Source: a bacterium (GTDB lineage: Bacteria > SAR324 > NAC60-12). Taken from it: a DNA stretch of 64,000 bases. The translations under genes and the position numbers were made by a program. Location of the stretch: NCBI GenBank assembly GCA_965205865.1, contig CBDBHR010000030.1, positions 1,280,001 through 1,344,000 on the forward strand, read 5' to 3'. The notes beneath the pieces are model-generated. The model had not been told where the DNA came from. It did no database searches and saw only the letters and a program-made list of their open reading frames with translations. Positions 1-64,000 of this stretch are shown one piece after another (position 1 is the stretch's first letter; each line of letters begins with the position of its first letter).

Positions 1-364
1 CGCCCTACTCGTCGGGCCTGAAACGGCGGCCACTTTAGGAGTCGACGTGCCGCGTTTGCGCAATCAGCTGTTTATCGTCAGTGCCTTGCTGACCGGCGTT
101 TTAGTAGCGGTCAGTGGCGCGATTGGATTTGTGGGATTGCTGGCGCCCCATATCGTCAAATTGTGCGTAGGGTCCGATCATAAGAAAGTATTACCAATCG
201 GATTTTTGTTTGGAGGCATTTTTCTCATTTGGGTGGACGTGCTGGCACGGGTCATATTATCGCCCCAAGAGCTGCCGATTGGAATCCTCACTGCCTTTTT
301 AGGAGCGCCTTTTTTCATTTGGCTGATGCGTTTCAAGGGAAAAATGTTGCAAGGAGACGCGTGA
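1..364 (+). CDS. FecCD-family iron-siderophore/B12 ABC permease (5' truncated by window edge)
   Basis: GAIGFVGLLAPH and ELPIGILTAFLGAPFF motifs; its stop overlaps the next ATG (TGATG). Confidence 0.9.
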   Translation, partial: ALLVGPETAATLGVDVPRLRNQLFIVSALLTGVLVAVSGAIGFVGLLAPHIVKLCVGSDHKKVLPIGFLFGGIFLIWVDVLARVILSPQELPIGILTAFLGAPFFIWLMRFKGKMLQGDA

Positions 365-1164
365 TGAAATTGGAAGTGCGACAGGTCGGTTGGAGTGTGG
401 AGCAAAAACGGATCATTCAAAATATTTCTCTGGAAGTGCAGCCCCGGCAATTTGTCGGATTGATCGGTCCCAATGGCAGTGGCAAATCCAGCCTGTTGAA
501 AACGATCTATCGCATTCTTAAACCCGATACCGGCATGGTTGCCATCGACGAGCAAGATGTATGGCAATTGAGTCCACGTGAAGTGGCGCAATCCATGGCA
601 GTTGTCATCCAGGAGTCACTGACGGAGTTTGATTTTACCGCACGGGAGATTGTCATGATGGGACGTTTGCCTTTCAAAAAGACATTTGAAAGGGAATCGG
701 AATATGATTTACAATTGACCGAAGAGGCATTGAGGCAGGTGGACTTGTTGCAATTGGCAGATCGCCACTTTCTTTCTTTGTCGGGAGGCGAAAAACAACG
801 CTTGCTTATCGCGCGGGCGTTGGCGCAGAAACCACAACTGTTACTCATGGATGAGCCCACCAATCATTTGGACATTTACCACCAATTGGAGATTCTCGAT
901 TTAATCAAACAACTGCGAATCACTGCCTTGGTGGCCTTGCATGATTTGAATCTGGCAGCTTTTTATTGTGACCACATTTATGTTTTGAAAGAAGGAAGAG
1001 TCGTTTCAGAAGGGGCTCCCGAAAAGATTCTGACAACTCGTCTGATTGAGGAAGTTTATGGGGTGTATGCGGAAGTGCGTCCTCATCCCCGTACCGGGAA
1101 ACTGCATATTACCTTCTTTCCCCAACGGATGAGGAGGGGGGATTCCGCTTTACGCCTTCTTTGA
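364..1164 (+). CDS. Iron-chelate ABC transporter ATP-binding protein (FecE/FhuC-like)
   Basis: Walker A GPNGSGKS, signature LSGGEKQR, Walker B LLMDEPTNHLD. Confidence 0.92.
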   Translation: MKLEVRQVGWSVEQKRIIQNISLEVQPRQFVGLIGPNGSGKSSLLKTIYRILKPDTGMVAIDEQDVWQLSPREVAQSMAVVIQESLTEFDFTAREIVMMGRLPFKKTFERESEYDLQLTEEALRQVDLLQLADRHFLSLSGGEKQRLLIARALAQKPQLLLMDEPTNHLDIYHQLEILDLIKQLRITALVALHDLNLAAFYCDHIYVLKEGRVVSEGAPEKILTTRLIEEVYGVYAEVRPHPRTGKLHITFFPQRMRRGDSALRLL

Positions 1165-1250
1165 AAAATGGGAGGACAACTATCATCAATTTGCAAGATG
1201 GAAAAGATCTCCATTGACAAAAAGGAAATAAATGGAGGGTATTCGTCGCA

Positions 1251-1916
1251 TCAGTGGGCAAACAAGCTGGTTTGCCATCCTCCGTCCAAATCACCGTAGC
1301 CATGAATGAGCAGTTCGACGAGGGAAGGAAGAATTCTTTGGGCTTTGGCATTCAATTCGAGCAGTGAGGCTCCCGTGGGCAAATCGTTTCGTTGTTCCAT
1401 CATCGCTTGCAATTCCCGGTATATCCCTACCAGGTCCAGCACATCATCGGCCGCGTATTGGAGTTGAGCCGAAGTCAGATTTGCGCGAGACCAGTCGCTT
1501 TGTTGCTGCTCTTTTTTGAGTTTTTTGCCCAGAAGTTCCCATGCGAGGTCCTTCAGTCCATGGTTATCCGTATAGGTGCGGATGATTTTGCTCATTACCT
1601 TCGTGCAACAAAACGGTCGTACTTCGATTTGCAGTGATGTTTTCAAAAAAGCCACGTCGGTGAGGGCGAAGTGAAAGATCTTCAACACTTGTTCGGCTTC
1701 CATCAACTGCCGTAGACGGGAAGGCGGGTTCGAGTCGTCGGGCTTGACCAAACAGACGTTGGCCTGGTCATCGCAAAGCTGGACCAGGCAAATTTGATCG
1801 CGGTAAAGCGTCAGACCATGAAGCTCCGTATCGACGGCAAGCAGGTCTTGTTTCAGAAAGTGCTCTAACAAGTCCCGGGGAATATCAGACACCGTCTTGA
1901 ATTTAGATTCCGACAT
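1251..1916 (-). CDS. rnd: Ribonuclease D-like DEDDy 3'-5' exonuclease
   Basis: AVDTELHGL, KIFHFA..D, QQQSDWS..L...QLQYAADDV; GGAGG RBS before ATG 1916. Confidence 0.85.
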   Translation of the reverse strand: MSESKFKTVSDIPRDLLEHFLKQDLLAVDTELHGLTLYRDQICLVQLCDDQANVCLVKPDDSNPPSRLRQLMEAEQVLKIFHFALTDVAFLKTSLQIEVRPFCCTKVMSKIIRTYTDNHGLKDLAWELLGKKLKKEQQQSDWSRANLTSAQLQYAADDVLDLVGIYRELQAMMEQRNDLPTGASLLELNAKAQRILPSLVELLIHGYGDLDGGWQTSLFAH

Positions 1917-1969
1917 AGCCTCCATCGTGTAATTGATTGATCAAATTCAAACAGACTCGCATAAAGATT

Positions 1970-2332
1970 CTAAATTGCTCGCCCTTCCTTGAATTGCACC
2001 CAGCCTTTGTAGACGCGATAAATGATCCAGACATAGACCGCGATCAATATCAAATAGCCGATTCCAAAAAAAGTAGTAACCGTTCCAACCACTCCAACAA
2101 TGAGGCTGACCCAAAAAGTGGCGATTTGCCATCTGAAATGAGATTCCAGCCATGTCTCCCGCACGTCATCCTTTTTAAGGTAATTGAGGACAACTCCAAC
2201 GAGCGCCGTAATGCCGAAAAAAATCGAAAACCCTTGTAAAACGTAAATTGCCAGGGTGAGAGTTTTCAAGGAATGGGAAGGCTGGTTGAGGTGCAGCGCC
2301 TTGTTTTCGTATTTATTGATTGAGTCCGTCAT
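1970..2332 (-). CDS. Small membrane protein (DUF4870-like)
   Basis: SHFRWQI.TFW and W.IYR..KGW motifs, about 3 TM helices, GGAG RBS. Confidence 0.75.
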   Translation of the reverse strand: MTDSINKYENKALHLNQPSHSLKTLTLAIYVLQGFSIFFGITALVGVVLNYLKKDDVRETWLESHFRWQIATFWVSLIVGVVGTVTTFFGIGYLILIAVYVWIIYRVYKGWVQFKEGRAI

Positions 2333-2453
2333 AAATCTCCTTTGCTTTGGCAAGTGCTGAAAAAATTCTTACTAGTTCAATGGCTTTGCTTGTTAGACAA
2401 GTCATCATATCTATTCCTGCAGGATAAACAATATTAAATGAACGCGCAATTTT

Positions 2454-2748
2454 TTAATGGATTGGATGACCTTCTCGAATCGCTAACACCACTTTTCCCA
2501 GCGCCTGACGATTGGCAAGCAGTTGCAGGGCTTCTATTGCTTCTTCGAGAGGATAGATGCGTGAAATATGGGGACGAATTTTATCTTGCCTGGCCCATTT
2601 GAAGAGCATCGTCATGTTTTCTTGCGCTCCCTGAGGAAGCCGCATGCAAGGCAACTTTTACTTCTCCGGGAGCAACCGGTGGCAGATGCGCGTCTTCCAT
2701 CACCAGATCTTCCAGCGTTCCGATTTTATGACAGACAATGGCTTTCAT
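2454..2748 (-). pseudogene. NADPH:quinone oxidoreductase (MDR family) with large internal deletion
   Basis: N-terminus MKAIVCHKIGTLEDLVMED..PGEVKVALHAAS joined out of frame to C-terminus PHISRIYPLEEAIEALQLLANRQALGKVVL. Confidence 0.8.
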
Positions 2749-2769
2749 GAACTCAAACGAGGTTTGGGA

Positions 2770-3720
2770 TCAGTTTTCGCCGAGGAGAGCAATTCGTTCA
2801 GTGATCAGGGAAAAAAATCCATCGGCATCAATGTTCGTCATCCAGGTTGCATTGATGGGTTGGTTAGTAAGTTGACGATTGTCGACTATAGTAGCGCCCA
2901 TCGTTAATTCAGAGTTTGTTTCCACCGCAATGCGCACGGCTTCTCCGCAAAACAACTCGGGATTGAGCAGGTAGGCCATGGTGCAGGGATCATGCAAGGG
3001 AGCCGACTCCCGGCTGAATTTTTGTCGGTAGGTTTCCATAATGGATTCAAACAGGGTTTTAGCAAGCCTGGCAACCGGAGTGTCGAGATCCGCCAGCGGC
3101 TCGATTCGTTTCGCCGTCAATAACGCCTGGTGCGTCACATCCAACCCCATCACCACTAAAGGACGACCACAGTTGAAAACGACATGGGCAGCATGGGGAT
3201 CCACGTAAATATTGAATTCCGCGGCAGGGGTGACGTTACCACCTGCGCAGGCGCTGCCTCCCATCAAGACGATTTCTTCGATTTTCGGCAAGATACGGGG
3301 CTCTTTGATCATTGCCATTGCGATGTTGGTCAAAGGACCGACGGGGATCAAGGTGATCGATTGCGGTTGAGCGGCCAGCAGCGTTTCTACAATGAAATCA
3401 ACGGCATGTTGTTCTTGCAAGGGAGTCTCCGGCTCAAAATGATCGATTCCCAGCAATCCGGATTCACCATGGAAATTCCTGGCCGTTTCTAATTCTCTCA
3501 GCATGGGTCTGGCGCATCCCGCATAAACCGGGACCTGCGGAAATCCTGCCAATTGACAGATAATACGGGCGTTGCGTTGGGTCATGTCCAGCCCTACGTT
3601 TCCTGCCACCGTAGTAATTCCTAAAAGATGACATTCTTGGGAAGATGCCAGCGCGAGCAGCAGATTGATCGCATCATCCAAGCCGGGATCGCAGTCAATA
3701 ATGATAGCGCGTTTTTTCAT
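2770..3720 (-). CDS. Inosine/uridine-preferring nucleoside hydrolase
   Basis: IIDCDPGLDD, GPLTNIA, AEFNIYVDP, LHDP motifs. Confidence 0.93.
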   Translation of the reverse strand: MKKRAIIIDCDPGLDDAINLLLALASSQECHLLGITTVAGNVGLDMTQRNARIICQLAGFPQVPVYAGCARPMLRELETARNFHGESGLLGIDHFEPETPLQEQHAVDFIVETLLAAQPQSITLIPVGPLTNIAMAMIKEPRILPKIEEIVLMGGSACAGGNVTPAAEFNIYVDPHAAHVVFNCGRPLVVMGLDVTHQALLTAKRIEPLADLDTPVARLAKTLFESIMETYRQKFSRESAPLHDPCTMAYLLNPELFCGEAVRIAVETNSELTMGATIVDNRQLTNQPINATWMTNIDADGFFSLITERIALLGEN

Positions 3721-3960
3721 ATCAATGCTCAACAGATCCTTATAATTGTTTGAAACAGACTGAATATTAACACAAAACGCTCTGATGTCAAAATCACCCA
3801 ATGAAGGAATGGTCTCCGGCATGTGAGAGCACAAGGTGAATAATTCGTTTGTCGAGCGCCTCTGACGCATGGTTTTGTCTTGACGGGAGACACTCCTCTG
3901 AGATATTCAATTCTTTATGACCTGAACGAACCTTAATTGTCCATTCCGCAGGAGAAAATC

Positions 3961-4857
3961 ATGACCACAACATGGCAAGCGCTGGAACCGGACCTCGAGA
4001 CAATCTTCCTGCATGCGAAAAATCCGCTGCAGGCTCTGGCGGAGGGCGATATTCCGGGCATCGTCATACGGGAAGCATACCCGGTAGAGCATTGTGAGGA
4101 ATTGATCTGCAGATTCCTCGACCAAAATCTGATATGGGCCCCTGAAAACCCCAAAGCGGGCAATTATAATGAAGTGATTCATCATCGTGGGACGGGTGAG
4201 TTGCCTCTCAGAATCGACATTGGCAGCAGCTTGGCCAATTTCGCCCGGCACCAAACTCCCTATGACGACGATGTGCGGAACAAGGAGGCGTTTCTGGAGC
4301 ATGCGGCGGCCACCCGGGATTTATTTCACCAGCTGTTTGATGGATTGGAGGATCCGGTCGAGTGCCTGTACGATGCTCTCTCCGCCCTGGCCGTCGGCAA
4401 GGAGGTGAAAGTTGCCTATGAGCCGGATGGCCGTCAGTATGCTCCGGCTATTTTTCGCATTCACTATGCCGGTCAGGAATATCGCCCCCACATCAATCAT
4501 GCGCGGATCAGCGATAAGCTTTTCAACTTCCAGGCTTCCCGATTCGATCACAATTTTGCCGGCCTCATTTGTATGCGGAATCCGGCGCACAAAGACGCCA
4601 GTCCTCATGCCTTGATCCATCGCTGCGTCTGGACACCGGAGATTGAGGAACATCTCTCTGATGGGACCTACGACGAATATGCGGCGCAAAAGGAGATAGA
4701 ACAATTCGAGTTCAACGTGGAGCCGGGAGATTTCTATCTCTTCAATAGCGGTCTGATTCACGTTGTGAAACCCTTTGAAAGTAAAATCGCAAGGATTGTC
4801 CTCGCCACTTTCATTGGTTATTCACAGGACGATGATGAAATTTTCGTCTGGTCATGA
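3961..4857 (+). CDS. Putative Fe(II)/2-oxoglutarate-type oxygenase (double-stranded beta-helix)
   Basis: R..PHIN, PGDFYLFNSGLIHVV and terminal RIVLATF; GGAG RBS. Confidence 0.55.
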   Translation: MTTTWQALEPDLETIFLHAKNPLQALAEGDIPGIVIREAYPVEHCEELICRFLDQNLIWAPENPKAGNYNEVIHHRGTGELPLRIDIGSSLANFARHQTPYDDDVRNKEAFLEHAAATRDLFHQLFDGLEDPVECLYDALSALAVGKEVKVAYEPDGRQYAPAIFRIHYAGQEYRPHINHARISDKLFNFQASRFDHNFAGLICMRNPAHKDASPHALIHRCVWTPEIEEHLSDGTYDEYAAQKEIEQFEFNVEPGDFYLFNSGLIHVVKPFESKIARIVLATFIGYSQDDDEIFVWS

Positions 4858-4901
4858 ACTGACGGAGTATTTCATTCTCCGTTCACCAAAGAAAGGGATA
4901 A

Positions 4902-5567
4902 ATGGAACTGTATGAGGTCATGCGCACCACTTTTTCCGCCAGAAAATTCACAACCGATCCTTTGCCCGACAAGATCCTTTATAAGATTTTGGACAATGCG
5001 CGTTATGCGCCCAGCGGGGGAAACCGGCAGGGGGCTCACGTGATTATCGTGCGGAATCGCAAGACCCGTGAGAAGCTGGTAGCATTGTCGATAGAGGCCG
5101 CCAAACGATATACGGCCCAGGTCAAAGCGGGGGAAAATCCCTGGAACTCCCTGGAACCTACCAGGGTAGTGGCGGAGACTATCGAGCAAACCATTACTCC
5201 TTCCCCTATGATGGAATCCTACCTTAAAGCTGCGGTGGTGCTGGTGATTTGCGTCGACCTCGAAGTCGTTGCCTCCGTCGATCAATATCTGGACCGCGTG
5301 GGTATCGTCAGTGGAGCTTCGATCTATCCGCTGGTCTGGAACATCCTGATGAGCGCCCGCCGTGAAGGCTACGGTGGAACGCTCACCACCCTGCCTGTTT
5401 CGCAGGAACCCGCCCTGCAAAAATTTCTGGGTATTCCCTCCCACGTCGCCGTGTGTGCGGTCCTACCATTGGGAAAGCCGGTCAAACAATTGACCAGACT
5501 CAAAAGAAAACCAGTTTCCGAATTCGCGGTTCACGAATGCTGGGGTGGAAAACCCCTGGCTGGTTAA
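4902..5567 (+). CDS. Nitroreductase family protein
   Basis: R.F..DPLPD, APSGGNRQ, LPLGKP motifs. Confidence 0.9.
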   Translation: MELYEVMRTTFSARKFTTDPLPDKILYKILDNARYAPSGGNRQGAHVIIVRNRKTREKLVALSIEAAKRYTAQVKAGENPWNSLEPTRVVAETIEQTITPSPMMESYLKAAVVLVICVDLEVVASVDQYLDRVGIVSGASIYPLVWNILMSARREGYGGTLTTLPVSQEPALQKFLGIPSHVAVCAVLPLGKPVKQLTRLKRKPVSEFAVHECWGGKPLAG

Positions 5568-5576
5568 ACGCGCTTT

Positions 5577-6320
5577 TCAATGCAGTGGAAGCGCTTTTAC
5601 TCTTTCTTGAGGACGGGTCTTCACTCTGGCAACGACGACATAAAGAGGATCCGTGCGTCCAGGGTAGGGAGAAATGTCTTTGAATTCAGTTTTTTCAAAC
5701 CTTTGTGCTTCCGCGAAATATGACTTCACCAGTCGGACATGACCTGCGTCTCCTGAAGTGCGCCAGGCGCGTGTGGCCTTGGTGGGAAAGAGACGGTTGG
5801 AAAAACTGACGCAGCACGCGCCTTCCGGAACAAGCACCCGGGCGATTTCTCGAAAGATGGCGACGGGTTGGGTTAGATACTGCACCGAGACGGCAATCAA
5901 ACAGGCGTCAAACGTCTGGTCCGCATAGGGAAGTTCGGGATGCGTGTTCAGATTTCCCACCTGAAAATCGGTCAGTACCGCATTGTTGCGCAGTTCCTCT
6001 TCATTCATTCCAAGTCCCGAAACCATGCTCCATTTCCTGTCTTCGGGTAAATGAGAGACCCAACTCGACATCAGATCCAGGATGGCAGCATCGTCGGGAA
6101 GCAATTCATCGTAGAATTTTTTCAAGGCCTCGCAGGCGTCATCATCGATATGCCGGACGAACCGGGGAACCTCGTAAAAATGTTCATCCGGGGATTCATC
6201 TTCTCTTTGGAAGAAATCTTCTGAGAATAAGGACGCCCCTGAAGATCCGGCACGAGGGAACAACCATCGTTTTATCGCGGTGGAAACAGAACGCAATCGC
6301 ATGAGCGAAATTGTTGTCAT
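5577..6320 (-). CDS. Class I SAM-dependent methyltransferase
   Basis: REDESPD..FY..PRFV.HIDD, ILDLMSSW.SHLP, SFSNR.FPTKA; start codon uncertain. Confidence 0.85.
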   Translation of the reverse strand: MTTISLMRLRSVSTAIKRWLFPRAGSSGASLFSEDFFQREDESPDEHFYEVPRFVRHIDDDACEALKKFYDELLPDDAAILDLMSSWVSHLPEDRKWSMVSGLGMNEEELRNNAVLTDFQVGNLNTHPELPYADQTFDACLIAVSVQYLTQPVAIFREIARVLVPEGACCVSFSNRLFPTKATRAWRTSGDAGHVRLVKSYFAEAQRFEKTEFKDISPYPGRTDPLYVVVARVKTRPQERVKALPLH

Positions 6321-7810
6321 TGCGGTTTGGATTCCTGATAGATTCTCAGGTCACCAACAAGTGAGGCAAGTCTTTCCATATCCCGGGTATAATTCATCAA
6401 CAAACTGTAAAAACCAGTAATTCTGCATCTGTTCTGCTCGCTGTCTGAATCCAACATCAAGATGTGTCTCATCACTTCATCTGCGTCAACTAGCAGGGTT
6501 TTATACCTGTCAAAAGAATTATTGACGACGTACAAAGTTTTCCGGCTGTCTTTGATCGTTTGGTTTGAAGTATTCGCCAGAGATGAGATCTTTTGTTGGT
6601 CTAATTTCAGAAGAATAAAATATCTTGAAAGTAAAATTACATAGTTCGTTAGCCGTACTTTTTCAATTTCTGGTGATTGCATTATTGTGAATATTTCAGG
6701 CAATACCTCTTCTGAATTGTCATCATCGAACCGCAGGAATATTCTGTCCAGATATATTGCAAATAGCAGTGGAATCAACGGATTATCCGGTTCATTCAAT
6801 ATTGAATCCTTGAAGTAATTGTTGATGTATGGGAAATCGATATTTTCTTCATATAATGAACTCGTTGCATAAATAAATGCCGGAAGGGTGCGTTTGATTT
6901 TTCCGGCTTTCTCATGGTCCATTGCAGCGGCTGCATGTTCTTTTGCCTTTACATAATCGTTTGAGACAAAATAGAGTAAAGCCAATAAGGACAGGTTTTG
7001 CATTTTTTCATTCTCATTCAGAGACTCTTGATCCGGTTCAGATTTTAGTGTGTCTAAAGCGTTTTTTATCAACTCCGGATCGTTGTAAGCATATATGGTC
7101 AGTTCTTTATCCGGATCTTCCAACAATTCCATGGCCTCTTCAGTTGAAACAAAACATGGATCTGTTTTTTTCTCTTTCTTCCAGAAATTTGGCTCTATTT
7201 TAATCCTGTTCTTTAAATCATCCCATTTGGTATTTTTCAGTATTTTTATGGCATCATCGAACCTCTGTTTCCAGGAAGGGCTGGATTGCAGTATTTCCAT
7301 GGCATCTTCATAAGCATCCGATCCGGAGGTATTCACAGGCAGGGGGAGTGTCGGCAACTGCATGCTTTTTTCTACCAAATTGCTGTATTCATATGAAAAA
7401 TTATAGGTAATCTCATTTATAACTTTCTCACTTGCGTAATCGAATACCACACCGGTTCCAAACGTCAGGGCGGTAGTGAGTAGCGCTGCTCCACCTGCAA
7501 TACCGAACCCCCCACTGGCGATTGCGCCTCCACCAAGCAAAGCAAGCCCCGCATTAGTCGCCACAATTCCCGAGTACCCCATCAAGCCACCAATCCATGT
7601 GCCGATACCTAAAATGAAAGGACTTCCTGTGCCTCCGGAAAAAAATAAGAACAAGCCTGCGATATTCGCTCCTGCGCCTGCGATAGCAATTGTCCACCCA
7701 ATATGAAGTGATCCCTTGTAAAAGGACTCAAAAGTACCATACTCGCTGGCAGCATAAGCCAGGTCCGGAACAAGGTATATTAAAATCAGGAATAAGAGAG
7801 TTGGCTTCAC
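6317..7810 (-). CDS. Hypothetical exported/membrane protein with Gly-rich hydrophobic hairpin and helical C-terminus
   Basis: 497-aa ORF with signal-like N-terminus, GLALLGGGAIASGGFGIAGGAALL segment, AT-rich. Confidence 0.7.
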   Translation of the reverse strand: MKPTLLFLILIYLVPDLAYAASEYGTFESFYKGSLHIGWTIAIAGAGANIAGLFLFFSGGTGSPFILGIGTWIGGLMGYSGIVATNAGLALLGGGAIASGGFGIAGGAALLTTALTFGTGVVFDYASEKVINEITYNFSYEYSNLVEKSMQLPTLPLPVNTSGSDAYEDAMEILQSSPSWKQRFDDAIKILKNTKWDDLKNRIKIEPNFWKKEKKTDPCFVSTEEAMELLEDPDKELTIYAYNDPELIKNALDTLKSEPDQESLNENEKMQNLSLLALLYFVSNDYVKAKEHAAAAMDHEKAGKIKRTLPAFIYATSSLYEENIDFPYINNYFKDSILNEPDNPLIPLLFAIYLDRIFLRFDDDNSEEVLPEIFTIMQSPEIEKVRLTNYVILLSRYFILLKLDQQKISSLANTSNQTIKDSRKTLYVVNNSFDRYKTLLVDADEVMRHILMLDSDSEQNRCRITGFYSLLMNYTRDMERLASLVGDLRIYQESKPQ

Positions 7811-8625
7811 TTGATTTTTTCCAGCATCCCGATTTGGATTATCTGGTCCTCAGGCAACCCAAAAATCAATTCAATACCTCGTTTACCAGTTTCACTTTGT
7901 AACAATTTGAGTTGACCTTCTTTGGGTTGATTGGTCATGGTAAATATTGGAATAACTTTCCTGGGACGCTTGCTTGCCCCGTATTGTACCAATGTGTCTA
8001 AATCGGCTCTGAATTTATCCATCGGTATTGGTGTTGCTGGTTTATAGTCCTTGGCTTCTATCGCTAAAATTTTTTCACCTTTTTCAAAGACGATATCAAT
8101 GTCAGTTCCCCCTTTTTTCAACCCGTCATCAAACTTTTCTCCTATGCCTGAAACTTTAAATCCTCTCCCTGATCCGAAGTGAGCAATCCTTAGCTCATTC
8201 AAGTGTCCTTGTGTTACTTGAGGATTATTACCAGTCATTTTTTTTAAAGTAGAGCGGAATCCAGGCGTATTACTCAATTTGAAAAACACGTTTTTTGCTT
8301 CTTTTCTTTTAAATACGTTTTGGTGAACAAGAATACGCATATACGTATCTTCGAGTACTTCATTGGGTAAATTGAGTTTACCAAGCTCCTTTCCAACTTG
8401 GACTGTACCGTTGAGTTCCTTAGCGAGTTTGGAAAATTCAATTATTTTTCTATTTGATAACGAATTGGGAGATTTGAAAAATGGGGATATATTTGGAAAC
8501 GGGATAACTTTGGGTGGAATCTTCTGCAACCATTTCCAAAATATATGACCTGGAAAGGCGTTTGCCTGCGGTGTTGCAATAAGCGGTGTTGCAATCAATA
8601 GAAATAGAAGAATTTGTTTTTTCAT
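7807..8625 (-). CDS. Hypothetical secreted protein with PD-(D/E)xK nuclease-like C-terminus
   Basis: Sec signal MKKQILLFLLIATPLIATPQANA; E...TDIDIV...IEAK motif; ATGA overlap with next gene. Confidence 0.6.
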   Translation of the reverse strand: MKKQILLFLLIATPLIATPQANAFPGHIFWKWLQKIPPKVIPFPNISPFFKSPNSLSNRKIIEFSKLAKELNGTVQVGKELGKLNLPNEVLEDTYMRILVHQNVFKRKEAKNVFFKLSNTPGFRSTLKKMTGNNPQVTQGHLNELRIAHFGSGRGFKVSGIGEKFDDGLKKGGTDIDIVFEKGEKILAIEAKDYKPATPIPMDKFRADLDTLVQYGASKRPRKVIPIFTMTNQPKEGQLKLLQSETGKRGIELIFGLPEDQIIQIGMLEKIK

Positions 8626-8696
8626 CTCCGTGTGCCTTCTAGAGTCAGGTTCAAAAAAGAAAAAAAGAGTCTGGCTTGCATGGCATTAGGATTTTC

Positions 8697-8918
8697 TCAT
8701 AATGCCAAAATGTCTGTCTCCACACAATACTCCTTACCAATCGCTTGTTGATAGGAGAGAAAGGAGGGCGGCTGACTAAAGAACATGGAAAAGGCTCCAA
8801 AGGTGGCATTTTTGATCGTATACTTCAACGCCGGACTGGGTAAGCGAAAATCGGGCAGTTCTTCGAATACTCGATGAATTTGACCCACAAACCAATCAAT
8901 ACCTAATCTTTCAGCCAT
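8697..8918 (-). pseudogene. Transposase N-terminal fragment (ISNCY/ISAs1-like)
   Basis: F..LPD.R....KYTIKNA..GAFSMFF.Q.PSFL.YQ. Confidence 0.65.
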
Positions 8919-9530
8919 ACCTGCTCCTTTCTTGAGGGAAAAAACGATGACTGAAAGATAAACGATTTACAGGGAATGTAAAAGAGAATCAGCTATGATT
9001 TCCAAATTTAGAATTGCTGTAAAATGCCTGTCTTCATCCACAATACACTTTACCGAAGCTTTTTTAAGGCGGGACTTCGGTTCTGGCAGGAAGATACGGG
9101 ACCAGTTATCCCCCAAGTTGCTGTTTCCGGTACAGACGAGTGAAATCCATGTATCGTTTGCCAAATACAACATAAATTGTCGTACTTCAGCTTTGGACCA
9201 ATATGCCAACCTGACCCCTTTCCAAATCAAGTGCCCCATGTATCACAGCATATTGAAGCAATTGGTTTTTCTTTAGATTGAATCCTTAGTAGCACTGGAA
9301 TATACATGAAACATGGATTGGCACGCACTTTAATAGTACGTCAATATCTAACGAACAGGTTCGCGAGGTTTGAAAGTACCTTTGGTAAGGTGTTGTATGG
9401 AGGGACAGGTTTTTTTGCATCAATTGAGGAATCTTAATACAATATGCAAACTCAACCCTTTATTTCAACGACACTGCATAATGGATTACGGGAATTTTAT
9501 TGGTACCGGGTCAGAGGAGTTACATGATAG

Positions 9531-10415
9531 ATGGGTTCTAATTTTCCAAGACGACAACACTACATTCCGCAGATGTTGCTCAAGAATTTCTGCGATGACT
9601 TCGGCAGGATTTGGGTATGTGATCAGAACACAGGAGAGATTTTTTCAGGTAAGCCGAAAAATGTGTTCGTAAAGAAAGATCTATACACAAATTACGAGGT
9701 TAAACCCGTGTTAAAGAGCGAAAAATACGAAGATTTCCTCAGAAGCATCAGTCCCAACTACCAATACGAAAACATTCTAAGTGAGATTGAAAGCAAGGCT
9801 GCACCTGTTATCCAATGGATCATTGAGCAAGCCCGGTGCAACAGGACTCCTCGACTTTCGCCGGAAGACCGCGACGCTGTGAAACGGTTCATCCTGGCTT
9901 TAGGGCGGCGGACTCCCGAATCTCAAAAACGAGTGTCGTCCGGTAAGAATATCGATGATATTTTCTACGAAGCGGCTAAGGGTATCGCCAGAAAGGACAA
10001 CTACAAGGGTCTGCCCGACAGAGAATTGATTTATCAAGACCCTCGTATTTCAACATTGAAGGATCTCACCGGATCAAATGTCAATGCAAGATTTGCTGCT
10101 GGCGATCATCCCCGCGAGCAAAGTAATGCAGTGCGATTCTGCCGTGAGACGGGTTTGATGGTTGCGGTAATTCGTATTCCGAAGAGAAGTTTTGTCATTG
10201 GAAGCCACGGCGTAACCATCGTTCAATTCCCAAATAAGGTTGCGCCGGAAAGCTGGATTCCTATCGCCTACGATGTTGCGGTGGTTCCCACATCCTTTCC
10301 TGACAGGGAATTCTTGCTTACACTCGGCCGTGATGAGGATAAACTCATCAAGAGAGTCAACATGGCCTCCGTCCAACTAGTCGGTACGTGGGAGGGTGTT
10401 CCGAAGATCTTCTGA
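9531..10415 (+). CDS. DUF4238 domain protein (possible frameshift close to C-terminus)
   Basis: N-terminal RRQHYIPQMLLKNF and E..LS.IES.AAP motifs; an alternative frame after ~10378 reads SRYVGGCSEDLLKSL. Confidence 0.75.
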   Translation: MGSNFPRRQHYIPQMLLKNFCDDFGRIWVCDQNTGEIFSGKPKNVFVKKDLYTNYEVKPVLKSEKYEDFLRSISPNYQYENILSEIESKAAPVIQWIIEQARCNRTPRLSPEDRDAVKRFILALGRRTPESQKRVSSGKNIDDIFYEAAKGIARKDNYKGLPDRELIYQDPRISTLKDLTGSNVNARFAAGDHPREQSNAVRFCRETGLMVAVIRIPKRSFVIGSHGVTIVQFPNKVAPESWIPIAYDVAVVPTSFPDREFLLTLGRDEDKLIKRVNMASVQLVGTWEGVPKIF

Positions 10416-10596
10416 AATCACTGAACAGAACTGATCCAGGGACCGCTTGATCGAAACGTTCATATGATCGCGCCTCCCTTATCGCCTTGACCTTAAATAT
10501 TCAGGTAGATGCAATATTCTCAAGTACAAGCTCTCAATTTGAAAGCCAGACCCTTTCTTTGGAGTATTTTGTACCGTGAGACAGATGGTACAGAAA

Positions 10597-12763
10597 TCAA
10601 CGTTCGGGTTCGGGTAACCTCGGGAACAACCACACGGCTCCAAACAGACAAAAGATTGCTCTTGCCATGCGGGTCCTTTCATCTTGCAAATCCTCGTGCA
10701 TGGCAACATTTCGTTGTTTTCGGATGAGGTGCATCATGCTGATGTCGTCTTCATCAGGAGCCTCATCAGAGTATTTGTAAATGTCGATCAAGTTAAAGAA
10801 GTTACTTTTGGCTTTGTCGGGTTGAAATACTTGTTTCAGATGCTTTTCGATAACTTTAACAATATTTCCGGGCAGATCATGGCTAACAGTCAACTTCCTA
10901 ACCGTATCGGCGAATATTGGATCATTCCCCAGGCATTCAAGCGCAACTTCTTTGATCACTTCGTAACGGTCGATCGTAACACTGGATTCAGTAGAATTAC
11001 TTGCTACCTGTTCCTTTAGAGCTATAATCGAATCTGGTGTTTGAGGAATTGAACAAAGGCGGCATATCTGGTTGACTAGAATTTTCGAATATCAATCAAC
11101 CAAATAAAAAGGATATGCCACTATGGGAAAGAACAGCATTTTAGAGTTCGATAATAAAGAGAGTGTTTCAGATGTTCTGAACGAGTTGTTACGAGACGGG
11201 GCACAGCAATTAATACGTCAGGCAGTAGAAACAGAATTGAGCGAGTATTTGTCTCAGCATCAACGCATAGCCGATGATGGAAGGCTTGCGTTGATACGCA
11301 ACGGCTACCTGCCAAAACGAGAAATCCTGACAGGTATAGGCCCAGTCAGTGTCCGTATCCCCAAGGTACGTTCAAAAGATGGGAAGGCACTGACTTTCCG
11401 TTCTGCCTTGGTTCCGCCCTATGTCAGAAAAACCAGATCCCTGGAAGCAGCATTACCATGGCTGTACCTGAAAGGTGTTTCTACCGGAGAGATGGAGGAA
11501 GCATTAAAAGTCCTGGTCGGTCATGATGCACTGGGCCTCTCAGCCAGCACTGTCTCACGCCTCAAGAGTGAATGGGCAAATGAATATCATCATTGGCGGG
11601 AGGCACCACTGGATGAAGACCGCTGGGCCTATGTCTGGGTAGATGGCATCTATTCAGGTCTTCGATCCGAGAAAGATAAACTTTGCGCATTGGTTATCAT
11701 TGGAGTCAACGAAAGAGGTCAGAAACGTTTTTTAGCCATCGAAGATGGTGTACGAGAGTCCACTCAGAGTTGGAGAGAAGTTCTGCTGAAACTCAAAAGC
11801 CGTGGCATGAATGTTCCTCAGTTAGCTATTGGTGATGGAGCCATGGGGTTTTGGGCTGCCATGGATGAAGTATATCCTCAGACACGTCATCAGCGCTGCT
11901 GGGTAACAAACAGCTAATATCCTTAACTCTCTGCCCAAAAGCTCACAGCCTAAAGCTAAAGAGGCGATACATGAAATCTGGCAGGCAGAGACTAAAATCA
12001 ATGCGGAGAAAGCCTTTGAACTCTTCATTGAAACCTATCAGGATAAATATCCAAAGGCCACCCTTTCTCTACAGCAAGATCGTGAAGAGTTACTGGCCTT
12101 TTATGATTTCCCTGCTAAACATTGGCAGAGTATACGAACCAGCAACCCGATTGAATCCACCTTTGGTACCATAAGGCACAGAACTAAAAGATCAAAGGGC
12201 TGTCTCAATCGTGAAGGAATGCTGCACATGATGTTTAAGCTGGGACAATGCGCAGAAAAGAATTGGAGAAAGTTACGTGGCTTTGATTACCTGGCAAAGG
12301 TGATTGAAGGTGTACAATTCTCTGATGGAATCGAGGTGATTCCTGAAATCCGGATTGCCGCTTGATTTTTAACTCAAACACCACTTTTGACAATAACTCG
12401 TTCCTTTAGGCCTAGGATTTCCCTTTTCTGTTTAGCAATTGTCTTTTCATACTCTTTGATGGTGTCATACAATGCGATATCTTTCTCATGGCCATTATCC
12501 TTTGGTTTCCTCGGCATAGGCCGAGAGAAGCTAGATGATGGCGAAAGATCATCCCAAAATTCTGATACCAAGGCATTGTATATACGCCGGGTACGTGGAT
12601 AAACCCATCGCTTGCGATCTGCAATCCAGCGATAGCCTTCGATACCCTTTGCTCTGTCTTTCTGCCAAGCTGGTATTTTCAGAGAATATTCATTTTGCGT
12701 CTCTGTGATGACGATTTCTTCCGGATTTGTCGTCGGTTGATCATTTGCAATTTCTTTTTTCAC
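10597..12763 (-). pseudogene. Hypothetical ~258-aa protein split by IS256 (N-terminal DUF5710/HARP-like motif)
   Basis: Removing 11019-12399 and one TSD copy restores the frame ...ILGLKE|QVASNSTESSVTIDRYEVIKEVALE... Confidence 0.8.
11019..12399 (+). mobile_element. IS256-family element with frameshifted transposase (11123-12365)
   Basis: Imperfect 27-bp TIRs (gagctataatcgaatctggtgtttgag / gagttattgtcaaaagtggtgtttgag), 9-bp TSD GTTCCTTTA; frameshift at HQRCWV ~11905. Confidence 0.93.
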
Positions 12764-12881
12764 AACAATCCCTCTTCAAAAACGATTGCGAACAAAAAAG
12801 GGTTCCGAGCCCTCCACCCGATACCCTTACCCTCAAGTACTGTTTTCTTCAATACCAGTTTTTCGAGATATTAAATTTCTA

Positions 12882-14577
12882 CCTAAATCCTGCAATTAGA
12901 TGACAATCAAACATGGAAATGGTAATATACTCAAATAGTTAACACAAGAATCAACATTTTAAGAGATCACCATTTCCATGAAAAACAAACGTAGCGCAAG
13001 ATCGGCAAGAACGACAGCAAAAAACATCCATATCAGCCAGGGAGGCAGAGACCTGACCGCGCAAGCAGGCTTGATTCCGGTTGTCAAATTTTTTCACAAA
13101 GAAGGGATTGTTTCAAAGACAGAGCAGACCGTAGATCATCGGCGTGGCGCCACGGGTCTTTATGACGCAGTGGACATGGTCATTTTGTCGGTGGTCGGCA
13201 TTGTTGGCGGCGCCCGTTCGATTCGTTCGATTGTGACAGTTTGGAACGACCGTGTTTTGAGTCGTGTGGCCGGTTGGCTGAGGATTCCGGATGAAACCAC
13301 ATTCGGCCGGATACTGCGTACTTTCACACAGAAAAACATCAATGAGATGGAGAGCTTGAACCATCGGATTCGAGCCGGTATCTGGCGTAAGGCGCTTCGA
13401 AGTGGGACAAGCATCGTTGGGGTGTTACACTGTCTTGTGATTGACGTGGACTCCACTGTGAAAACGGCCTACGGCAAGCAGCAAGGAGTGTCTGTCGGAT
13501 ATAATCCACACAAACGCGGTGCAGCTTCGTATCATCCTCTGCTGGCATTTTGCGCAGAGACAAAGGAGATTCTTCAGGGTTGGCTTCGTGATGGGAGTGC
13601 CTATACCAGCAATGGAGTCGTTGAATTCATGCGGCAACTTCTTGCTCACCTTCCAAATCGGACTCGCATTCTGTTTCGTGGAGACAGTGGTTTTTTTGTG
13701 GGGGATTTGCTGGATTTCCTCGAAGAACGAGGCCATGGCTATCTGATCAAGGTCAAACTCAAGGGGCTTGTCTCGTTGTTGGAAACCCAAAAATGGCAAA
13801 AAGTGAAGGGGCAGCCCGCTTGGGAAGGGTGTGAGTTTTCCCACCAATGTAAAACTTGGAGGAGGTCAAGAAAATTCATGGCCGTACGCAGGGAGAAAGA
13901 GGAGGAACTCAAAGGGATGGCCACCCTCTTTGAGATGAAGGAGTACGATTATTTTTGTTATGTTCTCACCGATGCGCTCACTCCCTGGCAGGCTCACAAA
14001 GAGTATGGCCAGAGGGCGGTCGCTGAGACATGGATTGAGGAAGCAAAAAATCAAACTGCGCTGGCTCAGATTAAAACCGACGATTTTTGGGCCAACAGTG
14101 CCTTGTTCCAATGCGCGATACTCGCTTACAACACGCTGCGCTGGATGGCCCTTTGTAGTGGTAACGCAATACTGCGCCGTTGGGAACCGGCCACCATGCG
14201 CACCTATCTTGTCCGAATGGCAGGAAAATGGACGAGTGGCGCTCGTCAACAAAAACTGAGAGTTCCGGAAAGAACACTTTACAATGCTCAATGGGATGCA
14301 TGGGTCGCTGTTGGAGAGACCTGGATCCTTTGTTTCACTCCAGTGGAAACGTTTTGCTGAGATGTCGATCCCCAAATCGAGGGAGAAGTACGTCTTGAAT
14401 CTTGTGCCCGCGAAAGCGGGTATCAGATCATCACAAAATATGACGATCAAATGGAGGGCGGAAAAACCTTTATGAGCAAGGACTGATGGAAATTCAACTC
14501 TCAAATCCTTTTTTTTAAAAAAACCTCTCAAAGAGTGAGGGGAAACTCAATCAAAATATTCAATTGCAGGATTTAGG
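12882..14577 (+). mobile_element. IS1380-family element
   Basis: Perfect 16-bp TIR CCTAAATCCTGCAATT; no TSD visible. Confidence 0.9.
12978..14360 (+). CDS. IS1380-family DDE transposase
   Basis: IDVDST..YGKQQG..GYN, SYHPLLAF, RGDSGFF, Y.QRA..E.WIEEAK. Confidence 0.92.
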   Translation: MKNKRSARSARTTAKNIHISQGGRDLTAQAGLIPVVKFFHKEGIVSKTEQTVDHRRGATGLYDAVDMVILSVVGIVGGARSIRSIVTVWNDRVLSRVAGWLRIPDETTFGRILRTFTQKNINEMESLNHRIRAGIWRKALRSGTSIVGVLHCLVIDVDSTVKTAYGKQQGVSVGYNPHKRGAASYHPLLAFCAETKEILQGWLRDGSAYTSNGVVEFMRQLLAHLPNRTRILFRGDSGFFVGDLLDFLEERGHGYLIKVKLKGLVSLLETQKWQKVKGQPAWEGCEFSHQCKTWRRSRKFMAVRREKEEELKGMATLFEMKEYDYFCYVLTDALTPWQAHKEYGQRAVAETWIEEAKNQTALAQIKTDDFWANSALFQCAILAYNTLRWMALCSGNAILRRWEPATMRTYLVRMAGKWTSGARQQKLRVPERTLYNAQWDAWVAVGETWILCFTPVETFC

Positions 14578-14585
14578 GAGGAAAT

Positions 14586-16352
14586 TTGAAAACTAGAAAA
14601 AACGGAATAATTCAATCAATATTGTTAACCTTCACCCTGATGGTGGCCGCATTCTGGGTCAGTTCGGCAGCAGTGACTGCCAAAGAGATGGTCAAAGATC
14701 CCTCCACCGGCAAAATGGTGGTCAAACCGGAGCACGGCGGGACCATTACCGCTGCGCTGATAACACTCGCGCTTGAGCACGGCGACAACTGGATCTGGAA
14801 CGGAGCGGGGCTTTTCATGGGATCGACGCTGGACAGGTTGGGCCTGGCGGACTGGACAATCGACCGCACTGTCAACTCCTTAGTGGTCTACTATCCCGAG
14901 AGCGCCCTGGTGGGCCACCTGGCGGAGAGCTGGGAGAACCCGGATCCTTTGACGTGGGTGTTCAAGATCCGCGACAACGTCTTCTTTCACGACAAGCCGC
15001 CGGTATCCGGTCGCCAGCTGACCGCCGACGACTTGGCCGCGAACTACGACCGACGGTACGGCATCGGCAGGTTTGCCGGTGAAGATCCCGCGTCGTGGGG
15101 AGCGACCCTCCCCTTCGAGTCGGTAACGGCCACCGACAAGCTGACCTTCGAGATCAAGCTGTCGCAGCCGCACGAGGGCACGCTCCAGGCGCTGTTGGAC
15201 GACTGCCAAGACAAGGTATATGCGCCCGAAACCTTCGACATGCTCGGCGACGCCAACAACGTGATCGGCACCGGGCCCTTCATGGTGGACGAGTTCGTCA
15301 GCAGCACCTCGATCACGTTTGACAGGAATCCCAACTACTGGAAGGACGACGAGAAGTTCCCGGGGAACCGCCTGCTCTACGCCGACAAGCTCGTGCTGCT
15401 GATGATGAGCGACGAGGCGACCAGGCTTGCGGCACTGCGGTCGGGCCAGATCGATATCAGCGGGGAGACGGGTGTCTCGCGGATCAAGACGATCGCCAAC
15501 GCGGTGCAGCTCCAGAAAGATGTCCCGGGCATGCAGCTCTTCCCGATCGGGTTCCGCTGCGAGACGTGCCTGGGCATCAAAACGGAAGAGCCGCCCCTCA
15601 GCGACATCAGGGTGCGCCACGCCCTGCAGATGGCGATCGACCTGGAGACCATTAGGGACAACTACTTTTACGGCTACGGAGAGTGGCAGCCGATGGGGCC
15701 GATCGGGACGGACGTGACCGGCTTCACCAACCCCTTCGATACCTGGCCCGAGGAGCTCCAGAAGTTCTGGTCCTACGACCCGGCGGGTGCCGAGCGACTG
15801 CTCGATGAGGCCGGATACCCACGCGGGGCGGGCGGCGTCCGCTTCCAGACCTCGATCATGACTAACAGCGAACGCGCCGACACCGGCTACATGGAGCTCG
15901 TCGGCGGCTATTGGAAGAAGATCGGCGTGGAGGTCAAGATCGAGACACTCGACACCCCCACGTTCCTCGGACGGGCGAATGCGTCAGATTTCGACGGATT
16001 AATCGACTTCTGGTCCGTCGGCGCCGACTACGAGAACCTCACTAGCAGTCTCGGCGGTTTTCGCGAGGTCGCCGTCGACACCGGCCACATCTTCGCCGAT
16101 CCGGTGTTCGAGGCCAGGTGGGAGGAGTTACAGGCTGCGACTGGCGACGAGTACCGACGGCTGGCGAAGGCGCTCGACATGTACGTGATCGAGCAGCACC
16201 GCTACCTCTGGGGTGTGAAGTTTGCAACGTTCAACGTTGCGCAGCCGTGGATCGTCGGCTACAACGGCGAGATGGGGCTCGGCAACTGCCAGTGGAACGG
16301 GCCCTACTCTCGCGTGTGGATCGATAGTCAGCTCAAGGAGGAGTTGAACTAG
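14586..16352 (+). CDS. ABC transporter substrate-binding protein, family 5
   Basis: Signal peptide, LAESWE, IGTGPF, VRHALQMAID; TTG start with GGAGG RBS. Confidence 0.9.
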   Translation: MKTRKNGIIQSILLTFTLMVAAFWVSSAAVTAKEMVKDPSTGKMVVKPEHGGTITAALITLALEHGDNWIWNGAGLFMGSTLDRLGLADWTIDRTVNSLVVYYPESALVGHLAESWENPDPLTWVFKIRDNVFFHDKPPVSGRQLTADDLAANYDRRYGIGRFAGEDPASWGATLPFESVTATDKLTFEIKLSQPHEGTLQALLDDCQDKVYAPETFDMLGDANNVIGTGPFMVDEFVSSTSITFDRNPNYWKDDEKFPGNRLLYADKLVLLMMSDEATRLAALRSGQIDISGETGVSRIKTIANAVQLQKDVPGMQLFPIGFRCETCLGIKTEEPPLSDIRVRHALQMAIDLETIRDNYFYGYGEWQPMGPIGTDVTGFTNPFDTWPEELQKFWSYDPAGAERLLDEAGYPRGAGGVRFQTSIMTNSERADTGYMELVGGYWKKIGVEVKIETLDTPTFLGRANASDFDGLIDFWSVGADYENLTSSLGGFREVAVDTGHIFADPVFEARWEELQAATGDEYRRLAKALDMYVIEQHRYLWGVKFATFNVAQPWIVGYNGEMGLGNCQWNGPYSRVWIDSQLKEELN

Positions 16353-16507
16353 TACCTTGTGAAACTAATATATTATTCTTTGTCATCCTCGCGAAAGCGG
16401 GGATCCAGGGGATAGAGCTTAAAACTCTGGATTCCTGCTTCCGCAGGAATGACATTGCTAAAATCACTATACTTTTCATAGACATCAAAACATTATTAAC
16501 AAAGCAC
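16352..16507. mobile_element. MITE inserted at the SBP stop codon (CTAG at both ends) carrying a REP-like hairpin
   Basis: ctagtaccttgtgaaactaat ... attattaacaaagcactag; internal gtcatcctcgcgaaagcggggatccag...ctggattcctgcttccgcaggaatgac. Confidence 0.65.
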
Positions 16508-16514
16508 TAGCTTT

Positions 16515-17474
16515 ATGCGTACCTACGTCATCCGGCGCCTGCTGCTGTTCATTCCGACCCTGTTCATCCTGAGCATGCTGGTGTTCTTTTCTGTGCGCCA
16601 GCTCCCCGGCGACATCGTCGACGTCCTGCTGACCGACCATCAGGTAGGCGCGACCGAGGACGACAAGGAGCGGCTGCGCGAGATGCTGGGGCTGGACGTC
16701 CCAGCGCACATAGCGTACGTGCGCTGGGTGTCGGGGATCCTGTTGCGCGGTACGCTCGGTCAGTCCCTGCTCCGGGGCCACAGACCCGTGGAGGATAAGA
16801 TCCTCGCCAGAGTGCCCGTCACCCTGGAGTTGGGGGCGACGGCGCTGATCATCGGCCTGGTGATCGCGCTGCCGGTCGGCATCTACTCGGCGGTGCGCCA
16901 GGACACTCTGGGCGATTATGTCGGGCGCAGCGTCGCCATCTTCGGGCTGGCCACTCCCAACTTCTGGCTGGCCCTCATAGTTCTCATCTTTCCCGGCATC
17001 TGGTGGGGCTGGACGCCGCGGCTCAGACTGCTTGACTTCAGCGAGGATCCGCTGGCCCACATCGGCATGTTCATCGTCCCCGGCCTGATTCTGGGGACGG
17101 CCACGGTGGCCGCCACGATGCGGATGACGCGCACGATGATGCTGGAGGTGCTGCGGCAGGACTATGTCCGGACAGCCTGGGCCAAGGGTTTGCGCGAGCG
17201 GGTGGTTATCGTCCGCCACGCCATCAAGAACGCGCTGATCCCGGTGGTCACCCTCATCGGGCTGCAGCTGCCGATCCTGGTGGGTGGCTCGGTCATCATC
17301 GAGACGCTGTTCAACCTGCCCGGACTGGGGTCGTTTCTCATCCAGGCGCTGTGGAACCGTGACTATCCGGTGGTTTCGGGCATCAACCTCTTCTTTGCCA
17401 CCTTCATCCTGGTCAACAACCTGCTGATCGACCTGCTCTACGCCTACCTCGACCCAAGGATTCGGTACCAATGA
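16515..17474 (+). CDS. ABC permease (OppB/DppB-like)
   Basis: RMTRTMMLEVLRQDYVRTAWAKGL, LDPRIRY. Confidence 0.92.
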   Translation: MRTYVIRRLLLFIPTLFILSMLVFFSVRQLPGDIVDVLLTDHQVGATEDDKERLREMLGLDVPAHIAYVRWVSGILLRGTLGQSLLRGHRPVEDKILARVPVTLELGATALIIGLVIALPVGIYSAVRQDTLGDYVGRSVAIFGLATPNFWLALIVLIFPGIWWGWTPRLRLLDFSEDPLAHIGMFIVPGLILGTATVAATMRMTRTMMLEVLRQDYVRTAWAKGLRERVVIVRHAIKNALIPVVTLIGLQLPILVGGSVIIETLFNLPGLGSFLIQALWNRDYPVVSGINLFFATFILVNNLLIDLLYAYLDPRIRYQ

Positions 17475-18439
17475 CGGACCTCGCCAGAACGACAGATCTC
17501 GCCACCGAGCAGCGCAGCCGCAGCCTTTTTGCCGACTTCTTTCACCGGCTGGTCCGGGAAAAGCCGCTGGGCTTGCTCGGCGCTGTGATCATTACGCTGT
17601 TTGTGTTGGTGAGCGTTTTTGCCGACTATCTGGCGCCTGACCCCGAGCTGGAACAGGATGTGACCCGGCGGCTGCAGGGGTCTTCGATTGAGCATCCGCT
17701 GGGAACCGATCATATCGGACGCGACTTCTTGAGTCGCAACATCTTCGGCGCTCGCCAGTCGCTGCTCGTGGGCTTCGCTGCAACCGCAGTGGCGGTGCTG
17801 GTGGCCACCGCCATCGGCGCCCTCTCGGGGTTCATCGGGGGTAGGTTCGACATGGTGACGCAACGATTCGTCGATGCCTGGCTGGCTTTTCCGGGACTGC
17901 TGCTGCTCATGACGGTCATGTCGATCGTGGGGACCGGCGTGCTGCAGATCATCATCGTGCTGGGCCTGGTCTATGGGATCGGCAACTCGCGCGTGATCCG
18001 GGGCGCGGTGATCAGCATCAAGGAGAACGTCTACTTCGAGGCTGCGAAGGCCGTCGGCAATCCCGGTTGGCGTACGCTGCTGCGCCACGTGCTGCCGAAC
18101 GTGTTCGCGCCCATCATCGTCATCTTCAGCATCTCCATTGGCACGGTGATCATCACCGAGGCGTCCCTGAGCTTCCTGGGCTTTGGACTGCCATTGGACG
18201 TTCCCAGCTGGGGTGGCCTGTTGAGCCGCGAGGGGCGCCGGTACATGCAGGTGGCGCCATGGCTGGCGATGTGGCCGGGGATCTTCCTGACCATCGTGGT
18301 CTACTCCCTCAACATGTTCGGCGACGCGGTGAGGGACCTGCTCGATCCCCGGCTGCGCGGCGGAGAGGGCAGTTACGGCACCGCAAAGAGAAAACGCAAA
18401 CGAGGATTCCTGGCCAGATTGATCAACCCGTTCTCTTAG
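17471..18439 (+). CDS. ABC permease (OppC/DppC-like)
   Basis: HPLGTDHIGRD, EASLSFLGFG, GDAVRDLLDPR. Confidence 0.92.
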   Translation: MTDLARTTDLATEQRSRSLFADFFHRLVREKPLGLLGAVIITLFVLVSVFADYLAPDPELEQDVTRRLQGSSIEHPLGTDHIGRDFLSRNIFGARQSLLVGFAATAVAVLVATAIGALSGFIGGRFDMVTQRFVDAWLAFPGLLLLMTVMSIVGTGVLQIIIVLGLVYGIGNSRVIRGAVISIKENVYFEAAKAVGNPGWRTLLRHVLPNVFAPIIVIFSISIGTVIITEASLSFLGFGLPLDVPSWGGLLSREGRRYMQVAPWLAMWPGIFLTIVVYSLNMFGDAVRDLLDPRLRGGEGSYGTAKRKRKRGFLARLINPFS

Positions 18440-18578
18440 AAGGAAACTATTGGCCTCGTGCCGGGACTACAATAGAACTGATCACAAATAAGCGCATGAG
18501 TGGTTATTCAGTGCCTGGGAGGAAATGCACGATGCTGAAAACCAGGAAGGTCACAATGATCAGTGTAAAGAGCCCTTC

Positions 18579-18698
18579 TTTTCTTAAACGCTTCTTTTGC
18601 TCCTCAAAAGAGAAGGCTAAGAGCCGTTTTTAGCTTAATTTTTTGAATATATCTATGGAGAACAGTGCTATAGAAAAAATAATCCGGTCCGACCCGAT
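18579..18698. mobile_element. RAYT-element upstream end (family A), isolated copy
   Basis: ~120-bp match to 55787-55908 ending aaaataatccggtccgacccgat. Confidence 0.75.
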
Positions 18699-18733
18699 CC
18701 CGCCCATCCGAATTTTAGCCGGGATCGATATCT

Positions 18734-19564
18734 TTACTCTTGAAGGAGAGCACGCAGCCGTTCGACTTCCACAAGCGCGTTTTCTTTTTCTTGTCTCTCT
18801 TTTTCTTTTTCTTGTCTCTCTTTTTCTTTTTCTTGTCTCTCTTTTTCTTTTTCTTGTCTCTCTTGTTGGAAGCTTTTCAAGAGGAACGGCTGGTAGAGGG
18901 GATCATCGATTAATTTTTCAAAGGCCACCTGTTTTTCTAAATCCTGAAGACGAAATGCGAATCGATCCAAAACCCTGGAATGAATCACGCCGGGCTCTTT
19001 GCTCTTCATCTTTTCATAAACCCCCTGCTCATTGAGAGCATAGAAGGCGGTATGCTTGCGCAAACGGTCTAATATATAATATTCCGCTACCCCCGCTTTG
19101 GCGTATTCTTCTTTTTTGTGAACCGTATCCCGTTCCACCTCCGAGGGAGTCGAGTCGGATAAAAACTCTATACAGAGGTCACACACCCCATGAAACGAAC
19201 GATCCAACAGTTTGGCCTCGACAGGATTGGAGTGAAGAATCACGGCCAGATCCGGTTTGCGAATACTCACCTTTTTCTTTCCCAGTTCCAAACGAAAGCC
19301 CATTTCCAATGCCATGATTCGCCCTTGAGGGAAGACGATTAAATATTCTTCTAATAAGCGTAAGAACCATTGATACAGAGAGATGCTTAAAAAATCTGGC
19401 ATGGGCTTTTCCTCCAAGAATCCATTGTTCCATTCATATTGACTATCCGGGTGTTCATAGTACGTCTTCCAATACCCTGCCTCACTCACCCTGAGGGGCT
19501 CCCTGGCAGATGGAGGAAACCGTGTTGGAGTGGTGTTGTTTTTGACGGATTCTAAAGAAGCCAT
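18734..19564 (-). CDS. Uma2-family (PD-(D/E)xK) endonuclease with coiled-coil tail
   Basis: YEWNNG.LEEKPM, RKPDL, IEFLSDS...RD...KK.EYA.AGV.EYYILD. Confidence 0.88.
   Translation of the reverse strand: MASLESVKNNTTPTRFPPSAREPLRVSEAGYWKTYYEHPDSQYEWNNGFLEEKPMPDFLSISLYQWFLRLLEEYLIVFPQGRIMALEMGFRLELGKKKVSIRKPDLAVILHSNPVEAKLLDRSFHGVCDLCIEFLSDSTPSEVERDTVHKKEEYAKAGVAEYYILDRLRKHTAFYALNEQGVYEKMKSKEPGVIHSRVLDRFAFRLQDLEKQVAFEKLIDDPLYQPFLLKSFQQERQEKEKERQEKEKERQEKEKERQEKENALVEVERLRALLQE
18780..18862. repeat. 21-bp tandem repeat x4 encoding (ERQEKEK)4
   Basis: Repeated tttttctttttcttgtctctc. Confidence 0.9.
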
Positions 19565-19629
19565 GAGGTCCTCAATGGGAATGAGAAGTGAAATTTGTGG
19601 TCTTTTTAACAGAATAGCATAGTGTGAGG

Positions 19630-19885
19630 AGGACTGCAATTTCCATTTTTGTAATTCGGTAATCACTTGGGGAAAGGTTTTAGAATCGTGAATATTGCCA
19701 CGATAGACCCGGTGGAAGTGAGGGATGCCCCAAGCTTTTTCAACACAGACGGCCAGTCCCACTTGTTTTAAATGATGACGCGAGGCTTTGTTATGGCCAA
19801 TCTTGGCTAATTGAGAGTGCAGCGGTTCTTCAAAATAGGTGAAAAAATTGGTCGTATCATATAAGATGATATCCTAAGACAGATC
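19630..19885 (-). pseudogene. IS1634-family transposase fragment
   Basis: YDTTNFFTYF, GHNKASRHHLKQVGL, HRVYRGNIHDS. Confidence 0.75.
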
Positions 19886-19900
19886 GAATTGTTGCAATTA

Positions 19901-20632
19901 ATGACTAACAATAGTAGGTTGAAAAAGTTGAAACTGTCAATAATTATTCCTATCTACAATGAATTCAATAATATCGATAAAGTGATTAAACGTATCAACG
20001 CTGTTAAGCTCCCTGAAGAAATTTCTGGTGTTGAAATGGTATTAATTGATGATGGTTCGGTAGATGGAACAACAGAAAAAATAGAAAAGTATAAAAATGA
20101 AAAAACAATGATAATACATGAGTCTCGACTTAATTTTGGAAAAGGAACTGCTGCACGTATAGGATTAACTTATGTAACTGGAGATATTGTACTCATCCAA
20201 GATGCTGATTTAGAGTATGATCCGGAAGATTATCCAAAGCTGTTAGCCCCAATATTAAATAATGATGCAGACATAGTGTATGGGTCTCGTTTTTTGAATC
20301 AAAATAAGAAGCCGAAAGGGATGGTTCTTAAAAATTGGATCATTAATATCATCCTTAGAGTGATGACCAATGTCTTATATAAATCTAATTTAACAGATGA
20401 AGCAACCGCATATAAATTGTTTAAAATCGATGTTCTCAAGAAGATTGATTTGAAATCGAAAAGGTTTGAAATTTGTCCAGAAATGACAGCAAAAGTGTTA
20501 AAACAAGGCTATCAAATCAACGAAGTTCCAATTAGTTATCAAGGTAGAACTGTGGAAGAAGGAAAAAAAATAAGATGGTATGATGGCATTGCTGCCATCT
20601 GGACTTTGTTGAAATATCGCTTCATTGATTAG
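19901..20632 (+). CDS. Glycosyltransferase family 2 (DPM1-like), very AT-rich
   Basis: LSIIIPIYNE, DDGSVDGT, IQDADLEYDP, VYGSRF, EGKKI.W.DG; start uncertain. Confidence 0.9.
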   Translation: MTNNSRLKKLKLSIIIPIYNEFNNIDKVIKRINAVKLPEEISGVEMVLIDDGSVDGTTEKIEKYKNEKTMIIHESRLNFGKGTAARIGLTYVTGDIVLIQDADLEYDPEDYPKLLAPILNNDADIVYGSRFLNQNKKPKGMVLKNWIINIILRVMTNVLYKSNLTDEATAYKLFKIDVLKKIDLKSKRFEICPEMTAKVLKQGYQINEVPISYQGRTVEEGKKIRWYDGIAAIWTLLKYRFID

Positions 20633-20882
20633 CCTTGATATCACAATGCATAACAAGCGGTTCCGAAGACATCTATAGTCCCTGACACCAAAGAATATAA
20701 TAAATGGCTGGTCATTTTTTTCCACTTTTTTTATATAATTTTCATTTGTTATGATTCAAACGGAATCATAATTTTAGCTTATTGCTTTAAGCTACAAATT
20801 CATCTGTGCCCGTTCAAAAGAGCATTGGAATTTTCCATAGAATGAGTTAGCTATTTCTATCCCTCAAAGCAAGGAGATTCCA

Positions 20883-20970
20883 ATGTCTCGGACAAACAAA
20901 CAAAAATTGACAGTTGTTCCCTCTCAAAAAACTAACAAAAGGAAGCAATATAGTCCTCAAGAAAAAGTGG
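20883..20970 (+). pseudogene. IS3-like transposase N-terminal stub
   Basis: AAGGAG RBS then MSRTNKQK...RKQYSPQEKV, fused to the SBP remnant. Confidence 0.45.
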
Positions 20971-20977
20971 ACACCCT

Positions 20978-22019
20978 GGTGGACACCGGCCCTTGGATGA
21001 TCGAGGATTATGTCTAGGACTCCTCATGGACTTATGGCAAGAATCCCGATTACTGGAAAACCGATGAAAAGTTTGGCAACAAAATCCCCTATGCGGACAC
21101 GTTCAAAATTCTGATCATCAAAGACAAAACCACCGAGCTGGCGGCTATGCGCTCTGGCAAGATTGATATCTTCAATGATCTGACCGACCAGCAGGTGGAA
21201 GCTCTGCAACGGTCGAATCCTGATATCGTAGTTGTCAGCAACCCCTTTGCTCATCGCTCTTGGCACTTGGACGTCAGTAAACCGCCTTTTGACAACCTTG
21301 ACGTCCGTCGGGCCATGCAGATGGCCATCAACCTCGAAGAAATCAACGAAACTTTCTATAAGGGTAAGGGAGACCCGACGCCTGTGGGCCAGTTTGGAGC
21401 CCGTCAGGAAGCCATGTTCCTTTACAAGGATTGGCCCGAATGGCTCAAGGATGGTTTTCGCTATAATCCGGAAGGGGCCAGGCAGCTTCTGGCGATTGCC
21501 GATTATCCCAATGGTTTCAAGACAACGATGAATTTCAGCGCAGATTTTGTCAAGCACGATCTCAACCTGGCAAGAATAGTGGCCGGCTACTGGAAGGACA
21601 TTGGGGTGGATGTTGAGATCAACAATGTCGAGCAGGCGGTCTTAACCGGGATGATCAATAAACACGAAGCGGGCCCGATGGCCAATTGGCTGACTGGGCA
21701 TCCTTATAACCCTGTGGGTATGGTGGGTGTGTGGGAACATTCCTCCTCTTGGTCACAGATTAACATCAAAGATTTCGCCATTGAATCCATGATAAAAGAT
21801 ATCAGGGAGATGAAAAATCAGGATGAGCAAAATGAGTTGTTACGATTTTTTGATCGGTATGGGATTGAGAAGTTCTGGGCCATCCTCACCCCGAAGTTTC
21901 CTGCTCACCACGCGCACAATCCCTGGATCCAAGGCTATCACGGTGAAGATACCCTGGGCGGGGGTAATGGACCTGGCGCAATCCACGCCAGAATCTGGGT
22001 AGACCCCAGCAAGAAATAG
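20978..22019 (+). pseudogene. 5'-truncated family-5 substrate-binding protein
   Basis: Begins at VDTGPWMIEDYV* (in-frame TAG) then KNPDYW...VRRAMQMAIN; no signal peptide or N-terminal half. Confidence 0.85.
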
Positions 22020-22222
22020 TCCTGGCCGTTCAACGAGAAAAAACATCCAGAGGCGGGCCAGCCCCCGCCTCCGGGTGCCTTGCGAACCCTAAATCCTTTA
22101 AAATCCCCCTAAATCCCGCTTCCCGAATACGGATCACGCTGACAGCCCTTTTTCAAAGGGGGACTCTTCCTAAGACACCTATGCCCATCAAGGGAGGGGA
22201 GAGTTTTTTTAAAAAGGATGTT

Positions 22223-23191
22223 GTGAACACCTACCTCATCAGAAGAATCTTACTGATCATTCCCACGCTCGTCATTGTATCGATCATCGTGTTTAGCCTG
22301 GTCCGTTTCATTCCCGGCGATCTCATCGACATGATGTTGGGTCAGAAATTTGGCGGCGGGCTCGATCAAACGGAGGAGCAACGCAAAGAGATCGAGAAGA
22401 TGCTGGGGCTGGATGTCCCGGCCCATGTCCAGTATTTACGGTGGGTAGGGGGCATTTTTCTCCGCGGTGACCTGGGCACCTCTCTCATTTCAGGTCTGCC
22501 CATTTGGGAAACCCAGATCCGCCCCCGCATTCCGGTAACCGCTGAGCTGACCCTCATGGCTTTGATCTTCTCCCTGCTCATTGCCTTTCCCATCGGCACC
22601 TACTCGGCCATCCGCCAGGATACCCTGGGCGACTATGCCGGCCGTACCTTTTCCATCTTCTTTATCTCCATCCCGGAATTCTGGACCGCGACGATGATCA
22701 TGATCTATCTGCCCCTCTATTTCGGTTGGGCGCCCCCCATGCGGTATGTTTCCTTCCTCGAGGACCCCGGGACCAACCTGCTCATGTTCCTCTTCCCTGG
22801 CGTGGTTTTGGGCTTGGCGCTCTCCGGACAAGTGATGCGCATGATCCGCACCATGATGCTGGAGGTGCTCCGGTCGGACTATGTCCGCACCGCCTGGTCC
22901 AAAGGCTTGAGGGAGCGGGTAGTGGTCCTGCGGCATGTGCTGAAGAACGCGCTCATCCCGGTGGTCTCCCTGGTGGGGCTGCAACTCCCCTTCCTGCTGG
23001 GAGGGGCGATTATCACCGAGCAGATCTTTGTGCTGCCTTGCATCGGCCGTCTCGTCGTGAATTCCCTGCAAACCCGAAGTTACAACATTGTCACCGCGGT
23101 CAATCTGGTGATTGCGACGGCGGTCTTATTCATCAATCTCCTCGTCGATCTTTCCTATGCCTACCTCGATCCGAGAATTCGTTATAAATAG
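22223..23191 (+). CDS. ABC permease (OppB/DppB-like)
   Basis: MRMIRTMMLEVLRSDYVRTAWSKGL, LDPRIRYK; GTG start. Confidence 0.9.
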   Translation: MNTYLIRRILLIIPTLVIVSIIVFSLVRFIPGDLIDMMLGQKFGGGLDQTEEQRKEIEKMLGLDVPAHVQYLRWVGGIFLRGDLGTSLISGLPIWETQIRPRIPVTAELTLMALIFSLLIAFPIGTYSAIRQDTLGDYAGRTFSIFFISIPEFWTATMIMIYLPLYFGWAPPMRYVSFLEDPGTNLLMFLFPGVVLGLALSGQVMRMIRTMMLEVLRSDYVRTAWSKGLRERVVVLRHVLKNALIPVVSLVGLQLPFLLGGAIITEQIFVLPCIGRLVVNSLQTRSYNIVTAVNLVIATAVLFINLLVDLSYAYLDPRIRYK

Positions 23192-23200
23192 GAGAATCCC

Positions 23201-23653
23201 ATGAGTCCAACGGAAACCAGGATAGCGCCCCCTCGTTCGCCCCGAGCGACTTTCTTGAAGCGGCTGGTCAAGGAGAAACCCCTGGGGTTGATCGGAGCCA
23301 TCATTGTGCTGACGTTGCTCCTGGTGGGGATCTTTGCCGATTTTCTGATACCCTAAGATCCGAATAAAATGAATCTTCGCCAGATGCTGCAGCCTCCCTC
23401 CGCTGAGCACCTGCTGGGCACTGACCATCTGGGACAAGATTTGTTCAGCCGCCTAATTAAAGGCGCTCAAGTCTCCGCAATTGTGGGCATCGCAGGAACG
23501 TCGATCAGCACCCTGGTCTCATTAATCATCGGTATCATTTCCGGCTACTTCGGCGGGAAGGCGGACATGGTGATCCAGCGCTTTGTCGATGCCTGGATCG
23601 CCTTTCCCATCCTCATTCTGATCTCGGTGATGGCTCTGGTGGGAACCAGGTAG
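23201..23653 (+). pseudogene. OppC/DppC-like permease with nonsense codon and 3' truncation
   Basis: ATG 23201, RLVKEKPLG, in-frame TAA ~23354, HLLGTDHLG, ends abruptly. Confidence 0.85.
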
Positions 23654-23699
23654 CGGCTAATGTCCTGCAGAGCCGAAAGGCTGGAGGCACAGGATACGT

Positions 23700-24317
23700 A
23701 GAACTGGCTGAGGCCGCTGGGGTCGATGCCACTGGCTGGAGTTGGTCCGCACAGTTCGGAGACCTGGACAATGACGGATTCCTCGACCTCTACGTCGTCA
23801 ATGGCATGATTGCTTCTCAACTCTTCGGACACTTATCCGGAGACGAACTGAAGGAAGCAAACCAGGCCCTGCGCAACGATGGAACGGACCGGTTTGCGCA
23901 GTTTCGGAATGGGGACTGGGAGCCACCGAGAGTGGACGGGGGATGAGTCTGGCGGACCTGGACAACGATGGGGATTTAGAGGTGGTGGTCAACAACCTGG
24001 CCAAACCCGCCCAGCTGTATGAGAATCGGCTCTGTGGAGGGGCAGCGCTGGAAGTAAAACTGCATTGGGAAAGCTCCCCGAATCGCCGGGCCATTGGAGC
24101 GGAATTACGTTTGCGCACCCCAAATGGGATATTGCATCGCGAGATGCGCGCCAGCAGCGGTTATCTCTCCAGTGATCCGGCCCGTGTCCACTTTGGGTTT
24201 GGCCAACGAACCGATAAGGCCCCCTTTCAGCTCGAAGTGATCTGGCCCGATGGCCGGATATCCCGCATCGACCGCCCCTCCCCGGGGACCCTGCTCACAG
24301 TGAAGCGCGCGCCTTGA
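23700..24317 (+). pseudogene. ASPIC/UnbV + FG-GAP (CRTAC1-like) protein C-terminal fragment
   Basis: DLDNDGDLEVVVNN, NRRAIGA, SSGYLSS...VHFGFG, EVIWPDG; upstream frameshifts. Confidence 0.8.
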
Positions 24318-24329
24318 TAAAATTGAGAG

Positions 24330-24773
24330 TTATATAGGACTCAGTCTCGCTTGTTGAGCAAACGATTCGACAAAGGTTTGACTTCCTAAAGCCAAGGCTT
24401 TCGTCCAACGTTCTTGGCGTTGAAACGGTTGATGCAATGCTTTTCGAATGAGAGCTTCATGATTTTGTTGAAATTCCTCCAAAGACCTCATCCCAGTCAA
24501 CTCCAACACTGCTTTGATATCCACAAAACGGTATCGCCAGGGTGGGGAATGGAATTCAGAATACCCTCCATAGTCCCAGTCCTGAGGATGATTCACCACT
24601 CCTGCTCGAACCCTATTCAGATCGATATAAACCATACATCGCATGAGATGCGCTCCGCTTTCCGCAGCCGTTTCATGGTAGCAGTCTTCCCAAAAGGCAC
24701 CATGGCTATTTTTCCGTTGGTTATAGCCTTGTGCGGTTTGTCCGGCAATTAATTGTAAGAAGCTGTTTGGCAA
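24330..24773 (-). pseudogene. REP-associated tyrosine transposase (RAYT/Y1) fragment, family A
   Basis: YNQRK...GAFWED.Y, YIDLNRVRAGVV.HPQDW. Confidence 0.82.
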
Positions 24774-24818
24774 ATAAAATGCTTGTTTCCTAGATTTTCA
24801 CGTTTTTAAAGGAGATTT

Positions 24819-25595
24819 ATGTATCCAAGCGATTTAAGCGATCTGGAATGGTCTCAGGTTGAACATTTTTTGAACGTTCCGACCCCCGGGAGGCCAAAAG
24901 TATTCATAGCAAACATAGCATCGTCAATGCGATTTTGTATGTCCTGAAAACGGGTTGTCAGTGGAGCATGCTTGCCCATGATTTTCCTCCCTGGCAAAGC
25001 GTTTACGATCATTATCGCCGTTGGAAAAAACGATGGATTGTGGAGCGAACATTCGCTTTTTGGTTCATGCCGAAGATGGACCGCAATATATCTTTTTATA
25101 GCTGACCTCCATTGTTGCGCAATTCTCCTGATCCAAACTTGCTATAGGCTTTGCGCCACGTAGTAGTACTAAAATCATGCCTTGTTGTTTTAGGGAAGGA
25201 GAGGACTTCCGCTCGTTTGATTCAAAATTAGCTGTGGAAGGGTTCCCGCTTGATCGATTGAACAATACCCTGGAGGATGTGAAAATGATGTATCCTTCAC
25301 GGGAATCTTTTTTCAACGTTATTGAACTGAACGGCTTCTGACTGTCCCCGGATTTGAGCAGATTTATTGATTTTTTAAATTTTTTTGCGAATCCCGCATT
25401 GATTTTTTAAATTTTTTTGCGAATCCCGCATTTATTTTACATTAGGGGGTTGACATTGCGTTGTTGTGCTAGGATCATGGCTTTAATAAGTTGTTTTAGT
25501 GAATGAGAGGGTTCCCGATCGATTGAACAATATCTTGGGAGGACTTGAAAACGATCGATCTTCCTCAGGAATCTTTTTTAAACGATATTTAACTA
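24819..25595 (+). mobile_element. Internally deleted IS5 (IS427-group) derivative plus long non-coding tail (repeat family F)
   Basis: MYPSDLSD.EW...KTGCQW..L.HDFPPW..VY..YRRW joined directly to RWIVERTFA; homologous to 30123-30568 and inverted 62520-63105. Confidence 0.78.
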
Positions 25596-27729
25596 GTGCC
25601 TGACAGAAAAATACAATTTTACTAATAGAAGGTGTAGAACTCGCGAGAACAGCCATTCTTGAACAAGCCATATTTTAGATAGCTGAAGCAATTTTTCTTT
25701 GAGATCCCCACTTTTTTGTTAATCCTCTTTTTTTGGGCACTCGCCCCCCCCCTCTCCCGGCCTCCCCTCTTATTTTAGAATGGGGAGTCGTCCTTTGGTT
25801 CAGGCCGCTTTTTTGTAGGGTCCTCGTTTACGACGCTGCCGTTCTTTTTGCTGTTCACGCAGGACGGTGCCGAGACGGTGGATGTTTTTTGCAGGCACAG
25901 CCAGAGCGACATAGCGTTCGAAACCCTGGATTCCATGATCAGGACATTGATCGAGTCCGTGTGCTTCCAGAGCGTTGATGGCGGATTCGACCGCAGAGTG
26001 TTTGCGGCGCAGGAGTTTGAATTCCCGGGAATCTTCTCTCTGCCGGTCTGCATGGCTCAGCCTGCCTTTTTTGGGAAGCGCGACAAGATCCGGCAGTGCT
26101 TTGAGTTCACGCTGATTCTGTGGGCTGTGAGCGCCCTTGTCCCAACTCACGACCGCAAGCTCGGGAAAGCGTTTTTTGGTTTCTTCGACGATTTCCACGG
26201 CCACCTTCTCATCGGTCTGCCTGCGCATCACCTGATGGTGAAGGATGAATTGATGCTGGTCCTCGATGATGTTGACCCTGAGTCCGAGTTCCACCGGCAC
26301 TCCCGCCTTGCCCTTGCTGATCCACTCGGTGTGGGGCTGGAAGATGGAGAAGATTTTTTCATGATGAGGGATGGTTTCGTTGAAGTGCGCCCTGCGGATG
26401 ATTTGGCTCATGAGTTTTTTGCAGAGCCCATGTACTCCCGCAAGCGCAGCAGTTTCAAGGGGGAGCGCACCCGTTTTTCCAAAAGTTCCAGGCGCGTCTG
26501 GGCCCGCAGGTGATACGCTTGGGCCATGAGGAGGTATTTGAGATATTCCTTGCGCCTCTTTTCTTCGCGGGCACGCCTTATTTGCTGAGCTTTCGAAGTT
26601 GAGGTCCTGAGCTTTTGGATGAGACGATACTGCTTTTTGAACTGCCAGATGTTGTTCCTGTATTGTCGCCAGCCAGCCAGCTGGCAGCTCCGTGAAAGCC
26701 TGGCGCATTCTTCAATCGTCTTGCGTATGGCGTCGAAGAGCAGGTTGACGTCGGTCGGATAATGCGCATTGGTTTCAACCACAAAGGAGTCGCAGCGTGC
26801 ACGTAGCGCCCTGCTTGAATCATGAAGTTCAACTTTCTTCTCTGTCCGAACTCGGGGTGGTCCATCTTTTTTGGCGTTTTTTTTACCAGTTCATGTCCGG
26901 CTTTGACTACCAACTGATTGATTTCATCGAGAATCTCAGGCGTGAAAAGGCGCAGGTTATCCTTGATCGTCTGCCGGTTGTACGTCGTTTTGTCCTCCCC
27001 GGCAAAGGACCTCCCGACCTCCATGTCCGAGCATCTGCCGGATGCTGTCGTGATGGTTGGCCAACTCATGGATGCGGTCGTAATCGCTGTTGAGACCCGG
27101 GCGCAGTACGCCAAGCGCCAGAATCTTCCACTGCTCCATCCCGGGACGCCCAAGACGGGGGTCCGCTTTGCGATGCCTGTCTTCGTTGCTCAGGCCCGGA
27201 CCGCTTCGCGAGGGGATGACCCGTTCCGGAACCTTGAATACCGATGCGCGTAATGCTGGTGTGGCGTATATGTATTGCAAACCGCGAAGGATAGGGGGGA
27301 TGTCATCACAAGACTTGAGATCCAACTCGATGGCGGCAACGTCGACTTCGCCGAACTTCATCTGGGGGTCACGTATGGTGCGCATAAAATTTCAAATCTT
27401 GAAGATTTACGGAAAAACGAAAGAAACCAGTCAGAAGATACTGTAACTGCAACGATTGACCCCCTCATGCGAGATGACGCGCACTCGGGTTTTTTTCTTC
27501 GCGTCATAAATATCAGTTTATCATCTTGATATAATTAATGAAAGACTTTACATGATATTTAATGGTATTCACCTATTTTTAAGAAACGAAGATTTTGGGG
27601 AAACTCATCAAAAATCCCATTTTTTTTTGATTTTGGCCATCTGAGCAATGCATCAAACCAATCTTCATCCTGTGAAATTGAAGAATTGTCATTTAATATC
27701 AGCAACTTGAGTATTTTTCGGCCAAGCAC
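25596..27729 (-). mobile_element. IS5/ISNCY-type element with frameshifted transposase (25800-27385)
   Basis: TIR-like gtgcctgacagaaaaatac / gtgcttggccgaaaaatac flanked by TA; DSFVVETNAHYPTD, KGKAGVPVELG, HSAVESAINAL spread over three frames. Confidence 0.82.
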
Positions 27730-27946
27730 TATATATTTGAACTTTCGAGAGTTCAATATCCTTTCTGGATTCAATGCTACGAAAAATGCGTGCCAAAATC
27801 GAAGGAGTCTCTGAAGAAACCCGAATAGTTACTTTGAGGATCACGGGAAGATGATGGTTACATCTCGCAAAGTCGCAGTTGACCTGATAAAGTCGACTTT
27901 GGTATGAATTCAAAGAATAAACGTAAAAAATTCCAATTTCCTGAAT

Positions 27947-28180
27947 AACCTGAGTTCGACATAAATCTTCAATAATATTAGTATCCTAGTGTATATGTCA
28001 TCCTCGCGAAACTTGTCCCCGCGAAAGCGGGGAGCGAGGATCCGGATTTCAGTCTGGCTGCATACCTCTGGATTCCTTCCCCGTGTACGCGGGGATCTCG
28101 CAGGAATGACAAGGTTTCTCTAAGATATGAAAACTCCATAACATATTGAATTTATTAAATTCTTATCTAGAACTCAGATT
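27947..28180. mobile_element. 234-bp MITE (family M) copy 1
   Basis: TIR aacctgagttcga, 4-bp TSD GAAT, internal REP-like hairpin. Confidence 0.88.
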
Positions 28181-28206
28181 GAATATGAAAATCAAGGAGG
28201 CTCGAC

Positions 28207-28810
28207 ATGAAAATCAAAAGAATCAAAACAACCACTTTCGTATTGGCAATTGGCGCGCTGATTGCGTTTCTTCCCGCCTGTGAGCGGATTTCGCAAATTC
28301 TACAACCCGCCAATGCCAGCAAGGAAAGCCTTGGTGGAGAGATTTCCATCGGCGTCGTCATACCTGTGACGGGGCGACTCGCCTCCTCGTTTGGCAGACC
28401 AATGGGACAAGGTTTGGAACTGGCACCCGATGAGATCAACAACACACGCTTCGACGATGCCTGATCGAGTTCGTCACCGTGGATGACCGCAGCAGCGTGG
28501 AGGGTGCCGTGGAAGCCTTCAATAAACTGATTCATCAAGTGGGCGTCTCCGTTGTCTTCGGTCCCGCGACTTCAACCGAGACCACAGAGGCTTTCCCGGT
28601 TGCGCAAGAAAATCAGATCGTGGCTGTCATCCCGACGTCCGCCGCCCGTGGCCTCAGCGCGATTGGTGATTTTGTCTTTCGCGTCGCTCTCGCTACGGAC
28701 GTGCTCATTACCAGCGGTATCGAGGCGACTCACGCCAAGCTGGACTATCAACGGGTGGCTACCATATATGATGAAAGCGATCATTTTTCCACGGATAGCG
28801 ACGAGGCCTT
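28207..28810 (+). pseudogene. Branched-chain amino acid-type SBP lipoprotein, nonsense + truncated
   Basis: Lipobox-like LPAC, IGVVIPVTG, in-frame TGA 28462, DDRSS, VFRVA. Confidence 0.82.
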
Positions 28811-28923
28811 GAGTTTTGTCGATTCAGGCATCAATGCGCTCGGTCAAGTGAAGGGGCAATCAAAACGGATCTTATTCTCTTTGAAAAATTGATTGATAGA
28901 ATTTAACGTAACACTATTTAATC

Positions 28924-29157
28924 AACCTGAGTTCGACATAAATCTTCAATAATATGAGTATCCTAGTGTATATGTCATCCTCGCGAAACTTGTTCCCGCG
29001 AAAGCGGGGAGCGGGGATCCGGATTTCAGTCTGGCTGCATACCTCTGGATTCCTTCCCCGCGTACGCGGGGATCTCGCAAGAATGACAAGGTTTCTCTAA
29101 GATATGAAGATTCCATAACATATTGAATTTATTAAATTCTTATCTCGAACTCAGGTT
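28924..29157. mobile_element. 234-bp MITE (family M) copy 2
   Basis: TIR aacctgagttcga...tcgaactcaggtt, 4-bp TSD AATC. Confidence 0.9.
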
Positions 29158-29248
29158 AATCACCTAATCAAAGGCCTGACCCCCTTTCTGGCGTATAAGA
29201 ACAACCCTTGATGAAAGGCCCGCCCCCGCCATCCGTTGCAGCAGGTTA

Positions 29249-29701
29249 TTAGGCGATTCTATTTTTCAATATGCCTTGATCTAACTCAAGCGTATAGGAC
29301 AAGATGGTGTCGATATTAAGTTTGTCAGAGGCTCTGAGTATTTCTATTCCAGCCAGCTTTCCGTCATCAGCCATATCAATATTAACACCCTCTGTAATCT
29401 CTATGACGCCGTCTGGTTCCTGGTCACCAAACTTTAAATACAAAGCATCGATTTCTTCATCATAATGGACTTTCATTTTTTTCTTCCTTATCTTGAGGGG
29501 ATAATAGGTAATCACAGTCATAGTATTGTTTTCAACGGAAACAACGAGTTTGAGTGGGTATTTAAGACCGACCCCATTTCTGATTATCTCATGCTCGCCA
29601 TCGGTCAACTCCATCTCTTTGAGGATGTCTTTAACAGTAGATTCCTGTAATTTATAGAGCTTCGCTCTTCGTTTTGCATGTCGGGAGAGCTTTATTGTCA
29701 A
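29249..29701 (-). CDS. DUF4258-like toxin fused in frame to DUF2283 antitoxin-like domain
   Basis: SRHAKRR...VITYYP then MKVHYDEEIDALYLKF...GIEIL; junction at an A7 run. Confidence 0.75.
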   Translation of the reverse strand: MTIKLSRHAKRRAKLYKLQESTVKDILKEMELTDGEHEIIRNGVGLKYPLKLVVSVENNTMTVITYYPLKIRKKKMKVHYDEEIDALYLKFGDQEPDGVIEITEGVNIDMADDGKLAGIEILRASDKLNIDTILSYTLELDQGILKNRIA

Positions 29702-29716
29702 TTTACGATTCTCTGA

Positions 29717-29845
29717 TCACGAGATTGAATTGGGTTTTTGATTTTGAACAGAGGATAATTCTTCTTCAAGCTCTTCTTCAGTATAATTGAGAGAGGCAAT
29801 CCCTCGTCGTTTTAAAAGATCGAGTAAGTCAATCCGTTCATCTCT
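29717..29845 (-). pseudogene. UPF0175-like protein C-terminal remnant
   Basis: RIDLLDLLKRRGIASLNYTEEELEEEL*. Confidence 0.5.
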
Positions 29846-30122
29846 AATCTGATGATATCCTCAACTATAATCAAGGCGCCCAATAATTTTATGCCCCTCC
29901 GGTTAGGATGTCAAACTTCCAAATTCAATCTGTTCAAAATAAGTCATAACCAGAAATGAGTATGTGTTTTCAAGAGGACCACAAAACGCTAACCGGGCAC
30001 AGAAGACACACCGAAATGTCACTTTTTTTCGTGCTGCTTGCCCTCCATCCTCATCCCTCTGATGTCCCCTCCGGACCCCGGAAATCATGCCCAAAACCAG
30101 AGAGCGTCGCAGCGTCATTATT

Positions 30123-30568
30123 TTTTGGCTCATGCCGATGATGGACCGCTATAGATTTTTTATTGATGACCTCCATTGTTGCGCAATCCCCCTGATTCTG
30201 ACTTGCTAAAGGAATTTTTTTAATCTTCCGCATTTGTTCTCCAATAACTTCTTTTACTCTATCCATATCATATAGGAACGGATCTCGCTGATTTATTGCG
30301 ATGCATGGGTTTAATACCTCTTTTTTAAAACGCAAAAGTCGAGCCTGAGTGAGAGGGTTTGCCCCGTGGATTTTTATTTTTTTAAATTTTTTTGCGAATT
30401 CTGCATTTTTTTTCATTTGGGGTTTGACGCTGCGTTGTAGCGCTAAAATCATGCCATCAGTAAGTTGTTTTAAGGAAGGAGAGGGTTCCCGCCCGATCGA
30501 TTGAACAATATCGTGGAAGGACTTGAAAACGATCGATCCTCCCCTGGAATCTTTTTTAAACGATATTT
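30123..30568. repeat. Repeat family F partial copy
   Basis: Matches ~25057-25590 and the reverse complement of ~62520-63000. Confidence 0.75.
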
Positions 30569-30786
30569 AACCTGAGTTCGACATAAATCTTCAATAATAT
30601 GAGTATTCTAGTGTATATGTCATCCTCGCGAAACTTGTCCCCGCGAAAGCGGGGAGCGGGGATCCGGATTTCAGTCTGGCTGCATACCTCCGGATTCCTG
30701 CTTTCGCAGGAATGATAAGGTTTCTCTAAGATATGAAGATTCCATAACATATTGAATTTATTAAATTCTTATCTCGAACTCAGGTT
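30569..30786. mobile_element. 218-bp MITE (family M) copy 3, nested in the family F end
   Basis: TIR aacctgagttcga, TSD ATTT; empty site gatatttaactagt seen at 25584-25597. Confidence 0.9.
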
Positions 30787-30795
30787 ATTTAACTA

Positions 30796-30999
30796 GTACT
30801 TGGCCGAAAATTAGATAACTACATGATATTTAATGGTATTCACCTATTTTCAAGAAACGAAGATTTTGGGAAACTCATCAAAAATTCCATTTTTTGTTGA
30901 TTTTTGCCATCTGAACACTGTATCAAACAAATCTTCATCCCGTGAAATTGAAGAAATATCATTTAATATCAGCAATTTGAGTATTTTTCTGCCAAGCAC
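30796..30999. mobile_element. 204-bp MITE with IS5-like ends
   Basis: gtacttggccgaaaa ... ttttctgccaagcac flanked by TA; body matches ~27548-27729. Confidence 0.8.
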
Positions 31000-31029
31000 T
31001 AATTAGTAATTTATTTGACCGACCCGTCG

Positions 31030-32237
31030 CTCCTTACGCACGCGGCACGGGTTCACGGGAGCTGGTGTTCTCCTACACGATGGCGGATGCCGATAGCTCG
31101 CCTGCGGGGATAGAAGCAGTAGGCAACAGCCTGCTACTCAAGGGCGGCAGCATCCAGAGTGTGGTGACCGGGCCGGATGCCGTTGTGCTGTTTACAGAGA
31201 GAGAAATCCCGACCGGCAGCGCTCTGCAGACGATCCAGCAGTCGGAGGACTCGGCCGCTCCGTTCAGCGCGCGCGTGGAATCGCTCCCGGCGGGGAAAGA
31301 CGGCACGACGCCGTTCTGCTTTGAGCTGCACTTCAGCGAGGAGCCCGGAGATCTGAGCTACAGGACGGTCGGCAGCGATCTGCTATCGGTCACCGGCGCG
31401 CGGCGGCTCGATCCCCCGAGCAACCGTGGTTGGGAGGTGCGCGCCAAGCCGACGCATAGCGGCGACATCACCATCGTGCTCCCCATTCGCGCGTGCGACG
31501 ATGCGAACGCGGTCTGCACGGCCAACGGCCGGCCGCTGCCGCAGAGCGTGGCCACGCTGGTGCCGGGGAAGCCGTTCACAGCGTATTTTGCTCAGGCGCC
31601 GGACGAGTACGACGGGGAGACGCCGATCGAGGTCGAGTTCCGTCTCAACCTGGAGCCGGACGGGCTGAGCTACAAGACTGTGCGGGACGCGCTGTTCGAG
31701 GTGACGGGCGGCAACATCGCGGGCGCCGGCCGTTTGGAGAAGGGCGGCGACCGGGGATGGGGGTTGCGGGCGCCGCCGCCGGGCCTCAGCGACGTCACGC
31801 TGGCGGTGAAAGCGACGACGTCGTGCGACAACTCGCCCGAGGTGTGCGTTCCCGACAGGCGGATGCTCGCGGGGGTCCTGCGGACGATCATCGCGGGTCC
31901 GGCGGAGCTCTCGGTGGCGGACACGTAGGCCGAGGAAGGTCCGGAGGCGACGCTCGAGTTCGTGGCGAGCTTGAGCAGGCAGCGCCTCGCCACGACGACG
32001 GTGGACTATGCGACCGCGGATAGCAGCGCGAAGGTGGGTTCGGACTACACGGCGGCCTCGGGCACGCTCACCTTCGGGCCGCTGGTGACCAGCCGGACCG
32101 TCTCGGTGGCGATGCTCGACGAGGGCCATGGCGAGGGCAGTGAGACGTTGACGCTGACGCTCTCGAACACGGTCGGAGCTGGCGAAGCTGGCGGCGCTGG
32201 CGGACTGGCTTCAGGACGAGGAGTGGGAGAAGGATGA
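31030..32237 (+). pseudogene. Internal fragment of a large GC-rich surface protein (Ig-like repeats + Calx-beta domain)
   Basis: Two F..F..EP..LSY.TV...L..VTG repeats; LSVAD* then TVDYATAD.SA..GSDY.AASGTLTF; no start or signal. Confidence 0.78.
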
Positions 32238-32428
32238 GAATAGAGATAAGCGCTACGAGTTTGTTAATCACACCTCCGCGATGGGTCTAGAGCCTGTGCA
32301 TGTGAGATACTGCGTATTAACTCGTTTCAACGCTATGGTTCAGTCATTTAGAATGCCCAGAAATTTTTTCGATGATGAGAGGAAAAGAGTGCTCATGCTC
32401 TTCTCACAAAAATTGGCAAATAACACGA

Positions 32429-32922
32429 CTACGGATAGACATAGACCGCTATCAGATGTCCTTCGGGGTCTCTGATGAAGATAGTATCGCCATCGTTATT
32501 CCAGATCGGATTTCGACTTCCCCAAAAGATCTCACCCTCAGTATTCTTGCCGAAACCTGTCCTTAGTGTCACCTGAGCCCTGGCAGGCATCGTAAATTTG
32601 GGAAAGAGGTAGGGATGGTTGGAAGCATCCGTAACCGTCCACCCTGTCATGTCTATGGGAATCTCACTCTGATTTTCGATCACAATAAATTCGTCATTTA
32701 AGTTTTGTCTTTCATTTCCCTCGGCATCCGCATGGACGGTGGCAATTGCGATAGATCTCTCCGCCACTTTCTCCCAGATTCCTCTACCTGCTGTTCGCGC
32801 CTCTTCCTGCGCCTGGCGTAATCGTTCACCGTACTTCGCTGCTACGCGAAAGTAGATGTGGGCATGACCTTGGCGGACCAGTGCTTCATTCACAAAGGTC
32901 TCATTCACAAAGACATAGGCTA
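32429..32922 (-). pseudogene. Thermonuclease (SNase) + lamin-tail-domain protein, 5' truncated by IS
   Basis: LAYVFVNETFVNEALVRQGHA...EARTAGRGIW; LNDEFIVIEN...GWTVTD...IWNNDGD. Confidence 0.85.
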
Positions 32923-34767
32923 GATCCTAGCCGAAAAGGTATTTTAAGGTATTTTTTAGAATTATATCTTTAAACTTGAGGTTAAAAAGTGCCATAATTC
33001 ATTGAAATAACTGTGAATAACTTCAATATTAAGAATTATGGCACCCAAAATGAAACCATTCATTCGAGCAGAAAAACATCTTATTTTAAGCGCTCCTGAT
33101 ACAGAATTTGAAAATTTCTTATCAGAACTTGATCAATTGTCTGAGCGAGAGCCGGAGATATTGGACAAAATTGAACAGGATTTGGAGAAATACGCAAGAA
33201 ATAAAAAGAAAGAGCGTTTAGAGGATAAACGATGGCAGGAAGCCCGGAATCCATGGCTTCCTCATCTTCCCGTAGAAGATGAGGAATTGAAGCCGGAAGA
33301 ACTGAGGCTGGAAATAGGGTGTCCTCGGATGTCGGCTTTTTTAGTCTACCTTTTTATGATGATTCGGGGATATTTAGGAAGTATCAAATCCCAAACGGCC
33401 CAAATATTTCTTTCAGAGTCAATCACACTGCATCTGCTTCTGCTCAACCGTGGATTGAAAATGCCGGGAGCGAGTACAATCCTTGATAATGTCAATGCTG
33501 TCAGCAACGAGAGCAGACAGTTTATTTTCGATGCTCAAATTCGAATGGTTCTCGATGAAGAGTTGGACGATTTTGATATTTTAAAACTGGATAGCACCTC
33601 TGTAAAAGGAAATACAGCTTGGCCTACTGATTCGTCGATATTGACTCGTCTCGTGGAGCGAAGCTACCATCGAGGGCGTTCCCTTGATACATTTGGAATC
33701 GCTGAGATCAGTGAAAGAAATTTTGATTTCCTCATCAAGGAGATGAATAAGCTCTCTAAGATGATGGCTTTTGAGACAGGTAAAAAGGACAGTAAAACGA
33801 AGCGAAAAAAACATTACAAAACCCTATTGAAGAAAGCTCAAAGCGCTCATGGGAAATTTTTAAAAGAAATGGCAAAGGTGGATATCCGTGCCCAAAAAGC
33901 TCTTCTCCCCCCTTCTCGGAAAACGCGTTTGATTCGCCTCATTGAAATGATGAATGAAGATATTTCTAATTTGCAACGGGTAATCATCTACTGTCATCAA
34001 AGAGTTTTTGAAGAAAAGAAGGTTCCTTCCACTGAGAAAGTATTGAGTCTTTCCGATCAGAGCTCGGCTTATATTCAAAAGGGAGATCGAGAAGCGCTTA
34101 TCGGATATAAGCCTCAATTAGGAAGGAGCGGAAATGGTTTTATTTCCGTGTTAATTACTCCGGAGGGCAATGCTGCTGATTCAGGGCAACTCGACCCTGC
34201 CCTTGTTGAACATTTGCGATGCACCATCACCATTCCCTCTGAAGTGAGCCTTGATGATGGATATGCCAATCAGGCGATCAGAGAAAAGTGGATGGGCAAA
34301 GGCGTTAAGGTTTTTAGTATTAGTGGGGCAAAGGGAAAAAAGATGACCCCGATTGAAGAATGGGAAAGTGAAATCTATTTGGAATCACGAAATGGAAGAT
34401 CTGCTGCAGAGTCGTTGATGTTTCATCTTAAGCATCGTTTCCATTTCGGACAAGTTATGCGCAGAGGGATTGAAAACGTTCGGGCAGAGTTGCTGGAAAA
34501 AGCATTAACCTATAATTTTTGCAAAATGATTGAGTTGAAAAAAAGACAACTCAAACAAGCGGCCTGAATATTCAATGGGGGAGTGTGAAATGTGAGCAGG
34601 GGCGAGGAAAGTATGTCCAAAAAAGATTTTTCCCCTATAAAAACTGTGCTGTGGGCGAATAAAAAACAAAAATAAATCGTTTTCTCGTCATATTGAATCA
34701 AATAGAGAATCCAATAGAATCAAATTGGTTACATTTACTATTTTCGAAACCCTTTTCGGCTAGGGTC
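32923..34767 (+). mobile_element. IS5/ISNCY-type element
   Basis: 17-bp TIR ga(t/c)cctagccgaaaagg flanked by TA. Confidence 0.88.
33038..34567 (+). CDS. DDE transposase, apparently intact
   Basis: LDSTSVKGNTAWPTDS, LDDGY, RSAAESLMFHLK. Confidence 0.88.
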   Translation: MAPKMKPFIRAEKHLILSAPDTEFENFLSELDQLSEREPEILDKIEQDLEKYARNKKKERLEDKRWQEARNPWLPHLPVEDEELKPEELRLEIGCPRMSAFLVYLFMMIRGYLGSIKSQTAQIFLSESITLHLLLLNRGLKMPGASTILDNVNAVSNESRQFIFDAQIRMVLDEELDDFDILKLDSTSVKGNTAWPTDSSILTRLVERSYHRGRSLDTFGIAEISERNFDFLIKEMNKLSKMMAFETGKKDSKTKRKKHYKTLLKKAQSAHGKFLKEMAKVDIRAQKALLPPSRKTRLIRLIEMMNEDISNLQRVIIYCHQRVFEEKKVPSTEKVLSLSDQSSAYIQKGDREALIGYKPQLGRSGNGFISVLITPEGNAADSGQLDPALVEHLRCTITIPSEVSLDDGYANQAIREKWMGKGVKVFSISGAKGKKMTPIEEWESEIYLESRNGRSAAESLMFHLKHRFHFGQVMRRGIENVRAELLEKALTYNFCKMIELKKRQLKQAA

Positions 34768-34931
34768 TAACTAGTCTCTGTCGCGAAATAGGCAATCTCA
34801 TGAATAATTCTTGAAGAAAGGAACCTTGTCCATGGAATCTGTCCTATTCTTAATTCTTTAAAAAAAGCCAAGTGCGTGCTATATTATGTCATATGGCCAG
34901 GATTCAGTATCATTCAAACGCAAGAGGATGA

Positions 34932-35381
34932 ATGGATAAGTACCATTTTTCAACAAAAGAGACAGAGGTCTTTTCCTATATACCCGGCAGGGTGATCGGA
35001 ATGGAAACAGACGAACGTGAAATTATCATACAGCGCTTGAAAGAGGGATTATCCTCCCAGAGCATTGATGATCTTCAAAAAGCATTTGGCATCACCATTC
35101 AAGAACTATCAGCTCTGATTAACATCCCTTCCAGAACAATCGGTCGTCGCAAAGAACAAGGCCGCTTGGCAAGCGATGAATCAGAGAGAGTTTATAGAAT
35201 CGCTAAACTGTATGATTTCGCTCTTTCCTTTATGAGGGATGAGGAGAGTGTGAAAAGTTGGTTCAAATCACCGGCTTTTGCCTTTGGTGGAAAAACACCA
35301 CTGGAATACTGTGATACCGAAATAGGATCGCACGCAGTCGAAGATTTACTGGGGCAAATCGCCCATGGAGTGTTTCCATGA
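34932..35381 (+). CDS. Xre/MbcA/ParS-family antitoxin
   Basis: HTH, GRL..DESER..R, W...P..AFGGKTPL...TEIG...VEDLL.QI.HGVF. Confidence 0.9.
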   Translation: MDKYHFSTKETEVFSYIPGRVIGMETDEREIIIQRLKEGLSSQSIDDLQKAFGITIQELSALINIPSRTIGRRKEQGRLASDESERVYRIAKLYDFALSFMRDEESVKSWFKSPAFAFGGKTPLEYCDTEIGSHAVEDLLGQIAHGVFP

Positions 35382-35836
35382 TTCATGTGTGGCGGTTGGT
35401 GTCAAAAAGATATCATCATGCCGCGTTTTCTGGAAAAGGCGCTAAAACCTATGGAGGAAGATGGAACTCAAAAGGAAATGCGGTTGTCTATGGTGCCCAA
35501 TCTATTGCTTTAGGAGCGATGGAACTCTTGGTGCATCTTCGAAACAATGAAGAGTTGTTGAGGGAGTTTATGACAGTCTCAATCGAATTATTTGAGAGAG
35601 ACATTTTAGCCATTGGGATTGACGACTTACCGGGGGATTGGCAAAAAATTAAAAAATTGACCCAACAAATTGGAGATCAGTGGTTACAGGAAATGGCGTC
35701 TTTATCGCTTCAGGTGCCCAGTGTTATTGTGCCAAAGGAAAATAATTATCTCATTAACCCTCAGCATCCTCAGTTTTCTGAATTAAAAATTGGGGATTTT
35801 GAGGATTTTAATTTTGACCCACGACTTTTCCAATAA
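35378..35836 (+). CDS. RES-domain toxin (NAD+-targeting)
   Basis: GGRWNSKG, E.LVH, VPSVIVP.E.NYLINP.HP, FDPRL; ATGA overlap. Confidence 0.92.
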   Translation: MIHVWRLVSKRYHHAAFSGKGAKTYGGRWNSKGNAVVYGAQSIALGAMELLVHLRNNEELLREFMTVSIELFERDILAIGIDDLPGDWQKIKKLTQQIGDQWLQEMASLSLQVPSVIVPKENNYLINPQHPQFSELKIGDFEDFNFDPRLFQ

Positions 35837-36278
35837 GGAAAATAAGGATAAAAAGAAGAAACATCTTTTTTCCCCCCTTTCAAAGCACCATGCTGCCTCC
35901 GGTGAACGTGTCAGGGTTTGGTGGGGACCGGGCCAAAATGGCCGAACTCTTCATACAAATCCTCGATCCGCTGCCATTGCTCCACAATTTCGTGGCCTTT
36001 CTGCAAAGCAACCGCTGAGCATAAAAAGTTGATCAAGCTGACCATCGCCGTCGCGGTATCGTTAAAGATAAGTCCCCCGGCAATGACAGCGCAGCACAAG
36101 ATCGGCATACTTCAGACTTTCCGTTGCGGTCAGGTCCGCGATCAGAATGACTTTCAAGCCCCGCTCTTTCGCATATTTCATCACCAATTTGAACTGTTTG
36201 GTACGCCGCCGGGAGCCGATCGCTACAAGCAAATCCCCGCGGCGCATAGGGAGTATATTCCCGGGAATGTCCCCTCTT

Positions 36279-38015
36279 CAGGCTGTTGCAGATTTTATTT
36301 GCTTTTTCCAGGTGGATTTTGCTACACTTTTCATAGTCTAGTATCTGGTTTGAGTCCACTTTTCATATAACCATAGTAAAAATGGATTTCTATTATGGGT
36401 TTTCTGAGTAATGATCGTTCCACCCTCCAATTATCCACCACCGATTTGAACCACTTGATCCCGGATAACGATAAATGCCGTTTTGTGGTAGATTTCGTTT
36501 CCCGCTTGGATTTATCCTCGCTTTATGGCTCCTACAAATCGCAAGGGGGGGATGCCTATGATCCGGCGATTCTGTTAGCGACCTGGTTTTATGCCTACAG
36601 TGAAGGCATTGAGAGTAGTCGTGTTTTGGAGAAACTTTGTAAACGCGATCTTTGTTATATCTATGTTTCAGCGCATCTGACCCCCGACCACTGTGCCTTG
36701 AGCCGGTTCCGTCGTCGTCATTTGCAACGCCTGCCCTTCTATTTTGAGCAATTGATTCAAATGGCCATTGATCAGCAGGTCTCCGGTTTCGCTGAAATAA
36801 ACCTTGACGGTTCGAAGCTGAAAACCTCTGCCAGTAAGAAACGCTCGAAAAATGCAGAACAATTAGAACGTCTTTTAGAAAAAACGCGTCAATCGATCGC
36901 CTCCCCTCTAAATTGCGAGTCTGAAGATCATCAAGGCGATGAAGAAGACTTAGCCGCCCTTCGTGGCGAAAAAGCCCGTCTTGAGCAATTCGAAGCAACG
37001 ATTCTCCAATCTCAGCAAGATCTTCAAGCGCGTCAGCAAACCCTCAAACCCGAACATCGGGATGGCCATAAGATCAATCTGACCGATGCCGACGCACGCA
37101 TGATGCCCTCGATTAACACACCCGGTTATAATGTGCAGGCAGCCGTCGATCGTGCCACTCATCTGATTGTGGCCGCTGAGGTGGTCTGCGAAGCCAACGA
37201 TACCCAACAATTTGCGCCGATGCATCAACAGGCAGAAACCCACCTTCCCGAAGATCGGCAACGTCGTTATAATATGGATGCCGGTTATCATAGTTTTGAG
37301 CAACTCAACTATATCGAGCAGCATCAGATTGATGCCGTCATTGCCGACCCGCAACCGCAAAATAGAGCCAACCCTCTCCAGCCGACCCCCCTGGAAGAAT
37401 TACTGCAAAACGATCGAAAGCTCGAACGTTCTGATTTTTTCTTCGATGCAAAAAATGATGTCTATCAGTGTCCCAATGGGCAACAGCTCTCCTTTCAGCG
37501 TAACTTCAAGCGGGGCCAGGCCCAAGGGAGCTCCTATCAGGCCCCATCCTGTGAAGATTGTCCCCTCGCTCAGCGGTGTCTGCCCCCGAAGAATCGCTCG
37601 CGACTCAAACAGATCCATCGCCAAGAGCGCGAGCCCTACGCCGAAGCCATGCGCAATAAATTGCAAACCCCAGAAGCCAAACAACGACTCAAAACGCGCA
37701 TGAGTACCGTCGAACCGGTCTTCGGCAACTTGAAGGCCAATCTCGGTTTTACCTCATTTCGATTTCGAGGGCAGAGACAAGTCAAAGGCGAATTTATGCT
37801 CATGGCCATTGCTCACAACCTCAATATTCTCTATCGCCTCCTTGAGGTGATTCGATTGATTCGCTTTCTCTACGCTTCATACGCAAAGGTTTATATGATT
37901 CTAACAATTTTAAAGATCAAAAACCATTTCATCATTATGATGAGAATTGGGATCATACCCCGTTCTCACTGATTGTATGACCCGTTATGCAGGCAAAAAA
38001 ATCTGCAACAGCCTG
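36279..38015 (+). mobile_element. IS1182-family element
   Basis: Perfect TIR caggctgttgcagatttt, 4-bp TSD TCTT. Confidence 0.95.
36395..37972 (+). CDS. IS1182-family transposase
   Basis: YDP..LL...YAYS.GI.SSR, LDGSK, TDADAR.M, DAGY, VEPVFG.LK.NLGF. Confidence 0.93.
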   Translation: MGFLSNDRSTLQLSTTDLNHLIPDNDKCRFVVDFVSRLDLSSLYGSYKSQGGDAYDPAILLATWFYAYSEGIESSRVLEKLCKRDLCYIYVSAHLTPDHCALSRFRRRHLQRLPFYFEQLIQMAIDQQVSGFAEINLDGSKLKTSASKKRSKNAEQLERLLEKTRQSIASPLNCESEDHQGDEEDLAALRGEKARLEQFEATILQSQQDLQARQQTLKPEHRDGHKINLTDADARMMPSINTPGYNVQAAVDRATHLIVAAEVVCEANDTQQFAPMHQQAETHLPEDRQRRYNMDAGYHSFEQLNYIEQHQIDAVIADPQPQNRANPLQPTPLEELLQNDRKLERSDFFFDAKNDVYQCPNGQQLSFQRNFKRGQAQGSSYQAPSCEDCPLAQRCLPPKNRSRLKQIHRQEREPYAEAMRNKLQTPEAKQRLKTRMSTVEPVFGNLKANLGFTSFRFRGQRQVKGEFMLMAIAHNLNILYRLLEVIRLIRFLYASYAKVYMILTILKIKNHFIIMMRIGIIPRSH

Positions 38016-38496
38016 TCTTGCGGGAATCAGGCGGACATCCTCCGAATAGACGGAAAAGTCCCCCTGTGCCAGGAGGGCCAGCGGATATTGTCCCCGCATA
38101 CCCAAGACCCAGATCCGGGGTGCCTCGCTCAGGCATTGAATCGTTTCATTGATCAATTCCGGGCCGATTTCCTCGGCGGTTCGAGAAAGATTGGAAACTT
38201 CCAACTGGATATGGTTGACGAGATTCGGATCGATTTTATCGGCGAGTTCGTAGGCGGACAAGACATTCAGCGGAGACGATTCCCAGGCATTAGGAAGCCC
38301 ATTTTCATAGCGCGCGTCGCGATAGCTGGGATAACTGTTGTTGGCAGTGATAAAGTTTACCAAAAACGGCGATACAGAAGTATACCACGTAGGTAAGTGG
38401 GCAGAGGTGTAGGTTGGGTATTGAGCGACAAGGAGTAGGGATGTGATGTGGCCTCATACCTTTTAAACAGCGGATGGAAAGGGCTATATGCCTTTT

Positions 38497-39235
38497 TCAT
38501 GTTTTTCTTTTTTTTCTGCGATAGCTTTCTCCTTCTAAAATTATAACCTCCGATTTCATTACCAGTCGATCTGCAATGGCGGTGGCCACCGTGGTCGAAT
38601 CAAAGAGATTTCCCCATTGGGCAAAAGGCAGGTTTGTCGTCAGAAGGGTCGATTTTCTCTGATGCCTGCGACTAATGACCTGGAAAAAGAGGCTGCTTCC
38701 TTGTTGATCCAGTGGCAGATAACCGATCTCATCGCAGAGGAGGAGGTCCGGTTCGGTGTAATGGCTGAGTTTTTTGACCAGGGAATGGTCCGATTCGGCA
38801 GCAATCAAATGGTTAATCATGTCGGTTGCTGTGGTAAATAAAGTGCGAATGGCGTTCTGAGTGGCCTCGTATGCCAGACATAGAGCCAAGTGGGTCTTGC
38901 CCACCCCTGGATTGCCAATCAACAATAACATCCTCGCTATTCTTGATAAAGTCCAATTGCATCAATTGTAAAATTCTACCTTTGTTCTTTTTTCGAGAGG
39001 GGTGGTGGTCAAAATCAAAGCTGTCGATGGTCGGAGTGGCGGGCAGTTTGGCTTGCTTCAAGCGCAATTGAATGCGCTTATGGAGACGATGGTCCAGTTC
39101 GAGATCAAACAAGCTTTCCAGCAATTGATGATGAGTCCAGTTTTTTTCTGAGGCGGTTTTACAAATCGCTTCAAAATGATGGCAAAGGCCACTGAGATAG
39201 AGGCTCTGACATTGTTTTTTTAATTTTTCACTCAT
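38497..39235 (-). pseudogene. istB: IstB AAA+ helper ATPase (frameshift ~38930)
   Basis: FDFD, GNPGVGKTHLA, LLCDEIGYLP, TTNLPF..W, AIADRL, GESYR. Confidence 0.9.
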
Positions 39236-39624
39236 CTTCCCTCCTTCTTCCTCTGCAGGACGAGGGCATCATATTCGGCCAGAGCATGCGGGGTGAGGCG
39301 GATATGATTCAAGGCTTCTTGTTTCAAAACCACCGGCGGTTGATGAGAAAGAGGCCGGCTTTGCTGGAAGAGGATATTTTTGACATAGTCGATGCCAAAA
39401 GCCTTGTAATGGAGGGCTTTTTCAAGGGCAATGAGCAAAGCGTCTAAACCGTATTGCTCTAAAAGTTTGAGCAGTTGTTGAATTTTTTTTCGCACTATTT
39501 GAGGATGGCAGAGATGACGCTTCACCGTCGCACGGGAAAGGTTCAACCGAAAGGCAATTTTTCGCTGAGAAAGGCCTTCTGCATGCAGGCGATGGATTTC
39601 AAAGAGAGTATGCTGATCAATCAT
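39232..39624 (-). pseudogene. istA: IstA transposase with catalytic core deleted
   Basis: N-terminal HTH (GLSQRKIA..LNLSRATVKRHL) fused to the C-terminal tail (L.LL..YG...L..AL..AL...LAEYD). Confidence 0.8.
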
Positions 39625-39970
39625 AGGGACCTCTACAGTCAGAGGGTGAGGGGGATCTTCTTAGTGGAGACGGGGGCAAGTGAAGGACCTGCACTAAGGT
39701 CTCTTTTGTGGCGATTAGATCCATTTGCAATAAACCACTCAAGGCCTGTTGATAGACATCACTCTTCATTTTCAGCAATTGAGTGATGGTCTTGGGACTG
39801 TAATAGGAAAGTCCTTGAGCATCCGCGGCCATCACATAAAAAAAATATAAGATCAATTCGTCGGATCGCAGGCATTCAAAAAAGCCCTCCCTCAAAAATC
39901 GGTGAGGAATAAAGCTAAAACTTCCCTCGATCACCCGTCGTCTGTTTTTCATAATCAACTGCTTTCTCAT
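39617..39970 (-). CDS. Winged-HTH-like accessory protein of the IS21-like element
   Basis: AAGGAG RBS; FSFIPHRFL..GF, LYFF....AD.QGLSYYS...I..LL; overlaps istA start. Confidence 0.7.
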   Translation of the reverse strand: MRKQLIMKNRRRVIEGSFSFIPHRFLREGFFECLRSDELILYFFYVMAADAQGLSYYSPKTITQLLKMKSDVYQQALSGLLQMDLIATKETLVQVLHLPPSPLRRSPSPSDCRGPYD

Positions 39971-40099
39971 CACGGCTCCTTCTTTTGGATGGATGGTTAA
40001 CAAGGTTTTCCTCTTTTTTAACTCACCTGAAGGGGGTCGCAATAAAGTCCTTCTTTGCAATCACAGCTAAGTTATTGATATATCAAGGTTATTTTAGGT

Positions 40100-40624
40100 T
40101 TACGCGTCCATCTTTGCAATCAAGGGTAGCTGAACAAAAGCCTTAAAAATCTGGGCAGAGGAGGGATTTGACGCGTCCATCTTTACAATCAAATCCTCAT
40201 CGGAGGAGGCGATGAGGCAGAATTGATAAGGGATGGACGCGTCCGTCTTTGCAATCGGCACAGATGAGAGCGAGAAGGACTTTAAGCTGAGCGGAGGGAT
40301 GGCAGGCATGGTTTTCATCGAGAGTTGTTCCACAAAATTCCCCCGCTGTTTGGCATTGCGGATCAACTGAAGTTCTCGATTGCGCTCAGCCTGAGCTGGA
40401 TGTTTTTTTCGATAGACTTTCCAATAATCGCGGTGGCTTTCTTGCCAAGCCTTCTGACTGGCTTTTCGGTTCTTTTGATAGTCTGGATCGCTGGCTAACT
40501 TTTGACGCTCCCAATTCGTCTTGCGCGCACGCTGACATGTCTTCTGGCTGCAGTAAGCTTGCTCCTTGTTTTGAGGGCGGCGGCGAAAAACTTGGTGGCA
40601 GTTGAGACATCTACCCGTTGGCAT
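40100..40624 (-). CDS. Cys-rich (Zn-finger-like) basic accessory protein with repeated IAKMDA motif
   Basis: CLNC...YCSQKTC, DPDY..N, YWK.YRK.HP; AGGAG RBS. Confidence 0.7.
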   Translation of the reverse strand: MPTGRCLNCHQVFRRRPQNKEQAYCSQKTCQRARKTNWERQKLASDPDYQKNRKASQKAWQESHRDYWKVYRKKHPAQAERNRELQLIRNAKQRGNFVEQLSMKTMPAIPPLSLKSFSLSSVPIAKTDASIPYQFCLIASSDEDLIVKMDASNPSSAQIFKAFVQLPLIAKMDA

Positions 40625-41174
40625 AGGATCTCCTGTGGAGGAATTGAGGGGGTTCCTGGAAGAAAAACTTGTCTTACAGGAACTTCACTCAAAGCATCAA
40701 TGAAATCACTGCCTCCCACTCAAATGAAGAAGAAATATGACCAGGTAGAACAACTTTTCACGCCATTGCTTGCTCCATGTTGATTCAGCCCTCAGGGTAA
40801 GGAAGAACAAGCAAGAGAAAGAAAATGGAGAGGAAAACAAAAATTATTGTTTGGAAAATAAATGGATAGCAAAAAACGAGGCAAAGTAAAAAGCTGACAT
40901 GTCTTCTGGCTGCAGTAACCTTGCTCCTTGTTTTGAGGGCGGCGGAGGAAAAACTTGTCCTCATGAAAATGGGGATTGGTGGCAGTTGATGCATCTACCT
41001 GTTTGCATAGGATCTCCTGTTGATGCTTTGAGGGGGCTTTCTTCAAGAAAAACTTGTCTTACAGGAACTTCACTCAAAGCATCAATGAAATCACTGCCTC
41101 TCACTCAAATGAAGAAGAAATATGACCAGGTAGAACAACTTTTCACGCCATTGCTTGCTCCATGTTTATTCAGC
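40532..41174. repeat. Direct duplication (~260-280 bp) of the element end, promoter and 5' of the Zn-finger gene
   Basis: 40532-40788 vs 40893-41174. Confidence 0.85.
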
Positions 41175-41191
41175 TATCGAGGTCTCTCTAG

Positions 41192-41482
41192 ATGAGCTAT
41201 AAATTAAAGTTTTTAGCTACCGCATTGAAGGAATGGAACAATCTAGATGCTTCTCTCCGATCTCAATTAAAGAAAAAGTTGGCTGAGCGTTTGGAAAACC
41301 CTCATGTACTTGCCAGCAAGCTCACGGGCTTTGACAATCATTACAAAATCAAACTCCGTACAAGTGGTTATCGATTGGTATATGAAGTCATTGATGATGA
41401 TTTAGTCGTATTGGTGATTGTCATTGGAAAACGTGAGGGAAGTAGGGTTTATGAAATTGCAAAAGATCGATCAAAAACATAA
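41192..41482 (+). CDS. relE: RelE/StbE-family toxin (antitoxin reduced to a remnant at 41173-41202)
   Basis: ALKEW..LD, YKIKLR.SGYRLVY.V.D, IGKRE; overlapping upstream AIEVSLDEL*. Confidence 0.9.
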   Translation: MSYKLKFLATALKEWNNLDASLRSQLKKKLAERLENPHVLASKLTGFDNHYKIKLRTSGYRLVYEVIDDDLVVLVIVIGKREGSRVYEIAKDRSKT

Positions 41483-41590
41483 CAAGAGGATGGAGATCGA
41501 CTCGTGACCCTGCTTTTTTTCCAGAAGATCGTGAAAAATTTCCAATCCATCTTTTTCCAAAAATCCAGGGACAGTTACCAATTAATTGAA

Positions 41591-42352
41591 AAAAAAGGGG
41601 ACAGATTTATTTTAATTTAATATGTCAGCCAGAGGAAATCTTTTGAAGGAATGCGATACCCCGTCAAGCTAGAATCATAGTGCCCAGTTATCCTCATCAT
41701 GTTCTGCAAAGGGGCCATAATTAACAGGTGGTCTTTGCCGAGAAAGAGGATTATGCGCATTATCCGAACAATCTATGGGAGGCCAAGCGACTCTTTGGTA
41801 TTCAAGCTTATGCTTATTGTTCAATGACCAACAATGTCCACTTCCTCCTGAATCCTGGAGAACAGAGTGAGCAGTTGGGACAGTTTATGACATTTATAGC
41901 AGGACGCCAAACACGCTATGTCAATCAATTAGTGGGACGAACCGTGAGCAGTTGGGACAGTTTATGACATTTATAGCAGGACGCCAAACACGCTATGTCA
42001 ATCAATTAGTGGGACGAACCGGAACCTTGTGGGAGGAACGTTTTAAATCGAGCCTGATTGAAAGTGAAAGGTATTTACTGACCTGCTGCCGCTACATTGA
42101 AATCAACCCTGTTCGGGCGAAAATGGTTCTTCTTGCTGAAGACTATGAATGGTCCGGTTTTCAGGAGAAAATCGGGTAATGGAAAAAAAGCTCGTTGATC
42201 CGGATCCGTTTTACCAAAGTTTAGGAAAAACATTACCAACCCTGCAACAGGGACCGAGCGGTTTGTCGATCAAGTCGAAAAAAATAGGCGTGAAAGTGGA
42301 ATGCTGGGGTCAAGGGCGTCCAAAAACCCAAAAATAAATCAGTCCTCTTTTT
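41591..42352 (+). mobile_element. RAYT element family B (pseudogenised transposase) with terminal inverted repeats
   Basis: aaaaaggggacagatttatttt / aaaataaatcagtcctcttttt; PRQAR...HHVLQRG, AYCSMTNNVH, LWEERFKS, YIEINPVRA; 77-bp tandem duplication 41867-42020. Confidence 0.85.
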
Positions 42353-42578
42353 TAAAGGTGGCTTCGACCAGCGCCTTCACATCCGCTTCGACAGAAACGT
42401 CGGTACGGATGAAATGGGCATTCTCGCCCAGCCGGGCAGACAGCGCCTGTCCTGCTTCCTCCCCACGGGCAGCAATCATCACCCGGTCATTTTCGGCTAC
42501 AAATAATTCCACCATGCCAGCGCCCATTCCGTTGTTGCCCCCGGTGACGATCGCGACTTTGCCAGCCAGTCTTCCTGT
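42353..42578 (-). pseudogene. SDR oxidoreductase N-terminal fragment truncated at the RAYT end
   Basis: RLAGKVAIVTGGNNGMG...RTDVS.EADV. Confidence 0.8.
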
Positions 42579-42586
42579 GTTGTGTT

Positions 42587-43441
42587 CTACCGGGCCATTA
42601 CCTGTCCGCTGTCGACAGCGATGATCTGAGCGGACATATGTTTCGACTCAGGGAGGCTTATGAACACCACTGTCTGCGCGACGTCTTCGACTGTCGGCAG
42701 TTCACCAAGCGGAACAGGCAGGACAAGCTCAGGAAATTTGCTCTCGGCGATACCAGCGAAAAATTCATCAGGTGTCATGCTTCGATATTCCTCGAACTTT
42801 TCTGTGACACGGCGGAAGTTCCCATGCCAAGCGTCGGTGATTACGATCCCCGGACATATGCAATTGACCGTTACCCCAAAGGGGCCAAGCCTGCGCGCCA
42901 GAGTCTGAGTATAGCTGCTGATTGCCGTCTTCATCGCGGCATACTCCGGAGTTGAGATGACCGAAAGCCCCCGCTCCGAGCCAGTGTAGCGCCCGGCGTT
43001 CGAGCCGATGTTGATGATTCGACCCGCTTTGCGCTCGCGGAAATGTGGTGCCAATGCCTCCGACATGAGCACCGGTGCGCGCAACGTGAGCTGATAGGTC
43101 CCATCCCAGGACGAAACCACATCTGCGAGTGATCCGTGAGTTGGTTCCGTTTTTGCCTTAGCGCCGCCACCCACGTTGTTCACAAGAATATCGACGCCGC
43201 CCATCGTCTCAATTGACCGGTCGACAAGTGCTGTGACGTTCTCCGGGGCGGTGATATCACCAGGCACGGCCAGCACTCGGCGGCCGAGAGCTTTTACCTC
43301 GGCGGCCACTGCTGTTGCCGACGCCTCACTGAACGAGTTGAGAACGATGTCAACCCCCTCGCGTGCCAGGGCCAAGACGATTCCCCTACCGATACCCCGC
43401 CCTGCTGCGGTCACTAGTGCAACTTTCCCTTGAAGTCTCAT
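42587..43441 (-). CDS. Short-chain dehydrogenase/reductase
   Basis: VTAAGRGIG, LVNNVG, YAAMK, VNCICPG. Confidence 0.92.
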   Translation of the reverse strand: MRLQGKVALVTAAGRGIGRGIVLALAREGVDIVLNSFSEASATAVAAEVKALGRRVLAVPGDITAPENVTALVDRSIETMGGVDILVNNVGGGAKAKTEPTHGSLADVVSSWDGTYQLTLRAPVLMSEALAPHFRERKAGRIINIGSNAGRYTGSERGLSVISTPEYAAMKTAISSYTQTLARRLGPFGVTVNCICPGIVITDAWHGNFRRVTEKFEEYRSMTPDEFFAGIAESKFPELVLPVPLGELPTVEDVAQTVVFISLPESKHMSAQIIAVDSGQVMAR

Positions 43442-43486
43442 TGATTTACCTTTCTAGACAATTAGAATATCTGATAGGGTTAATTT

Positions 43487-43675
43487 CGGGGTCAAGCTTG
43501 CAAATTTGGAAAAACCAGGTTAACCGGTGAGTTCCTGTTTTTGCTTTTATCCCTGAGATATGGGTTTCGTCAGTTGAAGCAACGGATCGAGCAATCCCGG
43601 AGGCTCCAAGATCGCCGCGAAACTCTCCGGACTCGAATCTTTATTTAAAATTCTAAAATTCCAAGCTTGACCCCG
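43487..43675. mobile_element. 189-bp MITE-like element with GGGGTC..GACCCC ends
   Basis: Perfect 14-bp IR cggggtcaagcttg. Confidence 0.65.
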
Positions 43676-43828
43676 TTACGATCCCTTCCTTTAATCAGGC
43701 TCTGAGGCCTGAACAAAAGTAGTAACTCCTCAGACCAGACTTGGCCTGCCATTCACTATTCCCGTATCTTATCGATCCAGCACCCACTGTCCTCAGGCCA
43801 TCCATGGCTGGATTTGTCATACCAATAC

Positions 43829-45390
43829 CTAAATCATCGCCTCGATGAGCGACGGGCCGGGTGAATTCAACGAATCCGCCAACACCTTATTGAACTGTTC
43901 GGCCGTTGTGACCCGCCACGCCGGTACGCCCATGCCTTCCGCCAGAGAGACCCAGTTGAGTTCCGGGTTCGTCAGGTCGAGCATACTCATCGCCTTCGGT
44001 CCCGGGTTGTGGGCGCCGACGCGTCCGAACTCGATCTGCAGAATCGAGTATTTCTGATTGGCAAAGATGATTGTGGTTACGTCGAGCTTTTCACGCGCCT
44101 GGGTCCACAGAGCCTGCAGCGTGTACATTCCGCCGCCGTCGGCTTGCAAACAAATCACGCGGCGATTGGGTGCGGCGACAGCCGCGCCCGTCGCGCACGG
44201 TTGCCCATAGCCGATCGAACCGCCGGTCAGCATGAGCCAGTCATGAGGCGGAGACGTACGCGTAAACCCGGTGCATCCCCTGCCGCACGTGCCGCTTTCG
44301 TCCACGACGATCGCATTCTCGGGAAACTGATGGGCCAACGAAGCACCGATCGATCCCGGCGTGAGGTCTCCTTTGGGCAAGTCGGGAAGTTCCAGCTCCA
44401 CTAGATTGGCTTGTGTGCTGGCGGCGCCGACCGCATCGGCAAGAGCCGCCAAGGCTGCAGTCACGTCCTCATCGCGTTCGACAAGCGTGAGCAATTCGCA
44501 ACCCTCCGGCGTCAACCAATTCGCTTGTCGGGATAAGCGAAAAAGGTGACGGGCGGTTGCGAACTCACCAAGATCAAATGTCTGGTACCGGCCAACACCC
44601 CCGCCGCTTGCTCACCGAAGTAAGGCAGGCGCTGCAGTTCCGCTCGCCCCGCACCTCGTTGCAGACGCGGAATGAACGTATCCATGATCACGCGCCCGCC
44701 CGTAGTTTGGGCGATCCGATCCGCCAAGGCAGATCGCTCCTCGGTGATGTGGCCGTTCATCAGAAAAACCGCCGGCTCACCAGTCTTCAATGCTTTGGCA
44801 ACCGCGTCGATGTTGTCTCCGGACGGATTCTTCGGCTCGATACGAGGCAGCGGCTTACCCCGCGACGTCGTGCGACTCCATGCGGTGTCCGCCGGGAGAA
44901 TCAAGGTGGCGACCTGTCCGGGAGGCGCCATTGCCGCTTGTACCGCTTCCGCGCCGTCCGCGGCTACTTCATCGGCCGATTGCGAAACCTTGACCCAGCC
45001 CGAAACCGGGCGGGCCACTCCCTCGACGTCGGACGTCAACGGCGCATCGTACTTACGATGATACGTCGCGTGATCACCAACGACGTTTACGACCGGTGTT
45101 CTCGCCTTCTTGGCATTGTGCAGGTTTGCCCAGCCGTTGCTGAACCCCGGACCCAAATGAGTCAGCGTCGCAGCGGGCTTGCCCGCCATGCGCCCATAAC
45201 CGTCAGCGGCGCCTGTGACAATCCCCTCGAACAAACCCAGAATGCAGCGCATCTCCGGGTTGGTATCCAACGCTGCCACAAAGTGCATTTCCGATGTTCC
45301 CGGATTCGCAAAACAGACGTCGACGTCCGCATCCACAAAGGTTTGCACCAGACTTTCCGCGCCACTGCGGTCCGGTTTCTCTTCAGACAT
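43829..45390 (-). pseudogene. Acetolactate synthase-like ThDP enzyme, single frameshift ~44520
   Basis: FANPGTSEMH, GAADGYGRM, TGGSIG, ADGG.MYT.QALWT.ARE; could be a sequencing error. Confidence 0.85.
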
Positions 45391-45510
45391 GAATCTCCCC
45401 TAAAAAAGGTTACAGTTTTTTAATAGCCCTAGAACTATTTTACACATCGCAAGTTAGTCCTAAAACCATTTTACCGATTTTTAGTTCTAGAACAACCCCT
45501 TTTGGTGCGC

Positions 45511-46476
45511 TTACCAGTTGAAAGGGTTGATCAGTCGAGCCAGGAACCCTCGTTTGCGTTTGCCCTTCGCAGCGCCATAACTGCCCTGGCCACCCCGCAG
45601 CCGGGGATCGAGCAAATCGCGCAGGGCGTCGCCAAACATGTTGACGCTGAAGACGGTGATCATCAAGGACATCCCCGGCCAGAAGGCGAGTCCCGGATTG
45701 GACTCCATGTATTGACGTCCCTCCCAATTGAGCATCCCCCCCCAACTAGGGGTCCCATGGGATAGACCATAACCCAGAAAGCTTAAACCGGCTTCAGCAA
45801 TGATCACATTGCCGATGGTGATGGTAAAAAGGACGATGACCGTCGCAAAGATATTGGGAAGAATATGCCGCAGCAGGATTCTGAAATGACCGTTGCCAAT
45901 GGCATGGGCGGCGACGACATACTCGTTTGCTTTAATGGCGATGACCGCGCTGCGGATCACCCGCGAGTTGACGATGCCCGTACTGATCCCCAAGACCAGG
46001 ACGAGTTGGAGGGAGCCTCGGCCGAGCAAAGCCATGAAGGTGATGATGATGAGTAAGCCTGGGAAGGCCATCCAGGCATCGACAAACCGTTGCACGGTCA
46101 GATCCAATTTTCCTCCAAAGAATCCCGTCGGCACCCCAATGAACAGAGCCACGATCAAATGAAGCGTGGTCGTGATCAAGCCCACTAAGATCGTCACCCG
46201 GGCTCCCCAGATGATGCGGGACAAGACATCAGCCCCGATCTCGTCGGTACCAAGCCAGAACCTGGCGGACGGTCCTTCCAGAATGGCATCGAAGTGGGCC
46301 TGATGAATACCATAGGGGATAATCAAATCGGCAAAGACCGCTATCAGAAATATGAACAAAATGATGAACCCACAAAATGCCCCCAATGGTTTCTCCCGAA
46401 TCAGTCTCCGGAGAAAATCCGCCACGCGTGAGGGTTTCTTTAATTGAACCGTCATGGTTTCTAATTTCTCATTCAT
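45511..46476 (-). CDS. ABC permease (OppC/DppC-like)
   Basis: WLGTDEIG, EAGLSFLGYG, GDALRDLLDPR. Confidence 0.92.
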   Translation of the reverse strand: MNEKLETMTVQLKKPSRVADFLRRLIREKPLGAFCGFIILFIFLIAVFADLIIPYGIHQAHFDAILEGPSARFWLGTDEIGADVLSRIIWGARVTILVGLITTTLHLIVALFIGVPTGFFGGKLDLTVQRFVDAWMAFPGLLIIITFMALLGRGSLQLVLVLGISTGIVNSRVIRSAVIAIKANEYVVAAHAIGNGHFRILLRHILPNIFATVIVLFTITIGNVIIAEAGLSFLGYGLSHGTPSWGGMLNWEGRQYMESNPGLAFWPGMSLMITVFSVNMFGDALRDLLDPRLRGGQGSYGAAKGKRKRGFLARLINPFNW

Positions 46477-46489
46477 TGCTTCCCCTCTT

Positions 46490-47440
46490 TCAGCGGTAAT
46501 GCACTCTCGGATCCAGCCAGCTGTAGGTGAGGTCCACGATGACATTCACCAGAACAACAGCCACGGCGACCACCAGGTTCAGTGCGGACACGGTGGTATA
46601 GTCCCGATCGTTGAGCGCACTCAGCATCAATCGGCCTAATCCGGGAATGACGAAAATCTGCTCTATGACCAGGGAACCACTGATCAGCCATGGAACGGCC
46701 AGTCCGATCAAGGTGACCACCGGAATCAAAGCATTCTTGATGGCATGGCGTATAATGACGACCCGCTCCTTGAGCCCCTTGGACCAGGCGGTGCGGATAT
46801 AGTCCTGCCGCAACACTTCCAGCATCATCGTCCGGGTCATCCTCATGACCTGACCGGCGATCGTCATCGCAATGATTGCGGCGGGAATGAGCAACATCCC
46901 CATGTTGCCCAAGGGGTTTTGCGTGAAAGGAATATACACCATGGGCGGTGCCCATCCCCAGTAAATCGCCGGGTAGATCATGACCATCGCTCCCAGCCAG
47001 AAATGGGGGATGGAAATGGCACCGATAGAGAAACCGCGCCCGAGATAGTCCCCAAGGGTATCTTGCTGGATTGCTGAATAGATACCGATGGGCACCCCCA
47101 CGAGTAAGGAGATAATCAGAGCCATCAAACCCAGCTCAAACGTCACCGCGATTCTGGGGAAGATGATGGGGTTCACCGTACCGAAGGTGACCAAAGACTT
47201 GCCGAGATCCCCTTCCGTAAAGATGCCTTTCATCCAGCGAAGGTACTGCACGTGAGCGGGAACATCGAGCCCCAGGGTTTTTTCAATCGCCTCGCGTACA
47301 TCTCTCGATGAACCTGCTTCAGCGATCAACAAGTCTACGATGTCACCCGGCATTAAACGTACCGAGGCGAAGACAATCAGGGATACGATAAAAATCGTTG
47401 GAATAATGAGCAGTATTCTTCGGATGGCGTAGGTCGTCAT
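46490..47440 (-). CDS. ABC permease (OppB/DppB-like)
   Basis: RMTRTMMLEVLRQDYIRTAWSKGL. Confidence 0.92.
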   Translation of the reverse strand: MTTYAIRRILLIIPTIFIVSLIVFASVRLMPGDIVDLLIAEAGSSRDVREAIEKTLGLDVPAHVQYLRWMKGIFTEGDLGKSLVTFGTVNPIIFPRIAVTFELGLMALIISLLVGVPIGIYSAIQQDTLGDYLGRGFSIGAISIPHFWLGAMVMIYPAIYWGWAPPMVYIPFTQNPLGNMGMLLIPAAIIAMTIAGQVMRMTRTMMLEVLRQDYIRTAWSKGLKERVVIIRHAIKNALIPVVTLIGLAVPWLISGSLVIEQIFVIPGLGRLMLSALNDRDYTTVSALNLVVAVAVVLVNVIVDLTYSWLDPRVHYR

Positions 47441-47471
47441 AAAGATAATTTTCTGATTAAGGAATGCCCGT

Positions 47472-48566
47472 TTAAATCACCCAATCATGCCAAAGATTGT
47501 CTTTGGTCGGCACTTCGGTGTCCTCTGTGAAGTTGAAGGCGTCGACCCACCACTGATTGGTCTTACCAGGGCCAAACACATCGTCGTCATCGAAGAAACT
47601 TAAATCACCTTTCTGAAAGTCACACGGCACCACCAGGCGAATACGCGGCTTGTCGTCTATGGCGGAAAAATTCATGCCTCCTGAGTGGATCAGTCGCGGA
47701 TGCCAGAAGACCACATCTCCAGGCGCACCGCAAAACTCAACTGGACTGACATTGCTGACAATCCGATCAAATTCATTGAAAAAAACCATCAGTCTGTCCG
47801 TTGCACTAATCTTGGTGCTGTGACAGGTATCCCAAGTGGGATGGAGAAGGATGTGGGATCCCGGCCATACCGTGAAACCTCCGCATCTCGGTGGTATTTC
47901 ATTGATAAGAACCATCGCGGAGAGATAGGCGGGATTGGGGTCCACGTGCGGGCCGAGCCTTTTTGGTTCCTCTTCAGCCAGTGGCGCGACACCATAAATT
48001 CCGCGTACTCTTTGGGTCGGTCTGAGAGGCGTGCCAATAAACTGTGCAACGACTTGCTGGACGTTTGGGTGATTTGTCGTCAAAGCAAGCAGCCAATTTT
48101 CAATACCGAATCGTGTTGGTGAGCGAAACTTAAAAGAATTTCCACCCACTTTACCCAAGCATTGACTATCTTCTGTCGTCAGTTTTTCCCCTCTGTGTGA
48201 CCAAGTCGAGGTCTCATCACGCTGCATGTAATAGTCAGGCACATGCTCCCAAAAATAATCTTCAATTCTTCTCAATCCTTCTTTATCCTTCACAAGGCCA
48301 CGTTTGACAATAAACCCCTGCGACTTGAAATGCTCGATTTCCGCTTTTGATAATTTGACCTGCTCGGCCCCTTCGAGACGGTCTTCATAAGGGATGGGCT
48401 CAAGGGATGTGAGGGGCGCATTCTTATTAATTTTTAGGTTTAAGACTGGGTGAGTTGAAACCCTCCCCTCGTAATCGGCTGGTGGGGGAACGCTTACTTC
48501 TTCTATCACTTTAGCTTGTCCGGATTGGTAATTGATGGGTGGGTAGCAAAATTTAAGGTCTTCCAT
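47472..48566 (-). CDS. Phytanoyl-CoA dioxygenase (PhyH) family protein
   Basis: F...GF, PHVD, GGFTVWPGSH, PGDVVFWH..L.HSG..N...R. Confidence 0.85.
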   Translation of the reverse strand: MEDLKFCYPPINYQSGQAKVIEEVSVPPPADYEGRVSTHPVLNLKINKNAPLTSLEPIPYEDRLEGAEQVKLSKAEIEHFKSQGFIVKRGLVKDKEGLRRIEDYFWEHVPDYYMQRDETSTWSHRGEKLTTEDSQCLGKVGGNSFKFRSPTRFGIENWLLALTTNHPNVQQVVAQFIGTPLRPTQRVRGIYGVAPLAEEEPKRLGPHVDPNPAYLSAMVLINEIPPRCGGFTVWPGSHILLHPTWDTCHSTKISATDRLMVFFNEFDRIVSNVSPVEFCGAPGDVVFWHPRLIHSGGMNFSAIDDKPRIRLVVPCDFQKGDLSFFDDDDVFGPGKTNQWWVDAFNFTEDTEVPTKDNLWHDWVI

Positions 48567-48680
48567 TGAGTTCCTTTTGATGAGGAGATTAATTTTATCT
48601 GATTAAACCACGTCCTTTGAGCGGGGATCCGAATGCGGCCCAGCCTAGTTGTGGTCAGAGACAATCGGCTCTGCCAGAAA

Positions 48681-48850
48681 CGTGCACGTGTTCGTAATCG
48701 TGCTCGTGCACGTGCTCGATTTCAGTGCTCCAGGTTCCCTTGAGATGGGGAATTCATTAGAACAGAATACAAGACATAGAATGAGTTCTTGCTGTATTGG
48801 ATTGTGTTTCGTTCACGAGCACGAGCACGTCTCACGAGTACGATCACGAG
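48681..48850. repeat. Inverted arrays of hexamer repeats (cgtgct / agcacg)
   Basis: 48681-48720 vs 48814-48850. Confidence 0.8.
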
Positions 48851-49022
48851 AAGTCCCTTCCAGGGGCCAATCAAAACCACCTTCTTAGGCGGACGGCCAG
48901 TTGTGGACGGCCAGTCAAGGTGGATTCTTTACTGTCAATAAACAAAAAAAGCAAGGCAATGGGAGAGCCCGATCACCTTGCCTTTTTTAAAATGGCTGAA
49001 CAAATAAAGTATCGAATTACTT

Positions 49023-50825
49023 CTAATGACCCATTTCTTTCTTCATGTCCTGGTAAATCCAGTAACGACTTAAGACATCGAAGGCAGGCCTTCCCTGCAG
49101 GTTAGCTTCTCCATTGGCACCACCGAGCCAGGGCCACCACATCCTGACACTTGTTGGTGTAACACTGGAGATCACCCAGTGGTTCTTCAAGACGTAAAAA
49201 TCCGCTTCACGGGCTAACCTTCGTTGCTCTTCCAGGGTATCTGCCTCCGCTACTCTTGCACACAAGTCATCAAAATGGGCATCGTTGGCCCTCACACTGT
49301 CGGTCGGTGATTTCGAACCAGGACCCGTGAGACAAGCCCAATCAGGGGCATTCCCTCTATATCCTCTCTGTCCCCAGGTGATTTGGCTGGAGCCGTTTTT
49401 CATATTATCGATAAGCTCGTTTTGACTGATGGTCTTGATCTCCAGATCGACCCCCACCTCGGCAAAATAACTTTTAACGATCCTGGCGTAACCGGGGTCC
49501 ATCCCATACCAACCGGGGGCTAATTCGTAAATGGCCTTGAATCTGAAACCGTCTGATCCCACAGGCAGTCCTGCTTCATCGAGGAGTTTCTTTGCCCTTT
49601 CAGGGTTATAGGTATACTCTGCCTTAAGTTCCTCATCAGGCCATTCATCATAAGACTCGATCCATGGTAACCTGTAACCATCATAAATTCCTTTTATTTG
49701 TGTGCTGGCAAACCCTTTGAAATAGCTCTTTGCAATGGTCTCTCGGTCGATAGACATTTGCAGTGCCTTGCGCACCTTTAATTTCTCAAAGGGAGGGACC
49801 TTCTGGTTCATGGCAAGATGCATCCCCTCAGCGCCTAATACATTAAGGTATTTTACTTCAGGGTTTTTCTCGATGATGGCTGGGGCATCTTTAGAAGGAA
49901 TTTCTCGGATCCAATCCAGCTGGCCTGTACGGAACGCGGCCAGTCGGGTCCCGGCGTCTTCAATGATGAGCCCTTTTATTTCATCGGCATAGGGAAGCTT
50001 ATAGCCTGGGAAAACCGGATCCATGGCCCAGTAGTTGGGATTTTTGGCATAAGTGATATGGGAGCCTGAGGCATACTCTTTGATCATGTAAGGACCCGTG
50101 CCGACGACGTGTTCCCAGCTGACAAAATTCCCCCATTGCTCGAGGATCTCGGGTGGGTTGATTTGCGTGCCATGCCATGGCCTCCATACCTGAGTTAAAA
50201 ATGTGGGCATATTTTTAATGAATTTGAACTCAACCGTCCAATCATCAGTAGCGGTGATTGATTTGACCACGGTGCCTTTCCATTCAGGAACGTTGGGGTT
50301 CGGCTCTTGCCCCTCAAATTTCCCGATCCCTAACATCCGTTGAAAACAATACGCAACATCTTTCGCGTTCATCTCCCGGCCACCTACCAGCTTGCCCCCT
50401 GGGGTATCCGGTTCGTGGAAATGGATACCTTTGCGAATTTTTAAGATGTAGGTGAGGCGATCGGGTCGCTCCCAGCTTTCGGCGAGCCAGGGTGTGGTAT
50501 GTTCGAATTCAGTTTCATATAAGGAAAAATCTTGTCCATTCGGATCATATTGTGTCCAATCCGCTACAAACAATTTCTCCAGCAGAATACCCGCACCCCG
50601 GGTTGCTTTATACCCCGAGACATGCGCGTCAAATGAGCCTGGGTCAAAAAGAAAGGGGAAGGTGATTGTCCCCCCATACTGAGGCGGTCTGATCATCTCT
50701 CCGGTTCTCTGGTCTCGGATCAACTGCTCGGCAGACGCGGCCGAACCCGCCATGAAAACTGCCACCCCCATCATGAAGGCCGGCAGGGTTGCACTTAATG
50801 TGAATCTTCTTTTTTGAGTAAACAT
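49023..50825 (-). CDS. ABC transporter substrate-binding protein, family 5
   Basis: Signal peptide MFTQKRR..., LAESWE, VGTGPY, VRKALQMSID; an alternative in-frame ATG lies at 50927. Confidence 0.9.
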   Translation of the reverse strand: MFTQKRRFTLSATLPAFMMGVAVFMAGSAASAEQLIRDQRTGEMIRPPQYGGTITFPFLFDPGSFDAHVSGYKATRGAGILLEKLFVADWTQYDPNGQDFSLYETEFEHTTPWLAESWERPDRLTYILKIRKGIHFHEPDTPGGKLVGGREMNAKDVAYCFQRMLGIGKFEGQEPNPNVPEWKGTVVKSITATDDWTVEFKFIKNMPTFLTQVWRPWHGTQINPPEILEQWGNFVSWEHVVGTGPYMIKEYASGSHITYAKNPNYWAMDPVFPGYKLPYADEIKGLIIEDAGTRLAAFRTGQLDWIREIPSKDAPAIIEKNPEVKYLNVLGAEGMHLAMNQKVPPFEKLKVRKALQMSIDRETIAKSYFKGFASTQIKGIYDGYRLPWIESYDEWPDEELKAEYTYNPERAKKLLDEAGLPVGSDGFRFKAIYELAPGWYGMDPGYARIVKSYFAEVGVDLEIKTISQNELIDNMKNGSSQITWGQRGYRGNAPDWACLTGPGSKSPTDSVRANDAHFDDLCARVAEADTLEEQRRLAREADFYVLKNHWVISSVTPTSVRMWWPWLGGANGEANLQGRPAFDVLSRYWIYQDMKKEMGH

Positions 50826-50956
50826 ATTTTTCCTTTCGCATGTATGTTCAAAATTAAGGATTACTTTAAAACCTGCTTTGATTCCCGAAAGCACGTTCTC
50901 GACGATTTCTCTAATTATAAATTTCATTTAGACCTTTCTTGTTATTTAGTTTGAAG
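50749..50956 (-). promoter_or_regulatory. 208-bp leader + signal-peptide cassette, copy 1
   Basis: Gap-free match to 62281-62488, about 15 mismatches by eye. Confidence 0.85.
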
Positions 50957-51076
50957 CAATAAAAATTCATTTTCTGCTTACGTGATTTCACCATAGGCTT
51001 CTCCTGATAAGATTAATGACTAAAAAAAGGGCGCACTCAGGTGTCCATGATTTTGCAAATTCCCCCTTGCCGATTC

Positions 51077-51335
51077 AGGAACTTGGGATTTGGAACTGGG
51101 AATCTTAAGGATCTCTTCCCCTCGGACTGGGCGTCGCCGTCGAGATGACACCAGGGGATAGAACTTGGGATTGGGAATTTGTTGCTTGGGGCTTGGAACT
51201 GAGAATTTGAGACTAGGAACTTGGAACTAGGTACTTGGTGCCGGGTTGCCGGGTGCCGGGTGCCGGGTGAGTTTGTTGATAATTTCTTCGGCAGTTTTAG
51301 TCCAGACATAGGGGTGCCGGGTGCCGGGTGCCGGA
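51077..51335. repeat. Heptamer tandem arrays (ggaactt-like and gggtgcc)
   Basis: Directly visible 7-bp periodicity. Confidence 0.8.
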
Positions 51336-51379
51336 TTGTACTCTCATTTTAACCTCTTGTCAAGTTATTTTTATTTTAT

Positions 51380-51608
51380 ATTTGAAACGGGTTAATTTCA
51401 GACTTTCATGTCCTCCTGATGGTACGACCGCAAAGTGAAGGATCGCATGATTGCCCTTTTGTCCCTGGAAGAAACTATTGCATAGTCGCTTTGCAACTGA
51501 AAGCTGACCGCAGAAAGCGAAAAGCCGTTTCTCGATAGCGACTATTTAGAGGAGAATATTTTATATCCATTTGAAACGGGTTAATTTCAGACTTTCATGT
51601 CCTCCTGA
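51380..51608. repeat. 40-bp direct repeat (51380-51419, 51569-51608)
   Basis: atttgaaacgggttaatttcagactttcatgtcctcctga x2. Confidence 0.85.
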
Positions 51609-51713
51609 AAACATAATATTTTTTAGGATCTTGAAAAAGCGTTATTGGAAAAACAATCGGCAGGCCTTCTTTAGGAAATTGCTTCAGGTATTGCTCATAA
51701 ATCCCCACTAAAT

Positions 51714-51865
51714 ATACGATGTGCTCTGGCCATTTTGTTGATTTCTTTAAAAGGTGCTTTTGACCCACAAAAAGAAGGTTCTAAGAGCCAATATTCGCTT
51801 ATATTTTTTAAAATATATAATCATAACAATGGAGTAAATAAAATAATTTGGTGCGACCCGATTTC
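51714..51865 (-). mobile_element. RAYT family A upstream end with the first codons of the transposase
   Basis: Near-identical to 54173-54328; MARAHRI start; ends aaataatttggtgcgacccgatttc. Confidence 0.85.
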
Positions 51866-51988
51866 CAAGTGACCTTGAGGTCGTTCTATTTTCATCTATA
51901 TATCTTGGCGTTTTCATAATTTTAGGTTAATTTACATGAGTAATGGAAATCAATAATAACTAAGTGAAGTAGATAAGGTAATAGGAAC

Positions 51989-52387
51989 GTGGCAGAGCAA
52001 TCATGGATATATGAGTCTGGTTCTCAACGATTTAAGCATAAATGGCATCATGATTACGCAGATATTACCAGAGATTCTAAACAAAATAGAATTATTGGAA
52101 AATGTCCAAATACTTTGATCCAAAGTATTGCTGAGAAACTTCTGAATGAGGGATTTCATTATTCTCCTGAAAGCTGGGAGGAAGAGTATCCTAAAGAAAT
52201 TTTTAATATTTATGAAGGCATTCCATATAGAGCGGTTATAACTCTTCCAGGAAAATCATATCATGGATTCCCTACAAGTTATATTCCGCCCATATTGGAA
52301 ACAAATTTGGCAGATAGAGCAAAAGAGGAAGGAACATTTGAGGAATATAAGAAATGGAAAAAACAGAAAAAACACTTAAGAAATTAG
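51989..52387 (+). CDS. Hypothetical protein, putative toxin-like RNase
   Basis: 132 aa; KHK...GKCP and YRAV...YHGFP motifs; GTG start with AGG RBS; AT-rich. Confidence 0.6.
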   Translation: MAEQSWIYESGSQRFKHKWHHDYADITRDSKQNRIIGKCPNTLIQSIAEKLLNEGFHYSPESWEEEYPKEIFNIYEGIPYRAVITLPGKSYHGFPTSYIPPILETNLADRAKEEGTFEEYKKWKKQKKHLRN

Positions 52388-53835
52388 GAAAAATAGGAAA
52401 TCCAAGTGGAATATGTTTCCAAATTCTATGGCAACAAACACTGAAAAGAGATTTAAATGTCATAGATGCTACTGAAGGAGAAATAAAACTATGGTTGAAA
52501 AATGAATTGATTTGGGGGGAAAACATAGATGAAATAGAAAGAGGAAATGGTGGCGATTGGATAGAATTACTAGAGTTTTTATGTCTAAATTGGCATTATA
52601 TTTGTCATGAAGAGAATCACATTCTTTTTTATCAAGCTACCAAAAGTAAATTTTTGAAGGCAATAGAGGGAAGATATTTTTACTTAGGAGAATCTGAAAA
52701 TAGTAGAGAGCTTCAATCAATCTATGATTTTATCGAAAGGCATGACTTAGCTAGATGTGTTAAAGGAGAGTATATTCAACCGATTATGCTTATGCGTGAA
52801 GGTAATCAAATGCTGATTGCTACTGAAGATGGTGTCATTTCACGTCCTTTAGATGAAGTTATAGACACCTTGCAAAATATAGGAGATTTTATCTCTAAAC
52901 GAATTGAAAGCCTAAAAGATGAAAGTGCTAAGTATTGGTGTGATCGTTGGATAAATAAAGATCATAGTTTTAGTCTAGAAAAGAAATTACCGTTAGTAAC
53001 CAACCTTTCAATAATCACAATCAATGATCTGCAAGAAAATAGTTCTGTGCGTGAATTTTGGGAGCTACAGGAAGATATTAGTGCTTCTTCAGAAATTCTA
53101 GCAGTTGCACGAATGAGTAGGGAAGTTCCCAACCAATTTATTTCAATAATTATAGAAAAAGTGCGTTCTGCACAAAAAATTCAGACATCTTCATTAGATG
53201 CAATTTCAAATGAGGCAATTAACTTCATAAGTAGTAATAAATTTATCCCTCTATATAAGCAGGGCTATATTCTTGCCAAGTGGTTACGAGAAAAACTTGA
53301 GGTTAAAAGTAGTGAAAAGATTTTTCCAAGAGAAATAATAGAAGAATGGGGTGTCACTATAGAAGAAATTGATTTGGATGGATGCCAATCCTTACAAGCT
53401 GTTTCATGCTGGGGACCTCAACATGGTCCTACTATTTTTCTGAATATGAAGGGGAAGTATAACAAAAGCATTTCTGGACAAAGAGCTACATTAGCTCATG
53501 AAATTTGTCATTTGCTTTTGGATAGGAATACATCTTTACCCTTAGTTGAAGTATTAGGAGGAGATACTCCATATGGTGTTGAGAAAAGAGCTAATGCTTT
53601 TGCAGCAGAATTACTACTCCCAAGAATAGAAGTAGAAAAATTTATGGAGACAGATAGTGAGATAGAAAAAGTTGCTAGCTCCCTATCTACAAAATTTTCA
53701 GTAGGATATATCCTAATAGCAAACCAGATACTAAACTCTCCTCAAATTTCTTTAGAGAGATCTGAACAAATATATATAAAAAATATTCAAAATCAATATA
53801 TTGCCTCCCCACTTTTTGATTTGTCTTTGTTCTAA
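52354..53835 (+). CDS. ImmA/IrrE-family Zn metallopeptidase with long uncharacterised N-terminus
   Basis: R.TLAHEICHLLLD and EKRANAFAAELLLP. Confidence 0.88.
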   Translation: MEKTEKTLKKLGKIGNPSGICFQILWQQTLKRDLNVIDATEGEIKLWLKNELIWGENIDEIERGNGGDWIELLEFLCLNWHYICHEENHILFYQATKSKFLKAIEGRYFYLGESENSRELQSIYDFIERHDLARCVKGEYIQPIMLMREGNQMLIATEDGVISRPLDEVIDTLQNIGDFISKRIESLKDESAKYWCDRWINKDHSFSLEKKLPLVTNLSIITINDLQENSSVREFWELQEDISASSEILAVARMSREVPNQFISIIIEKVRSAQKIQTSSLDAISNEAINFISSNKFIPLYKQGYILAKWLREKLEVKSSEKIFPREIIEEWGVTIEEIDLDGCQSLQAVSCWGPQHGPTIFLNMKGKYNKSISGQRATLAHEICHLLLDRNTSLPLVEVLGGDTPYGVEKRANAFAAELLLPRIEVEKFMETDSEIEKVASSLSTKFSVGYILIANQILNSPQISLERSEQIYIKNIQNQYIASPLFDLSLF

Positions 53836-53890
53836 AACAGATCAGTTAAAACAATACCTTCGCCAAAATAGATTTTGGTCGTTTTTGTCG

Positions 53891-53956
53891 CACGCTGAGC
53901 GAAGTCGAAACGTATGATTTCAGTGACTTAAAAAACCCTTCGACTTCGCTCAGGGT
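53891..53956. repeat. REP-like inverted repeat pair
   Basis: ctgagcgaagtcgaa ... ttcgacttcgctcag. Confidence 0.75.
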
Positions 53957-54010
53957 TCTATTTTTTAAATTGGCGAAGGTATTGTTAAAAAAATAGAACA
54001 ATAGTAAGAA

Positions 54011-54327
54011 AAATCGGGTCGCACCAAATTATTTTCCGGATCTTTCAACCGATAGCGTTTCTTCGCTTCGAACAGCCAATGACACCAAGTCTGTTTGTCT
54101 TTAGCAAACTTCAGTAAGAACGCTCGTTTGTGGCAACGATGGGTCAAATGCCAAACATAACCGGGAAGGAAGATACGATGTGCTCTGGCCATTTTGTTGG
54201 TTGATTTCTTTAAAAGGTGCTTTTGACCCACAAAAAGAAGGCTCTAAGAGCCAATATTCGCTTATATTTTTTAAAATATATAATCATAACAATGGAGTAA
54301 AGAAAATAATTTGGTGCGACCCGATTT
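54011..54327 (-). mobile_element. 317-bp RAYT family A miniature element with perfect 26-bp TIRs
   Basis: aaatcgggtcgcaccaaattattttc and its complement; encodes MARAHRIFLPGYVWHLTHRCH... truncated. Confidence 0.88.
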
Positions 54328-54330
54328 CAG

Positions 54331-54887
54331 TAGTTCGGGCGATTTGCCACCGATAACCGGGAAAAACAAGGTCTGGGAAAACCGGAAAGTTTCGACTTTT
54401 TAGGATTTACTCATGTCTGTGACACTCGGATAAAGGATGGAAAATTCAAGCTCACCCGTCTCACTATTTCCAAAAGGTTGCGAAAGAAGCTCAAAGAGAT
54501 CAAACTTGAAGCGAAACGCAAACGTCATGAAAATGCGCATGAACAAGGAAAATGGCTCAGGTCTGTTTTAAATGGTCTGTACAACTACTATGGAGTCCCC
54601 GGCAACAGGAGTTCCTTGAATGCTTTTCGCACGGAAATCCATCGGATGTGGTTCAAATCACTAAGACGGAGGAGTCACAAAGCAAAGAGGATGAACTGGG
54701 AACGCTTCAAAGTACTGATCAAACTACACATTCCTTCTGTAAGGATAACCCACCCGTATCCGAATCAACGTTTGAGCGTCTGACTCGAAGCAGGAGCCGG
54801 ATGCGTTAGCAGCGCACGTCCGGATCTGTACCGGAGGAATGATGAATGGTGACTGAAAGTCACTATAAATCAGTTCTTTACGGTGAC
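54331..54887 (+). mobile_element. Group II intron 3' half: RT domain 7/maturase X fragment plus ribozyme DV-DVI
   Basis: FGRFA...FDFLGFTH, L.G.YNYYGVPGN, HPYP; DV gagccggatgcgttagcagcgcacgtccggatct; DVI ending ...cggtgac. Confidence 0.9.
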
Positions 54888-55200
54888 TATTTTTTGGTAT
54901 TTGGACGTCCTTGACCCCGGCATTCCACTCTCACGTCTATTTATTTTCGACTTGATCGACAAACCGCACGGTCCCTGTCAACTGCCCTCGTTGAAGAGCC
55001 TGAGGGATTTGTGTCAGATCTTTTTGCTTCTCGGATTGTTGAACAAATTGCCGATACCTTCGTTGCCGAGTTGGTAATGTTTTTCCTAAACTTTTGGAAA
55101 ATGGATCCGGATCAATGAGTTTTTTTTTCACTAACCCGATTTTCTCCTGAAAACTGGACCATTCATATTCTTCAGGAAAAAGAACCATTTTCGCCCGAAC
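54888..55200 (-). pseudogene. RAYT family B C-terminal fragment
   Basis: VRAKMVLFPEEYEWSS...RGQLTG; homologous to 42111-42337. Confidence 0.82.
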
Positions 55201-55225
55201 AGTAAAGAAAGGAGGGGTCAGTAAA

Positions 55226-55323
55226 GGGGTCAAGTCTTGATTTTTGAAAAAGATTAATGTCAAAGGAGGGCTCAAGTCTTGACTTTTGAAAAAGATTAAT
55301 GTCAAAAGTCAAGACTTGACCCC
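55226..55323. repeat. GGGGTCAAGTCTTGA...TCAAGACTTGACCCC palindromic unit with internal tandem duplication
   Basis: Directly visible IR and a ~42-bp duplicated subunit. Confidence 0.75.
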
Positions 55324-55424
55324 GTTTCGAAGAGGAAAACGAGAAGGTTCAGCGGAATGATTTGGTAGAAATTCAGGAGAATTTCTATATTGGGAAAGCA
55401 TCACATAGATCGAAAAGTAAGACA

Positions 55425-55540
55425 ATGAGCAAACAACTATCTACCAACCAAGAGTATCAACAATGGCTGAAAAAAATTAAGACCAAAGTTCACAATAGCC
55501 AAATCAAAGCAGTCGTTTTAGTAAACCAAGAACTTGATAG
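55425..55540 (+). pseudogene. DUF1016/YhcG N-terminal stub
   Basis: EYQQWLKKIKTKVHNSQIKAVVLVNQEL. Confidence 0.7.
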
Positions 55541-55570
55541 CAAAACGTTTAGGTTTGGTGAATGGCGTGA

Positions 55571-55908
55571 TTGGGGTCGGACCAGATTATTTTCTGTCTT
55601 GGCGTTGAGAGGGTTGATACCATGCTTTTCGGATGAGCGTTTCATGATTTTGTCGAAATTCCTCCAAAGCCCCAGTTTGTTTGTCTTTGGCAAACTTGAG
55701 TAAAAAGGTGCACTGGTGGCAGCGATGGGTCCCATGCCAGAGAGAGCCAGGAAGGAATAGACGGTTTGCTCTCGCCATTTTATCAATTTTCTTAAACGCT
55801 CCTTTTGCACCTCAAAAAGTGAAGGCTAAGCGCCATTTTTAGCTTATTGTTTTGAAAATATCTATGGAGAACAATGCTATAGAAAAAATAATCCGGTGCG
55901 ACCCGATT
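55571..55908 (-). mobile_element. RAYT family A miniature element (internal deletion) with imperfect TIRs
   Basis: ggggtcggaccagattatttt ... aaaataatccggtgcgacccg; MARANRLFLPG..THRCH..KDKQT|LEEFRQNHE. Confidence 0.85.
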
Positions 55909-56136
55909 ACATACTCGACCTGTGACACGCGCGAACGTATCTGCCGCATAACCCGCACTACGTTCATCGCGCATCAACACGTGTTGGATTCGCCCCTTGT
56001 ATTTGCTGATACCCTCGTATAAAGGCAGAGTTTGGCCGCCTGGCACACCGAACACATACTCAACACCATTTTCTACCAGTAGTTCAGCCAGCCTCTCCCC
56101 AACTCGTTTTCCTTTTTTACTCAACATTTCATCCAT
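55909..56136 (-). pseudogene. ThDP-binding enzyme N-terminal fragment, truncated at the RAYT end
   Basis: GVEYVFGVPGGQTL, RDERSAGYAAD..ARVTG. Confidence 0.85.
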
Positions 56137-56230
56137 TTCTGTTTTTCGTTAAAGTTTGATCAAAAATCCCTTTTCCTCGTACTGCCTTTGAAATAAGGCG
56201 GGAGCGCAGTGCTCCATAATCCGGTTTTAC

Positions 56231-56390
56231 CTAATCCCATGTTTCTCGAAACTGTATTGCCTTCTCCGGATCAAAATCGTCCGGGCGCTGAACTATTTCC
56301 ATAATAATGCCTCCGGTCTTATCAGTACCCAAATAGGCCATTCCTCCGCCACCGACAAATCTGTCTTCCTGAAGAACATCGATCCCCGCT
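56231..56390 (-). pseudogene. VOC/glyoxalase-like C-terminal fragment
   Basis: GIDVLQE.RFVGGGGMAYLGTDKTGGIIMEIVQ. Confidence 0.6.
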
Positions 56391-56411
56391 TATCGCTGAC
56401 GGACTACACGC

Positions 56412-57404
56412 TCAGGAATACAGGTGACAGACGACCTTGTGTCCCGGAGTAGGCTCGATCATCTGAGGATCGAGGACGCTACAAGGTTTGAAAACCGCCG
56501 GACAGCGGGGATGGAAGTGGCAGCCCGGAGGCGGGTTATCCGGCGATGGCACCTCGCCCGTCAGAATGATCTCCTCCCTTTCGATATCCGGGTGCGACGG
56601 TAGCGCCGCCGACATTAGGGCGCGGGTATACGGGTGCAGGGGGTTCTCAAAAAGTTCCTCCGTGTCCGCCTCCTCGACTAGGCGGCCCAGATACATGACC
56701 CCTATCCTGTCGCACATGTACCGCACGGTGGCCAGGTTGTGGGCTATGAGCAGGTAGCTGAGGTCATATTCCTCTTGCAGGTCTTTCAAGAGGTTCATTA
56801 TCTGTGCGCGGATGGAGACATCCAGCCCCGAGACCGGCTCATCTAGCACAACGACCTTAGGATTGAGGGCCAGCGCCCTCGCCATTGCGATCCTCTGGCG
56901 TTGACCGCCGCTGAACTCGTGAGGATAGAAATTTGCATGGTAGGCCTGGAGGCCGACCTCTTCCAGCACCTCACTCACCCTTCCATGGATCTTCTCCTTG
57001 GTCATCGTGGTGTTAATCTCCAATGGCTCGCCGATGATGTCTCTCACCCGCATACGGGGATTCAGCGAGGCCCACGGGTCCTGGAATACGGCCTGTACCG
57101 ATGATTTGTACAGCCTGGTCCCCTCCCGGTCCAGATTCAACGCATCAAGTTCTTCGAACTGGATGCCTCCGTCCGTCGGTTCCTCCAGGAGGAGTACCAT
57201 CTTTGCCGTGGTGGTCTTGCCGCATCCCGACTCGCCTACGAGCCCGTATGTCTCGCCCTCCCGGATGATGAACGAGACACCGTCCACTGCCCTGAGGAAG
57301 GCCCGGCTGCGTTTGATGAACCCACCGGTGACTGGGAAGTGCTTCTTCAGGTTACTCACCTGAAGAAGGTTCGATCCGTTTTCATTCCTGCCGTTGTCGG
57401 ACAT
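56412..57404 (-). CDS. Oligopeptide/dipeptide ABC ATPase (OppF/DppF-like)
   Basis: GESGCGKT, FSGGQRQR, HPYT, GCHFHPRC. Confidence 0.93.
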   Translation of the reverse strand: MSDNGRNENGSNLLQVSNLKKHFPVTGGFIKRSRAFLRAVDGVSFIIREGETYGLVGESGCGKTTTAKMVLLLEEPTDGGIQFEELDALNLDREGTRLYKSSVQAVFQDPWASLNPRMRVRDIIGEPLEINTTMTKEKIHGRVSEVLEEVGLQAYHANFYPHEFSGGQRQRIAMARALALNPKVVVLDEPVSGLDVSIRAQIMNLLKDLQEEYDLSYLLIAHNLATVRYMCDRIGVMYLGRLVEEADTEELFENPLHPYTRALMSAALPSHPDIEREEIILTGEVPSPDNPPPGCHFHPRCPAVFKPCSVLDPQMIEPTPGHKVVCHLYS

Positions 57405-57407
57405 AGC

Positions 57408-58397
57408 TTAGCTCTCTCGTAGCCAGCAGGCAGCCACGTGCCTGTCTCCGACTGTCACAAGAGGAGGGTACTCCTCGTGACAGGGCTCATGTACATAAGG
57501 ACATCGAGGTGCGAAGGAGCACCCACCGGGCAGGTCCCACAGGGCTGGAGGCTGACCTTCTATGGCGTAAAGTCGCTCGACTTTCTCTTCGAGCTTAGGG
57601 ACCGAGTTGATCAGAGCCTCCGTGTATGGATGTGACGGGCTGTCGAAGATCTGCCGTACGTCCCCTTGCTCCACGATTCGCCCCGCATACATCACTGCCA
57701 CCCGGTCGCACATCTTGGCCACGATCCCAAAGTCATGGGTGATGAACACTAACGCAGTGCCCGTCTGCTGCTGGAGGTCTTTCAGCAACCGGAGATATTG
57801 GGCCTGGATCGTGGCGTCGAGAGATGTGGTGGGCTCGTCGGCTATCAGGACCAACGGATCGCAAGAGATGCCTATGGCCCCTACAACCCGTTGCCTCATG
57901 CCCCCGCTTAGCTGGTGCGGATAGTCCCGCATGCGAATCTCCGGTGCGGGTATCCTTACCCTGCGCAGCATCTCTACGACCTGATCCTTCAGATCCCGAG
58001 CCCGTAGCCCTTTGTGTATCCTCATCGCTTCGCCGGTCTGGTTTTCGATATCGAACACCGGATTCAGGGCCGTCATGGGGTCCTGGAGGATCATGGCGAT
58101 CTTGTCGCCACGTATCCGTGCCATCTTGCTTTCGTCGGCCTGGAGAATGTCTTCCCCTTCCAGTAAAACCCGCCCACCGACGATCCGTCCCGGTGGCGAC
58201 GGTACGAGCTGCATGATGGACAGCGCTGTAACCGACTTACCACAGCCCGACTCGCCGACAAGCCCCAGCGTCTCACCGGCGTGGACCTGGAAGCTGACGC
58301 CGTCAACCGCCTTGACATGGCCCCACCTTGTGATGAAATGGGTGCGTAGCTCCTCGACCTCGAGAACCACCAGCTCGTTTCCGTGTCCTCCTACCAT
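57408..58397 (-). CDS. Oligopeptide/dipeptide ABC ATPase (OppD/DppD-like)
   Basis: GESGCGKS, LSGGMRQR, GCSFAPRC. Confidence 0.93.
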   Translation of the reverse strand: MVGGHGNELVVLEVEELRTHFITRWGHVKAVDGVSFQVHAGETLGLVGESGCGKSVTALSIMQLVPSPPGRIVGGRVLLEGEDILQADESKMARIRGDKIAMILQDPMTALNPVFDIENQTGEAMRIHKGLRARDLKDQVVEMLRRVRIPAPEIRMRDYPHQLSGGMRQRVVGAIGISCDPLVLIADEPTTSLDATIQAQYLRLLKDLQQQTGTALVFITHDFGIVAKMCDRVAVMYAGRIVEQGDVRQIFDSPSHPYTEALINSVPKLEEKVERLYAIEGQPPALWDLPGGCSFAPRCPYVHEPCHEEYPPLVTVGDRHVAACWLRES

Positions 58398-58617
58398 GTC
58401 TCGAATACTCTCCTCCCAGGTTGTAAGTTCTCAATAAATCCGAGTACTGATAAAAAATTGTAATGGACAAACCTAAAAACTAAAGATTTGTGTTAATGAA
58501 TCCAATAAGAAGTATCATGGCTTGAAAACATTCCCCTTGTGTCCATGAGTATGTCCAAGATGAAACGTTCAAAAATAAAGATACCAGATATAATCGAAAC
58601 CTTCATTCACCCATAGA

Positions 58618-59535
58618 TCATAGCTGTCTTAGCCGGGGGTCCAGCTTGTCCCTCAGCCAATCTCCAAGGAAGTTGAAGGCAAACACAGTCAGAAATATGG
58701 CCGCTCCCGGGAAGAAGGCGATCCACCAGGCGCTCCCCAGATAGGAGCGCCCATCCGACACCATGGACCCCCAGGCGGGGGTAGGAGGTGGGATGCCAGC
58801 CCCAAGATAAGAGAGTATCGCTTCGGTGAGGATAATGCTCCCGACCTGAAGAGTGGCTATCACCATGACGGTATTAAGGACGCCCGGAAAGAGATTTCTA
58901 ACAAAGATCCTTAACACCGAAGCGCCTGCAACTCTCGCCAGAGCCACATAGTCTTCATTCTTGAGTTGAAGGGTTTCACCTCGTACCTGACGGGCAAAAG
59001 TGCTCCAGGAATTGACCGCGAGGATTCCCACAAGAATGGCAAAGCTCTGTCCCACGACCACCACGATAACCAGCGCTATCAATATCAACGGTATAGCCAA
59101 CTTCACGTCTATGACGCGCATTATCAGTTCATCCGTCCAGCCGCCGAAGTAGCCGGAGATCATCCCGAGGATAATGCCAACAATACCGCCAATGCCCAAA
59201 GCGACTGCCGACACAATCAAGGATATTCTGGCTCCAAAGATCACGCGGCTAAGTATGTCGCGTCCCTGGTGGTCGGTGCCAAGAAGGAATTCGCTGGTAC
59301 CATCCCTGTACCATACAGGCGGGGTATTGCGGACCGCCAAGGAGGCAGCTTCCGGATCGTGAGGTGCGATAAGCGGTGCGAACACGCCGCAAACTACAAG
59401 AAGCGCCAGGATAGCGACTGAAACTACGGGCAATCGGCGCATGAAGTTGTAGCCCTTGTCAAACAAAGCTCCCATTCCGCCCGCAATTTTCTGAGTATTT
59501 TGCCTCGCCCATCCTGTCTCCCGGGTCTCGTTCAT
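58618..59535 (-). CDS. ABC permease (OppC/DppC-like)
   Basis: LGTDHQGRD, EAILSYLG, GDWLRDKLDPR. Confidence 0.92.
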   Translation of the reverse strand: MNETRETGWARQNTQKIAGGMGALFDKGYNFMRRLPVVSVAILALLVVCGVFAPLIAPHDPEAASLAVRNTPPVWYRDGTSEFLLGTDHQGRDILSRVIFGARISLIVSAVALGIGGIVGIILGMISGYFGGWTDELIMRVIDVKLAIPLILIALVIVVVVGQSFAILVGILAVNSWSTFARQVRGETLQLKNEDYVALARVAGASVLRIFVRNLFPGVLNTVMVIATLQVGSIILTEAILSYLGAGIPPPTPAWGSMVSDGRSYLGSAWWIAFFPGAAIFLTVFAFNFLGDWLRDKLDPRLRQL

Positions 59536-59698
59536 ATTTGTTACCTCTACATTTCATTAAGCCAATGGCGCAATCCCTCGTCAGATGTCCAAGATCAAAC
59601 TCCACCCCTCCAAGCATCCGGGACGGGGACGAAGGCTGACCGGGCGTGGCAATTGTCTGACAGCCTGCATGCTGTAACCTTTGCCGCAATTCCTCGAT

Positions 59699-60616
59699 CT
59701 AGCTGTATCGGATCCTCGGGTCTATGAAGACATAAGCCACATCCACCACAAAATTAAGACTTACGTACCCGAAGGTAATCACGAGGATAGTGCCGGCAAG
59801 AAGCGGGAAATCGTTTTGGTAAACGGCCTCAATGGCCAGACTTCCCAATCCAGGCCAGGCAAAAACTGTTTCAGTCACCACTGCGCCGGCCACCCAGCTT
59901 GCCAGAACTACTCCAGCATAGGTAAGTGGAGGTATGGTCGCGTTCTTCATGGCATGTTTCCAGATCACCGCAACCCTACCTACGCCCTTAGACCTGGCGA
60001 ACTTGATGTATTCCGAGTCCAAGGTGTTGAGCATTGCTGAACGTACGAGACGCAGCTGCCCGGCGGCTGCCAGCCAACCAAGGGTTACGGCGGGCAGTAT
60101 CAAATGCTCCAGCCCACCCCGTCGCCCAGCGGGTAACCACTCAAGCTGGACCGCAAAGACGAGCATCAGCATGATACCCAGCCAAAACGGTGGCAGTGCT
60201 TGGCCAATGAGCGCAAACGTGCGCCCGGACAAGTCCCAAAAGGTGCCTCTCTTTACAGCGGAGAGTACCCCCAAAGGCCACCCCACCACGAGGGCGAATA
60301 TCCAAGCTGCCAGCGCCAATTCGAGGCTGGCTGGAATACGCTCGGCCACAGCTGTCGTCACGGGACGCTGCTCGCGAAGGGAGGTGCCCAAATCCCCCTG
60401 GACCGTTTTGCCAAGCCAAACGAGATACTGCACCAGCAGGGGCCTGTCCAGTCCCATCTCAAGCCCCCACTCGTCCCACTGCTCTTGTGTGGTGTACTCG
60501 TTGAGGTAAAGGAGGCGCGGGTCCCCCTGAAGGCGGGACATGACAAACACCAGGCTGGTCACCACCAACATGGTCAACAGCATGAGGATAAACCGTCTCA
60601 CCAGGAACTGTCGCAT
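59699..60616 (-). CDS. ABC permease (OppB/DppB-like)
   Basis: GDLGTSL, RLVRSAML..L..EYIKFARSKG. Confidence 0.92.
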   Translation of the reverse strand: MRQFLVRRFILMLLTMLVVTSLVFVMSRLQGDPRLLYLNEYTTQEQWDEWGLEMGLDRPLLVQYLVWLGKTVQGDLGTSLREQRPVTTAVAERIPASLELALAAWIFALVVGWPLGVLSAVKRGTFWDLSGRTFALIGQALPPFWLGIMLMLVFAVQLEWLPAGRRGGLEHLILPAVTLGWLAAAGQLRLVRSAMLNTLDSEYIKFARSKGVGRVAVIWKHAMKNATIPPLTYAGVVLASWVAGAVVTETVFAWPGLGSLAIEAVYQNDFPLLAGTILVITFGYVSLNFVVDVAYVFIDPRIRYS

Positions 60617-60689
60617 CTTGTCTCACCTTTTGTGTAAAGCGCGAACTCGATGTCTTCACGATTGTACGAAATTTCCCCTCAGGCTCACT

Positions 60690-62357
60690 CTATGGGCCGG
60701 GGACGATATACTCCAGTCTCGACGGGTATAGCGAATTATGGAGGGGCATATCCCACTCCTTCACCTTGGGTCCTGCCGCCCAGGGGGTCCACCAGCTAAC
60801 TGTTGGAATGGCAACCATTTCGTGTTGGGCCCACTGCAAGAACTCGACGGCCACTGCCCAGGCTTCTTTATCATCGACCTTAGAGACACCTCTTCTAAAG
60901 AATTCCCGAGCTTTCGGGTATTCGATGCCCGGATTCCAGACGCCCATATCGGTGATCCCCTGCATGTCGAAAACCGCGTCTGGTGCCGTGTCGGCGCCCG
61001 TTCCCCAGGGCCCCATCCACATGTCCTTGATGGTACGGGAGACCATAGTCGGCCTGCGAGCTGAGTAGGCCGCCTTCTCTACCTTCGGTCGGAGGCCGAC
61101 AGCCTGGAACATGCCTATCAGCGCTTCCGCCACTGCTGCCCGCTCCGTACCGAACTGCGTAGGGATGAAGTAGGTGAAGTCAAACCCATTGGGGTACCCG
61201 GCTTCAGTTAAGTACTGCTTTGCCTTCTCAACATCGTAGGGGAAGTCCCAGCTCTTCTGATAGCTAGGGTGGCAATCGGTAATGAAAACTACGTGTTGAA
61301 CACAGCCTTGACCCGCCAATATTGCCTTATTGATTAACTCGCGGTCGATGGCCATGGCCATGGCCCACCGCACCTTGCGGGCTGCTTCCATGGAGTCGGG
61401 ATCATTAGGATCGCCTATCCAGGGCAACGTGGTGTCCAACGCGCGATCTACGGGAGTTCCGTCTTCCTTGGTCTTGGCGTAATACTGACCCGCAGGGGTG
61501 AGGACAGCACTTTCCTTACCTCGCGTTCTGCCTTTCCACAGCTTGACCCCCTCAATATCCACATATTGGTCAATGACCGGCAAGCTCGCAGCAGAAATGT
61601 CGGCTTTACCGGTTTTTAGCATGGCGATCCGCGTGGCCTCCTCCGGAACGTCCAATACCATGACAGTGGCGAAGGCCGGGGTTTGGCGCCAATGGTCGGG
61701 CACGGCCTCCAGCCGGATGAAATCATCGGCCTTGTGCTCTGCCACTTTAAAGGGACCGGTGCCCACGGCGTTGAGAGTCTGCCAATTTTGACCTTTCTCG
61801 TCGAAGGCTCGCTTGCTGGTGATAAACGCCGTGTGACCACCGTACCGGGAATTGATAGACCATCGGACCGTAGGGACGGCCAACTCCATGCGCACGGTCT
61901 CTGCGTCCAGGGCCTCTATTTTGGTATAGTCGGTCTTGATGGTTCCACCTGCAGGATTCACCGTGCCTTTTGCCATGGTCTCTTGGTAACTGAAGACTAT
62001 GTCGTACGCCGTCAGTTTGCCCCAGCCATCATGGAAAGACACGTCCTTCCTAATCTTGTAGGTGACAGCTTTAGGCGTTATCTCCCACGAATCGGCAAGC
62101 ATGGGCAACAAATTAACGCCATCGAAGTCCATCAGGGTTTCGAAGGTACCCAGTGCTTCGTTACGAACGTTATAGGGATATGACGCATTTTTCAGATTGT
62201 ACTGAGGTGGTCCCACATCGGCGAGGGCCACCACCAGTTCACCCTGGGGCTTCACCGGCTCAGCTGCCCAGACCTGGCTAGCCATGAAAACTGCCACGCC
62301 CATCATGAAGGCCAGCAGGGTTACGCTCAATTTTGAGCTTCTTTTTTGATTAAACAT
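60690..62357 (-). CDS. ABC transporter substrate-binding protein, family 5
   Basis: Signal peptide MFNQKRS..., LADSWE, VGTGPF, VRWAMAMAIDR; an alternative in-frame ATG lies at 62459. Confidence 0.9.
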   Translation of the reverse strand: MFNQKRSSKLSVTLLAFMMGVAVFMASQVWAAEPVKPQGELVVALADVGPPQYNLKNASYPYNVRNEALGTFETLMDFDGVNLLPMLADSWEITPKAVTYKIRKDVSFHDGWGKLTAYDIVFSYQETMAKGTVNPAGGTIKTDYTKIEALDAETVRMELAVPTVRWSINSRYGGHTAFITSKRAFDEKGQNWQTLNAVGTGPFKVAEHKADDFIRLEAVPDHWRQTPAFATVMVLDVPEEATRIAMLKTGKADISAASLPVIDQYVDIEGVKLWKGRTRGKESAVLTPAGQYYAKTKEDGTPVDRALDTTLPWIGDPNDPDSMEAARKVRWAMAMAIDRELINKAILAGQGCVQHVVFITDCHPSYQKSWDFPYDVEKAKQYLTEAGYPNGFDFTYFIPTQFGTERAAVAEALIGMFQAVGLRPKVEKAAYSARRPTMVSRTIKDMWMGPWGTGADTAPDAVFDMQGITDMGVWNPGIEYPKAREFFRRGVSKVDDKEAWAVAVEFLQWAQHEMVAIPTVSWWTPWAAGPKVKEWDMPLHNSLYPSRLEYIVPGP

Positions 62358-62488
62358 CTTTTTCCTTTCGCATGGATGTTCAAAATTAAGGATTGCTTTA
62401 AAACCTGCTTTGATTCCCGAAAGCACGTTCTCGACGATTTCTCTAATTATAAATTTCATTTTGACCTTTATTGTTATTTAGTTTGAAG
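62281..62488 (-). promoter_or_regulatory. 208-bp leader + signal-peptide cassette, copy 2
   Basis: Gap-free match to 50749-50956. Confidence 0.85.
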
Positions 62489-62519
62489 GTAACTATTCAG
62501 GTCTCTGAAAAACCCGTTT

Positions 62520-63105
62520 AGTTATATATCGTTTAAAAAAGATTCCCGAGAAGGATCCGTCACTTCACTTCCTCCCGCACCTATTTTGAATCGAACGGGC
62601 GGGAACCCAAGATTTTGTTCAATCGATCGATCGGGGACCCTCATTTTTCACTAAAACAACTCAGTGAAGGCACGATCCTAGCACAACAACAACAACGCAA
62701 TGTCAACCCCCTGCTGTAAAATAAATGCGGGATTCGCAAAAAAAATAAAAAATCTATAAATCAGGGAGATCCGCTCCTTTATGATATGGATAAAGCAAAA
62801 GGAGCTATTGGGGAACAAATACGGAAGATTAAAAAATTTCCTTTAGGAACAAACCTTAAATAACCTGTAATTATTCCAATGGTGTGAGCAAAATTGGGGG
62901 ACATGTACAGCGCAGCAAGTCAGGATCAGGAAAATTGCGCAACAATGGTGATCAGCTATAAAAAAATATTTAGCGGTCCATCTTCGGCATGAGCCAAAAA
63001 GCGGATGTTCGCTCCACAATCCAGCGTTTTTTCCAACGGTGATAATGATCGTAAACGCTTTGCCAGGAAGGTAAATCATGGGCAAGCATGCTCCACTGAC
63101 AACCC
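62520..63105 (-). repeat. Repeat family F inverted copy (deleted IS5 + non-coding tail)
   Basis: Reverse complement matches ~24952-25590 and 30123-30568. Confidence 0.8.
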
Positions 63106-63159
63106 AGAACAGAAAGGATTATTTGAAAGAATTAGAAGAAGAGGAAAAGAAATAAGTAG

Positions 63160-63714
63160 TCATAGCGGTGGGCCGAAATATCGGTGACTCCATCGCAGAT
63201 ATTTGCGATACTCTTCTCCAAATTGAGCCTCAAGATAGTGCTCTTCTACTTTGATATAGCTGCTAAACCGAATCCAGAATAAGGCTGTCAGGAGCATTGC
63301 AAATCCGGATTTTCCCACAATGGAAATCCCCAACAAACACAACATCCAGCCGACATTCTGAGGATTTCGACTCCAACTGTATATTCCATTCGTAACTAAA
63401 TGATCGTTCACTCTCCCATTTATACGCTGCAATGATCCGAAGGCGATGATCCCTGCAACAAGTAAGCACATACCACCCACTATCAACAAAATCCCGGTCC
63501 AAAAGCTCATCCAATCGTTTATGGGCAATGCCCATATTCCCGAAAAAGCGGCAACTGAGGTAAGGGAAAAATGTCCGAGATACACGAGCCATACAATGGT
63601 GACAGTGAACATTGATAACCCCGCTTGTTTTCCATATTCTTGACGGACTCGTCTTCTGCACCAAAAAACGAGAAATCCAACGAACCCCAGTCCAATTAAC
63701 AACCAAAAAATCAT
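63160..63714 (-). CDS. Isoprenylcysteine carboxyl methyltransferase/PEMT family membrane protein
   Basis: LVTNGIYSWSRNP, EEHYLE.QFGEEY..Y. Confidence 0.88.
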   Translation of the reverse strand: MIFWLLIGLGFVGFLVFWCRRRVRQEYGKQAGLSMFTVTIVWLVYLGHFSLTSVAAFSGIWALPINDWMSFWTGILLIVGGMCLLVAGIIAFGSLQRINGRVNDHLVTNGIYSWSRNPQNVGWMLCLLGISIVGKSGFAMLLTALFWIRFSSYIKVEEHYLEAQFGEEYRKYLRWSHRYFGPPL

Positions 63715-64000
63715 GATGACTCTGATCTTCTAACGAGGTTATAGAATAAGCCCGAGAGTTCTAAAAAAGATCGAATTCTAGGTACCTACAACCCTCCTTG
63801 ATTCAAAATCCTTGCTCTATAAGCAAATTCGGAGTTTGGTTTTTACCGATAATCTCTCACTTTGACTTAGAACTTATCCTTAAATAACATTAACTTTCCT
63901 GTAAGTTATGATAGCTGCAGCCAATTGAAGCAGTGCGAGATAAGTTTGATTATATTTTTCGAATCGGACCATTATCTTGCGAAATCTGTTGAACCATGAA

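Follow-up and report, generated by a model that had tools for sequence, protein, structure and literature searches.

The 208-base match between the fronts of two family-5 ABC binding-protein genes (A and B, Table 1) in the 64,000-nucleotide stretch analysed here (the window) is probably a gene-conversion tract and part of a family of exchangeable start-and-export cassettes. We propose that the cassette of gene A overwrote the corresponding part of gene B, which lies at a distance of 11.5 kb. This cassette has one 34-codon in-frame unit, which brings its own ATG and ribosome-binding site, and behind it the n- and h-regions of a putative Sec-type signal peptide. Cassettes of its family are exchanged by recombination among more than 100 paralogues, with breaks often within the conserved signal-peptide coding sequence. 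Any binding-protein body, possibly a horizontally acquired one such as B with its lipoprotein relatives, would gain a native translation start and a signal-peptidase-I-type signal peptide, and the translated unit would subsequently be cut off by signal peptidase.

An earlier reading of the sequence alone (the sequence-only reading) had noted a gapless 208-bp match with about 15 mismatches between two very divergent binding proteins. Alignment by MAFFT and BLAST gave 193/208 identical bases (92.8%) with no gap and 15 mismatches, and the BLAST E value in the 4.74-Mb genome was 1.9e-84. The tract comprises 29 bases ahead of the first ATG, 102 bases separating two in-frame ATGs (50927 and 50825 in gene A, 62459 and 62357 in gene B) and signal-peptide codons 1-26, stopping at ..GVAVFMA, as had been described. 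Its "AT-rich 5' region" is not a mere leader, being mostly open reading frame continuous with the gene. Both products match Pfam SBP_bac_5 (PF00496; 230.5 bits for A and 202.2 bits for B, curated cut-off 32.4), and their mature domains share only 22% of amino acids, 36.8% of bases and 26.9% of third codon positions. The divergence noted earlier therefore stands, and A and B are not recent DNA-level paralogues. Read by eye, the signal peptides end at ..GSAASA|EQ in A and ..SQVWA|AE in B; neither contains a Cys, and no lipobox (L-x-x-C) was found in either.

Table 1. Positions of the features of genes A and B in the window.
Feature	Position	Strand	Remark
Copy A of the 208-base tract	50749..50956	-	Gapless alignment to copy B
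Unit A, 34 codons, MKFIIREIVENVLSGIKAGFKVILNFEHTCERKN	50826..50927	-	ATG 50927 after AAAGG, in frame with the signal-peptide ATG
Hairpin-forming palindrome in unit A, TGCTTT..AAAGCA	50874..50893	-	
Signal peptide A, MFTQKRRFTLSATLPAFMMGVAVFMAGSAASA	50730..50825	-	Without Cys; probable cleavage after ASA, by eye
Binding protein A, SBP_bac_5, longest ORF 634 aa	49023..50927	-	
Promoter-like site upstream of A, TTGACA-17-TACAAT (11/12)	51335..51363	-	In a repeat module of ~43 copies
Copy B of the 208-base tract	62281..62488	-	Gapless alignment to copy A
Unit B, 34 codons, MKFIIREIVENVLSGIKAGFKAILNFEHPCERKK	62358..62459	-	Own ATG 62459
Hairpin-forming palindrome in unit B	62406..62425	-	
Signal peptide B, MFNQKRSSKLSVTLLAFMMGVAVFMASQVWA	62265..62357	-	Past FMA of the main-family type, unlike A
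Binding protein B, SBP_bac_5, longest ORF 589 aa	60690..62459	-	Mature part begins AEPVKPQ
Repeat modules upstream of B	62510..63105	-	22 and 81 copies of at least half length
Operon B permeases	59699-60616, 58618-59535	-	
Operon B ATPases	57408-58397, 56412-57404	-	
Rest of operon B	56412..60616	-	GC 0.48-0.60 per 600-base window, mostly 0.53-0.60

The match itself held up, and the two copies are not an isolated pair: the genome has 65 unit copies at 45 loci. The unit has 34-36 codons (REIVENVLSGxKAGF), shares the reading frame of the signal peptide and starts from an ATG behind a Shine-Dalgarno (SD) site of its own; one to three units stand at a gene front. SBP5 homology follows at 44/45 loci and the remaining locus is an SBP5 signal-peptide remnant; a cassette independent of SBP genes, an outcome the earlier reading had allowed for, was not seen. 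Units are carried by 32 of the 105 full-length SBP5 genes. At least four unrelated unit types share the design of in-frame starts, and the other types lack the hairpin of the REIVENVLSG unit. No Pfam or NCBIfam family matched the unit, and the Pfam profile of the extended signal peptide region (ESPR) gave no match; at E values up to 10 only chance-level hits were returned (Jiraiya, DUF3267, PRMT5_C). AlphaFold2 run without an alignment predicted helices for units A and B at a mean pLDDT of 54, too low for trust. We concluded that the cassette is a genus-restricted family sited only before family-5 ABC binding-protein genes.

Cassette and mature domain have separate histories. Unit presence is randomly scattered over the mature-domain tree of the 105 full-length SBP5 genes (26 changes vs. 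a shuffled mean of 27.6; the tree was built by FastTree only and has A and B on long branches). Two paralogues are ∼97% identical from the h-region on and have unrelated DNA upstream, and among the six G000-G001 pairs at 90% identity or above, the cassette type differs in one and the unit number in one. Over 33 genes, the unit core has a median DNA identity of 86.7%, compared with 73.1% in the signal peptide and 59.8% in the mature part, whose third codon positions reach 52.6%. As in the conserved 5' cassettes of the vsp/vpma or UHB type discussed below, leader and signal peptide are more alike and the histories are incongruent. When the 3' breakpoints were mapped, in the ∼97% paralogues and in B against its orthologue P0001, they fell within the signal-peptide coding sequence. 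The cassette is thus swapped among more than 100 SBP paralogues by recombination, and the proposal that leader and signal peptide form a module independent of the mature domain is upheld by the tree scatter, the exchanged paralogue fronts and the orthologue differences. That every carrier belongs to one protein family would also be expected if the cassette had been inherited vertically with each gene under stronger purifying selection and without recombination; such inheritance is contradicted by the random scatter, by near-identical paralogues with swapped leaders and by the different cassette variant on B's orthologue, and we consider it scarcely credible.

Two orthologues indicate the direction of exchange. 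P0001, the 97% orthologue of B, agrees with it at 508/524 mature positions and at 45/62 positions of leader and signal peptide, and carries a different cassette variant. The orthologue of A, P0195, retains the A-type front (MKFII...LLAFMMGVAVFMAGSAASAEQLIRD). Since P0001 has another variant and P0195 has A's cassette, A's cassette would have overwritten B's; judging from these orthologues, the A-B identity arose when A's cassette recently converted B, and not by two independent grafts. When metagenomes were scanned for the DNA of B's orthologue, the sole return was a 33% relative.

The grafting of a leader and signal-peptide module is supported. The GC content in two windows at and upstream of B's cassette is 0.39-0.45, compared with the GC-rich remainder of the operon (Table 1), and a search of 87 further genomes from the phylum found no match to B's binding protein. 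A Cys lipobox followed by long linkers was read by eye in 14/16 fetched non-self relatives of B, the unit is present in one of B's 120 best relatives, and the organism names among relatives of the B protein and permeases are few, all Chloroflexota or Dehalococcoidia. From these few named relatives, B's donor would be Chloroflexota-like. Because the operon is GC-rich, its binding protein was not found in those 87 genomes, its relatives are mostly lipobox proteins and the few named ones are Chloroflexota, the suggested replacement of a lipoprotein leader by a host export module fits B. The broader claim that a host module was grafted onto acquired operons fits B as well, and A may or may not be foreign in origin: gene A has a GC content of 0.48-0.50, and its next relative (P0196, 43%) was read by eye as a lipoprotein.

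As their reading frames suggest, the units are likely translated: they may form an N-terminal extension of the protein or supply alternative in-frame starts. Open frames were found in 52/61 units in the gene frame vs. 21/61 and 0/61 in the other two frames, counts that are not independent because the copies are related. An in-frame ATG is present in 56/61 units, and the frame is preserved whether the linker has 12, 13 or 14 codons. In the 300 bases ahead of the h-region at 103 loci, ATGs with an SD match of at least 5 bases numbered 175 in frame vs. 15 and 19 out of frame, an excess of 9-12 times. At least two SD-matched in-frame starts occur in 79/105 genes, and in 24/105 the nearest SD-matched start lies at least 23 aa upstream. 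Locus C29_606295 of G000 has a direct fusion of unit and signal peptide without a proximal ATG, and 120 residues of P0217 show a similar fusion. The leader is in frame and has its own start codon, so it is not simply a UTR.

Selection appears to act on the frame and not on the peptide. Synonymous variants made up 14/57 distinct variants in the unit core, equal to the chance expectation, and no protein-level selection on the core was detected by codon-position entropy, synonymous share or BLOSUM score (no better than random). Stop codons were depleted in the core (0 vs. 7 of 144 possible, P about 0.03, among related copies). The G000-G001 orthologues L048/L049 are ∼96-97% identical through cassette and gene in 60-base windows, too similar for dN/dS. 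Since signal peptidase would remove the unit, selection would only keep its frame open and maintain a start codon and ribosome site. Nine of the 61 units are broken in frame with the genes behind them still intact, and the unit is therefore dispensable.

The lack of selection on the peptide, the intact genes behind broken units and the variation of unit number between orthologues would suit functionless units that arise as by-products when a 5' region prone to recombination undergoes unequal crossing-over, and are then tolerated; an upstream start out of frame would do harm, so that only in-frame duplications survive. We regard this as possible, if somewhat doubtful, because the unit's start is the sole start in some genes and at least four unrelated unit types have arrived at one design. 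Even on this view the upstream starts would have to be active.

Conservation at the nucleotide rather than the codon level could instead reflect an untranslated regulatory leader, in which a CsrA-binding hairpin with GGA motifs, or a palindromic operator for a common repressor, co-regulates the genes. In CsrA-regulated leaders, a hairpin loop holds one GGA motif and the ribosome site another; the unit has GGA motifs at both places, and the genome has one CsrA gene. All 59 genomic occurrences of the 23-base hairpin core lie within units. With its 8 base pairs and GGAA loop, the hairpin keeps standard pairs at 81-100% in 54 distinct copies, and RNA-library contigs stack on the unit, at a depth that pools all paralogues and does not resolve strand and ends. 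Against these points, only two copies have two-sided changes at any hairpin pair, other unit types have in-frame starts and no hairpin, and the open frame, the near-universal ATG, the frame-keeping linkers and the excess of in-frame SD-ATGs are left unexplained. Of the conserved RNA structure envisaged earlier, the hairpin is kept and an Rfam family is not found: a search of 48000-64000 with E values up to 1 matched neither cassette. An exclusively regulatory leader is unlikely; a regulatory role may exist alongside translation of the units.

Several known systems resemble the exchangeable cassette in part. Autotransporters have long signal sequences, in which the ESPR is a conserved extension ahead of a normal signal peptide; it has no sequence relation to the unit and serves other cargo, and the SAR324 extension is repeated with its own starts. 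In the vpma genes of Mycoplasma agalactiae and the vsp genes of M. bovis, the 5' UTR and signal-peptide region are conserved over mature parts with little or no similarity (PMC2268961), which is the arrangement of the SAR324 cassette. Those genes encode clustered, phase-variable surface antigens with lipoprotein signals, switched by a site-specific recombinase, whereas the SAR324 cassette has a Cys-free putative Sec signal and tandem in-frame start units and serves dispersed metabolic ABC binding proteins. The OspE/OspF-related (Erp) genes of Borrelia burgdorferi have similar promoter sequences, the upstream homology box or UHB (PMC7002432), likewise a common upstream sequence on paralogous exported-protein genes; they are plasmid/prophage-borne lipoprotein genes for host interaction, and the consulted part of that source describes neither tandem in-frame units nor a graft onto foreign transporters. 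In the Staphylococcus aureus lpl cluster, recombination at a conserved intra-ORF stretch shuffles 5' and 3' parts, so that the unit of evolution differs from the ORF (Tsuru and Kobayashi, 2008, PMC2568036); the lpl genes stand in a single tandem array whose conserved region is central, whereas in SAR324 the signal peptide is the recombination site and the loci are dispersed. Literature searches on SAR324 in sponges with binding proteins or ABC transporters found nothing relevant among the matches listed, and a combination of tandem in-frame starts with a signal peptide appeared in no title or abstract opening among the matches listed.

We tentatively suggest, as a conjecture we would not yet bet on, that this symbiont lineage uses swappable fronts of tandem in-frame start units, erased by signal peptidase, to tune starts and perhaps control with the mature protein unchanged, and that the same plug-in turns lipoprotein-type binding proteins of monoderm co-residents into periplasmic ones. 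The mapped breakpoints show how a genome with more than 100 importer paralogues keeps its expression and export signals uniform even as ligand-binding bodies diverge or are transferred horizontally, and they offer a concrete route by which binding proteins could pass between cells of monoderm and diderm plan. Should the tandem in-frame starts be in use, they would be a little-described means to strengthen or adjust the translation of exported proteins, and the cassette could serve as a portable expression-export module. Annotated start codons in this gene family should be treated as ambiguous, given the multiple in-frame starts in most of its members.

The DNA further upstream bears on a spread of the cassette by transposition, as an IS66 tail or MITE, in place of homologous exchange. 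B's two upstream modules are homologous to the DNA that immediately follows IS66-family transposase genes (module 62510-62770 near all nine full-length genes, module 62850-63105 near four), and several IS66-family elements sit immediately ahead of binding-protein genes. This recalls insertion sequences with outward-facing promoters; the likeness concerns the promoter region outside the 208-base tract and does not extend to A, whose upstream modules gave 0 matches to IS66-family transposase surroundings. The unit lies the same way relative to the SBP5 gene at 45/45 loci and always in frame, and, unlike a MITE or IS fragment, it occurs in one orientation only and solely at SBP5 genes or the remnant. 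Together with breakpoints within the signal-peptide coding sequence, these observations make transposition very unlikely, and we retain exchange by homologous recombination. Promoter prediction on B's upstream module gave no site; the promoter-like site upstream of A lies in a repeat module (Table 1). A strict promoter regular expression matched no more than 3 copies.

The shared front end of the two binding-protein ORFs A and B is confirmed: 193 of its 208 bases are identical (92.8%; E 1.9e-84 by BLAST against the whole genome) without a gap, which is far above chance and agrees with the sequence-only reading of about 15 mismatches. Both copies lie on the minus strand. On the coding strand the tract comprises 29 bases preceding the first ATG, 102 bases (34 codons) to a second in-frame ATG preceded by AAAGGAAAAA, and 26 signal-peptide codons ending in ..GVAVFMA; the two SD-like in-frame ATGs claimed for it are indeed present, 102 bases apart. 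Between the mature parts, residue identity is 22% and base identity 36.8% (26.9% at third codon positions), so A and B are not recent paralogues at the DNA level. No NCBIfam equivalog cut-off was reached by either ORF. The signal peptide of A carries a twin-arginine-like KRRFTL (50800-50812, minus strand), which appears to reflect a recent substitution rather than a Tat signal, because B and P0195, the orthologue of A, have KRSSKL at this position.

Features of the two loci and their surroundings
Feature	Position	Strand	Comment
ORF A	49023-50927	-	634 aa; tract at 5' end; Pfam SBP_bac_5
ORF B	60690-62459	-	589 aa; tract at 5' end; Pfam SBP_bac_5
Shared tract, A	50749-50956		208 bases
Shared tract, B	62281-62488		208 bases
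Promoter-like TTGACA-17-TACAAT	51363-51335	-	upstream of A
493-aa ORF, IrrE/M78 peptidase domain	52354-53835	+	within low-GC island
PhyH-like dioxygenase gene	47472-48566	-	after A
Permease match	46499-47098	-	downstream of A

Searched with BLAST and with an nhmmer profile built by iteration, the whole genome (4.74 Mb) proved to hold a family rather than a pair: 65 copies of an in-frame unit, the stretch between the two ATGs, at 45 loci. SBP_bac_5 (SBP5) homology follows directly at 44 of them (two are remnants of 21 and 33 bits) and is missing at one. All 59 genomic occurrences of the 23-base hairpin core (up to 4 mismatches) fall within units. SBP5 ORFs and fragments number about 150 in these 4.7 Mb, of which 105 are full length, and BPD_transp_1 permeases account for at least 150 matches; in the same-genus genome G001, protein A finds 116 matches. 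Cassette DNA (units plus signal peptide) was found in 3 of 88 genomes of the phylum: the source genome, G001 (a single 4.3-Mb contig with at least 31 matches) and G023, which carries a different genus label and 5% contamination and has its matches at contig ends. Among 185,579 species genomes the unit pattern hit 25 loci, distributed over the G001 and G023 records, one Dehalococcoidia-binned contig and one chance-level match. The Dehalococcoidia-binned contig (L079, 3.4 kb) bears a typical cassette with a main-family gene and is probably mis-binned. In both L079 and G023, typical cassettes of high identity occupy short contigs or the ends of contigs in differently labelled bins, likely through mis-binning or breaks at repeats. 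The unit profile gave 72 matches in 1.84 billion representative proteins; of 16 inspected, 15 consist of units (up to three), signal peptide and SBP5, and one is spurious.

The AT-rich 5' region is not simply the UTR of the sequence-only reading: most of it is an in-frame unit with its own ATG. Among 61 near-complete units the gene frame is open across 36 codons in 52, vs. 21 and 0 for the other frames, and the head carries an in-frame ATG in 56 and CTG or TTG in 5. The consensus, 34-36 codons long, reads M-(C/G, or NRQKS, or KxII)-REIVENVLSG-x-KAGFK-..-ER-(KK/ST), and the 3' end is a ribosome-binding-site-like motif plus ATG, read in frame as ERKKM, ERSTM, NGESRM or NEGDPM. Linkers of 12, 13 and 14 codons all preserve the frame. 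One unit precedes 14 and two units precede 18 of the 105 full-length genes. SBP5 genes lacking the REIVENVLSG unit have other tandem in-frame units (e.g., ..KKLVASxxGLNPAGxWSAAK..LKEVTM, ..FTSEKGEIM.. and ..FNSIVFGKEIIMKKIK; loci include C25:258930(+), C30:333316(-) and C30:1067084(-)), which likewise terminate in a ribosome-site-like motif and ATG; the KKLVAS..LKEVTM type is GC-rich and palindromic. In 79 of 105 genes, at least two in-frame ATGs backed by an SD match of 4 bases or longer lie upstream of the h-region, and the nearest SD-ATG is at least 23 aa upstream in 24. Within 300 bases before the h-region at 103 loci, SD-ATGs (match of at least 5 bases) number 175 in frame vs. 15 and 19 out of frame. 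At C29_606295 unit and signal peptide are fused and the proximal ATG is absent, an arrangement also seen in P0217 over the 120 residues inspected. Two otherwise strong SBP5 genes, C10:3212(+) with a score of 470 and C30:72457(+) with 834, carry a frameshift, which comparison with intact copies places in the A-run of the n-region of the signal peptide (..NQKSKS.. becomes ..NQKANQPS..*). Each is either a pseudogene or a site prone to slippage.

Across 16 codons of the core there are 57 distinct single-base variants, of which 14 are synonymous, the share expected by chance, and the replacements do not favour similar residues beyond random expectation. Stop-creating variants were not seen, vs. 7 of 144 possible (P ~0.03, with related copies), and in 9 of 61 units the frame is disrupted, with the corresponding genes intact. 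Taken together, the variant spectrum, stop depletion and broken units suggest that frame, start and ribosome site matter and that the peptide sequence does not appear to. This pattern fits a putatively translated extension that would be removed together with the signal peptide; it is also compatible with units being tolerated duplications with active starts.

Every unit contains an 8-pair palindrome, TGCTTTCG GGAA CGAAAGCA. Its pairs remain standard at 81-100% in 54 distinct copies, two-sided changes occur in just 2, and Rfam gave no match on the cassettes at E up to 1. The unit RNA could conceivably be a CsrA target, with GGA in the loop and in the ribosome site, and the genome has one CsrA gene; equally conceivable is that the palindrome is a putative operator. 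RNA-library contigs from two libraries reach summed depths of 1701 and 864 on the unit vs. ~9 on the body of A and show neither starts nor strand; a DNA run gave 306 vs. 9.2.

For 33 unit-bearing genes, median pairwise DNA identity falls from 86.7% in the unit core to 73.1% in the signal peptide, 59.8% in the mature part as a whole and 52.6% at its third codon positions, a gradient indicating old bodies with young or homogenised front ends. On a FastTree phylogeny of 105 mature domains, unit presence takes 26 changes vs. a shuffled mean of 27.6. The paralogues C24_178057 and C29_620419 are ~97% identical from the ..LTLMV codons onward and unrelated upstream. This random scatter and the swapped leaders support the proposed grafting of leader plus signal peptide. 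Of six G001-source pairs with at least 90% identity, the cassette is retained in four, is of another type in one and has another number of units in the last.

The further proposal, that a host module was placed on acquired lipoprotein-type operons, fits B. Operon B (B, two permeases and two ATPases) has a GC content of mostly 0.53-0.60 in 600-base windows vs. a genome average of 0.48, with 0.45 and 0.39 in the two windows at and upstream of the cassette. At a threshold of E 1e-30, the mature part of B is unmatched in the 87 other phylum genomes, G001 included. The best outside relatives are 40-56% identical; 14 of 16 non-self relatives inspected by eye have a Cys lipobox followed by a long Pro/Thr/Ala or VVETV-type linker, and a strict lipobox regular expression matched 43 of the best 120, among which one, the B orthologue P0001, has the unit. 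Organism-named relatives of B are Chloroflexota, plus one weak Bradyrhizobium match near the bottom of the list, and the two named for an operon B permease are Chloroflexota and Dehalococcoidia. The cassette joins B right after a putative cleavage motif (..VWA|AE-PVKPQGELVVA), at the folded-domain start of the relatives (..AEPKGTLVIAVEDVGP). By these sequence criteria B is a foreign, horizontally acquired gene of lipoprotein type. The proposal does not extend as clearly to A, with its native-like GC of 0.48-0.50; its next relative past close strains, P0196 (43%), looks like a lipoprotein and has a repeat linker.

The closest relative of the B cassette is that of A (93%; runner-up at most 86%). 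B and P0001, from another assembly, are identical at 508 of 524 mature residues and at 45 of 62 across leader and signal peptide; P0001 has a main-type front end (..LLALILGASVFMAGQVWA), and P0195 retains MKFII.. and ..LLAFMMGVAVFMAGSAASAEQLIRD. Beyond ..FMA, B returns to the main-type SQVWAAE common to many copies. These data are most simply read as a conversion of B by A-type sequence after the B and P0001 lineages split, in which case the conversion tract would run from the upstream junction through ..FMA.

A common 5' region and signal peptide on otherwise unrelated paralogues is already known. Examples of shared 5' regions are reported for Mycoplasma vpma/vsp, there with the signal peptide (PMC2268961), and for the Borrelia upstream homology box (PMC7002432); recombination units are reported for S. 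aureus lpl (PMC2568036) and long signal sequences for autotransporters (PMC2805444). Unlike in those systems, the cargo here is metabolic ABC binding proteins, more than 100 genes and several cassette types are involved, the start units form tandem in-frame arrays, and a graft onto a horizontally acquired lipoprotein-type gene is documented. As far as titles show, the literature search returned no description of such a tandem-start, grafted SBP cassette.

The ~600-700 bases upstream of A and of B are mosaics of repeats with 20-100 copies. Both upstream modules of B recur, with their order preserved, 200-620 bases downstream of genes for IS66-family transposases (62510-62770 near 9 of 9 full-length copies, 62850-63105 near four); those of A have no match near any IS66-family transposase gene. 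In the IS66-tail module of B, 62675-62706 (minus strand) is promoter-like with a 20-base spacer containing a TGT repeat and a -10 hexamer TAGGAT, and two other module copies have a 16-base spacer and TATAAT (the promoter pattern caught 3 copies only). Between the promoter-like site of A and its cassette, 51075-51335 (minus strand) holds GGCACCC heptamer runs and CCAAGTTCC-like short repeats in multi-copy modules. A low-GC island (0.32-0.37) spans 51600-54200, and a sub-threshold Rfam group II intron match lies at 54792-54887 (plus strand; 31.6 bits vs. a cut-off of 40, E 0.006). Further downstream of A, GC climbs to 0.53-0.62.
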